64,000 nt of DNA, taken from NCBI GenBank assembly GCA_934098395.1, contig CAKOOM010000003.1:88091-152090 (forward strand). The letters are read 5' to 3'. Both the position numbers and the translations under genes were made by a program. Positions within the stretch are counted from its first letter, which is position 1. The number at the start of each line of letters is the position of its first letter. Under the pieces are notes generated by a model. That model did no database searches and was not told the DNA's origin. It was given only the letters and a program-made list of their open reading frames with translations. This DNA is from an uncultured Bacilli bacterium. Its GTDB lineage: Bacteria; Bacillota_I; Bacilli_A; RF39; UBA660. This document shows, one piece after another, positions 1-64,000 of the stretch.

Positions 1-8967: not shown

Positions 8968-9744
8968 ATGGAAGAAAAAAAGAAAAAAACATTATTAACA
9001 TTATTAATATTACTAGCCTTAATAATTCTCGTAGGAATTGGTGGATCTTTTGCATACTTTACCGCTAGCGTCAGCAGTGAAAAAGATGCCGTAAATGTAA
9101 AAGCTGCAGTATTTGAAATTGATCTCGAAGATGATATTTCACTAATTAAAGATAATATCATACCATCAGCAGAAAAATATGTAGATATTGCTAGTAAAAG
9201 ACAAGATGAAAATGGTAACTTTTTAAAACCAACTGTCGATACCGATGGTAAAACTATAACAAAAGGTACTGCTTGTATTGATGATAACCTAAATGAAATC
9301 TGTAGTATCTATACCTTTACCATTATAAACAAAATGACTGATTCCGATGTTCCATTATATATAACCCTTAACCCTAATGTTAATACTTTTAAAAACTTAT
9401 ATTTTAAAGTATTAGATCAAGATTTGAATGAGGTAATACCAGCAACTTTGTTGGTGGACGATCGTGAGTATACAACTGATAGTGAAGGTAACAAAATATA
9501 TGATGCTAATAGTAAAATATCTCCAATTGTTTTGAGTAATATCAATAAAACCTTAAATAGAGCTACTAGCTTAGATAATCCAAGTAAAGTAACATATTCC
9601 ATAGTTATGTGGATTATGGAAACAAATGAATTACAAAATGACTATGATGGTGGAAAAATCTTTGCCTCAACCCTAAATGTAAAAGCCAGTGGAGCCAATG
9701 GTCAAGGAATTACCGGTGTAATTTCTGCAACTGGTACCGAATAG
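8968..9744 (+). CDS. Secreted protein with a SipW-cognate class signal peptide, TasA/camelysin-like (paralog 3). I place the start at ATG 8968 (MEEKKKK...) rather than 8959
   Basis: The signal peptide ...LVGIGGSFAYFTAS. It shares blocks with paralog 1 (NTFKNLYF.VLD.D..EVIPAT, CIDDN.NE.C, V.WI.E, G.TGVI.A). ATG 8968 has better RBS spacing (AGGGA 9 nt upstream) than ATG 8959. Confidence 0.6.
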   Translation: MEEKKKKTLLTLLILLALIILVGIGGSFAYFTASVSSEKDAVNVKAAVFEIDLEDDISLIKDNIIPSAEKYVDIASKRQDENGNFLKPTVDTDGKTITKGTACIDDNLNEICSIYTFTIINKMTDSDVPLYITLNPNVNTFKNLYFKVLDQDLNEVIPATLLVDDREYTTDSEGNKIYDANSKISPIVLSNINKTLNRATSLDNPSKVTYSIVMWIMETNELQNDYDGGKIFASTLNVKASGANGQGITGVISATGTE

Positions 9745-9781
9745 TTATTGACAAAAATAAATATAGTGATATAATAAATCT

Positions 9782-9920
9782 AGTTTTCGGTTTATGGAGT
9801 GACAACATAAATATTAACGAAACTGACAATTTAATAATATAATCAAGAGCACGAAAGTGAAATAAGGTGGCACCGCGGTAATCCCGTCCTTATACCTTTA
9901 CTTTTCGTGCCTTTTTAATT
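9782..9920 (+). promoter_or_regulatory. T-box leader (tRNA-sensing riboswitch) upstream of aspS, with terminator stem 9849-9910
   Basis: A sigma-A-like promoter TTGACA-16-TATAAT lies at 9747-9775. The T-box consensus AATAAGGTGGCACCGCGG is at 9861-9878. GCACGAAAG (9849-9857) pairs with CTTTTCGTGC (9901-9910) and is followed by a T-run. A GAC codon in the candidate specifier region is consistent with Asp. Confidence 0.8.
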
Positions 9921-9937
9921 TAAAGGAGTGAAAAAAA

Positions 9938-11677
9938 ATGAAAGAAAATGCATATCGTAGTATCTACTGCGGTGAAGTAACCAAAGAATATGTTGGAAAA
10001 GAAGTAAGATTAGCTGGTTGGGTAAATTCAATTAGAAATCTCGGAGGATTGTTATTTATAACTCTAAGAGATGAAAGTGGAATAGTTCAATTAATATCTG
10101 AAGATGTTGATAAATATATTAATATTAATCGAGAGAGTACTGTCACTATCACTGGTGTAGTTCAAAAAAGAACAGATGATATGATTAATCCAAATATGAA
10201 AACTGGAGAAATTGAAGTATTAATTAAATCCCTTGAAGTCCTTGGTGAATGTCTAAATGTCCTACCATTTGAAATATCTAGATCAAAAGAATCTACCGAA
10301 GATACCAGATTAAAATATCGTTATCTTGACTTAAGAAACAGTGAAGTCCATAACAATATTCTCTTCAGAAGTCAAGTAATTGATTTTATAAGAACAACTA
10401 TGAAAAGTATGGATTTCGTAGAAATACAAACCCCTATAATCACCTCATCATCTCCTGAAGGAGCAAGAGACTTTATTGTTCCATCTAGAAAATTTAAAGG
10501 AAAATTTTATGCTCTACCACAAGCTCCACAAATATTTAAACAATTATTAATGGTTGGTGGATTTAATAAATATTTTCAAATAGCACCATGTTTCCGTGAT
10601 GAAGATCCAAGAAGTGATAGATTATATGGTGAATTTTATCAGCTAGACTTTGAAATGTCCTTTGCTGATGCTGAAGATGTCTATAAAGTAGGTCAAAAAG
10701 TTTTTTATGACATCTTTACAAAATTTGGTAACAAAGAAGTAAGTGAAGTTCCATTCAAAAGAATCCCTTATACTGAAGCAATTTTAAAATATGGTAGTGA
10801 TAAACCAGATTTAAGAAATCCATTAATTATCGAAGATATAACAGATATCTTATCAAAAACATCTTTTGAACCATTTAAAAACACTACCATCAGATGTATA
10901 AAAGTAGATTCAATAGATAAATCAAACTCTTGGTATAAACAAATGGAAGAATATGTTCGTACTATAAACGGGGTACTCGGATACATAAAAGTAACTGAAA
11001 ATATGACCTTTAAATCATCTTTAGATAAATTTATGACTGATGAAATAAGAAAAGAATTGATAGATAGATTATCCCTTTCTGAAGGTAATGTCGTATTCAT
11101 TATTGCTGATAAAGAAAAATGTGCTAAAATGATGGGACAATTAAGAATTAAACTAGGTAAAGAATTAGATTTAATTGATAAAAGTAAATATGCTTTTTGT
11201 ATTGTAAATGATTTCCCATTCTATGAACTAGATGAAGAAACTGGCAAAATAGAATTTTCTCACAATCCATTTTCTATGCCACAAGGTGGCTTGTCAGCAT
11301 TAAACGAACAAGCTCCTCTTGATATAAAAGCTTATCAATATGACTTCGTATGTAACGGTTATGAAATGGCCTCTGGTGGAGTAAGAAATCATAGCCCAGA
11401 AATATTAAGAAAAGCATTTGAAATTGCTGGTTATGATGAAGAAGTAGTTAAATCAAAATTCCCATCATTATATACAGCCTTTAATTATGGTGCTCCACCA
11501 CATGCTGGAATGGCTCCAGGAATTGATCGTATACTAATGCTTTTAAAAGATGAAGAAAATATCCGTGAAATGGTTGCATTCCCACTTGGTGCCAATGGTG
11601 CTGACTTGATGATGGGCTGTCCCGGAGAAGTATTTGAAAAACAATTACAAGAAGCCCATATAAAAATAAGAGATTAG
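9938..11677 (+). CDS. aspS: Aspartyl-tRNA synthetase
   Basis: 579 aa. The class II aaRS motifs FQLDFEMSF and GGVRNHSPE and the C-terminal GAPPHAGMAPGIDR are present, together with an N-terminal OB-fold. Confidence 0.9.
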   Translation: MKENAYRSIYCGEVTKEYVGKEVRLAGWVNSIRNLGGLLFITLRDESGIVQLISEDVDKYININRESTVTITGVVQKRTDDMINPNMKTGEIEVLIKSLEVLGECLNVLPFEISRSKESTEDTRLKYRYLDLRNSEVHNNILFRSQVIDFIRTTMKSMDFVEIQTPIITSSSPEGARDFIVPSRKFKGKFYALPQAPQIFKQLLMVGGFNKYFQIAPCFRDEDPRSDRLYGEFYQLDFEMSFADAEDVYKVGQKVFYDIFTKFGNKEVSEVPFKRIPYTEAILKYGSDKPDLRNPLIIEDITDILSKTSFEPFKNTTIRCIKVDSIDKSNSWYKQMEEYVRTINGVLGYIKVTENMTFKSSLDKFMTDEIRKELIDRLSLSEGNVVFIIADKEKCAKMMGQLRIKLGKELDLIDKSKYAFCIVNDFPFYELDEETGKIEFSHNPFSMPQGGLSALNEQAPLDIKAYQYDFVCNGYEMASGGVRNHSPEILRKAFEIAGYDEEVVKSKFPSLYTAFNYGAPPHAGMAPGIDRILMLLKDEENIREMVAFPLGANGADLMMGCPGEVFEKQLQEAHIKIRD

Positions 11678-11692
11678 TAAAGGAGTAGGGTT

Positions 11693-13147
11693 ATGGTTGA
11701 AAATAAAGATATAGCTATAATATTTAATCGAATAAAAGAAGAAAACGGTGATGAATTTTTTAAACCAGTCAAAGTAGTCGAAGGCTACTTTGATGAAGTA
11801 GAAGAATGGTTTATCGATAAATCAGGTAATACTCATAGTCATATTTGTGAATGTGTTACTAGTGGTAACGTATATGGTTGCCGTCAACAAATTTCATCAC
11901 TTATTGCTAAATACAAAAATAAAACCTTTGATGAAATAAAAAAAGAAATTCTTACATTTGCCAAAAAGTATATTTACTTAAGATCAGCAGATGATATGTT
12001 CAAAATATTAATGATTGATAAAACTACTAATGAAGAATTTATCTTTAAAGATATCGATGCCGAAGAAGTATATGAAAAATCAAACTATTATCAAGAACAG
12101 TTTGAGTCATCACAATCAACAACTAAAGAGTTATCACCATCTACAGATTATAAAGAATCCGTAAATATTAATTTAACGCCAAAAGAAATAGCAACTAAAG
12201 TCAAAGAGACTGTTAAAGGCCAAGATGAAATCATAGATACGCTTGTAACTACAATATATTTAAACAGAAAATATCCAAATCTAAGAAAAAACAATGTCCT
12301 TTTAATTGGTCCCACTGGTGTTGGAAAAACATATATTTGTGAAACTCTAGCTAAGATTTTAAATATTCCTATAATTATCTTTTCATCAGCTGGCTTGTCT
12401 CAAGCCGGATATGTTGGAAGAGGTACTGAAGAGATATTAGAACAAATCTTAATTGAATGTAACAAAAACCCTAAACTTGCTAAAAATGCTATTGTTATTT
12501 TAGACGAATTAGATAAATTAGCATACACCGACATTGAATCTGGTTCCGTATCAACCAAAGGTGTTCAAAATGAATTATTAAAAATAATCGAAGGTGACAA
12601 AAGAAGTATTCGAATTGGTGGCATCGGACAATACACTATTGACACTTCTAATATTATCTTTATTGGTACTGGAGCATTCTCTGAAATATATGAAAAGAAA
12701 CACGCTCCTAAAAAAGCATCTATTGGTTTCAATTCCACTACTATAGATGAAGAAACAAATAAAATAACTAATGATGATTTAGTTAAATACGGTCTTAAAA
12801 GAGAATTATTAGGACGTCTCCCAATCATTCTTGAATTAAATAATTTAACCAAAGAAAACCTAAAAGATATTATTATTAATTCTAAAGAAAGCGAATTAAA
12901 TAAAATTGTTAATCTCCTTGAAAGTCTTGGTGTTAACTGCAGTAATATAGATAAATTAATTGATATTATTGCAACTGATGCTCTTGAAAAAAAGATTGGC
13001 GCTAGAGGTTTAACTTCAACCATAAACAAAGTATTTATGGATATCTTTTATGACATTTTAAGTGATAATTCCGAAGATAGTGAACTAACAATTGGCTCTA
13101 ATATTTTAACTGACAAAAAAGATTATACTTTAACTAAACATAAATAA
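11693..13147 (+). CDS. ClpX-family AAA+ unfoldase with a non-canonical ~160-aa N-terminal domain that lacks the C4 zinc-binding domain
   Basis: Walker A LLIGPTGVGKT, pore-1 loop GYVG, Walker B ILDELDKLA, the block DTSNIIFIGTGAF, and an IGF loop (KKASIGFNST). Upstream of these, the N-terminus shows no homology to the ClpX zinc-binding domain (only HICECV..C). Confidence 0.7.
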   Translation: MVENKDIAIIFNRIKEENGDEFFKPVKVVEGYFDEVEEWFIDKSGNTHSHICECVTSGNVYGCRQQISSLIAKYKNKTFDEIKKEILTFAKKYIYLRSADDMFKILMIDKTTNEEFIFKDIDAEEVYEKSNYYQEQFESSQSTTKELSPSTDYKESVNINLTPKEIATKVKETVKGQDEIIDTLVTTIYLNRKYPNLRKNNVLLIGPTGVGKTYICETLAKILNIPIIIFSSAGLSQAGYVGRGTEEILEQILIECNKNPKLAKNAIVILDELDKLAYTDIESGSVSTKGVQNELLKIIEGDKRSIRIGGIGQYTIDTSNIIFIGTGAFSEIYEKKHAPKKASIGFNSTTIDEETNKITNDDLVKYGLKRELLGRLPIILELNNLTKENLKDIIINSKESELNKIVNLLESLGVNCSNIDKLIDIIATDALEKKIGARGLTSTINKVFMDIFYDILSDNSEDSELTIGSNILTDKKDYTLTKHK

Positions 13148-13165
13148 ATACAAGGTAGTGATTAT

Positions 13166-13930
13166 ATGAAAGAATTAAAAGATATTGAAAAATCCATTCA
13201 AAAAAAATATCGAAAAGAAATATTTTCTAAATTTATCAAAGCTGTTAAAGAATTTAACTTAATCGAAGAAAATGATAAAATAGCCGTATGTATTTCCGGA
13301 GGAAAAGATTCTTTTCTCTTAGCAAAATGTATGCAAGAATTAGTTAGACATAATAAATTTAATTATGAAGTAAAATATATTGTAATGGATCCAGGATATC
13401 AAAAGGATAAATTAGAACAAATAAAAGCAAATGCTAAACATTTAAATATCCCTATAGAAATATTTGAAACAAATATTTTTGATATCATCAAAGATACTGA
13501 AAGTCCTTGTTTCTTATGTGCTCGTATGCGCCGTGGATGCCTTTATTCTAAAGCCGAGGAATTAGGTTGTAACAAAATAGCTCTAGGTCATCATTTTAAT
13601 GATGTTATAGAAACCATTCTTCTAAACATGATATATAATGGGAAATTTTCTGGAATGCTACCAATCCTAAATAGTGATAACTATAAAAATATGCAACTAA
13701 TAAGACCATTATATTATATTAAAGAAAAAGATATTATTTCATGGGTTAAATATACTGAAATGAATTTTATAGATTGTGCTTGCAAAGTAACTAAAAAAAA
13801 TCTTGGTAAAAGAAAAGAAGTAAAAGCCTTATCATATCAATTAACTGATATGTACGAACATGCTGATACTAATATCTTAAATTCTATGTTTCATGTAAAT
13901 CCTAATACAACATTTACTGATAAATCGTAA
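13166..13930 (+). CDS. ttcA: PP-loop ATPase, TtcA-like tRNA 2-thiocytidine (s2C32) biosynthesis protein
   Basis: PP-loop SGGKDS and the Cys motifs CFLCARMRRGC and CAC, as in TtcA. Confidence 0.75.
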   Translation: MKELKDIEKSIQKKYRKEIFSKFIKAVKEFNLIEENDKIAVCISGGKDSFLLAKCMQELVRHNKFNYEVKYIVMDPGYQKDKLEQIKANAKHLNIPIEIFETNIFDIIKDTESPCFLCARMRRGCLYSKAEELGCNKIALGHHFNDVIETILLNMIYNGKFSGMLPILNSDNYKNMQLIRPLYYIKEKDIISWVKYTEMNFIDCACKVTKKNLGKRKEVKALSYQLTDMYEHADTNILNSMFHVNPNTTFTDKS

Positions 13931-13936
13931 TTACAA

Positions 13937-13970
13937 GTGCCTGACACATCAAAAGTCATGGCACTTTTTA
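13937..13970 (+). terminator. Putative terminator after ttcA (GTGCCTGAC...GTCATGGCAC plus a T-run)
   Basis: Imperfect hairpin followed by TTTTTA. Confidence 0.45.
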
Positions 13971-14057
13971 TTAATAATTTAAATTTTGTCAACAACAAGT
14001 TATAATATTTGACTAGCATAATTATATATGATAAACTTAAAATGAAGGTGATAAGTA

Positions 14058-15212
14058 ATGAAATTAAAAATCGGTGTAATATTCGGAGGAAAAAGTCTAG
14101 AACATGAAATGTCTATAATAACAGCACTTCAAGCTATGGATAATATTGATACTGATAAGTACGAAGTTATTCCTATATATATAACTAAAGATCTTGTGTG
14201 GTATTCATCTGGATGCTTGAGATATATTGATAGTTTTAATAATTTTAATTTAATTGAAAAATATGCCACTAAAGTAAATCTTATTAATAAAAAAGGAAGA
14301 TATATTCTTCAAACTGCTGGCCTAATTAAAAGAGAACTAACAGAATTACATTTAGTTATTCCAATGGTTCATGGTAAAGGTACTGAAGATGGTACAATTC
14401 AAGGATATCTTCAAATGGTAGGTATTCCATATGTATCTAATAACATTTACTCATCAGTAATATGTCAAGACAAAGTATTTACCAAACAACTATTAGAACA
14501 TAATGATATTCCTACTATCAAATATGTGTGGTTTTTCGATAACGAATATAATAAAAACAAAGAAGAATTATTCAAAAAAATAGATAAATTAGAATACCCT
14601 TTAATAATAAAACCAGCTACTCTTGGTTCTAGTATTGGAATTGTTTCAGTAAAAAGAAAAGAACAACTAGATACAGCCATTAATGAAGTCTTAAAATATG
14701 ATCGTAAAATAATCGTCGAAGAACAAATTGAAAATGTTTTGGAATATAATATCTCTATGTTAAAAACTAATGACAAATTATATATATCTTCCATCGAAGA
14801 AATAGAAACTAAACTTGAATATCGTGACTATGTTGATAAATGCAATTTAGAAAATTACCTAAACGGAAACATTGTTAGAACAACTCCTGCTAAAATATCC
14901 GAAAAAATGTCTGAAGAAATAATTGAATTAGGTAAAAAGACTATTAATTTCCTAAATAATACTGGTTTATCAAGAATTGATTTCTTATACGATAGTAAAA
15001 AGAAAAAATTATATGTTGATGAAATCAATAGTATTCCATCATGTTTCTCTCATCATTTATGGGAAGAAGCTAATATCTCATATAAAGAATTATTTACTAT
15101 CATGATTAATGATACTATAAAAAATATCAATAAAGACAGTGAAATGATAACTACTATGGATATGGATGTATTAAAAGACTTAAAAAATAGTGATATAAAG
15201 GAATTTAAATAA
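14058..15212 (+). CDS. ddl: D-alanine--D-alanine ligase (ATP-grasp)
   Basis: N-terminus KIGVIFGGKSLEHEMSI and ATP-grasp motifs. Confidence 0.75.
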   Translation: MKLKIGVIFGGKSLEHEMSIITALQAMDNIDTDKYEVIPIYITKDLVWYSSGCLRYIDSFNNFNLIEKYATKVNLINKKGRYILQTAGLIKRELTELHLVIPMVHGKGTEDGTIQGYLQMVGIPYVSNNIYSSVICQDKVFTKQLLEHNDIPTIKYVWFFDNEYNKNKEELFKKIDKLEYPLIIKPATLGSSIGIVSVKRKEQLDTAINEVLKYDRKIIVEEQIENVLEYNISMLKTNDKLYISSIEEIETKLEYRDYVDKCNLENYLNGNIVRTTPAKISEKMSEEIIELGKKTINFLNNTGLSRIDFLYDSKKKKLYVDEINSIPSCFSHHLWEEANISYKELFTIMINDTIKNINKDSEMITTMDMDVLKDLKNSDIKEFK

Positions 15213-15213
15213 T

Positions 15214-15768
15214 ATGTATGGTTATATTAAAGGTATAGTTAAAGAAATTGAAAGCAACTATATTGTTATTGATAACCATGATATTGGTTATATAATTTAT
15301 GTACCAAATCCATATTATTACCAAATAAATAATTCATATACCGTATATACATATACTCATATTCGCGAAGATGAATATTCTCTATATGGTTTTGCTAACC
15401 AAGAAGCCCTAAAACTATTTTTAAAATTAATTTCTGTAAAAGGATTAGGTCCTAAAATGGCTCTTCCTATGTTAGCAACTGGTTCACCAGATGGTATTAT
15501 TGATGCTATTGACCGAGAAAATATTTTATATCTTAAAAAATTCCCTAAGATTGGTGATAAGGTTGCAAGACAGATAATTCTTGATTTAAAAGGAAAACTA
15601 AATGGCAACCAAATAAGCCTATTAGATGTTAAAAACGATGAGTTAACAGATGCTCTCGTAGCATTAGGATATAAACAAGCAGATATTAAAAAAGTAATAA
15701 AGAATATTAATACCTCTCTTCCAATCGAAGAGCAAATCAAAGAAGCCTTTAAATTATTACTAAAGTGA
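15214..15768 (+). CDS. ruvA: Holliday junction DNA helicase subunit RuvA
   Basis: MYGYIKGIV... and the HhH motif KGLGPKMA. Confidence 0.9.
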   Translation: MYGYIKGIVKEIESNYIVIDNHDIGYIIYVPNPYYYQINNSYTVYTYTHIREDEYSLYGFANQEALKLFLKLISVKGLGPKMALPMLATGSPDGIIDAIDRENILYLKKFPKIGDKVARQIILDLKGKLNGNQISLLDVKNDELTDALVALGYKQADIKKVIKNINTSLPIEEQIKEAFKLLLK

Positions 15769-15777
15769 GGTGACTAT

Positions 15778-16356
15778 ATGAAAATTGGAATTGATATTGA
15801 TGATACCATTACTGATACTTGGAAAACTTTAATCCCAATTTATTCAAAAGTATTTAATAAAGATTTAAATTTACTATCAAAATCAGCCCCATATTATCGA
15901 AGTATTAAAGATTTAAATATTACTGTTGATGAGTACTTTAATATTATGAAACCATATTATAAAGATAATATATTAAATGTACCCATAAAACCATATGCTA
16001 AAGAAACCATAAATAAATTGTACGATGATGGTTACACAATTATCTTTATTACTGCTCGTGGTAAAATGTATGATAATCCCTATGAGATAACTAAAGAATA
16101 TCTTGACACATCTGGTATTAAATATCATAAACTAATAACTGGTGCTGAGAAAAAAGAAGAAGTCTGTATCAAAGAAAATATCAGTATATTTATTGACGAC
16201 AGTTTTAAACATTGTTCTGCTGTTGCCGCATCCGGTATTAAAGTCTTAATGCCAAGCACAATTTATAATAAAAAATATTTAGAGTTTCCTCATTTTACTT
16301 CTTGGCAAGAAGTACCAACATATATTAAAAACATAGAATTAGAAACAGGTGAATAA
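15778..16356 (+). CDS. HAD-superfamily hydrolase (possibly a 5'(3')-deoxyribonucleotidase-like enzyme) inserted between ruvA and ruvB
   Basis: HAD motif [10 protein letters not shown], and FITARG. Confidence 0.65.
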
Positions 16357-16357
16357 C

Positions 16358-17359
16358 ATGGAAGGTAGTAGAATACTAACAAATGAATTACTTGACGAAG
16401 ATAGATACGATAACATTCGCCCCCAAACCTTAGATGAATACATTGGGCAAAGCGAAGTAAAAGAAAATATTAAAGTATTTATCAAGTCTGCCATTATGCG
16501 TGAGTCTCCTTTAGACCATGTTCTATTATATGGTCCTCCAGGATTAGGAAAAACAACCTTGGCATATATTATTGCTAATGAACTAGGAAGCAACATTAAA
16601 ACTGCATCAGGGCCATCAATTGAAAAAAGTGGTGATCTTGCTGCTATTTTATCAACCCTAGAACCCAATGACGTTTTATTTATTGATGAAATACATCGAA
16701 TTCCTAGATTTATCGAAGAAATCCTATATCCAGCAATGGAAGACTATTATCTAGATATTGTCATTGGTGGCGAAGGTTCCAGTAGGAACATAAAAATAGA
16801 ACTACCACATTTTACTCTAATCGGAGCTACAACTAGAGCAGGGGATTTATCAAGTCCATTAAGAGATAGATTTGGTATAATATCAAAACTAAATTATTAT
16901 ACCGAAGAAGAATTATATTTAATTATTAAAAGAACTTCTCGTGTTTTAAAAACTCCAATAACTGATGAAGCTGCTAACGAATTAGCTAAACGAAGTCGAG
17001 GAACCCCAAGAATAGCTAACCGTTTATTTAAAAGAGTCAGAGACTTCGCTCTCGTAAATGGCGAAGGCATAATTACTAATGATATATTAGATGATGCTCT
17101 AAATAGATTAAAAGTTGATAAAGTCGGATTAGATGAAACAGACTATAATCTATTATTGTCTATCATTGAAAAGTTTAATGGTGGACCCGTAGGACTTGAA
17201 GCCCTTGCATCATCTATTGGTGAAGAAGCATCTACCATCGAGGATGTCTATGAGCCATATCTATTACAAAATGGTTATCTAAAAAGAACATCTCGTGGTC
17301 GTATGGTCACTGATAAAACATATGATCACTTAGGTATAAAAAAGGATTCAACAAAATGA
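16358..17359 (+). CDS. ruvB: Holliday junction DNA helicase RuvB. I place the start at ATG 16358 rather than 16349, which is a GTG
   Basis: Walker [10 protein letters not shown] and the RuvB C-terminal winged helix. Confidence 0.92.
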
Positions 17360-17371
17360 TGTTGAATCCTT

Positions 17372-18001
17372 TTAAAATTTTCTATACAAACCAATAGCTT
17401 TTCCTAAAATAGTAACATTTTTTAAAATAATTGGTTCCATATAATCATTTTCTGGCTGTAATCTAAAATAGCCATTTTCCTTATAAAAAGTTTTCAAAGT
17501 AACTTCATTATCGTCATTCATTGCCACAACCATATCGCCATTTCTAGCACTGTCGCATCTCTCAACAATAACTATATCATTAGAAAATATCCCCTTATTA
17601 ATCATACTCTCACCATCAACTTTCAAAGTAAATACTTCCTTTTTACTAGGTATCAAATAAGCGGGTAGTGAGAAAAATTCATTAGGTACCTCAATAGCCT
17701 CAATCGGAGAACCAGCTGTAACCTTTCCTAAAAGCGGAACATTAACAACATCCTCACCCCTTGTTTCATACTCATTAGGTACTAATAGTTCTAATGCTTT
17801 ATTTCCTTCCTTACTTCTCTTTATATATCCCTTATCAACTAAATGATTAATATGTACATGAACCGTAGCTGGTGAAGACAAATTAATTGCACTACATATT
17901 TGTCTAATTGAAGGAGGGTACTTATTATCTGCATGAAATTGTTTAATAAATTCTAAAACTTCTTTTTGTTTCTTCGTTAATCCATCAGTTTTCTGTCTCA
18001 T
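17372..18001 (-). CDS. lexA: LexA repressor (SOS regulator)
   Basis: An N-terminal winged HTH plus the S24 peptidase motifs GESM and K at the catalytic positions. Confidence 0.9.
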   Translation of the reverse strand: MRQKTDGLTKKQKEVLEFIKQFHADNKYPPSIRQICSAINLSSPATVHVHINHLVDKGYIKRSKEGNKALELLVPNEYETRGEDVVNVPLLGKVTAGSPIEAIEVPNEFFSLPAYLIPSKKEVFTLKVDGESMINKGIFSNDIVIVERCDSARNGDMVVAMNDDNEVTLKTFYKENGYFRLQPENDYMEPIILKNVTILGKAIGLYRKF

Positions 18002-18048
18002 CGATTACTCCTTTCATTATCATAATAACATAAACGATTTAAAAAGTC

Positions 18049-18117
18049 AAACAGATGTTTAATCATTAAAAAGAAAAGTATTAATTTACACAAAATGTAA
18101 AATACAAACATTTGTTT
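18049..18117. promoter_or_regulatory. Two AAAC-N4-GTTT palindromes (CAAACAGATGTTTA at 18048-18061 and CAAACATTTGTTTA at 18105-18118), plus a GAACATTTATCA half-site, in the lexA divergent intergenic region. They are candidate SOS boxes
   Basis: They resemble the Gram-positive Cheo box GAAC-N4-GTTC. They sit 48-140 bp upstream of lexA and next to the -35 of the divergent small ORF. Confidence 0.3.
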
Positions 18118-18189
18118 ATAAAAATGAACATTTATCATTGACACAAACACTTGTATGTAATAAAATATAATCAAGAAAGGGTGATACTA

Positions 18190-18330
18190 ATGAAATTTTT
18201 AAAAAATAACAAAGGAGTAATATTATTTTATATGGTTATCTTAGTATCTTCTTTAGTTATCATCTCAGATGTTGAAAAAGATAATCTTCGTGAAGAAAAA
18301 AGATACGTTATGACCACTTATTCCAATTAA
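18190..18330 (+). CDS. Small membrane protein (46 aa, one TM helix) divergent from lexA. It is a candidate SOS-induced cell-division inhibitor analogous to YneA/SosA
   Basis: RBS AAAGGGTGA, a promoter TTGACA-17-TAAAAT at 18138-18166, and one TM helix (VILFYMVILVSSLVIIS). It was not in the ORF track because it is too short. Confidence 0.4.
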   Translation: MKFLKNNKGVILFYMVILVSSLVIISDVEKDNLREEKRYVMTTYSN

Positions 18331-18339
18331 AAATACATA

Positions 18340-19266
18340 TCATTGTTTAATTCCTTGATATGTATTTCTTTTTTTCATTTCCTTATCTATATCATTAAGT
18401 AACTGACATTTATCACATAACCATTTAGGTTCTACTAGCAAATCCTTATCCGGATCACTCGTAATTCTATTGATAACAATTTTTGAATTCAGTAATTCTA
18501 ATTGTTTAATAACTATATCTATGTATTCTTCTTTACTAAGAATATGAAATTTTGTCTTTTCATAAAGTCTAGCCATTTCTGTATCTTTAATAATATGTAA
18601 CATATGAATCTTTATACCTTGAATATCTAACTTATTTAAATGTCTTACTGTATCTAACATCATCTCTTCACTCTCAAATGGTAATCCATTAATAATATGT
18701 ACTAAAACATTAATATTTCTTTCCCTAAGTTTTTTAACCATTTCATCAAATTCATCAAGGGTATGACATCTATTAATTATCTCCGTAGTCTTTTTATGAA
18801 TAGTCTGTAGTCCAAGTTCAATAGTTAAAAAAGTCCTTTTATTAAGTTCTTCCAAATAATCCAAACACTCATCACTAATCGCATCACATCTCGTAGCTAT
18901 ATTAAGTCCAATAACATCGTCTATCTTAAGGACTTCTTCATATTTTTTACGAAGCACATCCACTGGGGCATAAGTATTAGTTCTTGCCTGAAAATAACCA
19001 ATATATTTACAAGGAATATGACGTTTATTAACAACTTCCTTAATTTCCATAAATTGTTCTGTTAAACTCTTATGGATATCTCCTCCAAATTCACCACTAC
19101 CACTTTTAGAACAATATATACATCCACCGTATCCTAGTGTTCCATCTAAATTAGGACAACTAAATCCACCATTTAAACTAACCTTAAATACCTTTATCCC
19201 AAATTTATTTTTATAAAAATAATTAAGTGTATGATATCTCTTATTATCTAGTGTATATTCAAACAT
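18340..19266 (-). CDS. Radical SAM protein, TIGR01212 family
   Basis: A CxxxCxxC-like cluster CPNLDGTLGYGGCIYC, 308 aa. Confidence 0.75.
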   Translation of the reverse strand: MFEYTLDNKRYHTLNYFYKNKFGIKVFKVSLNGGFSCPNLDGTLGYGGCIYCSKSGSGEFGGDIHKSLTEQFMEIKEVVNKRHIPCKYIGYFQARTNTYAPVDVLRKKYEEVLKIDDVIGLNIATRCDAISDECLDYLEELNKRTFLTIELGLQTIHKKTTEIINRCHTLDEFDEMVKKLRERNINVLVHIINGLPFESEEMMLDTVRHLNKLDIQGIKIHMLHIIKDTEMARLYEKTKFHILSKEEYIDIVIKQLELLNSKIVINRITSDPDKDLLVEPKWLCDKCQLLNDIDKEMKKRNTYQGIKQ

Positions 19267-19369
19267 AATACCACCTCAGTTAGTATTTTACCACATTTAA
19301 GTACGATAGTCTAATATAATAGACATCTATTCTAAACTATGTTATAATTACTGAAACAGGGAGATTTAT

Positions 19370-19891
19370 ATGAAATATTATTATGGCTTAGAAGACGCAA
19401 AGTATATAATCGAAGGATATACTAAAGTAAACAATAAAATAATAATAAGATATCTTGATCAATCAACAGAAACAGTTACCGATATTGATGGTACTTATGA
19501 AGAAGCTCTAAAAAAAAGAATGATAGACCAACTTATAAAAAGAAATAAAAGTATCGATATGAATTATCTTAACATGCGAGTATGTCTGGATACTCTATCA
19601 TTTTCATCCATCTACATCCTAGTATTAATAAATTATTATGTAACAAAGGGCGATATCTTAAATGCACTAACCCTAACAAATATTTTCGTTGGCGGTTATA
19701 CTTTCTCAAGAACAAAAAAATCTATTAATACCAAAAAAGATATAAAAAAAACTAATCTATTTCTAGAACTCTTAGAATATCTTGACAAAGATGATAAAAT
19801 GAATATCAATACTATCGACGATTACTCTTACAAACAAGTAAAATCTGTTTACAGAAAAGTGTTAAAAAAGCAAAAGACAATAGACAACTAG
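19370..19891 (+). CDS. Hypothetical protein with one predicted TM segment
   Basis: ORF with RBS. No recognised family. Confidence 0.45.
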   Translation: MKYYYGLEDAKYIIEGYTKVNNKIIIRYLDQSTETVTDIDGTYEEALKKRMIDQLIKRNKSIDMNYLNMRVCLDTLSFSSIYILVLINYYVTKGDILNALTLTNIFVGGYTFSRTKKSINTKKDIKKTNLFLELLEYLDKDDKMNINTIDDYSYKQVKSVYRKVLKKQKTIDN

Positions 19892-19927
19892 TCTTTCTTT
19901 TGATATAATACTATTGGAGGGTAACAT

Positions 19928-20212
19928 ATGGAAATAAAAGAATTTAAAGAATTTATTAATCCTGAACAAAAAGACTATGATTTATTAGGGGAACATACTA
20001 TTAAAGAGAAAGAAGAGAAAGAAAAAGATCCTCTTAGAAATGCTTTTAATGAGTTATATTTTTCATTAGGATGTCCCGAAGACTATGAATTAGCTCCATA
20101 TGGTATTACTGACAAAGATTTTACTAATCCAAGTAAAAAAAGCTTCGAAGCATTACGTAAATATGCTATTGATTATAATTTAATTAATGATAATCCTAAA
20201 GGAAGAAAGTAA
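19928..20212 (+). CDS. Hypothetical protein (94 aa)
   Basis: ORF with RBS GGAGGG. Confidence 0.4.
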   Translation: MEIKEFKEFINPEQKDYDLLGEHTIKEKEEKEKDPLRNAFNELYFSLGCPEDYELAPYGITDKDFTNPSKKSFEALRKYAIDYNLINDNPKGRK

Positions 20213-20269
20213 TTCTTTCTTTTTTTTAAATAATATGCTATCATATAGTCTAGATTGGAAGTGATTTAA

Positions 20270-21535
20270 ATGACTTTTGCAATACATACATTTGGTTGTA
20301 AAGTAAATATATATGAATCTGAATATGTAACAAATTTATTACAAACATCTGGATATGAAATGGTTGACTTCTCCAAAGAAGCCGACATCTATATTATAAA
20401 TACTTGTTCTGTTACTAACGAAGCTGATAAAAAAGACCGTAAATTAATTCACACAACAAGAAAAAATCATCCTGATAAAATTTTAATTGTTATGGGATGC
20501 TATTCGCAATTAAATAAAGATCTAATTGATGCCGACATTGTTTTAGGTAATAAATACAAGTCTGCAATTATTTCTCTTATTAAAGAGTATATAGAAACTA
20601 AAACCAAGATTGTAAAAGTTGAAGATATCTCTAAAACTAACTTTGAAGATATGTATATAAATAGATTTATAACCCATACTAGAGCCTTTGTTAAAATTCA
20701 AGATGGCTGTAATGCCTTTTGTGCTTATTGCGCCATTCCTTATGCCAGAGGTGGTATCAGAAGCAAAGATATGAAAATAGCTATTTCCGAAGTTACTAAC
20801 CTAGTAAACAATGGATATAAAGAAATAGTTTTAACTGGAATACACACCGGAAGATATGGCATAGATTTAGATACTAATCTCGAATCTTTATTAAAAGAAT
20901 TAATAAAAATCAAAGGAATATTAAGAATAAGATTATCAAGTATTGAAATAAATGAAATAACTCCAGGTATTATTAACCTAATAAAAACATCTAATGTAAT
21001 GGCTAAACATCTTCATATCCCGTTGCAATCAGGTTCCGAAGAAATCCTAAAAAGCATGAATAGACATTATACTAAAGAATATTTTATTGAAAAAGTATCA
21101 TCCATCAGAAAAGAAATCCCAGATATATCTATAACAACCGATCTAATTGTTGGCTTTCCTGGAGAAACCGAAGCAAATCATCAAGAAACAATCGATACTC
21201 TTAATAAAATTAAATTTACTAAAATTCATACTTTTCCATATTCCAAAAGAAATGGTACTAAAGCTGCCTCAATGCCTTGTCAAGTAGATGGAAATACCAA
21301 AAAATGTCGTGTAAAAGAAGTTCTTAACCTATCAGATAAATTTGAAGAAGAATTCTATAAAAGTAAAATATCTAATACTTATTCCGGCATTATAGAAACT
21401 AGAAAAGATGGTACAAAAGTAGTAATAACTACTAACTATATCCCAGTTGTTGTAGAAACTACTAGAAAAAACAATGAAATTGTCAATGTAACAATAACTC
21501 ATGTTGATACTTTAGTACATGGTAAAATTGACTAA
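20270..21535 (+). CDS. mtaB: tRNA (t6A37) methylthiotransferase MtaB (radical SAM MTTase)
   Basis: MTTase N-terminus FGCKVNIYESE, the radical SAM cluster CNAFCAYC, and a TRAM-like C-terminus. Confidence 0.8.
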   Translation: MTFAIHTFGCKVNIYESEYVTNLLQTSGYEMVDFSKEADIYIINTCSVTNEADKKDRKLIHTTRKNHPDKILIVMGCYSQLNKDLIDADIVLGNKYKSAIISLIKEYIETKTKIVKVEDISKTNFEDMYINRFITHTRAFVKIQDGCNAFCAYCAIPYARGGIRSKDMKIAISEVTNLVNNGYKEIVLTGIHTGRYGIDLDTNLESLLKELIKIKGILRIRLSSIEINEITPGIINLIKTSNVMAKHLHIPLQSGSEEILKSMNRHYTKEYFIEKVSSIRKEIPDISITTDLIVGFPGETEANHQETIDTLNKIKFTKIHTFPYSKRNGTKAASMPCQVDGNTKKCRVKEVLNLSDKFEEEFYKSKISNTYSGIIETRKDGTKVVITTNYIPVVVETTRKNNEIVNVTITHVDTLVHGKID

Positions 21536-21583
21536 TATTAAAAAATGTGTTAGTATATATACCCGTCAAAAAGGGGGATATAT

Positions 21584-22561
21584 ATGGATATAAAAAACTA
21601 TATCTTAAATAAATATTTAGATATTGATGAAATACTATTAAATTATTTAATTACATATTTTAATTATATTGATACCTATAATCTTTATCCATCTAATATT
21701 TTGTTAACAGATATTATTGATACAACTTTAACTAATGTAAGACGTATTATATTTTTTGATAAAGATAGTGATATTGTAAAAGCTGTTGGTGGAGATTTTC
21801 TAGGTATTACCATTAATGAAGAACAAACTATATATATAAATTCGCAAGCCAACGAAAAAACTAAAGAAACTACAATTTATCATGAAATACACCATGCTGC
21901 ACAAATAAAAAAAGATGCCTTAATTACTAATCCATACGATACCCTTGTGGGAATTCGCTTTAATAACCTAGGAATACTTATTAACGAAGCTCAAACAGCA
22001 TATCTAGCTGATTCAATTTATCAAGAAATTCATCATAACAAATCTGTTTATATTAATTATCCAAGCGATAAATTCCATATGTTACCTGGTGGAACAATTA
22101 TCTCTAACTTATCATGTTACCAAGTATATGATTATTTATTAACTAAACTTTCTTTTCTACTTGAATTACCAAAAGAGTTTTTTATAAAAATAAATTATCT
22201 TTTTGAACTAGATGATAATAATTATCCTAAAGGATTAACTGTTTTAAAAGAAATATATAATAAATATCAAACTATCTATAACATACCATTATCGTTTGAT
22301 AATCTTATGTATCAACTAGATTATATTGCATATATGTATGAATTAACACGCTCTAACTATGAAGAAGGAATGTATTATTTTTCACCTCATACATCTATTC
22401 CTGTAAACTTTAACCATCAACTTGAAATGCTTATTATGAACGGTTTAGATAAAGTATTTTTAACCAAGGATTTAAAAGAAAAAAATCCCGAAGTATATAA
22501 AAAATTATCTAACTATACCTTTAAAAACAAAAAAGTAAAAAAACTACAAAGAAATTTATAG
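21584..22561 (+). CDS. Hypothetical protein carrying a HEIHH (HExxH-like) motif
   Basis: 325 aa. Two H-E-I-H-H segments are present. No confident family. Confidence 0.45.
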   Translation: MDIKNYILNKYLDIDEILLNYLITYFNYIDTYNLYPSNILLTDIIDTTLTNVRRIIFFDKDSDIVKAVGGDFLGITINEEQTIYINSQANEKTKETTIYHEIHHAAQIKKDALITNPYDTLVGIRFNNLGILINEAQTAYLADSIYQEIHHNKSVYINYPSDKFHMLPGGTIISNLSCYQVYDYLLTKLSFLLELPKEFFIKINYLFELDDNNYPKGLTVLKEIYNKYQTIYNIPLSFDNLMYQLDYIAYMYELTRSNYEEGMYYFSPHTSIPVNFNHQLEMLIMNGLDKVFLTKDLKEKNPEVYKKLSNYTFKNKKVKKLQRNL

Positions 22562-22634
22562 AATTTTTAATAATTTTATGTTATGATGTATTTATATTTC
22601 AAGAAGAAATTCATATAAGAAAGGGAAATAAAAA

Positions 22635-23177
22635 ATGGAAGAAATATTACTAAATGCAGAAGAAAAAATGGAAAGTACAATTAACTCACTTGATTATAAA
22701 TTTACTAATGTTAGAGCAGGACGTGCTAATCCTAGTATGTTAGATGGCATAACAGTTGAGTACTATGGTAGTCAAACACCATTAAAACAACTAGCAAATA
22801 TCAGTATTCCTGAAGCTAGACAATTAATGATTAAACCATTTGATAAAGGAATACTTGGTGGTATTGAAAAAGCTATTTTCGAAGCTAATATTGGAATAAC
22901 TCCAAATAATAATGGAGAATGTATCTTTTTAGTCATTCCACCATTAACTGAAGATCGTCGTAAAGAATTAGTAAAACAAGTAAAATCTTTAGCTGAAGAA
23001 GCACGTATAGCACTAAGAAATATTCGTCAAGAAGCTAATAATGAATTAAAAAAATTAAAATTACCTGAAGATGAAGAAAAACAAGGTAATGAAGAAGTTC
23101 AAGAATTAATAAATAAATATAATAAAGTCGTAGATGAAAGACTAAAAGTCAAAGAACAAGATTTAATGACTATCTAA
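22635..23177 (+). CDS. frr: Ribosome recycling factor
   Basis: VRAGRANPSMLDGITVEYYG.... Confidence 0.92.
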   Translation: MEEILLNAEEKMESTINSLDYKFTNVRAGRANPSMLDGITVEYYGSQTPLKQLANISIPEARQLMIKPFDKGILGGIEKAIFEANIGITPNNNGECIFLVIPPLTEDRRKELVKQVKSLAEEARIALRNIRQEANNELKKLKLPEDEEKQGNEEVQELINKYNKVVDERLKVKEQDLMTI

Positions 23178-23202
23178 AAAAGTTATTAATAAGGGGGAAA
23201 TT

Positions 23203-23874
23203 ATGAAAGGTTTATATTTACCAACAAAAGATGATTTGTATCAAATGCAATCATCTAATGCTAATATCTATAAGTACTTAGTAGCTAAAAATATTGAAGC
23301 TCTAATATTTAATAGTAAAGACAAAGAAATATTAAAAAATGCCTATAAATATCAAAGAGAAGATCCTAATATCGCAAGAGGCATATGTATGATTAAACCA
23401 GATGAAATACCTTATAGTGATGTAGTTAAATATGATATAGAATTATGTAACTATCTATTACAATTAAAACCAAATACTATTTATCGTTTAGATAACTTAT
23501 CATACTTTAACACGTCAACACAGTTTAATCAAGCAATCATGGTAGAAACAATCATAACATTATATAATGAATTAAAAAGCAACCCAGAATATCGTTTTAA
23601 TTATAAAGAAAGCATATTACTTAATCAAATATTTACCTGTGATTCTTTTGCATTTTCTATATTGCCAAAAGACATCAAAGAAATGCTTGTCAGTATTGAA
23701 CCAGCATATGCTATTAACTTTGGATATCTTGGTATAGTAAATAAGTCAATTAATGAATATGCTGCTAGATACTTAATAGATAATGATTTAGGTTTATCTT
23801 TACTAAAAAAAGATATAATTACTAATCCAGATAAAGATGTAAAAAGACTATTAAAAACAATAAAACTAAGATAA
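23203..23874 (+). CDS. Hypothetical protein (223 aa)
   Basis: ORF with RBS AAGGGGGA. Confidence 0.45.
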   Translation: MKGLYLPTKDDLYQMQSSNANIYKYLVAKNIEALIFNSKDKEILKNAYKYQREDPNIARGICMIKPDEIPYSDVVKYDIELCNYLLQLKPNTIYRLDNLSYFNTSTQFNQAIMVETIITLYNELKSNPEYRFNYKESILLNQIFTCDSFAFSILPKDIKEMLVSIEPAYAINFGYLGIVNKSINEYAARYLIDNDLGLSLLKKDIITNPDKDVKRLLKTIKLR

Positions 23875-23889
23875 GGAAAAAGATATACA

Positions 23890-24062
23890 AATATAATTAT
23901 TTAAAGAGAGTTAGAATAGGTGAGAGCTAATAATAATTATGTATATCGTTCACCCTTGGAGTTTTAATGCTAACCAGCAATATCGGTTTAAGAGTATAAC
24001 TAAAAGTTATAAATAAAGGTGGTACCGCGGCTAAGTCGTCCTTTAATTTATAACTTTTTTCT
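23890..24062 (+). promoter_or_regulatory. T-box leader upstream of pheST, with terminator stem ~24001-24058
   Basis: The T-box consensus AAATAAAGGTGGTACCGCGG is at 24012-24031. The terminator arms TAAAAGTTATAAAT and ATTTATAACTTTT are followed by a T-run. Confidence 0.8.
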
Positions 24063-24085
24063 ATTTAAAAGAAGGAGAGATTATC

Positions 24086-25135
24086 ATGAATAAAGAAACA
24101 ATAGTAAATTTAAAAGAAGATATTAAAAAGAAATTCAGTGAAGATTTAAATCTTCAAAAACTAAATGATTTAAAAGTTGAATACCTAGGTAAAACAGGTA
24201 TTATTACTGAATTATCAAAAGAAATGAAAAATATTGCCAATGAAGATAAAAAAGAGTTTGGTAAACTAATAAATGAATTAAGAGAAGAGTTTAATAATTT
24301 ATATGAAGAAACTAAAGCCAAGATTGAAAAATCTATTTTAGATGAAAAATTATCTAAAGAAAAAATAGATATATCACTTCCTAGTACTAATTTACCTGTT
24401 GGTGCTCCAAATATTTTAGAGTTAGTTATCGAAGAAGTTGAAGAATTACTTATGTCTATGGGATATGATGTCGTAGATGGACCAGAAATTGAAGAAGATA
24501 AATATAACTTTGAATTATTAAATATCCCTAAAGGACACCCTGCTAGAGATGCTCAAGATACTTTCTATATCGAAGATGAAAAAATCCTCTTAAGAAGTCA
24601 AACATCCCCAATGCAAGTAAGAACTATGTTAAAAGGTGAAGGAAAGACTCCAATAAGAATGATTTGTCCTGGAAAAACATATCGTCGTGATGACGATGAT
24701 GCTACTCATTCACATCAATTCATGCAAATTGAAGGCTTACTCGTAGATAAAAATATTAGTTTATCTGATTTAAAAGGAACCTTCGATGTAATTGCTAAAA
24801 AATTATTTGGACCAGACTGTGTAACTAGATTTAGACCAAGTTACTATCAATTCACTGAACCATCCGTAGAAACTGATATCAGTTGCTTTAACTGTCACGG
24901 ATCAGGTTGTAATATATGTAAAAATACCGGATGGATCACCGTATCCGGAGCTGGTATGGTTCATCCTAATGTCTTAAGAAACTGTGGCTATGACCCTGAA
25001 GAATGGTCTGGATTCGCCTTTGGTTTTGGTGCCGAGAGATTAGCTATGTTAAAATATGGCATAAATGATATCAGAACCTTCTATATGACAGACTTAAGAG
25101 AAGTAAAAACATTTGATAGAAAGGAACGTGATTAA
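24086..25135 (+). CDS. pheS: Phenylalanyl-tRNA synthetase alpha subunit
   Basis: Class II aaRS motifs including FRPSYYQFTEPS and GFAFGFGAERLAM. Confidence 0.93.
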   Translation: MNKETIVNLKEDIKKKFSEDLNLQKLNDLKVEYLGKTGIITELSKEMKNIANEDKKEFGKLINELREEFNNLYEETKAKIEKSILDEKLSKEKIDISLPSTNLPVGAPNILELVIEEVEELLMSMGYDVVDGPEIEEDKYNFELLNIPKGHPARDAQDTFYIEDEKILLRSQTSPMQVRTMLKGEGKTPIRMICPGKTYRRDDDDATHSHQFMQIEGLLVDKNISLSDLKGTFDVIAKKLFGPDCVTRFRPSYYQFTEPSVETDISCFNCHGSGCNICKNTGWITVSGAGMVHPNVLRNCGYDPEEWSGFAFGFGAERLAMLKYGINDIRTFYMTDLREVKTFDRKERD

Positions 25136-25136
25136 T

Positions 25137-27509
25137 ATGATAAGCTTAAATTGGGTAAAAGACTATGTTGACTTAGAAGGAATAGACCTATCCGAATTAG
25201 CCGTAAAAATAACTAAAGCCGGAGTAAATGTTGAAAAAGTTTTAACTAATCATATTAATAATTTAACTATTGGTCTAGTTACTGAGTGTACTAAACATCC
25301 AGATAGCGACCATTTAAATATCTGTACCGTAGACCTTGGATCACATTCTACTCAAATCATCTGTGGGGCTCCAAATGTAAAAAAAGGTATCAAAGTAATC
25401 GTCGCTATGCCCGGAGCCATCCTACCAGGAAACTTTGAAATAAAAGTTAGCAAAATACGTGGTGTCGAATCAAATGGTATGATTTGTGCTTTATTTGAAC
25501 TAGGTCTTGAAGAAAAAACTGAAGAAAATTATCAAAAAGGAATATATATCTTACCAGACGATGCTCCTATAGGAACAGATCCACTAAAATATTTAAATCT
25601 AGATGATACCTTGTATGAACTAGACGTTCATAAACATCGTAATAATGATTGTTATTATCATATTGGCTTTGCTTACGAAATAGCTACTATTTTAAATAAA
25701 AAAGTAACTCTTCCAAAAGATGATTTTAAAGAAATAGCTGACAATATCAACGATCATTTTAAATTATCCGTAGAAACCGATAAATGTCCTTACTATAGTG
25801 CTAAAATGGTAAGCGATGTAACTATCAAACCATCACCAGATTTTATTCAAAAAAGATTAATCTCTGCCGGTATGAGACCAATAAATAATGTCGTAGATAT
25901 CTCTAACTACGTAATGCTTGAATACGGACAACCATTACACTTCTTTGATAAAGATAAACTAGGAAATAATATCTTAGTAAGACAAGCTAACGAAGGTGAA
26001 ACTATAACTACTCTAGATAATAAAGAAAGAATCTTATCCAAAAATGATATCGTAATAACTAATGGTACCACTCCAGTATGCATTGCTGGTGTAATGGGTG
26101 GCCTAAATACCGATGTAGATTCATCTACTAAAAATATCTTAATAGAAAGTGCTATCTTTAATCCCATTAGTATTCGTTATACCTCAAGTAGATTAAACCT
26201 AAAAAGCGAAGCCTCTATTAGATATGGTAAAGGATTAAACTACGAATATACTAACTTAGCCCTATTAAGAGCATGTCATCTATTAGAAAAATATGCTGAT
26301 GCTAAAATCTTATCTGGAACAGTACTATACGATAAAGTAGATAAAACTAAAAAAGTAGTAACCTTTAAAGAAGAAGATATCAATTCCTTACTAGGAATAA
26401 CTATCTCTGAAGAAGATATTGCTAAAGAATTAACAAGATTAGATTTTACCTATACTAAAAAAGATAATATCTTTACTTGTACTATTCCTAATCGAAGATT
26501 AGATATAGAGCCAAATACTAATGATATAGCTGAAGAAATAGGTAGATTATACGGATATCATAATCTCGTATCAACCCTTCCAGTATGTACTACTAAAAAA
26601 GGTGAATATATTGGTGATGTTAAATACCGTAAATTAGTATCCCGTAGATTAAGAACCCTTGGTCTAAACGAAACAAAAACCTATACCTTAACATCTCCAG
26701 ATATGGCTAAATTATTTAACTATGATAATCTTGAACAAATAAAATTACCTAATCCAATGAGTATCGATAAATCTATTATAAGAACATCTATCTTACCATC
26801 ACTATTAAATATTTATGAATATAACAAAGCCAGAAAAGTCGAAGATGTCCTAATCTATGAAATAAGCAAAACATATAGTAAAGATTATATCGAAGACACT
26901 AAAATAGCTATGTTACTAAAAGGAACTTATCTAACTAACAATTGGCAACATAACTGTGTTAAAATAGATTTCTATCTAGTAAAAGGAATTGTTGAAAACA
27001 TTCTAAATTATCTCGGATTAAAAAATAGATATACATTTATTCAAACAGAAATATCTTCTCTTCATCCAGGTATTAGTGCTAAAATAATTCTTGATAAAGA
27101 AGAAATAGGTATAATTGGAAGAATTCATCCATCTATTAACAAAGATGAAATATACTTAGCAGAATTATCTTTAAATAAATTAATTAAAACTATTAAACCA
27201 ATTAAATATATTCCTTCATCTAGATATCCTGAAATAAAAAAAGATGTATCATTCATTATTGATAAATCTACAACATGTAAAGAATTAATTGATACTATTA
27301 AAAAATCTGGAGGAAGATTATTATCAGATGTATCCGTATTTGATGTATATACTGGTTCTAATATCAAAGATAATGAACTATCAATTGCTTTCTCCCTAAC
27401 ATTTAAAGATGAGTTAAGAACTCTAACAGATGAAGAAGTAATGAATATCTTTAATAATATTATTAAAGATGTAACTACTAAACATCATGCTGTGTTAAGA
27501 GATAATTAA
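25137..27509 (+). CDS. pheT: Phenylalanyl-tRNA synthetase beta subunit. I place the start at ATG 25137 (MISLNW...)
   Basis: MISLNWVKDY..., a tRNA-binding domain, B3/4, B5 and FDX-ACB domains. ATG 25137 is preceded by AAAGGAACG. Confidence 0.92.
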   Translation: MISLNWVKDYVDLEGIDLSELAVKITKAGVNVEKVLTNHINNLTIGLVTECTKHPDSDHLNICTVDLGSHSTQIICGAPNVKKGIKVIVAMPGAILPGNFEIKVSKIRGVESNGMICALFELGLEEKTEENYQKGIYILPDDAPIGTDPLKYLNLDDTLYELDVHKHRNNDCYYHIGFAYEIATILNKKVTLPKDDFKEIADNINDHFKLSVETDKCPYYSAKMVSDVTIKPSPDFIQKRLISAGMRPINNVVDISNYVMLEYGQPLHFFDKDKLGNNILVRQANEGETITTLDNKERILSKNDIVITNGTTPVCIAGVMGGLNTDVDSSTKNILIESAIFNPISIRYTSSRLNLKSEASIRYGKGLNYEYTNLALLRACHLLEKYADAKILSGTVLYDKVDKTKKVVTFKEEDINSLLGITISEEDIAKELTRLDFTYTKKDNIFTCTIPNRRLDIEPNTNDIAEEIGRLYGYHNLVSTLPVCTTKKGEYIGDVKYRKLVSRRLRTLGLNETKTYTLTSPDMAKLFNYDNLEQIKLPNPMSIDKSIIRTSILPSLLNIYEYNKARKVEDVLIYEISKTYSKDYIEDTKIAMLLKGTYLTNNWQHNCVKIDFYLVKGIVENILNYLGLKNRYTFIQTEISSLHPGISAKIILDKEEIGIIGRIHPSINKDEIYLAELSLNKLIKTIKPIKYIPSSRYPEIKKDVSFIIDKSTTCKELIDTIKKSGGRLLSDVSVFDVYTGSNIKDNELSIAFSLTFKDELRTLTDEEVMNIFNNIIKDVTTKHHAVLRDN

Positions 27510-27525
27510 AAAATACTTAAAAATC

Positions 27526-28689
27526 TTAAGTATTTTTTTTCTTATCTATTAATTTAACATATTCCCATAATGTATCTTTAGCTAAATCATCCCAAGTTCT
27601 ATATAAATCAATATAACATTTCTCTCTAACTTTATTATATAACTTTCTATCCCTCAGTATCTCAATAACTCTATCAGCAAATTTTTCCGGATCATTTTCC
27701 GCTAAAAAACCATTAACATTATCGTTAACCGTCGCAGCAGTTACTGCACCCTTAATAAATACCGTCGGAGTTTTTTGACTAGCAGCTTCAATCTGTACTA
27801 ATGAAGAAGAATCAAATAGGGAAGGGAATAAAAATAATTTAGCTCTATTATAAATCTTAGCAAGTAATAATCTATCAGTAATCTTACCCGTAACTATAAT
27901 ATCATTTTCCATTTTCTTATCCTTAATTAGTTTTCTAAGTATCTTACCATCCTCATTAAGAGGTCCTACAAATAACATCTTAAAACTAACTTTCTTATCC
28001 TTAAGAATCTTAAGTACCTCTATTAAAAAGTCAATATTCTTTAAAATAGATATTCTTCCTACGAATAAAAATACTGTTTCATCCTTAGCAATATTAAACT
28101 TTTCATTAACTTCTTCATCATCTTTAACATATATCATATCTGTTGCATTATAAGTAACCATTGGTTTCTTTTTTATACCATAATCTACATATACATTCGC
28201 AACCTCATTATTAACAGCAATACATTCATCACAACTATCAAAAGTTTTAAGCGTATATTTCATCAAAAAAGCTATTATTGCTTTATTTCTTGTTCTTCTT
28301 TCAAACTCCATCTTAAATTGTGAATGCATCGTTGCAATAACCGGAATATTTTTCTTTCTAGCTATCTTTACTCCAAGATTTCCTACAATAAATGGCGAAT
28401 GTATATGAATAATATCAAAGTCAATATTCATAAGTTCCTTTACTGATTTTCTATCCATTAGGGGAGTAGTTAAATAATATCCTTGAGTTCTTAAATATTT
28501 ACTATCTATTCTTATAATATTATACTTATATTCTTCATTATAAACGCCTCGCATCTTAGGAACTACCACATATACCGTATGCCCGTTTTTAGCAAATATC
28601 TCTGCTAAATTATGCATAACCATAATAACCCCATTCATCGAAGGAAAATAATCATCCATAAAAATTCCAATGGTTAATTTCTTCATCAT
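27526..28689 (-). CDS. Family GT4 glycosyltransferase (a 1,2-diacylglycerol 3-glucosyltransferase-like glycolipid synthase)
   Basis: The N-terminus IGIFMDDYFPSMNGV resembles GT4/MGS-type enzymes. The C-terminus has the E-x7-E region. Confidence 0.75.
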   Translation of the reverse strand: MMKKLTIGIFMDDYFPSMNGVIMVMHNLAEIFAKNGHTVYVVVPKMRGVYNEEYKYNIIRIDSKYLRTQGYYLTTPLMDRKSVKELMNIDFDIIHIHSPFIVGNLGVKIARKKNIPVIATMHSQFKMEFERRTRNKAIIAFLMKYTLKTFDSCDECIAVNNEVANVYVDYGIKKKPMVTYNATDMIYVKDDEEVNEKFNIAKDETVFLFVGRISILKNIDFLIEVLKILKDKKVSFKMLFVGPLNEDGKILRKLIKDKKMENDIIVTGKITDRLLLAKIYNRAKLFLFPSLFDSSSLVQIEAASQKTPTVFIKGAVTAATVNDNVNGFLAENDPEKFADRVIEILRDRKLYNKVREKCYIDLYRTWDDLAKDTLWEYVKLIDKKKNT

Positions 28690-28734
28690 ATCACCCTTAT
28701 TATTATATCATATCATACATAAATTTTATGTCAA

Positions 28735-29592
28735 TTATATCAACTTATTAAACTCATCTGGCATCTTACATTCTAAATGTATTATTTTTTTACTAACCGG
28801 ATGAATAAATTCTAAAATATTAGCATGTAAACATAATCTCTTTATTGGATTACTCTTACATTTATATTTCTTATCTCCCACAATCGGATATCCGCGTTCA
28901 GAAAAATGTACTCTTATTTGATTTCTTCTACCCGTATCAATAAATACCTGTACCAAAGAATACTTTTGATTATTTCTTAGTACTTCATAATGAGTAATTG
29001 CCTCAAGCCCATACCCATTTTTTGATGAATAAACAAACTGTCTTTTATCTATTAATAAATTACTCTTAATTGTCCCTGATCCAGTCATTTTACCATCTAT
29101 AATAGCTATATAACCACGCTTCTTAACAAAATCATTCCAATTATTTTGCATCTTATCTCTAATATTCTTATTTTTACAAAATAAAAGTATTCCTGAAGTA
29201 TCCTGATCTAATCTATGAACTACAAAAATATACTTATTATTACTACTTTTCTTTACATAGTCAGATACCATTCGATAAGCTGTAATATTCTTCTCCTTAT
29301 CATTAGATATCGATAAAAGCCCACTAGGTTTATTAATAGCTACCAAGTATTCATCCTCATATATTACATCTATCTTTTCATCAAGTACTATTTTCTTAGT
29401 ATAAGATATCTCTATCTTATCTCCCTTATTAACAATAAAACTACTATTAGTTATGATCTTATCATTAACCATAACCATTCCATTCCTAATAAAATTCTTA
29501 ATACTTTTATTAGATAAATCTCCCTTAAACAAACTAATACTCTTTAGTAAAGGCATCCTATCAGATACTATAAAATCTTGTTTTTTATACAT
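28735..29592 (-). CDS. RluA-family pseudouridine synthase with an N-terminal S4 domain
   Basis: Catalytic motif HRLDQDTSG. Confidence 0.85.
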   Translation of the reverse strand: MYKKQDFIVSDRMPLLKSISLFKGDLSNKSIKNFIRNGMVMVNDKIITNSSFIVNKGDKIEISYTKKIVLDEKIDVIYEDEYLVAINKPSGLLSISNDKEKNITAYRMVSDYVKKSSNNKYIFVVHRLDQDTSGILLFCKNKNIRDKMQNNWNDFVKKRGYIAIIDGKMTGSGTIKSNLLIDKRQFVYSSKNGYGLEAITHYEVLRNNQKYSLVQVFIDTGRRNQIRVHFSERGYPIVGDKKYKCKSNPIKRLCLHANILEFIHPVSKKIIHLECKMPDEFNKLI

Positions 29593-38987: not shown

Positions 38988-39857
38988 ATGAATATTAAAG
39001 ATTTTTTAATTGAAAACTATATATGGATTTTGGTGGTTATCTTATTATCTATTGTAACTATTATTGGATTCTTAGCAGATAAGAAAAGAGTGAAAAATAA
39101 AAAAGAGGAAGTACCAGCAAATAATGGAAATAATGCCAATGCTACGACTATTCCTGATAATTCAAATAATTCTAATCCAGTAAATACTGGAATAAATTAT
39201 CAAACCAATTCTAATCAACAGTTTGATAGTCTAAATATGCCTTTGCCACAAGCCAATATAGATATACAACCAGTGGCTCCAGTTGGTCCTACTGAACCAA
39301 TAGGACCTCAAGCACCTATCCAAAATACAATGCCTAGTCCAATTGAACCGGTTAATACATCACCTGCGCCAGAACCAATGTATCAGCCATTATCAGAACA
39401 GTCTCCAAGTTTTAAAGAGCCAACTCCAAGTGCATCACCTATGATGCCATCTTACTCTAATCCACAACCTCCAGTATCACCTATTACTGGAGCACCCGTT
39501 GAAAATAGTGGAGTAGTAGAACCAACAAATTTTGTAAATCAACCTAATTATATAACTCCTACTGCCACACAACCAAGCCCAATAAATAATCAAAGTATTC
39601 AACCTAATATGGCATCAAATGAGAATGTTTATAATAACCAAATGAATAATAACTATCAAAATCCACAACCAGTAACTCCAAGCCAAATGCCATATCAGAG
39701 TCAACCAACAAATACAATACCTACACCAATACCATCACCAGTACCTGTAGAACCAACAAAAATAAATACTCCACAACAACCAACACCTATGCCAAATCAA
39801 CCAGTATCTTTCGTATATGGTCCACAAAATAACCAAAACAATAATCAAAATATGTAG
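38988..39857 (+). CDS. N-terminally membrane-anchored protein that is rich in Pro, Gln and Asn and predicted to be disordered
   Basis: TM helix at aa 10-30, followed by ~250 aa of PQN-rich low complexity. Confidence 0.5.
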   Translation: MNIKDFLIENYIWILVVILLSIVTIIGFLADKKRVKNKKEEVPANNGNNANATTIPDNSNNSNPVNTGINYQTNSNQQFDSLNMPLPQANIDIQPVAPVGPTEPIGPQAPIQNTMPSPIEPVNTSPAPEPMYQPLSEQSPSFKEPTPSASPMMPSYSNPQPPVSPITGAPVENSGVVEPTNFVNQPNYITPTATQPSPINNQSIQPNMASNENVYNNQMNNNYQNPQPVTPSQMPYQSQPTNTIPTPIPSPVPVEPTKINTPQQPTPMPNQPVSFVYGPQNNQNNNQNM

Positions 39858-39866
39858 GGAGGATTT

Positions 39867-40373
39867 ATGAATAATAACTTAAATAATTATAATAACCTTA
39901 CAAGAAATAATAATCCATATCCATCTCCCCAAGCACCAAACACTCAAAATCAATACAATCAAAATCAATTTGTTAACACCCAATATCAAACTCCAACTTA
40001 TCAAAATCAAGTAAATCCTTACCAAACACCTAATAATTTAGGACAATTAAACAATAATCCCATTCCCAATCAAATACCAAATAATCAAAATGCTTCCGAG
40101 CAAGTAACTAACAATGTTGCTCCACAACCAAATAATATTACTAGTCCTAGTGATGTTAACAATAATAATTTAATTAATGAACTAAATGTTGCTGGTAGTT
40201 ATAATAATATTGAAAAACAAGATATAACTCCTACAGAAAATAAGCCAAAAACAAAAAAGACAGTTACAATTAACAAAGAGTTAAAAACTCTTATGATAAT
40301 TGTCGCTATCCTCTTAGTATTTATATCCTTTATGCCTATTGTCTTTGATTTCTTTAGAAGTTTAGCTAGCTAA
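39867..40373 (+). CDS. C-terminally (tail-)anchored Asn/Gln-rich low-complexity protein
   Basis: N/Q-rich for ~140 aa, followed by a C-terminal TM helix (LMIIVAILLVFISFMPIVF). Confidence 0.5.
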   Translation: MNNNLNNYNNLTRNNNPYPSPQAPNTQNQYNQNQFVNTQYQTPTYQNQVNPYQTPNNLGQLNNNPIPNQIPNNQNASEQVTNNVAPQPNNITSPSDVNNNNLINELNVAGSYNNIEKQDITPTENKPKTKKTVTINKELKTLMIIVAILLVFISFMPIVFDFFRSLAS

Positions 40374-40668
40374 TTACTGATAATTTAACTACTAAATCAT
40401 AATTATCATCATCAGCCATAATATTTTTATGAACTTGATTACATTTTAAACACTTATAAATAATCTTATAAGTGTTTTTATATTTTTCAATACCAATAGG
40501 TTTCATTAAACCACAGCATTCATTCATTCTATCACCCGGCATAATATCAACATGTCTTGAATATAAACAATTCGGGCAATGATCCCTAGCCGTATAATTT
40601 AACTTTGAAACCTCATATCCACAATTTAAACAAATAAACTCCTCATCCATCATTTTAAATCTCTTCAT
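40366..40668 (-). CDS. Cys-rich small protein, RNHCP-domain-like (a zinc-ribbon protein)
   Basis: CLNCGY...RDHCPNCLYSRH...CLKC. The motif resembles the RNHCP family signature. Confidence 0.45.
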   Translation of the reverse strand: MKRFKMMDEEFICLNCGYEVSKLNYTARDHCPNCLYSRHVDIMPGDRMNECCGLMKPIGIEKYKNTYKIIYKCLKCNQVHKNIMADDDNYDLVVKLSVIS

Positions 40669-40783
40669 AAATACATATCACCTGTAAAAATTTTATCAAA
40701 ATATTAATAAATTGTCTACATAATCACCATTATTACTTGTAAATTACTTCTCTTTTGGTATATAATTAAATCATGGTGGTTTT

Positions 40784-41017
40784 ATGGAGTTTACAAGTCT
40801 TAAACAATTATATCAAAAACTATTACCAGCCTTTGCTGTAAAAAAAAGATTAATATCCATTACTAAATATAAACATATAAATAACGAAGATATATGGCGA
40901 TACTTAGTAAAAACAAAATGGTCGAATAGTTACAACCTACAACTATCAGATATCATAAATGACATAATAACCATTGAAGTAGACAAAGTTAACACATTTT
41001 TAGGAGGAACAAAATGA
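40784..41017 (+). CDS. comN: ComN/YrzD-family post-transcriptional regulator, conserved upstream of secDF
   Basis: LYQKLLPAF...EDIWRYLVKTKW...LSDIINDII aligns with B. subtilis YrzD (QLLPAL...EELWRCLLEKKW...LVNDIL), and the synteny with secDF is conserved. Confidence 0.55.
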   Translation: MEFTSLKQLYQKLLPAFAVKKRLISITKYKHINNEDIWRYLVKTKWSNSYNLQLSDIINDIITIEVDKVNTFLGGTK

Positions 41018-43260
41018 AAAAAACAAAACTAATTATAGGAACATTCTTAGTATTATTACTATCATTTGTATGTTGTTATTTTATTAGTCCATTACTAAAT
41101 AAAATAAATTTTGGACTAGATTTACAAGGTGGATTTGAAGTATTATACGAAGTAAAACCCTTAAAAGAAGAAGATACTCTAACCCAAGATATGTTATATT
41201 CAACATATAAATCTATTCTTAAAAGAATTGATGTTCTTGGCGTATCAGAACCAGAAATAACTATCGAAGGAACAGACCGTATCAGAGTAAAATTAGCAGG
41301 TATAACTAATGCTGCTGATGCCAGAAACACTATCTCATCAACTGCTGTATTATCATTCAGAGACTACAGTGACAATCTTTTAATGACTAGTGACGTTCTT
41401 GGAGGACAAGCTAAAGTGACTACTGATTCCAAAGGAAAACCAGCAGTAAGTTTAAAAATAAAAGATACTGATAAATTTTATGAAGTAACTAAAAGAGTAA
41501 AAAATATGACAAACAACATCATGGTAATCTGGCTTGATTATGATGAAACAACTGACTCATATCGTAAAGAAATGGCTAAATGTGGAACAAACGAATCACA
41601 CTGTCTATCTGGAGCTAGAGTAGACCAAGCCTTTGCCAGTGATGTAATAATTCAAGGTAACTTTACCAAAGAAGAAGCCACAAAATTAGTAGAATTAATA
41701 AACTCTGGAGCCCTACCAACTAAACTAACAGAAATATCATCTCGAACAGTTGAAGCATCTTTTGGAGCAGATTCTCTAAACAAAACCCTAACAGCCGGAA
41801 TAATTGGAATAATCTTAGTAATTGTATTAATTACTGCCATATATCGTTTCTCAGGATTCATTGCCAGCTTTGGCTTAATCCTATACACATTCCTATCATT
41901 CTTAATATTCTATCTAATTAATGGCGTATTAACCTTACCTGGAATAGCAGCTATGTTACTAGGTATTGGTATGGCCGTAGATGCTAACGTAATATGCTTT
42001 GAAAGAATAAAAGAAAACCTATTAATAGGAAAAAGCTTAAAAGAATCATTTGATATTGGTAATAAAAGTAGCTTTACCAGCATAATAGATGCCAATGTTA
42101 CAACAATCATTGCTGCTATCATTATGTTTATCCTAGGACAAAGTTCAGTAAAAGGTTTTGCTACTATGTTAATTATCAATATTATCGTAACCATCTTAGT
42201 AATGGTATACCTAGTAAAATATATCTTAAAACTATTTGTTAAGACAAACTTCTTTGATAATAAACCTGGATTATTTATCGGAGTTAATAAAAAGAAAATA
42301 GAAAAAAGTAAAGAAGTACGCATACCATTTGCTAAATTAAATATTGTAAAACATCAAAAAATATTTATTACAGCTACCATTGTTCTATTTGTAATAGGTA
42401 TAACTATGTTTGTAACCACTAAAGCTAACTTTGGTGTAGACTTTACCGGTGGTACTAGTATAACTATTAACAATAAAGATGCTGACATTAATAAAATAGA
42501 AAAGTTATTAACTGATGAATCATATAAAATAGAAAAGAGTAGTACTAATGATAAAGAAATTAATATAACTATTTCTGAAACTCTAAATAAAGATGAAATA
42601 GCTAAGTTAACAAATACTCTAAAAGAAGATTATAAACTAGATAGTAATATCTACGTAGTAAGTAAAGTAGTAAAACAAGAATTAGTAAAAAATGCCGTTA
42701 AGTCATTAATAATAGCTAGCATTGGAATAATTATCTATGTAGCTATCAGATTTAGATTTAACTATGCCGTAAGTGGCGTTGTAGCTCTAATACACGACGT
42801 AGCCTTTACATTCCTATTCTTTGCTGCTACTAAAATACAAATAGATTCTATCTTTATAGCAGGTATTCTTACCATTATTGGTTACAGTATAAATGATACT
42901 ATTGTAACATTTGATATGATAAGAGAAAACTATAAAAACAAATATAAAAATAATATCACTAAACCAGAAGATTTAGATGAATTAGTAAATATCAGTATTC
43001 GTAGAACCTTATTTAGAAATATCTTAACAACAGTAACTACCATAATTCCAGTAATAGTTTTAATATTCCTAGGTTCTAAAGAAATACTAAACTTTAACTT
43101 ATCACTTTTAGTAGGTTTCATTGCTGGTGCATATTCATCAATCTTCATCTCTAATATGCTATGGCTAAAATTAGAAAAAAGAAGAATAAGTCAACCAAAG
43201 AAAAAACATGATGACAATGATGAAGTTGAAGAACTTAAAGTAAGAGGAATAAACTGCTAA
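41014..43260 (+). CDS. secDF: Protein translocase subunit SecDF (a fused SecD/SecF)
   Basis: 748 aa with 12 TM helices and two periplasmic-type loops. Confidence 0.92.
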   Translation: MKKTKLIIGTFLVLLLSFVCCYFISPLLNKINFGLDLQGGFEVLYEVKPLKEEDTLTQDMLYSTYKSILKRIDVLGVSEPEITIEGTDRIRVKLAGITNAADARNTISSTAVLSFRDYSDNLLMTSDVLGGQAKVTTDSKGKPAVSLKIKDTDKFYEVTKRVKNMTNNIMVIWLDYDETTDSYRKEMAKCGTNESHCLSGARVDQAFASDVIIQGNFTKEEATKLVELINSGALPTKLTEISSRTVEASFGADSLNKTLTAGIIGIILVIVLITAIYRFSGFIASFGLILYTFLSFLIFYLINGVLTLPGIAAMLLGIGMAVDANVICFERIKENLLIGKSLKESFDIGNKSSFTSIIDANVTTIIAAIIMFILGQSSVKGFATMLIINIIVTILVMVYLVKYILKLFVKTNFFDNKPGLFIGVNKKKIEKSKEVRIPFAKLNIVKHQKIFITATIVLFVIGITMFVTTKANFGVDFTGGTSITINNKDADINKIEKLLTDESYKIEKSSTNDKEINITISETLNKDEIAKLTNTLKEDYKLDSNIYVVSKVVKQELVKNAVKSLIIASIGIIIYVAIRFRFNYAVSGVVALIHDVAFTFLFFAATKIQIDSIFIAGILTIIGYSINDTIVTFDMIRENYKNKYKNNITKPEDLDELVNISIRRTLFRNILTTVTTIIPVIVLIFLGSKEILNFNLSLLVGFIAGAYSSIFISNMLWLKLEKRRISQPKKKHDDNDEVEELKVRGINC

Positions 43261-43343
43261 AGTATTAAGCTATCAAATTTGATAGCTTTTTGCAAATTAT
43301 AATGATATAATAAATTAATAATAGAGAAATTGAGGTGTTAAAT

Positions 43344-45494
43344 ATGAGTGTAAAAACAGAAAAGATTACTATCGAAGATTTGTTAGAAAAGTTTAGTCAA
43401 TATGATGATAATGTAGAAAACTTAAAATTAATAAGAAGTGCTTATGATTATGCTTATAAAAAGCACTTCTCCCAAAAAAGAATAACTGGTGATGATTATA
43501 TTACCCATCCCTTAAATGTTGCTTGGATCCTAACTGGAGTTAATGCCGACAGTCATGCTATTGCTGCTGCCTTACTACATGATACAATCGAAGATTCAGA
43601 TAGCACATATGAAGAAATAAAAGATTTATTTGGCGAAGATATTGCCAAAATTGTCGATGGCGTAACTAAAATTAATCGTTTAAAATTCCAATCAGATTCC
43701 GAGCAAATGGCTGCCAATCAAAGAAAAATTCTTGTTGGTTTATCTGAAGACGTTCGAGTTCTAATTGTAAAATTAGCCGACAGACTACACAACATGCGAA
43801 CACTTTATGTATTATCTGAAGCAAAACAAAAAAGAAAAGCCAAAGAAACCCTAGAAATATTAACTCCCGTGGCTCATAGATTAGGTATGTATAAATTAAA
43901 ATCAGAACTTGAAGACCTATCCTTAAGATACCTAAACCCAACAGCATACTACGAAGTCGTAGAAAAACTAAACCTAAAGAAAACAGAAAGAGATGAAGCT
44001 GTCGGAGCAATGCTTGAGGAAGTAAGCAATCTTCTAACAGAACATAACATTAATCACGAAATAAAAGGCCGTAGTAAAAGCATTTACAGTATCTATAACA
44101 AACTAAATAAAGGTCGTAAATTTGAAGATATCTATGATATTCTAGCTCTAAGAGTATTTGTTAATACCGAACAAGAATGTTACCTAGCCTTAGGATTAAT
44201 CCATTCAAAATATAAACCAGTACCCAAAAGATTTAAAGATTATATAGCTATGCCAAAAACAAATCTATATCAATCACTTCATACAACTGTATTTGGTATT
44301 GACGGCCAATTATTTGAAATTCAAATAAGAACATATGAAATGGATAAAATAGCCGAATATGGTATTGCTTCTCACTGGTCTTACAAAGAAAACAAACCAG
44401 TAAATTCTAAAGATACCGTCGAACAAAAACTAGAAATATTTAGAAGTATCATCGAATTAAATGAAGATTCCAGTACCTCTGAAGAATTTATTACCAATGT
44501 AAAAAAAGATATTTTAATAAACGATTCAATCTATGTATATACCCCTAAAGGGGACGTTATTGAATTACCAATCGGTTCAACTTGTGTTGACTTTGCATAT
44601 AGAGTTCACTCAGAAGTCGGAGACAAAATGGTCGGAGCAATTGTTAATGATAATATCGTTCCATTTGATTACACCCTAAAAACTGGTGATATCATCAAAG
44701 TAAACACTAGCAAATTATCTAAAGGGCCAAATAAAGATTGGCTAAACTTTGTTGTAACTAGCCAAGCTAAAAATAAAATAAAAGCCTTCTACACCAAGAG
44801 AGAAAAAAATGAAAACTTATCAAGAGGTATGGATATCTTTGAAAAAGCCTTAAGAAAAAGAAAATTGTCTTATCAAGACGTAATAGATAATCAATTAAAC
44901 ATCATCCTAGATACCCTTAAATTAAAAGATTTAGATGAATTATATATAGCCATAGGCTCTGGAAAATATACTATTGCCTCAGTCCTAAAAATAATCAACA
45001 AAAAAGAATCAGCTATCAATAAAATATTTAAGAAAAACCCAGTCATTAAAAAAGAACCACTAAAAAATGACATCCTCGTAGAAGGCATGAATGAAATAAA
45101 AGTAAGTCTAAGTAATTGCTGTAAACCAATCCCTGGAGATAATATCATCGGATATATCACTAAAGGCTCAGGCATAACAGTTCATCGTAGTAATTGTAAA
45201 AATATTCTTGACTTAGATGAAAGATTAATAAATGTAAAATGGAATGAAGATTTATTTAAAAAATTTCCTACCGATATTATGATATATACTAATACCAACG
45301 ATAATCTATTAGATATTATTACTAAAGCATCAGCAAATAACATCCTAATAGAAAGTGTTAATACTATAACTAAATCAGAATTTAAAATATATAGCATGAC
45401 TATCCTAATAGAAAATACTGAAAAACTAGATAAATTCTTTAAAGAACTTTATAAACTTAGTTTCATTCAAAAAATAGAAAGGCAGATAAATTAA
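43344..45494 (+). CDS. relA: Bifunctional (p)ppGpp synthetase/hydrolase RelA/SpoT (Rel). I place the start at ATG 43344
   Basis: HD domain (HD..ED), synthetase domain, TGS and ACT domains. The RBS GAGGTG precedes ATG 43344. Confidence 0.92.
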   Translation: MSVKTEKITIEDLLEKFSQYDDNVENLKLIRSAYDYAYKKHFSQKRITGDDYITHPLNVAWILTGVNADSHAIAAALLHDTIEDSDSTYEEIKDLFGEDIAKIVDGVTKINRLKFQSDSEQMAANQRKILVGLSEDVRVLIVKLADRLHNMRTLYVLSEAKQKRKAKETLEILTPVAHRLGMYKLKSELEDLSLRYLNPTAYYEVVEKLNLKKTERDEAVGAMLEEVSNLLTEHNINHEIKGRSKSIYSIYNKLNKGRKFEDIYDILALRVFVNTEQECYLALGLIHSKYKPVPKRFKDYIAMPKTNLYQSLHTTVFGIDGQLFEIQIRTYEMDKIAEYGIASHWSYKENKPVNSKDTVEQKLEIFRSIIELNEDSSTSEEFITNVKKDILINDSIYVYTPKGDVIELPIGSTCVDFAYRVHSEVGDKMVGAIVNDNIVPFDYTLKTGDIIKVNTSKLSKGPNKDWLNFVVTSQAKNKIKAFYTKREKNENLSRGMDIFEKALRKRKLSYQDVIDNQLNIILDTLKLKDLDELYIAIGSGKYTIASVLKIINKKESAINKIFKKNPVIKKEPLKNDILVEGMNEIKVSLSNCCKPIPGDNIIGYITKGSGITVHRSNCKNILDLDERLINVKWNEDLFKKFPTDIMIYTNTNDNLLDIITKASANNILIESVNTITKSEFKIYSMTILIENTEKLDKFFKELYKLSFIQKIERQIN

Positions 45495-45931
45495 TGAAAA
45501 TAATCGTTCAAAGATGTGAAAAAGCAAAAGTAACTGTTAAAGGTAAAACCGTCGGATCTATCGAATCAGGATTAATGCTTTTAGTAGGCTTTACCCATAC
45601 TGATACCGAAAAAGAAATAGATTACATGGTAGATAAAGTAATTAACTTAAGAATTTTTGATGATGAAGCTGGCATAATGAATAAAAGCTTAATAGATACA
45701 AAAGGAAGTATTCTCTCAGTAAGCCAATTCACTTTATATGCCGACCCATCAAAAGGTCGAAGACCAAGTTATATTAAAGCCTTATCTGGTGATAAAGCCA
45801 TTAATCTATATAATCTATTTAATCAAAAACTAAAAGAAAAAAACATCCACGTCGAAACAGGTTTATTTGGAGCCGAGATGAAAGTAGACTTTATAAATGA
45901 TGGACCAATAACTATTATTCTAGAAAAATAA
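45494..45931 (+). CDS. dtd: D-aminoacyl-tRNA deacylase
   Basis: MKIIVQR...SGLMLLVGF and the SQFTL motif. Confidence 0.9.
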   Translation: MKIIVQRCEKAKVTVKGKTVGSIESGLMLLVGFTHTDTEKEIDYMVDKVINLRIFDDEAGIMNKSLIDTKGSILSVSQFTLYADPSKGRRPSYIKALSGDKAINLYNLFNQKLKEKNIHVETGLFGAEMKVDFINDGPITIILEK

Positions 45932-46013
45932 TTGTAAAATAAAAGTAAGCTTAATAAATAAAGTTTACTTTTTTTTCTATCTTTGCTATATTATTATAAA
46001 GGATAGTGTAACT

Positions 46014-47141
46014 ATGAAAAAAACAAAATTAGATAAACCATTACTAATAGTAATGATTGTATTTCTTGTATTTGGACTTATCATGGTACTTAGTGCCTCA
46101 TCTATGGCATCATACATGAGATATGATAAGAATATATATGACTATTTCATAAAACAAGCAATCTTTATCCTTGCAGGATTAGTTGCCTTTCTAATAGCCA
46201 CATATTTTCCAACTAAGTTATTTAAAAAAATATCCCCATTTCTAATGTTTATCTTAATTCTATCTTTAGTAGGATTAATGTTTTATGGGAATGATAATGG
46301 TACTAGTCAAAGCTGGTATAACTTAAAAGTAATTACCATTCAACCAAGTGAAATGGGTAAAATAATCATCGTATTATATTTAGCAAATTACTATAATAAT
46401 CATAAGGATGAACTAGATAATCAATGGATTCTTTTAAAACCACTAATATTAGTAATTATTAACTTTGTATTAATAGCTATGCAACCAGACTTAGGAACAG
46501 CTAGTGTTATCTTTGGTATAGTTGTAATGATATTCTATGCCTTACCATTAAAAAAACAAACTAGAACTCCCATAAACAAAATCTTCTTAGGAGGTATTCT
46601 CTTAGTGGTATTATCCCTAATACTAACAGGAGGTTCATTCTTAAGAGATTATCAATTAGAAAGATTTAACTTCTTAAACCCTTGTGAAAGATATGAAGAA
46701 GAATCTGGATATCAATTATGTAATAGTTTAATAGCCTTTAAAAATGGAGGTCTAACAGGTAAAGGAATAGGTGAAAGTACTCAAAAATATCTATATTTAC
46801 CAGAAGCTCATACCGATTTTATCTTTCCTATAATCGTCGAAGAGTGGGGCTTAATTGTTGGAATAATAATAATTTTATTATATCTATTTATTCTTTATCG
46901 AATTCTAAATATTGCTAAAAAAGCTACTAATCTAGGTAATTCAATAATTGCTTATGGAGTATTTGCATATCTCTTACTCCATATCTCTATTAACCTAATA
47001 GGAGTAATGGGTATTGGTCCATTAACAGGTGTCCCTCTACCATTCTTATCATATGGTGGTAGTTATATGTTAACCTTGTTATTTGCTATGGGCTTAGTTC
47101 AAAGAGTTCATTATGAAACATATAAAAAATCAAGAAAGTAA
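46014..47141 (+). CDS. SEDS-family peptidoglycan glycosyltransferase (FtsW/RodA/SpoVE)
   Basis: 375 aa with 10 TM helices. The motifs QPSE.GK and GGLTGKG are present. Confidence 0.85.
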   Translation: MKKTKLDKPLLIVMIVFLVFGLIMVLSASSMASYMRYDKNIYDYFIKQAIFILAGLVAFLIATYFPTKLFKKISPFLMFILILSLVGLMFYGNDNGTSQSWYNLKVITIQPSEMGKIIIVLYLANYYNNHKDELDNQWILLKPLILVIINFVLIAMQPDLGTASVIFGIVVMIFYALPLKKQTRTPINKIFLGGILLVVLSLILTGGSFLRDYQLERFNFLNPCERYEEESGYQLCNSLIAFKNGGLTGKGIGESTQKYLYLPEAHTDFIFPIIVEEWGLIVGIIIILLYLFILYRILNIAKKATNLGNSIIAYGVFAYLLLHISINLIGVMGIGPLTGVPLPFLSYGGSYMLTLLFAMGLVQRVHYETYKKSRK

Positions 47142-47166
47142 TGAGTTAGATTCTAACTCATTTTCT
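47142..47166 (+). terminator. Terminator hairpin TGAGTTAGATTCTAACTCA followed by a T-run
   Basis: An 8-bp stem with a 3-nt loop, followed by TTTTCT. Confidence 0.6.
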
Positions 47167-47289
47167 ATTACTTTAATACCTCTAGTTAATTAATTTGACA
47201 AACCAATTAATCCTTGCTATCATGTGTACGAACACTTAATAGTTAGGTACTCCATACTTTTATTAAAAGTAAAAGAGGAGTTGATTTTT

Positions 47290-47376
47290 ATGAAAGAAAA
47301 AGACATAATAATCTTTTATCAGGGGGTAGTGATATTCCTACTAATAATCATCATATTATTGATGCTTATAAAATAA
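47290..47376 (+). CDS. 28-aa hydrophobic peptide (MKEKDIIIFYQGVVIFLLIIIILLMLIK). It is a candidate type I toxin (Fst/Ldr-like class)
   Basis: RBS AAAAGAGGAG lies 9 nt upstream. It has a single TM helix, and it is followed immediately by the bidirectional terminator. Confidence 0.4.
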   Translation: MKEKDIIIFYQGVVIFLLIIIILLMLIK

Positions 47377-47381
47377 AAAAA

Positions 47382-47405
47382 GTACCTAACATAAGCTGTT
47401 AGGTA
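47382..47405. terminator. Bidirectional terminator GTACCTAAC-ATAAGCT-GTTAGGTA, flanked by A-runs upstream and A/T-rich sequence downstream
   Basis: Perfect hairpin. A convergent minus-strand promoter (TTGAAT-17-TATGAT, plus coordinates 47481-47509) points into it. Confidence 0.55.
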
Positions 47406-47539
47406 ACCAAAAACATTTCGGAGTACTTAACACGCAAATATTAAGTGTTCCTTTTTTATGAAGTTCCCTTCATTACACTAATCATATCATAATTTATCTT
47501 TTAATTCAACTATATTAAATGCTTTTTCTATATAGTGAA

Positions 47540-47830
47540 AATTCATTTTCTATTACTTTAATACCTCTAGTTAATTAATTTGACAAACAAATTAATTCTT
47601 GCTAATATGTGTACGAACACTTAATAGTTAGGTACACCATACTTTTATTAAAAGTAAAAGAGGAGTTGATTTTTATAAAATAAAAAAAGTACCTAACATA
47701 AGCTGTTAGGTATAACCTAAATATTAAGGAGTACTTAACACGCAAATATTAAGTGTTCCTTTTTTTATGAAGTCTCCTTCATTCATATCAATCATATCAC
47801 AATTTATCTTTTAATTCAACTATAATTGTT
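47540..47830 (+). repeat. Copy 2 of the tandem element. The peptide ORF is absent (there is no ATG), but the plus-strand promoter (-10 now TAATAT), the terminator (47689-47712) and the minus-strand promoter are all retained
   Basis: It aligns with copy 1 across the whole element apart from the 78-bp deletion. Confidence 0.8.
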
Positions 47831-47860
47831 GTATAATAAAAATAATTACTAAATAGATAA

Positions 47861-47971
47861 AATAATGCTTTTTCCATATAGTGAAAAAGTATTATTTTTT
47901 TATCCAAAAACCGTTGACATCCTAACTATTTTTTTTTGCGGTATCATAATTATATATGATAGGTGAGATAG
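47861..47971 (+). promoter_or_regulatory. Second copy of the terminator+promoter module (AATAATGCTTTTT...AAAAAGTATTATTTTTTT, CCGTTGACATCC, TTTGCGGTATCAT, GATAGGTGAGATAG-ATG)
   Basis: About 90 % identical to 35041-35150. TTGACA is at 47914-47919 and TATCAT at 47942-47947, with a 22-nt spacer. Confidence 0.55.
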
Positions 47972-49141
47972 ATGAAAGATCATAAATGTATAAATTGCCA
48001 AGCAGAAATTGAAGAAAATGATAACTTTTGTTGGAAATGTGGTCATTGGAGCGCTAAAGGATATTCCTTTTTTAATAATAACGAAGAAGTTGTTAAAATA
48101 GTCGAAGAGGGAAATCTAGCTAAGCATGATACTAGAAATGCTTATTTAATCTTTATGTTATTATTAACATTTATAATCTTTTTAGCTCTATCTTGGTATC
48201 GTGGAATGGATATCTTTAGACCAGTATTTTATTTAGAAAAACAAGTATATAAATATATTTACGGTTACAATGTTTCTATATTAAAAACTGACAATCAATA
48301 CTATAACAAGTCAATAAATAGTTTAAATGATGCTAACAATTACATAATAAAAGATTTAAACGAACAAGATTATAAATGTGGTAATAATATTGAAGTTCAC
48401 AAAATTGAAGATAGACTAGAAAAAGATTATGCTATTAAAGCTGTTAATTTTTGCGATATATCACTTGAAGAAACTAAACGCTTAGCAACCGTAATTGACA
48501 AAATGTATAATTTATTTCCAAGTGTTAAAGGATATTTAACAAACATCAGTATAACTAACGCCAAAGAACAAGAAATATATATTGCTTATTTTGAACCAAT
48601 ATATCAATTTGTTAACAGTAATGCTGATATCAGTAGTTTTAATAAAGTAAATAAAACACAAATATTACTAAATAGTTATTATTTTCTAAATGAAGAAACT
48701 ATTAAAAATAGCATAACAGAAAAAGTTGCAAAAGATTGGTATGTTAATGATGCAACTTGGGAATCATTATTTTCTCATGAATTTGGTCATTATATATCGT
48801 TTGTAGCACTACTAAAACTCCATGGTATTAATAGTATAACATTTGAAACAAAAGATAATTATCAGCAAATACAACAAATAATTGATGAGTTTAATGGTAG
48901 AGAATATTCAAATCAGTTGTTAAATGAAGCCTATAATAATTACAAATTAATTTATTCATATAATGGCGATATTAACACATTTGCTCTGAGTATATCTAAA
49001 TATGCCGCTAATAAAGATAAATCTGGAAAATTAATTGCTGATGAAACTCTAGCCGAAGCAATTCATGATTATTATTTACATGGATCTAACGCAAAAGCAC
49101 AAAGTTTAGAAATAGTAAAAGTTATAAACTCAAAATTGTGA
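47972..49141 (+). CDS. Membrane protein with an N-terminal C4 zinc ribbon, one TM helix, and an extracytoplasmic domain bearing a HEFGH (HExxH) motif. It is a putative zinc-metallopeptidase-like protein
   Basis: CINCQ...CWKCGH, the TM helix LIFMLLLTFIIFLALSWY, and FSHEFGHY. Confidence 0.55.
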   Translation: MKDHKCINCQAEIEENDNFCWKCGHWSAKGYSFFNNNEEVVKIVEEGNLAKHDTRNAYLIFMLLLTFIIFLALSWYRGMDIFRPVFYLEKQVYKYIYGYNVSILKTDNQYYNKSINSLNDANNYIIKDLNEQDYKCGNNIEVHKIEDRLEKDYAIKAVNFCDISLEETKRLATVIDKMYNLFPSVKGYLTNISITNAKEQEIYIAYFEPIYQFVNSNADISSFNKVNKTQILLNSYYFLNEETIKNSITEKVAKDWYVNDATWESLFSHEFGHYISFVALLKLHGINSITFETKDNYQQIQQIIDEFNGREYSNQLLNEAYNNYKLIYSYNGDINTFALSISKYAANKDKSGKLIADETLAEAIHDYYLHGSNAKAQSLEIVKVINSKL

Positions 49142-49150
49142 GGTGAAATA

Positions 49151-49327
49151 ATGCTTAAATGTCTTAATTGTAACAAAGTTTGTAAAGATACCGATAAATA
49201 TTGTAGAAACTGTGGAGTAACTCTAAAAAGAAAAAGCTACTATATCTTAACAAATATTTTTAGTTTTATATTACTAATAGGTTTAATCATTATGATAGCA
49301 TTATTTATTGCTTCATATTACGTATAA
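49151..49327 (+). CDS. Small zinc-ribbon membrane protein (58 aa; CLNC...CRNC followed by a TM helix)
   Basis: RBS AGGTGA lies 5 nt before ATG 49151. It was not in the ORF track. Confidence 0.45.
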   Translation: MLKCLNCNKVCKDTDKYCRNCGVTLKRKSYYILTNIFSFILLIGLIIMIALFIASYYV

Positions 49328-49335
49328 AAGAAGGG

Positions 49336-51966
49336 TTGAGTATGGAAAATAAAAAAAATTATCAAAAAACAGTCGAAGAAATATATAAAGAATTTAATAC
49401 GAGTATTAATGGAATAACTGAAGAAGAAGCTATTAAAAGATTACAAGAGTATGGTGAAAATAAATTAACTGAAAAAAAGAAACAATCAAATATTATAATG
49501 TTTTTAAATCAATTTAATGACTTTATGATAATTTTATTAATATTTGCTTCTATTTTTTCAGCAGTCATTTCATATATTAGACACGAATCATATATAGATT
49601 CCATTATAATAATTGTAATCGTAGTAATTAATGCTATTCTTAGTTTTATCCAAGAAAAAAAAGCCGATGTTGCTATTGAAGAACTAAATAAAATGTTCGT
49701 GACTAATAATTATGTTATTAGAAATGGTAAAAAAGAATCGATTGATGTAAGAAACATTGTCGTAGGTGATATCATTGAATTAGAAGCTGGTGATTATGTC
49801 TCAGCAGACTGTCGAATAATTACTGCCGAAGGACTTGAAGTAAATGAATCAACCCTAACTGGAGAATCTAAATCAATAAAAAAAGATAATACTAACATCT
49901 TCGAAGAAAAAGAATTATATGAAAGAAAAAATATGGTTCATGCAGGTTGTAATGTAACAAACGGTCATGCCTTCGTAGTCGTATGTCAAACCGGTATGAA
50001 TACTGAACTTGGTAAAATAGCTACAAGTCTATTAAACAAAAAAAGCGATATAACACCATTACAAAAAAAGGTAAATCAGATAAGTAAGATATTAACTTAT
50101 ATAATTCTTGGAATAATAGTTATCATGATGATAATTGGTTTGCTTTTAAAAAATGATTTTTTTGACGTAGTAATGTTATCAATATCTTTAGCCGTTGCTG
50201 CAATTCCTGAAGGAATGTCTTCTATAATTACCATTATTTTATCACTAGGCATGACTGCTATGGCAAAAAAGAATGTTATAATTAGAAAAATGGCTTCCGT
50301 AGAAACATTAGGTTCAACAGATATTATTTGTTCAGATAAAACTGGAACAATAACTCAAAACAAAATGTTAGTCAAGTCTATTTATGTCAACGATTCATTA
50401 TATAATGAAACAGATAAAATAGAAAACAACCATATGCTTTTATATTGTGCAAATTTTTGCCAAAACGTCGTAAAAAATGATGACAAATATCTTGGGGATG
50501 AAACCGAAGTAGCAATATATAAATATCTTGAAGATATTAATTTCAAAGTAAATGAAGAAAACAAACGTATAAAAGAGTATCCATTTGATTCAGATAGAAA
50601 AATGATGAGTGTTATAACTAGCATTGGATCTAATACATATTCATTCACAAAAGGTAGCCTTGAATCAATAATAAATAAATGTAATAAATTTATATCTAAT
50701 GGAAATATTTATTATATAAACGATGAATACAGACAAAAAGTCTTAAATATTGAAAAAGAACAAAGTGAAAAGTCATTAAGAATATTAGCTTTTGCATATA
50801 AAACAGATAACTTAGAACAACCAGAAGAAGATATGATTTTTATTGGCTTAATAGGTATGATGGATCCACCAAGAGATACTGTATCAAATGCTATAGAAAT
50901 ATGTAAAAAATCCGGTATAAAACCAATAATGATAACTGGAGATAGTATAAATACTGCCCGTGCTATTGCTAAACAAGTTGGTATTATCGACGTAGACGAC
51001 AAAGCTATCGAAGGAAAAATAGTAGATAAAATGAGTGATGAAGAATTAAAGAAAGCAGTAACCTATTATCAAGTATATGCCAGAATATCACCAAACACAA
51101 AACTAAGAATTGTTGAGTCACTTCAAAGTCAAGGATTAGTCGTAGCTATGACTGGTGATGGAGTAAATGATGCTCCAGCAATTCAAAAAGCTGATATTGG
51201 TATTGGTATGGGGATAACAGGAACAGAGGTAGTAAAAAAAGTAGCAGACTGTATCCTTGTGGATGATAGCTTTTCAACAATAGTTACTGGTGTAGAAGAG
51301 GGAAGAAGAATAACCTCAAATATAAAAAAAGTAATTCTTTATCTACTCGCAGGCAATATAATTGAAGTTATATTAGTATTCATATCAATGTTAATGAATA
51401 TGGAAATGTTTACAACTCTTCAATTGTTATGGATAAATCTAGTTACAGACTCTATTCCAGCAATTATGTTAGCATTTGAAAAGTCATCAAGTGATATAAT
51501 GGAAAACACTCCTGATAACAGAAACAACTCATCATTCTTTACTCCATTTTTATCAGCAAAAATAATAATTAGCGCTATTGTAAAATCAATTGTTATGATG
51601 TCACTCTTTATCTATATCGTATCAGCAACAGATGCCAATGTAGCAAGCTCACTATTATTTATCTTTCTTGTATGTCATGAATTATTGTTTGCTTTCTCAT
51701 GTAGAGATTTAAAGAAAAGTGTTTTAAACAAAAACTTTTTTGCCAATAAAAGATTAAGCATTGGCATCATATCAATATTACTAATCCAAATAATAATTCT
51801 AACAACAGGATTGTCAAAATTCTTTATTGTACCTGGTATAGAATTTAAATATATTCTAATAACTGTAATTGCATGTCTAGCTACATTTATCATTGGTGAA
51901 TTTTTAAAACCTATTTATACTAAATTATTTAAAGATTATACTGGGGGTGATAAGTATGAAATTTAA
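49336..51966 (+). CDS. Cation-transporting P-type ATPase, type IIA (a Ca2+-ATPase-like pump)
   Basis: DKTGTIT, TGDGVNDAP, TGES, and 10 TM helices, in 876 aa. Confidence 0.9.
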   Translation: MSMENKKNYQKTVEEIYKEFNTSINGITEEEAIKRLQEYGENKLTEKKKQSNIIMFLNQFNDFMIILLIFASIFSAVISYIRHESYIDSIIIIVIVVINAILSFIQEKKADVAIEELNKMFVTNNYVIRNGKKESIDVRNIVVGDIIELEAGDYVSADCRIITAEGLEVNESTLTGESKSIKKDNTNIFEEKELYERKNMVHAGCNVTNGHAFVVVCQTGMNTELGKIATSLLNKKSDITPLQKKVNQISKILTYIILGIIVIMMIIGLLLKNDFFDVVMLSISLAVAAIPEGMSSIITIILSLGMTAMAKKNVIIRKMASVETLGSTDIICSDKTGTITQNKMLVKSIYVNDSLYNETDKIENNHMLLYCANFCQNVVKNDDKYLGDETEVAIYKYLEDINFKVNEENKRIKEYPFDSDRKMMSVITSIGSNTYSFTKGSLESIINKCNKFISNGNIYYINDEYRQKVLNIEKEQSEKSLRILAFAYKTDNLEQPEEDMIFIGLIGMMDPPRDTVSNAIEICKKSGIKPIMITGDSINTARAIAKQVGIIDVDDKAIEGKIVDKMSDEELKKAVTYYQVYARISPNTKLRIVESLQSQGLVVAMTGDGVNDAPAIQKADIGIGMGITGTEVVKKVADCILVDDSFSTIVTGVEEGRRITSNIKKVILYLLAGNIIEVILVFISMLMNMEMFTTLQLLWINLVTDSIPAIMLAFEKSSSDIMENTPDNRNNSSFFTPFLSAKIIISAIVKSIVMMSLFIYIVSATDANVASSLLFIFLVCHELLFAFSCRDLKKSVLNKNFFANKRLSIGIISILLIQIIILTTGLSKFFIVPGIEFKYILITVIACLATFIIGEFLKPIYTKLFKDYTGGDKYEI

Positions 51967-52348
51967 TAATCAAAGTTCATCAAATACAATTATTCTCGGA
52001 GGAATAATATTTGGAATATTTATCTATGTCTTAGCAATAAATATACTACCTAGTAATGTTAAAAGTGATTCATACTATTCCAAGGTAGATGAAGAGATGA
52101 CTGCTAAAATAGCTGATATAACATATAAAAATAAATTGCTAAATATCAAAACAGTTGGTTCTCCAGATTACATCTGTATAAAAACAACTAGAACTAATCC
52201 AAAAGTTACATCTCCATGTTGGAAAAAAATAGAAAATAATAATTACTCATCATCTATTTATACTTATAAAGAATATTATATTTGGTTAATGGATTCAAAT
52301 AAAGTTATTAGTTCCCCAACAAAATATAGTCTAGATTCATCATCATAA
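51956..52348 (+). CDS. Hypothetical small membrane-anchored protein. I place the start at ATG 51956
   Basis: RBS GGGGTGA. An N-terminal TM helix. Confidence 0.4.
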   Translation: MKFNNQSSSNTIILGGIIFGIFIYVLAINILPSNVKSDSYYSKVDEEMTAKIADITYKNKLLNIKTVGSPDYICIKTTRTNPKVTSPCWKKIENNNYSSSIYTYKEYYIWLMDSNKVISSPTKYSLDSSS

Positions 52349-52359
52349 GGAGAATAATT

Positions 52360-52872
52360 ATGTATAACGCAAATGAAATGCCATTATCAAATAGAGAAGA
52401 ACTAAAAGATATTCAAATAAAAGTATTAAATAATATTCCCATAACTATTGGAGAACGTTTAAAACTAGGTAGAGATAAAGTAGTAAGAGAAATTAATGGT
52501 TATCAATTAAAACCTAATTGTGTATATCGTGCTATAAGTCAAAGAACTCTAGAAAAATACCAAGAATATGGTTATATAGTAGGCAATGATCGTGAAGATG
52601 AGTATGTTGAGTATATTAAAGATGGAAAAATTTATAATAATAACCGTGGAGTAGATTGGTATCTAGGTGGAGCAGCTCCAGGATATGGAGAAATTATTCT
52701 TGAATGTCCGGCATATAAAGAATATTTTATTCCTGCATATGATAATGGCAGTGGTATGGCACTCGATCCTCTAGTAAGACATATGAAATCATCCGGAGCA
52801 AAAAATCCTGTTCCCCTAAGTATGATAACCAATATATTCTACATTCAAAAAGAAAAAAATCTAAAAAGATAA
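52360..52872 (+). CDS. Hypothetical protein (170 aa)
   Basis: RBS AAGGAGA. No family recognised. Confidence 0.45.
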   Translation: MYNANEMPLSNREELKDIQIKVLNNIPITIGERLKLGRDKVVREINGYQLKPNCVYRAISQRTLEKYQEYGYIVGNDREDEYVEYIKDGKIYNNNRGVDWYLGGAAPGYGEIILECPAYKEYFIPAYDNGSGMALDPLVRHMKSSGAKNPVPLSMITNIFYIQKEKNLKR

Positions 52873-52885
52873 TTTATAAGAGAAA

Positions 52886-52909
52886 AGGACTAAAACAGTC
52901 CTTCTTTTA
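52886..52909 (+). terminator. Terminator hairpin AGGACTAAAACAGTCCT plus TCTTTT. An identical copy lies at 53290-53313
   Basis: A 6-bp perfect stem with a 5-nt loop. The two copies form a 25-bp exact direct repeat flanking the dinJ-like gene. Confidence 0.6.
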
Positions 52910-52995
52910 AAAGTAAAAAATGTAATGACAAAATAATGTAAATGTATTGACAATTTCTAAAAAATAACATACAATTATATCAAAGGAGGGGTAAT

Positions 52996-53289
52996 ATGAA
53001 TAGTATACCTAACACTACAAATTTAAATGTTAGAGTAGATTCTACACTTAAACAAGAAAGCGATAAATTATTTAAAAATTTAGGTTTAAATATGAGTACT
53101 GCAATTAATATGTTTTTAACCAAATGTGTTAAAACATCAAGTATCCCTTTTAAAATTGAAGAACCTACTCCGAGTAAAGAACTAGAAAAAGCATTAAAAG
53201 AACTAGATTATATGATGAAACATCCTGATAAATACAAAGCTTATAATTCAGTTGAAGAATTATTTAAAAAATTAGATAAAAATAATTAA
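52996..53289 (+). CDS. RelB/DinJ-family type II antitoxin with no adjacent toxin gene (an orphan)
   Basis: NLNVRVDSTLKQESDKLFKNLGLNMSTAINMFLTKCVKTSSIPFKI resembles the DinJ N-terminal ribbon-helix-helix. Its own promoter is TTGACA-17-TACAAT (52947-52975). Confidence 0.65.
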   Translation: MNSIPNTTNLNVRVDSTLKQESDKLFKNLGLNMSTAINMFLTKCVKTSSIPFKIEEPTPSKELEKALKELDYMMKHPDKYKAYNSVEELFKKLDKNN

Positions 53290-53327
53290 AGGACTAAAAC
53301 AGTCCTTCTTTTCATATATTTACATAG

Positions 53328-54401
53328 GTGAATAAACATATGAAAAAAATATTATTACTATTATTCGTAATGTTATCTTTGATATACACGCCAAGAGTAA
53401 ATGCTTCAACCGAATCAGCTACTAGCTATGTCTTATTAGACCAAGATACCAATAGAGTATTACTGTCAAAAAACAAAGATAAGCCAATGTTAATAGCATC
53501 TATTACCAAGATAATGACCTGTATTATAGCCTTAGAAAATAAAAACATTTCTGATCTTGTAGTCGTAGATGATTCCATTAAAGAAAGCTATGGTTCAGGT
53601 ATTTATATCTCCGTAGGAGAAGAAATAACCCTAAAAGATTTACTATATGGATTAATGCTTCGTAGCGGAAATGATGCTGCTATTATGATAAGTACCTATG
53701 TCTCCGGTTCCGTTGACTCCTTCGTAGATCTAATGAATCAAAAAGCCAAAGAAATAGGTATGAAAAATACTGTCTTCCATAATCCAAGCGGACTAGATAA
53801 TAATACCATTGGTAATACCTCAACCGCATATGATATGGCCTTATTAACTAGCTATGCCATGCAAAATAAAACATATAGAGAAATAGTTAAAACAAAAAAA
53901 TATACTGCAAAAACAAATCTAAAAACATATATTTGGCACAATAAAAACAAACTCTTACAATATGACTACATTACCGGAGGAAAAACGGGATATACTGAAA
54001 AAGCCAAAAGAACTCTCGTATCAACCGCTAGTAAAAATAATTTAAATCTAGTCGTAGTAACCATAAAAGATTCAGATGATTGGAATACTCATAAATCTCT
54101 CTATGAATATGCCTTTGATAATTATAAATCTTATAATATTTTAAATAAAAAAACTTTCAGTATTCCTAAAGATAAATACTATGATTCCCTTTATATCAAA
54201 AATGATGTATCTATAATTTTAAACATTAACGAAACAAAGAATGTTATATCTCACATAAAATTAGAAAAAAAGAAACATTATAAAAATAATGAAAAAGTAG
54301 GTACTAGTTATATTTATGTAGGAAAAAAATTAGTTCATAAAGAAGACATATATGCTAGAAAAACAAATAAAAAAGAAAGTATTTTTAAGAGAATATTTTA
54401 A
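53328..54401 (+). CDS. dacB: D-alanyl-D-alanine carboxypeptidase (S11; a PBP5*/DacB-like protein)
   Basis: A signal peptide, plus SITK (SxxK), SGN and KTG motifs. It is followed by spmA and spmB. Confidence 0.85.
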   Translation: MNKHMKKILLLLFVMLSLIYTPRVNASTESATSYVLLDQDTNRVLLSKNKDKPMLIASITKIMTCIIALENKNISDLVVVDDSIKESYGSGIYISVGEEITLKDLLYGLMLRSGNDAAIMISTYVSGSVDSFVDLMNQKAKEIGMKNTVFHNPSGLDNNTIGNTSTAYDMALLTSYAMQNKTYREIVKTKKYTAKTNLKTYIWHNKNKLLQYDYITGGKTGYTEKAKRTLVSTASKNNLNLVVVTIKDSDDWNTHKSLYEYAFDNYKSYNILNKKTFSIPKDKYYDSLYIKNDVSIILNINETKNVISHIKLEKKKHYKNNEKVGTSYIYVGKKLVHKEDIYARKTNKKESIFKRIF

Positions 54402-54980
54402 ATGATTAATTATATCTTTGCCTTCTTTTTTATAACTGGTATTTTTTATAGTATACTAACTAATACTAATATTAGTAATGAAATGTTACTTGCTTCATCA
54501 ACCTCCATAAAATTAATCTTTTCAATTTTACCTGTTATGTGTCTTTGGTTAGGTATAATGAATGTTGCTAAAAAAAGTGGTCTATTAGACACTATTGCCA
54601 AGTATATTACTCCCATATTAAAAATAATATTCCCAGAAATTCCCAAAAACAGTCCATGCTTTTCCTACATTGCAACTAATATTACTATGAATGTTTTAGG
54701 ACTTGGTAACGCCGCCACACCATTTGGTCTAAAAGCTATCAAAGAAATGCAAGAATTAAATAAACAAAAAGATACTGCTACAAGAAGTATGATAACGTTT
54801 CTTGTTATAAATACTGCTTCAGTTACTATCATGCCAACTACCATAATAAGTATGCGTATAATGTATAAAAGCATTACTCCTGAATCAATTATTCCCTATA
54901 TAATAATAACCTCTACATTGTCTTGTTTAATTGGATTAATAATAGATAGATTATACTATCTAGTGATGAGAAAATGTTAA
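54402..54980 (+). CDS. spmA: Spore maturation protein A (nucleoside-transporter-like membrane protein)
   Basis: Polytopic membrane protein in the dacB-spmA-spmB arrangement. Confidence 0.75.
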   Translation: MINYIFAFFFITGIFYSILTNTNISNEMLLASSTSIKLIFSILPVMCLWLGIMNVAKKSGLLDTIAKYITPILKIIFPEIPKNSPCFSYIATNITMNVLGLGNAATPFGLKAIKEMQELNKQKDTATRSMITFLVINTASVTIMPTTIISMRIMYKSITPESIIPYIIITSTLSCLIGLIIDRLYYLVMRKC

Positions 54981-55477
54981 ATATCTCTATTTATATTATT
55001 CCTATAATTACCCTAATAGTAATAATTCATGCTCTTATAAAAAAAGTAAATATTTATGATGAGTTTATTATTGGTGTTAAAGAAGGACTTCAAATGTCTT
55101 TAAATATCTTTCCATCAATGTTTGCAATTATAATAAGCGTTACAGTCTTTACTAAGAGTAATCTTCTAACAGATTTAATTAGTGTATTAAATATAACAAT
55201 ATTTCCCAAAGAAATAATTCCTATAGCCTTATTACGACCAATCTCCTCATCATCTTCTCTAATGCTTTTAAATAATATCTTAGCTACTTATGGACCAGAT
55301 TCCAAAATAGGTTTAATCTCATCAATAATAACTGGTAGTACAGATACAACCATCTATATTATAGCCATCTATTATCAATCAGTAAAAATAACTAAAACAA
55401 AACAATCTCTTTTAATAGGCTTATTAGCAGACTTAGCATGTGTAATTATAAGTATAATAATTGTTAATATAATATAA
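54974..55477 (+). CDS. spmB: Spore maturation protein B
   Basis: Polytopic membrane protein whose start overlaps the end of spmA. Confidence 0.75.
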   Translation: MLNISIYIIPIITLIVIIHALIKKVNIYDEFIIGVKEGLQMSLNIFPSMFAIIISVTVFTKSNLLTDLISVLNITIFPKEIIPIALLRPISSSSSLMLLNNILATYGPDSKIGLISSIITGSTDTTIYIIAIYYQSVKITKTKQSLLIGLLADLACVIISIIIVNII

Positions 55478-55493
55478 AAAATAAAAGCAACCA

Positions 55494-55616
55494 TTAAAGG
55501 TTACTTTTATTTAGGTTGTTCTGATTCATGTTATTATTAGATTCATGACAACTATTAGAGTTATTCATAGAATTACTACATGAATTAGTCTTTTTAGCCT
55601 TTTTATTCTTAGCCAT
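55494..55616 (-). CDS. 40-aa Lys/Asn/Ser-rich small protein (MAKNKKAKKTNSCSNSMNNSNSCHESNNNMNQNNLNKSNL). It may be a minor SASP-like spore protein
   Basis: RBS GGGTGA lies 5 nt upstream on the minus strand. It is convergent with spmB. Confidence 0.3.
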   Translation of the reverse strand: MAKNKKAKKTNSCSNSMNNSNSCHESNNNMNQNNLNKSNL

Positions 55617-55720
55617 TTTTATCACCCAATAGTATTATTAACTAATTATAATCTTTTATGTATTAAATACTAGTATTTTTTTAATTTTTTTGATAAAATA
55701 ACTAATAAGGAAGTGAGTAC

Positions 55721-58216
55721 ATGATAAGTATATTTAAAAAGTTATTCGATAACGAATACAAAGAATTAAAAAGATTTAACGAAATAGCTACAAAAATAGA
55801 TGCTCTAGATGAAGAGTATAGTAAATTAACTGATAAAAAATTAGCCGCTAAAACAGATGAATTTAAAAAAAGATTAGCTGATGGTGAAGACCTTGAAGAT
55901 ATCCTTGTAGAAGCTTTTGCTACAATTCGTGAAGCTGCATATCGTATTATTGGTGAAAAAGCATATTTTTGCCAATTAGTAGGTGGACTAGCTATTCACT
56001 ATGGTAACATTGCTGAAATGAAAACTGGTGAAGGAAAAACTTTAACAACAATTTTCCCAGCCTATGTTAATGCCCTAACCGGATTAGGAGTACACGTAGT
56101 AACTGTTAATGAATACCTAACTACCAGAAATGCTGAATGGATGGGACCAGTATTTAATTTTCTAGGTTTAACCGTAGGTATTAACTTAAGAGATTTATCT
56201 CCAAAAGAAAAACAAGAAGTATATAATTGCGATATTATGTATACTACTAATAACGAATTAGGATTCGATTATTTAAGAGATAATATGGTAGTACGTGCCG
56301 AAGATAGAGTAGGAAGAAAATTAAATTACTGTATCATCGATGAAGTAGACTCAGTTTTAATAGATGAAGCCAGAACACCATTAATAATTTCTGGTGGTGT
56401 AATGCAAAATGTTAATTTATTCGAACAAGCAGATATGTTTGCTAAATCACTTACAGAAAATGAAGACTATATCAAAGATGAAAAAACAAGAAGTATTTCC
56501 TTAACAGATGAAGGAAGCCATAAATGTGAAAGAATATTTAAAATTGATAATTTATATGATATAAATAATACTGCACTAGTACATCATATAAATCTAGCCC
56601 TAAAAGCTAACTATTTTATGAAAAAAGATGTTGACTATGTTGTTCAAGATGGTGAAATAGTAATTGTCGATCAATTTACTGGTCGTCTAATGAAAGGAAG
56701 AGCATATTCTGAAGGACTTCATCAAGCTATCGAAGCTAAAGAACATGTAAAAATAAATCAAGAAACAAAAACCCTAGCAACAATTACATTCCAAAATCTA
56801 TTTAGAATGTATAATAAATTATCTGGAATGACTGGAACAGCTAAAACCGAAGAAGAAGAATTTAGAAACATTTATAATATGTATGTTATAACTATTCCTA
56901 CAAATAAACCAGTTATTCGTGAAGATGCTACAGATTTATTATATCCAGGTAAAGAAGGAAAATACAATGCAATTTTAAGAGTAGTCGAAGAACGTCATAA
57001 ATTAGGTCAACCAATCTTAATTGGTACAATAGCTATTGAAACAAGTGAATTAATAAGTAAAATGTTAACTAAAAAAAGAATTAAACACGAAGTATTAAAC
57101 GCTAAAAATCATGCTCGTGAAGCTGAAATAATAGCTCATGCTGGTGAAATTGGAGCAGTAACCATTGCAACCAATATGGCAGGACGTGGAACAGATATCA
57201 AGTTAGGTCCTGGTGTAAAAGAACTTGGTGGTCTATGTGTAATTGGAACAGAAAGACACGAATCAAGACGTATTGATAACCAGTTACGTGGTCGTGCCGG
57301 AAGACAAGGAGATCCAGGATTTAGTCAATTCTTTGTTTCATTCGAAGATGATTTATTAATAAGATTCGGATCTGATAAATATAAACAAATGATGGCTAAT
57401 ATTGGTTTTACCGGTGATCAAGCTATAAGAAACAGTATGTTTGCTAAAACCGTAGAAACAGCCCAAAAAAGAGTTGAAGGAAATAACTTCGACATAAGAA
57501 AACATCTACTTAGTTACGACGATGTTATGAATAACCAAAGAGCAATTATTTATGAAAGAAGAAATGAAATATTAGATAATGAATCTATTCATGAAACAGT
57601 TCTTGGTGGTTTTAAAGATTATATTACAAATTTAGTAATGTCTCACTTAATAGAAAACAAAAATCTTCAAGATAACGACTATGACGAAATACTTGAAGCA
57701 TCTAACGAAAACTTATTAAAAAGATATCGTCTAAATTTATCAGAAATCAAAGGAAAACAATCCGATGAAGTAATAGATATAATTTATGAAAAAGTTCTAA
57801 AAGATTATGAAGAAAAACTAAAAGAAGTCCCAATAGAAATAGTTAATGAATTTGAAAAAGCTATCTCATTAAGAGTAATAGATCGTAACTGGATGGAACA
57901 TATTAGTACCATGAGTCATTTACGTGAAGGTGTAGGACTAAGAGGATATGCCAATGTAAATCCATTACAAGCATATACCAGTGAAGGATATGAACTATTT
58001 GATAATATGTTAAATAAAATAAATAGCGAAATAAGTATCTATTTATTAAAATCAGAAATACGTCAAAATACAGAAAGAAAAGAAGTAGTAAAAAAAGTAA
58101 TAACTAACGATGGTAAAGAAACAGTAAAAAAATCAAAAAAATCTAGCAAAGTTGGCAGAAATGATCCATGTCCATGCGGTTCTGGTAAAAAATATAAACA
58201 ATGCTGTGGTAAGTAA
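55721..58216 (+). CDS. secA: Preprotein translocase ATPase SecA
   Basis: 831 aa. DEAD-like motor domains, and a C-terminal zinc-binding motif CPCGSGKKYKQCCG. Confidence 0.95.
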   Translation: MISIFKKLFDNEYKELKRFNEIATKIDALDEEYSKLTDKKLAAKTDEFKKRLADGEDLEDILVEAFATIREAAYRIIGEKAYFCQLVGGLAIHYGNIAEMKTGEGKTLTTIFPAYVNALTGLGVHVVTVNEYLTTRNAEWMGPVFNFLGLTVGINLRDLSPKEKQEVYNCDIMYTTNNELGFDYLRDNMVVRAEDRVGRKLNYCIIDEVDSVLIDEARTPLIISGGVMQNVNLFEQADMFAKSLTENEDYIKDEKTRSISLTDEGSHKCERIFKIDNLYDINNTALVHHINLALKANYFMKKDVDYVVQDGEIVIVDQFTGRLMKGRAYSEGLHQAIEAKEHVKINQETKTLATITFQNLFRMYNKLSGMTGTAKTEEEEFRNIYNMYVITIPTNKPVIREDATDLLYPGKEGKYNAILRVVEERHKLGQPILIGTIAIETSELISKMLTKKRIKHEVLNAKNHAREAEIIAHAGEIGAVTIATNMAGRGTDIKLGPGVKELGGLCVIGTERHESRRIDNQLRGRAGRQGDPGFSQFFVSFEDDLLIRFGSDKYKQMMANIGFTGDQAIRNSMFAKTVETAQKRVEGNNFDIRKHLLSYDDVMNNQRAIIYERRNEILDNESIHETVLGGFKDYITNLVMSHLIENKNLQDNDYDEILEASNENLLKRYRLNLSEIKGKQSDEVIDIIYEKVLKDYEEKLKEVPIEIVNEFEKAISLRVIDRNWMEHISTMSHLREGVGLRGYANVNPLQAYTSEGYELFDNMLNKINSEISIYLLKSEIRQNTERKEVVKKVITNDGKETVKKSKKSSKVGRNDPCPCGSGKKYKQCCGK

Positions 58217-58264
58217 TTATAAAATAAATATATAAAAAAAATATTGAAAATTTGTTGAAAAATA

Positions 58265-58300
58265 AAAAGTGTGGACATGCTATATTTGTCCACACTTTTT
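58265..58300 (+). terminator. Rho-independent terminator of secA (AGTGTGGACA-(9 nt)-TGTCCACACT plus a T-run)
   Basis: A 10-bp perfect stem followed by TTTTT. Confidence 0.75.
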
Positions 58301-58322
58301 AAATTTAAAAAGGAGGTTTTTA

Positions 58323-59330
58323 ATGGAAGAAAAAAATAATATTGTAATATATCAATTAGAAGATGGTAAAACAAAAATAGATGTAAAACTTGAAGATGAA
58401 ACCGTATGGTTATCACAACAACAGATGGCAGACCTATATGATACGACTAAACAAAATATAAGCTCACATATCAAAAATATCTTTGATGAAGAAGAATTAG
58501 ACATAAATTCAACTGTCAAGGAATTTTTGACAGTTCAAAAAGAAGGAACCCGAAAAGTTGAAAGAAAAGTTAAATATTACAATTTAGATATGATTATATC
58601 TTTAGGATATAGAATAAAATCAAAAGTAGCTACTAATTTTAGAAGATGGGCGACTGAAAGATTAAAAGAATATATGATTAAAGGCTTCACTATGGATGAT
58701 GAAAGACTTAAAGGCAATGGTGGAGGTAATTATTGGAAAGAATTACTTGCCAGAATTAAAGATATTAGGTCATCAGAAAAAGTATTATATAGACAAGTTC
58801 TTGATTTGTATGCCACAGCAATTGATTATAATCCTAAAGACAGTAAATCAATTGAATTTTTTAAAATTGTTCAAAATAAACTTCACTATGCTGCCCACGG
58901 ACATACAGCCCCTGAAGTAATATATGAAAGAGCAGATTCTGATAAACCTTTTATGGGATTAACTACTTTTAAAGGTGATTTGCCAATAATGAGTGATGTC
59001 GTAATTGCTAAAAATTATTTGACTGAAGAAGAATTGAAAATTTTAAATAATTTAGTATCTGGATATTTTGATTTTGCCGAAATACAAGCAATTAGACACA
59101 ATCCAATGCATATGGATGATTATATTAAACAACTAGATACAATCCTTTCTAGTACTGGAGAAAAGTTACTTGTTGGAGCAGGTACAGTTAGTCATGACAA
59201 AGCAATTGAAAAAGCAAAAGATGAATATAAGAAATATCAAGTAAAAACAATAAGCCCAGTTGAAAAAGAATATTTAGAAACATTAAAAACGATAAGTCAT
59301 AAAATTGATGATAAAGCAAAGAATGAATAG
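58323..59330 (+). CDS. RhuM-family protein ('virulence protein RhuM'). I place the start at ATG 58323
   Basis: IVIYQLEDGKTKIDVKLEDETVWLSQQQMADLY...GYRIKS...RRWATERLKEY matches the RhuM-family pattern. The RBS AAAGGAGG precedes ATG 58323. The tracked start at 58269 lies inside the secA terminator. Confidence 0.65.
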   Translation: MEEKNNIVIYQLEDGKTKIDVKLEDETVWLSQQQMADLYDTTKQNISSHIKNIFDEEELDINSTVKEFLTVQKEGTRKVERKVKYYNLDMIISLGYRIKSKVATNFRRWATERLKEYMIKGFTMDDERLKGNGGGNYWKELLARIKDIRSSEKVLYRQVLDLYATAIDYNPKDSKSIEFFKIVQNKLHYAAHGHTAPEVIYERADSDKPFMGLTTFKGDLPIMSDVVIAKNYLTEEELKILNNLVSGYFDFAEIQAIRHNPMHMDDYIKQLDTILSSTGEKLLVGAGTVSHDKAIEKAKDEYKKYQVKTISPVEKEYLETLKTISHKIDDKAKNE

Positions 59331-59438
59331 CATTGCATAAATAAAAGACTTGAAATCTTTTTGTTATTTGTATTTTTTTAGTGATTTTGGGGCTTTTTAT
59401 CAATAATTAAATTAAAAATAAGTATAAGGAGGAAAAAT

Positions 59439-59843
59439 ATGAATGTTGTTGGAACGATGTTTTTTAAAAACGAAAAATTATTAATAGATAAACCAAGAAA
59501 AAGGCCAACATATCAAATGATTGGTGGTAGGGTTGAGGAAGGTGAAACACCATTAGAAGCTGCAATTAGAGAATGTCATGAAGAATTAGGAAGTGAAGCA
59601 ATATTTGATAGTTCATTAATAGAGTTGGTAATGGAATTTGACGAGATAGCAACAAGTGATGGTATAACTCCAATTCATTTCTACGTTTTTAAATATAATG
59701 GAATATTAGAAGGAAAATTAAACACATCAGATGAAATCGAAAACTTTAAATGGTATGAATCTGCAGATGGAGATACGATGCTTTCAAATACATTAAAAAA
59801 TGAAGTTATTCCATACTGTCTAAAAAAGAATTTTATAAAATAG
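59439..59843 (+). CDS. NUDIX hydrolase
   Basis: Nudix box GGRVEEGETPLEAAIRECHEELG. Confidence 0.85.
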   Translation: MNVVGTMFFKNEKLLIDKPRKRPTYQMIGGRVEEGETPLEAAIRECHEELGSEAIFDSSLIELVMEFDEIATSDGITPIHFYVFKYNGILEGKLNTSDEIENFKWYESADGDTMLSNTLKNEVIPYCLKKNFIK

Positions 59844-59999
59844 TTTTATTATGTATATTTTTTATAATAGAATTATTAAATCAATTTTCTTAACTAAATG
59901 TAAAATTTATCTAAGTTGTAATTAATTAAAATTATTTTAGATGTTTTTGCCTAAATCACTCTTAAAATATAGTGTGATTAAAAAGGAAAGGATAATTTC

Positions 60000-60905
60000 A
60001 TGGATAAAATTATAGATTTAATAGTAAGAAACAATGAATTATTATTTGGAACAAACCCAAGTATTGAAAAAATTAATGTTGGATTTACAAACACTTTATA
60101 TAAAATAAATGATTCTTATATAGTTAAAATATGTACTGATATAGATAACGAAGAAGCATTTAAAAAAGAAATTGTTTTTTATAACTCTAATAAAGATAAT
60201 ATCTTAATTCCTAAATTATATTATTCAAGTACAGATAAAAAAGATGTTCCATACTTTTATGAGATTCTTGAAAAAATAAATGGTGTGTCTCTATATAATG
60301 TTTGGCATACTTATACCGAAAAGCAAAGAGAAAATATAATAAAACAATTATGTGACGCCATGAAACAAATGCACAACATTAAAGGTAGGAGATATAATTG
60401 GCCTGAATATATGAAAAAAAAGTTTAATCTTTTATATGAACAAGCCAAAAAATTAAATATTTTTAATGATGAGGAACAAGGACTATTAAATCAAGCATAT
60501 TCTAATTTTGACAAGTACCTTGAATCTAATGAGTTCGTTTTAGTTCATAATGATCTTCACTTTGATAATATACTAGTGGATAATGGTAACATTAAAATAA
60601 TAGATTTTGAAAGATCAATGTATGCACCAAGAGATTTTGAATTAGACATATTTTATAGAATGATAAGAAAACCATGGAAATTTGCCAGTGAAGAAACTGA
60701 AAAATATACAGAAATTAGTCAATACTCAAATATAATGCTATATGTTAATAAATACTATCCTGAATTAATTAATACTCCAAATTTACATGAAAGATTAAGA
60801 ATATATGATATGGTTTATTTTCTAGAACAATTAATAGAACATCCTGAACTAGATGAATTAAAAAACGATGTATTAATAGCAACAAATGGAGTTGAATCAA
60901 AATAA
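60000..60905 (+). CDS. Phosphotransferase-family kinase (APH/ChoK-like)
   Basis: Catalytic loop HNDLHFDNILVD and the IDFE motif. Confidence 0.7.
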   Translation: MDKIIDLIVRNNELLFGTNPSIEKINVGFTNTLYKINDSYIVKICTDIDNEEAFKKEIVFYNSNKDNILIPKLYYSSTDKKDVPYFYEILEKINGVSLYNVWHTYTEKQRENIIKQLCDAMKQMHNIKGRRYNWPEYMKKKFNLLYEQAKKLNIFNDEEQGLLNQAYSNFDKYLESNEFVLVHNDLHFDNILVDNGNIKIIDFERSMYAPRDFELDIFYRMIRKPWKFASEETEKYTEISQYSNIMLYVNKYYPELINTPNLHERLRIYDMVYFLEQLIEHPELDELKNDVLIATNGVESK

Positions 60906-60987
60906 ATATAACAAAATTTCATAAATAAAAGTTAAGTAAAAACTGTATTATTTATGTTATAATATTCGATACAACGGTGGTGATATA

Positions 60988-61467
60988 ATGTCTAAAATTA
61001 GTAACGTACTTACTATGATTGAATACCTAAGCACAGGAAGAAAATATAGTATTTCTGAATTGTCTGAAAAATTAGAAGTTACTCCAAGAATGATTAGAGT
61101 ATATAAGGACGAAATAGAAAAAGCTGGTATCTATATAGATACAATAAAAGGACCTTATGGTGGATATGTTTTAAATCAAAATGTAAATGTACCAAAAAGA
61201 TTTATTACACCAAGTGAAATAAATATAAAAGATAAAAATCTATTTAATTTAATAAATAGAGCAATAAAAGAAAAAAGAAAATGTCTAATAGAGTATTATT
61301 CTAAAAATAAAGAAAAGATTACAAGTAGAACTATTCATCCATACAATTTAATTCTCTTAGGCAACGAATGGGGAGTTGCTACCTATTGTGAATTAAAAGA
61401 AGAAATAAGACATTTTTATATAAACAGAATTAAACACATTGAATTACTAGATTTTTTTTATAAATGA
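60988..61467 (+). CDS. Short HTH-WYL-like transcriptional regulator (YafY-type N-terminal HTH plus a degenerate WYL domain, with no WCX domain)
   Basis: The HTH is MIEYLSTGRKYSISELSEKLEVTPRMIRVY. The WYL-like region is RTIHPYNLILLGNEWGVATYC...RHFYINRI. Confidence 0.5.
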   Translation: MSKISNVLTMIEYLSTGRKYSISELSEKLEVTPRMIRVYKDEIEKAGIYIDTIKGPYGGYVLNQNVNVPKRFITPSEINIKDKNLFNLINRAIKEKRKCLIEYYSKNKEKITSRTIHPYNLILLGNEWGVATYCELKEEIRHFYINRIKHIELLDFFYK

Positions 61468-61550
61468 CATATATATTACCTCTTTCTTTGTTAAGATTTA
61501 ACTAAGAAGGAGGTTTTATTAATTAACGATTAATAATAAATCAACATTGA

Positions 61551-61742
61551 GATTATTTAAAAGAATACCGTTCCGAAGGATATTCCAAAATATTAAATAA
61601 TGCTATTTTAAATGAAGCTAAATCACTCGGATATAAAAAAATATATTTAAAAACTGAATTAGTTAATTATTATGAAAAATTCGGAGCTATATACATAGAA
61701 AATTTAAATGATAAAGAAAAATTATATTATATTGAATTATAA
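61551..61742 (+). pseudogene. 3' remnant of a GNAT N-acetyltransferase gene (the encoded fragment ends ...EGYSKILNNAILNEAKSLGYKKIYLKTELVNYYEKFGA...). It has no start codon and no N-terminal motifs
   Basis: The reading frame is open only from 61551, after a TGA. It encodes the GNAT C-terminal beta-strands and the acetyl-CoA region. Confidence 0.45.
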
Positions 61743-61922
61743 TTTAATTAAAGAAAAAGAAATTTATGTAACTGAAAGAATGTATATCATCATGTTATAA
61801 AGAGAATCAATTATTCGTAGCATTCCAAAAAATAATTGCCAAAAATGTAAAGAAAGTAAAGAAATTGCTTACAATTTCTTTTTATTATGATATAATCTAT
61901 TTATAAAGGAGTACGAAGCATT

Positions 61923-63083
61923 ATGGATGAAGAAATATTTGATGAACAAGTTAAAAAAGTAGTAAGGGGTTTCCTAGAATTTTGTGATAAAGAAAGTATC
62001 ACCAATGATATTACCAATCTCTATCATGTTATTCTCTCACAAACCGTTGTTGTTAAAGAAAAAGATGGTAGTTATTCAATAACTCCATGTATTCAATCTT
62101 TTCCATATGAAGAAGAATTATGTCAGTATGTAAAAGAAAATGTTCTAAAAAATGATTATCATGAAGAAATTATTCCGAATAAATATATATTACAGTTTAT
62201 TACCAAATTTCTAGGTGAAAAGAGTAGAGCTAACCTTGAAGAACTTAAAAATTCTAAAATAAATGACTACTATGGCAATGTGTCATATATCAAAGAAAGA
62301 ACTGAAACGATAATCAAAGCTATTGATGAATTATTAAATGACTCCCGTACTACAGCTGAAGAAAAAGCCGAAATAGAGTCATACCAAAAAGATATCGAAG
62401 AAATATCTAAATCAATTAATTCATATAAAAATACCAAAGAATCATATCTTAATGATGTCTCTATCCCATTTGCTAGATTATTATCATATGAGGAAAAACT
62501 AACTAAAATTTCCTCGAAAAGATGGCACGAATTTGCTAAAGAAAAAGATGCTATGTTAATTCATTTCCTTCATCCGATTCATAAATTATCCGATGATATG
62601 CATCGTATTTGTACCTCATTATACACAAAAGACTTATTAAACCACGTTTGTTCCTATTTACATATTGGTTATTTCTATGATTTTAATTTTGATAATATCG
62701 TAGCCATTGGCAGTGATGACTTAGGATCTTGGGATGTTACCAAAGAAGAATTCTTAGGACAAACTAGTGAATGGCGTAAATACGGTATTTCTCCTATAAG
62801 CACCTCATGGCAGTGGAGTAACAAGAATAAATGCTTTTTTGAAAGTGGTTTGCATTCAACTTTGTATCTACCAACTACTGTCGAAAAAGAAGCTATTGCT
62901 AATGATGTATCATATACCGAAATATATTTATATAACAAAGATAAACCAATAAAACCTATCAAATGTTTTTATACCGAAGATGCCACCGAAGAAGAAATAA
63001 ATCTAATTACTGAGTTAGCTAAAGAACAAAATCTTCCTCTAGAAGAAATATATATTGGTAACGAAAGAAAAAGGAAAAAATAA
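61923..63083 (+). CDS. Hypothetical protein (386 aa)
   Basis: ORF with the promoter TTACAA-16-TATAAT and the RBS AAAGGAG. No family recognised. Confidence 0.45.
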   Translation: MDEEIFDEQVKKVVRGFLEFCDKESITNDITNLYHVILSQTVVVKEKDGSYSITPCIQSFPYEEELCQYVKENVLKNDYHEEIIPNKYILQFITKFLGEKSRANLEELKNSKINDYYGNVSYIKERTETIIKAIDELLNDSRTTAEEKAEIESYQKDIEEISKSINSYKNTKESYLNDVSIPFARLLSYEEKLTKISSKRWHEFAKEKDAMLIHFLHPIHKLSDDMHRICTSLYTKDLLNHVCSYLHIGYFYDFNFDNIVAIGSDDLGSWDVTKEEFLGQTSEWRKYGISPISTSWQWSNKNKCFFESGLHSTLYLPTTVEKEAIANDVSYTEIYLYNKDKPIKPIKCFYTEDATEEEINLITELAKEQNLPLEEIYIGNERKRKK

Positions 63084-63234
63084 AAAGAGCATGTAAATAA
63101 ACTACCAATGAAAATAGTTTATAAAAAGCTCTTTTTTTATCATCAATATAGTCATATATTACCACAAAATCACTTTTTTTTCAAGACTTGTAATATTCTC
63201 TAATATAGTGTATTAAGAATAAGAGGTGAAAAAA

Positions 63235-64000
63235 TGCAAGAAAAAAATATGACAGCTTTAGTAAGCTGTTTTGCTAGAGCTTATCACTACGAATCTAACG
63301 AATATAAAATATTTAGTGATAACCTAGCAAAAGAATTACTAACCCAAGAAGAATATCAAAACATTTCCAAAAACATGGAAGAGGGGATTTCTTTTTTCAA
63401 TAAAGACTTTACCGGCACCAAAGAAGAAGCTCTAAGATGGATAGTAAATGAAAACTTATCTCCCCAAGTATTAGGCAGAAGTGCTTTTTGTGAATCATCA
63501 TTAAAAAGAGCTATCTCCCTAGGTACCCATCAGTATCTCTTATTCGCATCAGGTTATGATACCTTTGCATATCGTTATAATAAAAATAACTTAACCATCT
63601 TTGAAATAGATACCAAAGCTATGATCGAAGACAAAATAAAAAGATTACAAAAAGCAAATCTCGATTACCACCAAGTAAATTATATAAAATGTGATTTTAC
63701 TAAAGATAATTTAAGTGAATTAATAATGAATTCTAACTATCGAAAAGACAAATTATCATTTTCTAGTCTCCTAGGACTAACTTACTATTTAACTAAAGAA
63801 GATTTTACTAACTTGATAAATTCTATCTCCAAACTTGTCTTGCCAGGTTCAACAATTGTCTTTGATTACCCCAATAAAGAAACTTGTCCTAAACAAGCCC
63901 TCATAACAAAACTAGCTAATTCGTTAAACGAAAATATGTTAGCTACCTATACTTATCAAGATATCGAAGAAATCTTATCTAATAATGATTTTCTTATCTA
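63235..64000 (+). CDS. Class I SAM-dependent methyltransferase (LCM/TIGR00027-like O-methyltransferase). It is 5'-complete and runs off the window
   Basis: It begins MQEKNMTALVSCFARAYH..., which is typical of the putative Omt family, and has the motif FASGYDTF. There is no stop within the window. Confidence 0.65.

Follow-up and report, generated by a model that had tools for sequence, protein, structure and literature searches.

What kind of protein machine is encoded by the gene that lies between aspS and ttcA in this uncultured Bacilli bacterium? Few protein machines have been studied as thoroughly as ClpX, whose selection of substrates and adaptors depends centrally on a zinc-binding N-domain and on the RKH loops. 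The original prediction described here a ClpX-family unfoldase with a novel N-domain and no obvious RKH loop. The open reading frame (11693-13147, + strand, 484 aa) has the same coordinates as in that prediction. Its ATG at 11693 is preceded, 7 nt upstream, by a good Shine-Dalgarno sequence (AAAGGAG), and the MVE start of the protein is kept in homologs. We compared the whole 64,000-nucleotide stretch of DNA (the window) with 32 related family loci, which comprise 23 species genomes, 8 metagenome contigs and L085. The carriers are uncultured gut bacteria whose records are labeled Bacilli, Tenericutes or Clostridium sp. CAG:914, and which we tentatively place in the orders RFN20/RF39. The ClpX-like proteins are named just 'AAA family ATPase' by NCBI.

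Judged by its motifs, the C-terminal 320 residues of the protein are a complete ClpX motor. The ClpX-type AAA+ module with the stop codon occupies 12188..13147 (+ strand, aa 166-484), and a PDB profile search matched it to ClpX (E = 2e-69 for the family profile against E. coli ClpX). In order along the + strand, it contains Walker A GPTGVGKT (12308..12331, aa 206-213), the pore-1 loop GYVG (12407..12418, aa 239-242), Walker B IVILDE (12491..12508, aa 267-272), the DTSNIIFIGTGAF block (aa 317-329), an IGF tripeptide (12722..12730, aa 344-346) within a flexible loop at aa 337-355, the arginine finger region GRLP (12812..12823, aa 374-377), and the sensor-2 motif GARG (12998..13009, aa 436-439). 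These motifs, together with an IGF that aligns on the IGF of E. coli ClpX, bear out the assignment to the ClpX family. The AAA+ module is about 31-33% identical to that of bacterial ClpX of the E. coli/B. subtilis type, and the predicted fold is alike, with Foldseek against PDB matching the predicted motor to ClpX chains of ClpXP complexes (E = 4e-26, target TM of about 0.8 over about 340 columns). Walker A and B, the arginine finger and sensor-2 are kept in the close family (31 sequences) and mostly kept in distant members, and the pore-1 tyrosine is present in every sequence aligned, within GYKG, GYQG or GYIG in some members. HslU, the AAA+ sister clade of ClpX, was the second-best match (107.7 bits versus a cutoff of 362; E = 3e-40), but HslU carries an inserted I-domain and docks to HslV via its C-terminus, and the ClpX-like protein has neither, with no insertion in the alignment. 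Unlike bacterial ClpX, the whole protein scores below the family cutoffs, with 217.4 bits against 359 for the ClpX equivalog NF003745 and 193.4 against 370.75 for TIGR00382.

Two loops of the motor bear on how it would meet its partners. At the place of the RKH loop, the shortened segment IRIGGIGQYT (12608..12637, + strand) aligns to E. coli PPQGGRKHPQQEF; the segment is 6-9 residues shorter than in E. coli and RKH occurs in no non-canonical member, whereas the canonical ClpX controls in the alignment (L018, L020, and L049) carry GGRKHP. The RKH loop is thus missing, as had been proposed, and the pore-2 region is also shorter than in bacterial ClpX. Loss of RKH implies that C-terminal degrons may be recognized differently than in E. 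coli. The IGF loop is, by comparison with bacterial ClpX, at the homologous position; its tripeptide is what ClpX uses for docking to ClpP. G345 and F346 are invariant in the 31 sequences, and [ILVM]GF is shared by the window and 22 of the 23 related species loci. It persists between variable flanks, even where identity falls to about 30%, and this conservation speaks for docking to ClpP. The loop has a pLDDT below 50, and flexibility is predicted for both this loop and the pore-2 loop, as in ClpX.

The N-terminal part of the protein is where it departs most clearly from bacterial ClpX. In the predicted structure, a 125-residue alpha/beta domain stands where the ancestral C4 zinc-binding domain would be. 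This acidic domain (11693..12067, + strand, aa 1-125; pI 4.9) is modeled by AF2 with block-mean pLDDT values of 84-97 over aa 1-120. No match was obtained in Pfam for aa 1-165, zf-C4_ClpX included, and searches with the N-domain in Pfam, PDB sequences and Foldseek (PDB and BFVD) gave no relative. When 1.84 billion representative proteins were searched with a profile, 155 clusters contained the domain, nearly always N-terminal to the same ClpX-like motor. The only matches outside the family, P0237 and P0256, were SprB and BTB repeat proteins and were for that reason judged spurious, so that no other architecture was retained. We also considered whether the domain is a divergent zinc finger, and this was ruled out by the lack of a Cys/His pattern, the null result in Pfam, and the different predicted fold: Cys52, Cys54 and Cys63 are not kept across homologs, and H50 is the only invariant His or Cys. 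Both the novelty of the N-domain and the lack of a C4 pattern in the first ~160 residues, as claimed by the original prediction, therefore stand. The N-domain is tethered to the motor by a linker with about 35 disordered residues under near-neutral evolution; the linker region (12068..12187, + strand, aa 126-165) comprises first a helix and then a disordered stretch with pLDDT below 50 at aa 128-158, and its length and sequence vary among homologs.

Loss of both the zinc-binding domain and the RKH loop could also be expected of a decaying clpX remnant heading for loss, as in Mycoplasmatales. To our knowledge, these relatives lack ClpXP altogether. Compared with aspS, ddl and ttcA, the ClpX-like gene evolves at 2-3 times the rate, which is not what a housekeeping ClpX usually shows, and it changes much faster than bacterial ClpX of the E. 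coli/B. subtilis type; the raised dN relative to its neighbors would fit decay as well. However, the dN/dS of the gene is about 0.1-0.2, which indicates purifying selection, with 0.17 for the N-domain and 0.11 for the motor and both folded parts within 0.11-0.21; the linker reaches 1.1 in the comparison with L084. In addition, the reading frame is intact at all loci, every catalytic motif is invariant, and the N-domain is conserved and confidently folded. A pseudogene is ruled out by the dN/dS values, and decay is largely refuted by the selection analysis and is to be regarded as extremely improbable.

The raised rate is also typical of paralogs, and together with scores under the ClpX equivalog cutoffs it would suit an extra ClpX that works beside a canonical zinc-finger ClpX, shares ClpP with it, and handles dedicated substrates through its own N-domain. 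Such a case is known in Myxococcus xanthus, in which ClpX3, devoid of both N-terminal domain and RKH motif, exists alongside ClpX1 (PMC11423568). Compared by description, ClpX3 has no N-domain and shares a large genome with two other ClpX copies, whereas here the N-domain is folded and the protein may be the only ClpX. Apart from this example, nothing relevant was obtained from the literature on Clp systems in RFN20/RF39, on ClpX in Mollicutes, or on ClpX and tRNA modification. Against a paralog, no second or canonical clpX was found within about 84 kb of the gene or at any family locus, and the window contains a single ClpX-like match in its 64 kb. Each of the related species loci recovered also has a family member, the distribution that an ortholog should show. 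Reductive and fast evolution has been described for the carrier lineages (PMC10868615), which makes a second ClpX less likely and suggests that the rise in rate may be lineage-wide; in a small, fast-evolving genome, a sole divergent ClpX is at least as likely as a specialized paralog. We therefore consider a paralog unlikely.

The putative protease partner was also sought. A search for clpP in the window, in 10 kb extensions on both sides and within 6-10 kb of each of the 32 family loci found none, while at canonical clpX loci in the same scans clpP was mostly directly upstream. In Bacilli, clpP and clpX usually lie apart, as in B. subtilis, where clpX is part of tig-clpX-lon and clpP is monocistronic, so its absence nearby is expected and says little. 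A tmRNA gene, which would have been a hint to the protease repertoire, was likewise found in none of the DNA examined. The absence of ClpXP from Mycoplasmatales, the scores under the ClpX cutoffs, the bare 'AAA family ATPase' label and the high rate of change also speak against a sole ClpX that feeds ClpP. On balance, we favor the reading that the gene encodes a ClpX-type AAA+ unfoldase of a clade of uncultured gut Bacilli, one that is likely the sole ClpX, likely feeds ClpP, and has been re-targeted through its N-domain. A hexamer of the protein would unfold and translocate proteins, most likely passing them to a ClpP whose gene lies elsewhere, and the new N-domain would assume the role of the zinc-binding domain in recognition of substrates and adaptors. 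The further suggestion of an 'adaptor-free' unfoldase found no support in the analysis.

Its expression is probably coordinated with that of its neighbors. The upstream gene (9938..11677, + strand) is unambiguously aspS, encoding aspartate--tRNA ligase, by its match to NF001750 (715 bits versus a cutoff of 443) and its Pfam domains tRNA-synt_2, tRNA_anti-codon, and GAD. The downstream gene (13166..13930, + strand) encodes a predicted ttcA-like PP-loop tRNA thiolase with the Pfam domain ATP_bind_3; its product scores 208.6 bits against the TtcA model NF007972, below the cutoff of 272, and has the SGGKDS PP-loop, Cys115 and Cys118 in a CxxC arrangement, and Cys204 and Cys206. The reading frames are separated by 15 nt on the aspS side and 18 nt on the ttcA side, the spacing originally reported. 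Upstream of aspS is a predicted sigma-70 promoter (9748..9775, + strand) with TTGACA, a 16-nt spacer, TATAAT and an extended -10 TG, matching the consensus at 12/12 positions, and its -35 and -10 hexamers are kept in 7 genomes. It is overlapped by a candidate short T-box leader (9757..9915, + strand) with a very short Stem I, a candidate Asp specifier GAC within AGUGACA, the T-box AAGGUGGCACCGCGG, and a terminator hairpin that leads into a U run (predicted fold of -22.9 kcal/mol, z = -3.45). Rfam scans at the gathering threshold gave no match in the window or 10 related loci, and a T-box was obtained at the E-value threshold only (RF00230, E = 8.5e-8; 40.1 bits where the gathering score is 93); AAGGUGGCACCGCGG, AGUGACA and the terminator hairpin are invariant in the window and L001-L006. 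Downstream of ttcA, folding predicts an intrinsic terminator (13935..13972, + strand) that is absent from the list of the rule-based scan, with a hairpin of -14.2 kcal/mol (z = -5.3) and then UUUUUAUU. The sequence thus supports a single transcription unit of promoter, predicted T-box(Asp) leader, aspS, the ClpX-like gene, ttcA and terminator, an arrangement that recurs in related genomes and agrees with the tight operon first proposed. The one promoter and leader would tie expression of the unfoldase to that of aspS, so under the predicted T-box(Asp) control the unfoldase should rise when tRNA-Asp is uncharged.

Unlike clpX of the E. coli/B. subtilis type, the gene is not beside tig, clpP or lon, and the recurrence of its aspS and ttcA flanks in related genomes upholds a context of tRNA and translation genes rather than tig-clpX-lon. 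The order aspS, ClpX-like gene, ttcA is common to 7 related species genomes and 8 metagenome contigs; distant family members adjoin tgt, queH or ribosomal genes. This context raises a different possibility, that of a ClpP-independent unfoldase or remodeling chaperone for tRNA-metabolism proteins, with AspRS and the Fe-S enzymes TtcA and QueH as candidate clients that it would assemble, activate or recycle, by analogy with mitochondrial ClpX acting on ALAS. Mitochondrial ClpX and yeast Mcx1 have ClpP-independent chaperone roles, such as activation of ALAS, and they are likewise ClpX motors with altered recognition loops (PDB match to mitochondrial CLPX, E = 4e-55). Human CLPX, however, retains the zinc-binding domain, the mitochondrial lineage is eukaryotic, and it has nothing homologous to the N-domain described here. 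In favor of a chaperone, the window, like 17 of the 23 related species loci, has at least one tRNA gene (aspS, ttcA, tgt or queH) next to the ClpX-like gene, and the gene closely downstream is ttcA in the window and 8 related loci and queH in 4. This downstream gene overlaps the ClpX-like gene at L007, L015, L017 and L042, with reading frames taken from the first in-frame start. The predicted co-transcription under a T-box(Asp) leader, the presence of mnmL and mtaB within 8 kb of the ClpX-like gene, and the lack of a nearby clpP would also agree with such a role. However, aspS, tgt and ruvAB form one ancestral gene neighborhood in Bacilli, so most of the arrangements are not independent and a strong functional reading of the tRNA neighborhood has to be down-weighted. 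Translation genes are also dense in small genomes, the acidic N-domain is no obvious RNA binder, the literature gave no link of ClpX to tRNA modification, and the strict conservation of the IGF loop is difficult to account for unless a ClpP-like partner exists. A ClpP-independent chaperone is accordingly quite improbable. It is similarly doubtful whether, in a broader form, the ClpX-like motor and its private N-domain could be a dedicated partner of tRNA metabolism, induced by uncharged tRNA-Asp via the T-box, that would act on AspRS or on the Fe-S tRNA-modifying enzymes TtcA and QueH, and possibly Tgt, by remodeling them, maturing them or degrading them selectively, with or without ClpP. If this were true, it would be a previously unknown link of an AAA+ unfoldase to the control of tRNA modification and charging.

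The ClpX-like protein is a genuine and so far undescribed version of a familiar machine, and we favor its being the sole, re-targeted ClpX of its carriers. In a clade of uncultured bacteria common in human and animal guts, the head of ClpX has been swapped for an unrelated, fast-changing domain, a compact 125 residues without a match in the libraries searched, while the motor and the putative ClpP-docking loop were kept. The label 'AAA family ATPase' alone exposes an annotation gap for the family. The locus also gives a hint that regulated unfolding or proteolysis may be wired to tRNA charging in reduced genomes, and the domain swap is a natural experiment in the re-targeting of AAA+ proteases.

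The ClpX-like gene lies in a compact forward-strand cluster whose gene positions and spacing agree exactly with the original prediction. The gene aspS (9938-11677; NF001750, 715 bits, unambiguous) is followed after 15 nt by a 484-aa ORF (11693-13147) and, 18 nt further on, by a ttcA-like gene (13166-13930), the latter two each having a Shine-Dalgarno sequence of its own. At 208.6 bits the ttcA-like product falls short of the TtcA cutoff (272), but it carries an SGGKDS PP-loop, Cys115xxCys118 and Cys204/206. The 484-aa protein contains Pfam AAA_2 and ClpB_D2-small domains, and its top NCBIfam matches are two ClpX equivalogs, both below cutoff (217 vs 359 and 193 vs 370).

The assignment to ClpX-family unfoldases is borne out by several comparisons. 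A profile of 17 family members gave E = 2e-69 against solved ClpX chains across residues ~155-479, with the family's IGF aligned onto that of E. coli ClpX. In a 29-sequence alignment, the window protein and the 23 family loci from related species were set against E. coli ClpX and four ClpX loci with a zinc-finger N-terminus. The closer members keep both Walker motifs, the arginine finger (GR) and sensor-2 (GARG), while several of the most distant depart from the pattern in Walker A, in the arginine finger or in sensor-2. The pore-1 Tyr is kept throughout, in a loop that reads GYVG and sometimes GYKG, GYQG or GYIG. In the family, the segment corresponding to the RKH loop is shorter by 6-9 residues, and none of the aligned family sequences contains RKH, as had been proposed for the window protein; in the canonical control loci L018, L020 and L049, GGRKHP is present together with a CxxC...CxxC zinc finger. 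In an AlphaFold model of the full-length protein (mean pLDDT 79.5), the N-domain is folded, residues 128-158 are disordered, and the AAA+ module is of low confidence only at 280-285 (pore-2) and 337-355 (IGF loop), the latter as expected of a flexible docking loop. Foldseek matched the model to ClpX chains of ClpXP cryo-EM complexes (E = 4e-26, target TM ~0.8) over ~340 columns, so the match is confined to the motor. The motor is predicted to work in the manner of ClpX. Measured against the curated ClpX family, the protein falls short in score and has neither a zinc-binding domain nor an RKH loop, but it has the motor motifs, the IGF loop and the fold.

The nearest published precedent is ClpX3 of M. 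xanthus, a paralog without an N-domain and, like the family here, without RKH (PMC11423568). That the window protein is a specialised ClpX paralog is unlikely in our estimate; within the window it is the only ClpX-like match. The literature searched held no description of the family or of any link between ClpX and tRNA modification. A Bacillota MAG encodes a ClpX variant (L022, 3007-4299) with a Cys-rich, zinc-finger-like N-terminus (CSLCG...CISC), a GYKG pore loop and no RKH loop, which may be an intermediate between canonical ClpX and this family. Many family members (among them proteins P0021, P0025, P0015 and P0033 in family alignment A1) end in a Lys/Arg-rich tail of 10-25 residues, e.g. 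KKRVKKKVRI, which is absent from the window protein (...TLTKHK).

The N-domain is private to the ClpX-like family. Residues 1-125 are conserved across full-length homologs, with P25, G31, F40, H50, R64 and D120 invariant, and the domain is acidic (pI 4.9). When residues 1-165 were modelled with AlphaFold from 23 sequences, block-mean pLDDT across residues 1-120 was 84-97, mostly >90; the model consists of eight strands and two helices, then a helix (123-143) and a disordered tail. No credible relative was found in Pfam (all 23 members), in PDB sequences, or by Foldseek against PDB and BFVD. An N-domain profile run against 1.84 billion representative proteins recovered only 155 clusters, nearly all with the domain at the N-terminus of 450-540 aa proteins or in short fragments; two long outliers were SprB and BTB repeat proteins and thus spurious. 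This restriction to ClpX-like architectures, with no outside match, argues for a private domain and against a diverged zinc finger, which we rejected because Cys52, Cys54 and Cys63 of the window protein are not conserved among homologs and the predicted fold is a separate one. The predicted absence of a C4 zinc-binding pattern therefore stands.

The identical protein, named 'AAA family ATPase [Bacilli bacterium]' at NCBI, occurs on 28 contigs (largest 296 kb), including human-gut metagenome assemblies such as Hadza samples. A survey that took a single genome from each GTDB species found full-length relatives whose N-domain is recognisable at loci L001-L013 and, more weakly, L016 and L017, in MAGs labelled Bacilli, Tenericutes, Erysipelotrichaceae or Clostridium sp. 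CAG:914. More distant RKH-less members (L014, L015, L042, L052, L067, L072, L074, L079) have another or unrecognisable N-region. Published work characterises the carrier lineages as relatives of Mycoplasmatales that are reductive and evolve fast (PMC10868615).

Among loci sharing the neighbourhood, identity is 78-86% for AspS, 82-91% for Ddl and 87-92% for RuvB, but only 40-62% for the ClpX-like protein, whose amino acids change 2-3 times faster than those of its neighbours. The gene is nonetheless functional and constrained. Nei-Gojobori dN/dS against L084 (78% identity) is 0.17 for the N-domain and 0.11 for the motor, compared with 1.10 for the linker, which is free to drift; against L001 it is 0.21 for the whole gene, 0.095 for aspS and 0.12 for ttcA.

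Upstream of aspS are a perfect sigma-70 promoter (9748-9775, forward strand) and a short T-box-like leader (9757-9915, forward strand; Rfam 40 bits, E = 8.5e-8, below the gathering score of 93). The leader is almost invariant as a whole in seven genomes, the window and six relatives (L001-L006), and its AGUGACA element (Asp codon GAC), AAGGUGGCACCGCGG and terminator hairpin (-22.9 kcal/mol, z = -3.45) are fully so. With its minimal Stem I and candidate GAC (Asp) specifier, it may represent a reduced form of T-box that standard annotation overlooks. No terminator was found between aspS, the clpX-like gene and ttcA, and a strong hairpin with a U-run (-14.2 kcal/mol, z = -5.3) lies 3' of ttcA. 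From these sequence features we infer that the three genes would form a single transcript under control of the charging state of tRNA-Asp.

The placement in an aspS operon with predicted T-box control is unusual and conserved. The upstream gene, surveyed in the window and in 23 loci from related species, is aspS or a shorter class-II Asp/Asn-type synthetase in 10 related loci and the window, and elsewhere tgt (3), ttcA (1) or RRF (1); a YceD-like gene is adjacent upstream in L016, L017 and L042 and one ORF off in L015. Downstream lies ttcA in 8 related loci and the window, ddl in 3 loci without ttcA, and otherwise queH (4) or ribosomal protein L21 or L19 (2). In the distant branch of L014, L015, L017 and L042, queH (epoxyqueuosine reductase) follows directly, overlapping the ClpX-like gene by our ORF calls in all except L014 (2-nt gap), and a HIGH_NTase1-family gene (PF05636), which we take to be TmcAL-like, lies 2-3 genes upstream on the opposite strand. 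At least one tRNA-metabolism gene (aspS, ttcA, tgt or queH) flanks the ClpX-like gene in 17/23 related loci and in the window. Within ~14 kb downstream, the window is dense in tRNA and translation genes: the radical-SAM tRNA modification enzyme MnmL/YtqA (18340-19266, reverse strand), MtaB (20270-21535, forward), RRF (22635-23177, forward) and pheST (24086-27509, forward), with MnmL/YtqA, MtaB and pheT identified by NCBIfam, RRF by a precomputed Pfam record and pheS (24086-25135) assumed from position. That the gene for an Fe-S tRNA-modifying enzyme, ttcA or queH, recurs in the downstream position is suggestive, and would suit a ClpP-independent role tied to tRNA enzymes. However, an ancestral Bacilli region joins aspS, tgt and ruvAB (ruvAB-queA-tgt ... 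relA-dtd-hisS-aspS in B. subtilis) and translation genes are dense in small genomes, so we down-weight the neighbourhood signal and consider such a role quite improbable.

Other features of the window were recorded. Three tandem paralogs of 241-261 aa (7278-8045, 8154-8879, 8959-9744) between polC and aspS have in common a hydrophobic stretch at the N-terminus that ends in AYFSA/AYFTA; for the third, TIGR04088 (SipW-dependent signal peptide) gives a match. None has an NCBIfam family, the precomputed Pfam record is empty for all three, and the third is also Pfam-negative; two or three copies occupy the same site in L001-L003, L005 and L006. A lexA-like repressor gene (LexA_DNA_bind and Peptidase_S24; 17372-18001, reverse strand) lies convergent with ruvB; an SOS regulator thus appears to have been retained in this reduced genome. 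ORFs 30630-32645, 35151-36899, 47972-49141 and 21584-22561 (671, 582, 389 and 325 aa) had no NCBIfam match at E <= 0.001 (E <= 1e-10 for the two largest), and the precomputed Pfam record for the last is empty. Precomputed Pfam labels on the matching contig mark a small RelB-family antitoxin-like gene (52996-53289) and, after secA, accessory-looking genes (58269-61467) for RhuM-family, NUDIX, aminoglycoside-phosphotransferase-like kinase and WYL-domain regulator proteins.

A tblastn search with E. coli and B. subtilis ClpP found no clpP in the window, within 10 kb beyond either edge or near any family member; for most of the canonical clpX loci that the scans also recovered, it placed clpP directly upstream. 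The two genes are unlinked in Bacilli, so the absence of clpP here is weak evidence. The motif [ILVM]GF is retained in the window and 22/23 related species loci, down to ~30% identity and between freely variable loop flanks, and all of 31 closer sequences carry G345 and F346. Conservation of this docking tripeptide is the best indirect evidence for a putative ClpP partner. The protein is a real, conserved and undescribed ClpX variant with a lineage-specific N-domain, and probably serves its clade as ClpX, with an exchanged head and in continued partnership with ClpP.

Follow-up and report, generated by a model that had tools for sequence, protein, structure and literature searches.

A candidate type I toxin-antitoxin module, duplicated in tandem beyond ftsW, from an uncultured gut Bacilli bacterium

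Downstream of the gene ftsW, in a species of uncultured human-gut Bacilli, lies a tandemly duplicated module that we lean towards reading as a type I toxin-antitoxin (TA) locus of an undescribed family, in which a small toxin would be controlled by a cis-antisense RNA, with one intact copy and one copy devoid of the ORF. The window, i.e., the whole stretch of DNA that was analyzed, comprises 64,000 nt of an uncultured Bacilli bacterium (contig CAKOOM010000003.1, positions 88,091 to 152,090 of the forward strand). An earlier inspection of the same DNA, hereafter the sequence-only reading, had proposed a type I TA candidate with the geometry of Fst/par. The predicted membrane-peptide mRNA, the predicted convergent antisense unit of ~100 nt, and the duplication withstood our analysis, whereas an Fst/par type of terminator and a match to a toxin family were not found, and the layout fits 3'-overlapping loci such as TxpA/RatA and BsrG/SR4 better.

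Two general traits of type I loci were observed, namely a small hydrophobic ORF with translation signals and an mRNA fold predicted to restrain translation. On the antisense side, the predicted parts comprise a minus-strand promoter, a hairpin at the 5' end, and an intrinsic terminator, all of them conserved across strains. The folds of both predicted transcripts lie beyond chance (z = -6.9 for the plus transcript and z = -5.3 for the antisense RNA). Overall, a new type I TA-like family is plausible. If confirmed, it would be a family without sequence relatives in an uncultured low-GC lineage of human-gut Bacilli, from which a general reading of the literature brought up no type I system.

Organization of the two copies

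In copy 1, the peptide mRNA has the near-consensus promoter noticed in the sequence-only reading (TTGACA, 17 nt, TG-n-TATCAT; 47195..47223, plus strand), with 11 of 12 matches and an extended -10 TG. Its hexamers are kept in other strains, with the exception of one -35 (TTGAAA) and one -10 (TAATAT) variant. The predicted transcript, whose start was deduced from the -10 box and whose 3' end was deduced from the terminator, is ~228 nt long (47230..47457, plus strand; MFE -61.5 kcal/mol). As that reading had also stated, it contains a hydrophobic 28-aa ORF preceded by a strong Shine-Dalgarno (SD) sequence, GAGGAG (47275-47280), with the ATG 9 nt further on. This candidate membrane toxin, MKEKDIIIFYQGVVIFLLIIIILLMLIK (47290..47376, plus strand; ORF translation), has a 22-residue hydrophobic stretch and falls within the limits used by Fozo (a length of 16-70 aa, with 10 or more hydrophobic residues out of 15; PMC2887945), and by eye it has neither the tryptophan nor the charged tail reported for Ldr/Fst peptides (PMC2887945). 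A scan of both strands of the window (128 kb) for ORFs of 20-60 aa that combine an ATG, an SD core of five bases, and a membrane-like segment returned this ORF alone.

The minus-strand promoter claimed previously was located in both copies, in copy 1 as TTGAAT, 17 nt, TG-n-TATGAT (47481..47509, minus strand). It would produce an antisense RNA of ~100 nt (47375..47474, minus strand; ends deduced from sequence signals), made of a 5' hairpin (47473-47458) followed by the perfect complement of the mRNA 3' UTR (47457-47375). The antisense RNA would end at an intrinsic terminator (47375..47405, minus strand) whose stem pairs 47405-47397 with 47391-47383 and is followed by U7 (47381-47375); the hairpin (-11.1 kcal/mol) abuts the ORF stop codon, and its stems are invariant among strains. 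According to the sequence-only reading, this hairpin (47382-47405), with A-runs on both sides, was a bidirectional terminator shared by the two RNAs. The hairpin is indeed present, but the 3'-side A-run is missing in copy 2 and, because the T-run occurs on the minus strand alone, the structure at 47383-47405 is not bidirectional.

The plus strand has instead a terminator hairpin of its own at 47420..47457 (GGAGTACTTAA...TTAAGTGTTCC plus T6), which also serves as the 3' arm of a 5'-3' helix described below. Its arms, GGAGUACUUAA and UUAAGUGUUCC, are invariant, its 7-nt bulge/loop is variable, and the local hairpin (-8.4 kcal/mol) is followed by U6. Between the two 3'-UTR hairpins is a hypervariable spacer (47406..47419, no strand assigned), in which most positions vary and indels occur among strains. 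With two separate terminators, the predicted overlap of the RNAs amounts to ~83 nt and covers the whole 3' UTR (47375-47457). By consensus match, the peptide promoter ranks above the antisense promoter. A peptide promoter stronger than that of the antisense RNA is the reverse of the situation in many type I loci.

Copy 2 follows copy 1 directly, with no gene in between, and the claim of a tandem duplication holds: positions 47155-47301 and 47540-47686 are 95% identical. The repeat period is 385 bp before an indel and 307 bp after it, so copy 2 has lost 78 bp, in agreement with the precise deletion of the entire peptide ORF reported earlier. The junction, near 47676-47680, lies between the short repeats TTGATnnTTAT, and by its sequence the ORF of copy 2 is apparently lost through a microhomology deletion. 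Since the peptide ORF is intact in both copies of strain L004, the deletion is recent. The plus promoter of copy 2 was also found, with the altered -10 previously noted (TTGACA, 17 nt, TG-n-TAATAT; 47580..47608, plus strand), and this promoter would give an ORF-less transcript of ~152 nt (47615..47766, plus strand; fold z = -7.5) in which the anti-SD is mutated to ACACC.

The predicted antisense unit of copy 2 (47682..47819, minus strand) comprises the promoter TTGAAT-17-TATGAT with TG (47819-47791), an RNA from ~47784 to 47682, and a terminator hairpin (47712-47690) followed by U7. With both promoters and the entire antisense part kept, its interpretation as an antitoxin-only copy is a consistent one. 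Such a copy would supply extra antisense RNA without toxin, and its antisense is predicted to pair with the 3' UTR of the copy 1 mRNA (dimer of -143 kcal/mol, vs. -168 kcal/mol for the cognate pair). The core motifs occur at just these two sites in the 64 kb, where none would be expected by chance.

Strain alleles, sequence constraint, and searches for relatives

In this species, the peptide gene is flanked by ftsW and by a Peptidase_S11 carboxypeptidase gene (dacA). Between them is a strain-variable segment of 5.9 kb (47377..53278, no strand assigned), absent from the common allele, which harbors copy 1 from its 3' half onwards, the whole of copy 2, genes for a zinc-ribbon protein, a 58-aa protein, and a P-type ATPase, two uncharacterized genes, and an orphan RelB gene. 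On either side of it lie ATAAAATAA (47368-47376) and ATAAAAATAA (53279-53288). A synteny check of relatives of the zinc-ribbon gene showed an HTH gene upstream and no module there. Even if the TA interpretation fails, this is a well-defined small-gene locus, specific to the species, at a hotspot of strain variation.

The metagenomes yielded alleles with an intact single module, an intact double module, a deleted toxin, a deleted antitoxin, and a proline-substituted toxin, a natural series of the very mutants that a dissection of the mechanism would call for. Assemblies that contain the species include ERZ4560852 and ERZ4561717 (Hadza samples). Strains differ in having one or two copies, and the complete module was found beside at least three unrelated downstream sequences, which we counted as autonomy. 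The promoter, the 5' UTR, and the ORF are kept in every strain of the species sampled. Most of these strains carry a short allele from which the 3' UTR and the antisense promoter are lost; after the ORF it has just a weak terminator and then the ribosome-binding site of dacA. As this allele is common, the peptide is evidently tolerated without a cis-antisense RNA and is not lethal there at native expression, and the antisense RNA is dispensable for viability, which is the main caveat to the TA interpretation. The tolerance is likely explained by the SD, which in the folding models stays sequestered for good once the 3' arm is gone; the alternative would be a peptide of only weak toxicity.

Variation is distributed very unevenly within the module. 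In a set of seven distinct complete modules from other strains, variable sites make up 14 of the 226 positions predicted to be functional, vs. 40 of the 89 in loops and spacers (p = 9e-15), and the disparity persists when the ORF is left out (6 of 139; p = 8e-14). Promoter hexamers, stems, and the ORF are thus almost constant, and the loops and spacers hypervariable. The antisense promoter of the diverged module L117 has changed at about half of its 17 spacer positions, yet its two hexamers, its TG, and the spacing of 17 nt are retained. The same module has a stem change in the antisense 5' hairpin that keeps the pairing only on the minus-strand RNA. The ORF is open in all 16 distinct allele sequences. 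Its changes over all alleles are mostly non-synonymous (K2Q, E3K, F9Y/S, Y10F, V12I, L17P, and L18P, with two to three synonymous changes), and by a rough count dN/dS is near 1, so that the peptide shows no clear sign of purifying selection. The helix-breaking changes L17P and L18P were seen solely in an allele without the antisense part.

No relatives of the module were identified outside the species in the libraries, collections, and related loci searched. The whole window gave no Rfam match at the gathering threshold, and at E<=10 the module region gave chance-level snoRNA and miRNA matches alone. The peptide had no match in Pfam and NCBIfam, even at E<=1 and E<=10, nor among the PHROG families. 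An exact pattern for the 5' arm was absent from GTDB species genomes and IMG/VR, and one for the 3' arm was absent from JGI metagenomes. Searching the plasmid and phage collections by blastn and tblastn returned a single 31-nt chance match in Acinetobacter. A comparison with 86 loci by blastn and with ~105 by tblastn and nhmmer, including the ftsW regions of 80 related species, gave matches in same-species loci only. The search for further copies suggested in the sequence-only reading ended with the two adjacent ones in the 64 kb and none in related loci. Sister lineages and the 13 closest related species checked have no such ORF after ftsW, and no conserved small ORF was found at that site in related species. 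A back-translated IIFYQGVVI pattern had three matches in metagenomes and IMG/VR; the two loci examined (L094 and L095) lay outside comparable ORFs and were dismissed as chance, and the third (L096) is on a contig equal in length (41,322 bp) to that of L094.

Predicted RNA pairing and proposed mechanism

The inverted 5'-UTR segment described in the sequence-only reading (47230-47253 vs. 47420-47451) was recovered, and it corresponds to a predicted 24-bp helix joining the two ends of the mRNA. Its 5' arm (47230..47253, plus strand) carries the anti-SD ACUCC (47249-47253) and is invariant in the seven distinct complete modules except for one C-to-U change that keeps a G-U pair. It is followed by a 5'-UTR element with the SD (47257..47280, plus strand), composed of a hairpin (47257-47275) and GAGGAG (47275-47280). 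When the 3' arm is missing or occupied, the ACUCC:GGAGU pairing has a predicted probability of ~1, and the SD of the short allele is accordingly fully sequestered in the models. In full-length variants the SD is predicted to be 45-85% paired. A switch that frees the SD upon formation of the 5'-3' helix was therefore rejected as a general rule: it is true for the allele of the window and fails in four of the seven variants, where the SD is mostly paired even with the helix formed, so the switch is not robust.

The interaction prediction that the sequence-only reading had recommended was carried out by co-folding the mRNA with the antisense RNA; 83 nt of perfect complementarity in the mRNA 3' UTR gave an 83-bp duplex, in which the SD is then paired at p ~1. 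Against the 5' and translation-initiation region, the best duplex of the antisense was no better than those of shuffled sequences (fraction 0.08 for the whole RNA and 0.23 for its 5' part). A second antisense target at the SD or start codon, as for Fst or SprA1, was consequently discarded, shuffled controls being equally good. No base-pair covariation was detected among modules, because the stems never vary, which leaves this analysis without power.

These predictions suggest the following mechanism. A strong sigma-A-type promoter would generate the ~228-nt mRNA, with ends as deduced above, and its first 24 nt would pair with the last hairpin, closing the molecule in silico and probably shielding both ends from nucleases. 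The 28-aa product would be a single-helix membrane peptide and, by analogy, may be harmful in excess. The convergent extended -10 promoter would drive the ~100-nt RNA, computed to be the perfect complement of the entire 81-nt 3' UTR and to end at the stop codon. The 83-bp duplex would be a substrate of RNase III and lead to mRNA decay, as in TxpA/RatA and BsrG/SR4. In the models, duplex formation also displaces the 5' arm, whose freed ACUCC would lock the SD; re-sequestration of the SD upon antitoxin binding has a precedent in BsrG/SR4 (PMC3834814).

In a more speculative version, which we consider unlikely, the 5' end of the toxin mRNA would mimic its own antitoxin, and the 3' UTR would activate translation by titrating the anti-SD of the 5' arm. 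The 5' arm (GAACACUUAAUA...GUUAGGUACUCC) and the antisense RNA (GGAACACUUAAUA...GUUAAGUACUCC) would then compete for one 3'-UTR hairpin, and the antisense would silence the mRNA by pushing the 5' arm onto the SD, in addition to decay. The 5.9-kb deletion, which takes away the 3' UTR along with the antisense gene, would create a self-silencing allele, which would explain why a toxin without antitoxin persists in most strains. The locus would be a compact test case for antisense control that is targeted to the 3' UTR and coupled to 5'-3' mRNA circularization.

Alternative explanations and known systems

Several observations speak against the type I TA interpretation, above all the common allele without the antisense half, and further the lack of clear purifying selection on the peptide and of covariation, the SD switch that fails in four of the seven variants, the ranking of the two promoters, and the absence of homologues from every library and collection searched. 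In its favor are the architecture, the folds, the uneven constraint across strains, the antisense promoter and the strand-specific stem change of L117, the autonomy of the module, and the confinement of the helix-breaking prolines to an allele without the antisense part. Tandem duplication, one or two copies per strain, and loss of the ORF are likewise typical of type I TA loci, and the repetition of a short membrane ORF within one intergenic region has served in published work as a criterion for finding new type I toxins (PMC2887945). The same history of duplication and ORF loss speaks against an ordinary, non-toxic small membrane protein gene with a structured 3' UTR and, in some strains, a convergent regulatory sRNA, whose product would have a physiological role tied, for example, to the flanking cell-wall genes ftsW and dacA. 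This explanation, which we judge a minority possibility, draws on the position of the gene between ftsW and the carboxypeptidase gene and on the retention of ORF, promoter, and 5' UTR in every sampled strain, mostly without the antisense half. Moreover, as the short allele leaves no room for a promoter of dacA itself, the module promoter may drive dacA there by terminator read-through. However, the ORF is missing at this site in sister lineages and the 13 closest species, the amino-acid changes include two prolines in the membrane helix, dN/dS is ~1, and the full sequestration of the SD predicted for the short allele is ill-suited to a constitutively needed protein.

The absence of evident purifying selection on the peptide is also compatible with two structured non-coding RNAs, an sRNA on the plus strand and an antisense partner to it, in which case the 28-codon ORF would be a chance feature of AT-rich DNA that is never translated. 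Copy 2, a well-folding ORF-less transcript with both promoters intact, and the SD, largely sequestered in most predicted states and variants, point the same way. We nevertheless find it quite unlikely, since a GAGGAG ideally spaced from an ATG and followed by a 22-residue hydrophobic stretch occurs a single time in the 128 kb of strand, the ORF stays open in every distinct allele and varies at 8 of its 87 positions vs. 40 of 89 in the spacers, and Rfam holds no match.

Alternative structures do exist, as the 5' arm can pair with either arm of the plus terminator, and in the short allele the ORF leads into a weak terminator and the ribosome-binding site of dacA; both features would suit a cis-regulatory leader (leader peptide plus terminator/attenuator) of the zinc-ribbon/ATPase operon, or of dacA in the short allele. 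Such a leader is improbable, as pairing of the 5' arm involves both arms of the terminator and puts a long helix in front of the U-tract, which is not an antiterminator geometry, and an attenuator has no use for a conserved convergent promoter and minus-strand terminator. Furthermore, the identical complete module precedes three unrelated downstream sequences, and copy 1 is followed by copy 2 rather than by a gene. Least credible, and very improbable in our view, is the MITE-like or generic dispersed repeat that the sequence-only reading had kept as an alternative, with the inverted repeats as transposon ends and the promoters and ORF fortuitous. The imperfect 24-nt inverted repeats, 166 nt apart, do define a unit of ~220 bp, a MITE-like size, present twice. 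Yet the 64 kb holds these two tandem copies only, and the 385-bp unit exceeds the span of the inverted repeats. No target-site duplication was seen on reading the flanks, and the left arm alone stays at the same site in the short allele. The element was also unmatched in GTDB species genomes, JGI metagenomes, IMG/VR, plasmids, and phages, and absent from the ftsW regions of the 80 related species.

Returning to the type I TA interpretation, the module most resembles BsrG/SR4, TxpA/RatA, BsrE/SR5, and YonT/SR6 of Bacillus subtilis, with which its predicted products share convergent RNAs that would pair by way of the 3' ends, a membrane peptide that is small and has a single helix (30-59 aa in B. 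subtilis), a toxin mRNA SD that is partly sequestered (by prediction, in the module), and a long perfect duplex in which cutting by RNase III is expected. In BsrG/SR4, the antitoxin binds at the 3' end and remodels the 5' region, extending the SD helix (PMC3834814, PMC6562991). BsrE is a weak toxin, and deletion of its antitoxin SR5 is for that reason tolerated (PMC6562991), which parallels the natural alleles without the antisense part. The peptide and RNAs, however, have no sequence similarity to these systems; homology to TxpA/RatA and BsrE-G-H was sought, and neither a protein-family match nor an Rfam antitoxin family beyond chance at E<=10 was obtained. The module antisense would stop at the stop codon, whereas that of TxpA/RatA and BsrE-G-H overlaps the ORF (PMC8594479), and only in the module is the mRNA 5' end predicted to pair with the sequence targeted by the antisense. 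In addition, the B. subtilis systems are encoded in prophages or the skin element, and the module between ftsW and dacA.

Like Fst/RNAII (par of Enterococcus faecalis pAD1 and chromosomal Fst-like loci), the module is Gram-positive, with predicted convergent RNAs, a peptide of ~30 aa, an antisense on the 3' side that does not overlap the ORF (PMC8594479), and a 5' structure that limits translation (predicted here). Fst homologues also occur in tandem in some genomes (PMC2887945). Nevertheless, Fst loci have one bidirectional terminator in place of two separate ones, and their antitoxin pairs with repeats at the 5'/start-codon region outside the overlap, where pairing of the module antisense is at shuffle level; the peptide likewise has no match to the Fst/Ldr family in Pfam and NCBIfam. 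With ZorO/OrzO, Ibs/Sib, and Ldr/Rdl of E. coli, the module has in common short hydrophobic ORFs duplicated in one intergenic region, of which strains have one, two, or no copies (PMC2887945, PMC3919570), but these belong to another phylum, have another antitoxin position, and are dissimilar in sequence.

Finally, the Gram-negative hok/Sok and AapA1/IsoA1 also have a full-length toxin mRNA closed by a 5'-3' interaction, and in them mRNA folding is central to control (PMC5416894, PMC6733600). Their antisense pairs near the 5'/translation-initiation region rather than with the 3' arm, and their 5'-3' helix holds the mRNA in an inert state that lasts up to 3'-end processing. In the allele of the window the helix is predicted to free the SD, the opposite of the silencing in hok and AapA1.

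Anatomy of the tandem module

The 830-bp intergenic stretch between ftsW (46014–47141) and a zinc-ribbon gene (47972–49141) contains a direct repeat (47155–47301 versus 47540–47686, 95% identity), and in the second copy a 78-bp gap is followed by continued similarity to the first up to 47824. Copy 1 comprises a plus-strand promoter with a TG-extended −10 (TTGACA-17-TATCAT, 47195–47223), a Shine-Dalgarno (SD) sequence (GAGGAG, 47275–47280), the peptide ORF MKEKDIIIFYQGVVIFLLIIIILLMLIK (47290–47376), a hairpin (47382–47405), and two inverted segments (47230–47253 and 47420–47451). The plus promoter of copy 2 is TTGACA-17-TAATAT (47580–47608), and minus-strand promoters of the form TTGAAT-17-TATGAT, with TG in both, lie at 47509–47481 (copy 1) and 47819–47791 (copy 2). 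All of these features had been listed in the sequence-only reading and are present at the locus. No other ORF on the two strands of the window has a length of 20–60 aa together with an ATG, a 5-mer SD core, and a stretch in which ≥15 of 18 residues are hydrophobic. As for further copies, which the same reading had proposed to look for, the core motifs were found nowhere else in the 64-kb window (0 expected by chance), and nhmmer returned none.

The hairpin had been regarded as a bidirectional terminator shared by both transcripts. Its stem region (47383–47405, −11.1 kcal/mol) has a T-run on the minus strand only, so it is read as terminating the minus-strand unit alone; a second terminator, at 47420–47457 (GGAGUACUUAA...UUAAGUGUUCC followed by U6; −8.4 kcal/mol), serves the plus strand. 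Because the two terminators are separate, the predicted RNAs overlap by ~83 nt, a stretch that takes in the entire 3′ UTR behind the stop codon of the peptide ORF. The inverted segment noticed in the 5′ UTR is indeed there, and it is predicted to join the two ends of the mRNA: the initial 24 nt of the transcript would pair with its last hairpin in a 24-bp helix with a 7-nt bulge. The predicted plus transcript folds with an MFE of −61.5 kcal/mol (z = −6.9), and the predicted antisense RNA (47474 to 47375), which has its own hairpin at the 5′ end, with z = −5.3.

Constraint and strain variation

The module is real, constrained, and species-restricted. Among 7 distinct complete modules, whose alleles are linked, 14 of 226 functional positions vary versus 40 of 89 in loops and spacers (Fisher p = 9e-15), the functional class (promoter hexamers, stems, SD, U-runs, and ORF) having been set by us from single-sequence predictions; without the ORF, the figures are 6/139 versus 40/89 (p = 8e-14). 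Each of the 41 modelled base pairs can form in every sequence, and since the stems show no compensatory changes, covariation has no power here. The antisense promoter of one complete module (L117) differs at about half of its 17 spacer positions but retains TTGAAT, TG-n-TATGAT, and the 17-nt spacing. A single substitution in the hairpin at the 5′ end of the antisense RNA preserves pairing on the minus-strand RNA only, while A-to-G and C-to-U changes in the 5′-UTR hairpin preserve it on the plus-strand RNA only. The ORF is open in 16 of 16 distinct allele sequences; most of its substitutions alter the amino acid (K2Q, E3K, F9Y/S, Y10F, V12I, L17P, and L18P versus 2–3 synonymous), so purifying selection on the protein is not demonstrable.

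The ftsW product occurs in human-gut metagenome assemblies, Hadza samples among them, and its relatives come from MAGs that carry the label Bacilli, Tenericutes, or Erysipelotrichaceae. Among contigs encoding an identical FtsW, L001 has the arrangement of the window, L002 and L003 have a single intact module, L004 has two whose peptides differ (MQKKD... versus MKEKD...), and L005 and L006 end inside the repeat. The 78-bp loss in copy 2, confirmed by repeat alignment and located between short repeats TTGATnnTTAT, is therefore strain-specific. In L111 and L117, the DNA beyond a complete single module has no relation to the window, so that the complete module is what stays constant across at least three contexts.

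Strains with FtsW variants P0123 (190 contigs) and P0132 (35 contigs), the commonest ones, carry a short allele, which aligns with the window from 43014 to 47389 and then jumps to 53279 (98.5% and 99.3% identity). It retains the plus promoter, the 5′ UTR with its 24-nt arm, the SD, and the ORF, whose stop codon is directly followed by a terminator, AAGGACTAAAACAGTCCTTCTTTT, and a Peptidase_S11 (dacA-like) gene (53328–54401); the 3′ arm, the minus-strand terminator, and the antisense promoter are absent. A double-proline peptide (L100, L102) is confined to this allele. In short-allele loci L097–L104, only ~65 nt, with a weak terminator and a ribosome-binding site, separate the stop codon from the dacA start, and read-through from the strong promoter of the module may provide dacA transcription. 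In some short-allele strains (L098, L114–L116, and L118), the Peptidase_S11 gene is shortened to 114 aa and the genes beyond it differ (HTH_36, LytR_cpsA_psr, Wzz; a region corresponding to window ~53674 onward), so the right flank is also a point of strain variation.

Neither the module nor a small SD-preceded hydrophobic ORF was found after ftsW in sister lineages (FtsW 97%, 89%, and 85% identity) or, among the loci of 80 related species, in the 13 closest that were checked. Two ~100-aa genes, judged by eye to be WXG100/ESAT-6-like, directly follow ftsW in related species (L007, 6199–6844; L107, 4213–4851), again marking the position as a variable slot.

Predicted mode of action and known systems

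In co-folding, the antisense RNA is predicted to pair with the 3′ UTR over the full 83 bp. In the resulting complex, ACUCC (47249–47253) of the released 5′ arm would pair with the SD (GGAGU, 47276–47280) with a probability of ~1, versus an SD paired at ~0.45 when the mRNA from the window's allele is free. In L002, L004 copy 1, L111, and L117, however, the SD is predicted to be mostly paired even with the 5′–3′ helix formed, and the modelled switch is thus not robust across alleles. For this reason duplex formation and decay is taken as the primary mode: by analogy, antisense pairing would form a duplex and lead to mRNA decay, with SD re-sequestration as a possible secondary, allele-dependent effect. 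In the short allele the SD is predicted to be paired at ~1.0 in 5 of 5 variants folded, and this sequestration without the 3′ arm offers a reason for its tolerance. The antisense RNA of copy 2 is predicted still to pair with the copy 1 3′ UTR (−143 versus −168 kcal/mol for the cognate pair), which fits the earlier suggestion that copy 2 is an antitoxin-only copy.

Binding at the 3′ end that sequesters the SD, as predicted for the window's allele, resembles BsrG/SR4, in which such binding both promotes decay and extends an SD-sequestering helix (PMC3834814, PMC6562991). The predicted antisense RNA lies on the 3′ side, as in Gram-positive type I families (PMC8594479), and short membrane ORFs tandemly repeated in one intergenic region, to which the repeat here relates, are a published search criterion for type I toxins (PMC2887945). 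The Fst/par-type scheme proposed in the sequence-only reading is ruled out by the separate terminators and by the lack of significant antisense pairing with the initiation region. Membership in any named type I family was likewise rejected: the peptide had no match in Pfam, NCBIfam, or PHROG, no Rfam antitoxin family was found, and there is no bidirectional terminator. Nor were relatives found in GTDB genomes, JGI metagenomes, IMG/VR, plasmids, or phages. The architecture is that of a type I toxin-antitoxin locus without known relatives. We lean slightly towards the candidate working as an antisense-controlled small-toxin module, our confidence being limited by how common the allele lacking the antisense part is. 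With its natural allelic series, and with a 5′ arm that mimics the antisense RNA, the locus lends itself well to experiment.

The 5.9-kb variable segment

The segment absent from the short allele and from most strains of the species (window 47377–53278) contains copy 2 and what remains of copy 1, genes for a 389-aa zinc-ribbon membrane protein, a second zinc-ribbon protein of 58 aa, and a P-type cation ATPase, two unknown genes whose products (133 and 170 aa) have no family, and an orphan RelB gene. As it is flanked by ATAAAATAA and ATAAAAATAA, the simplest history of the short allele is a microhomology deletion from the long form. Insertion, we infer, could not by chance have brought a 24-nt complement to a pre-existing 5′ UTR.

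In related species, a zinc-ribbon/60-aa/ATPase/~130-aa cluster sits elsewhere, behind a divergent HTH gene. The RelB-family (type II) antitoxin gene (52996–53289, Pfam E = 8e-14) has no adjoining toxin partner and lies at the right edge of the segment; in the short allele, its terminator stands behind the small ORF. A T-run (47929–47937) upstream of the zinc-ribbon gene, with 9, 8, 7, or 6 T depending on the strain (window, L002, L003, and L004), lies between TTGACA (47914–47919) and TATCAT (47942–47947), with spacers of 20–22 nt, and could be a slippage-prone promoter or non-functional. Between copy 2 and the same gene is a 16-nt inverted repeat, 94% complementary (47859–47898; AAAATAATGCTTTTTC / GAAAAAGTATTATTTT), part of which, AATGCTTTTTC..ATATAGTGAAAA, also closes copy 1 at 47518–47541.
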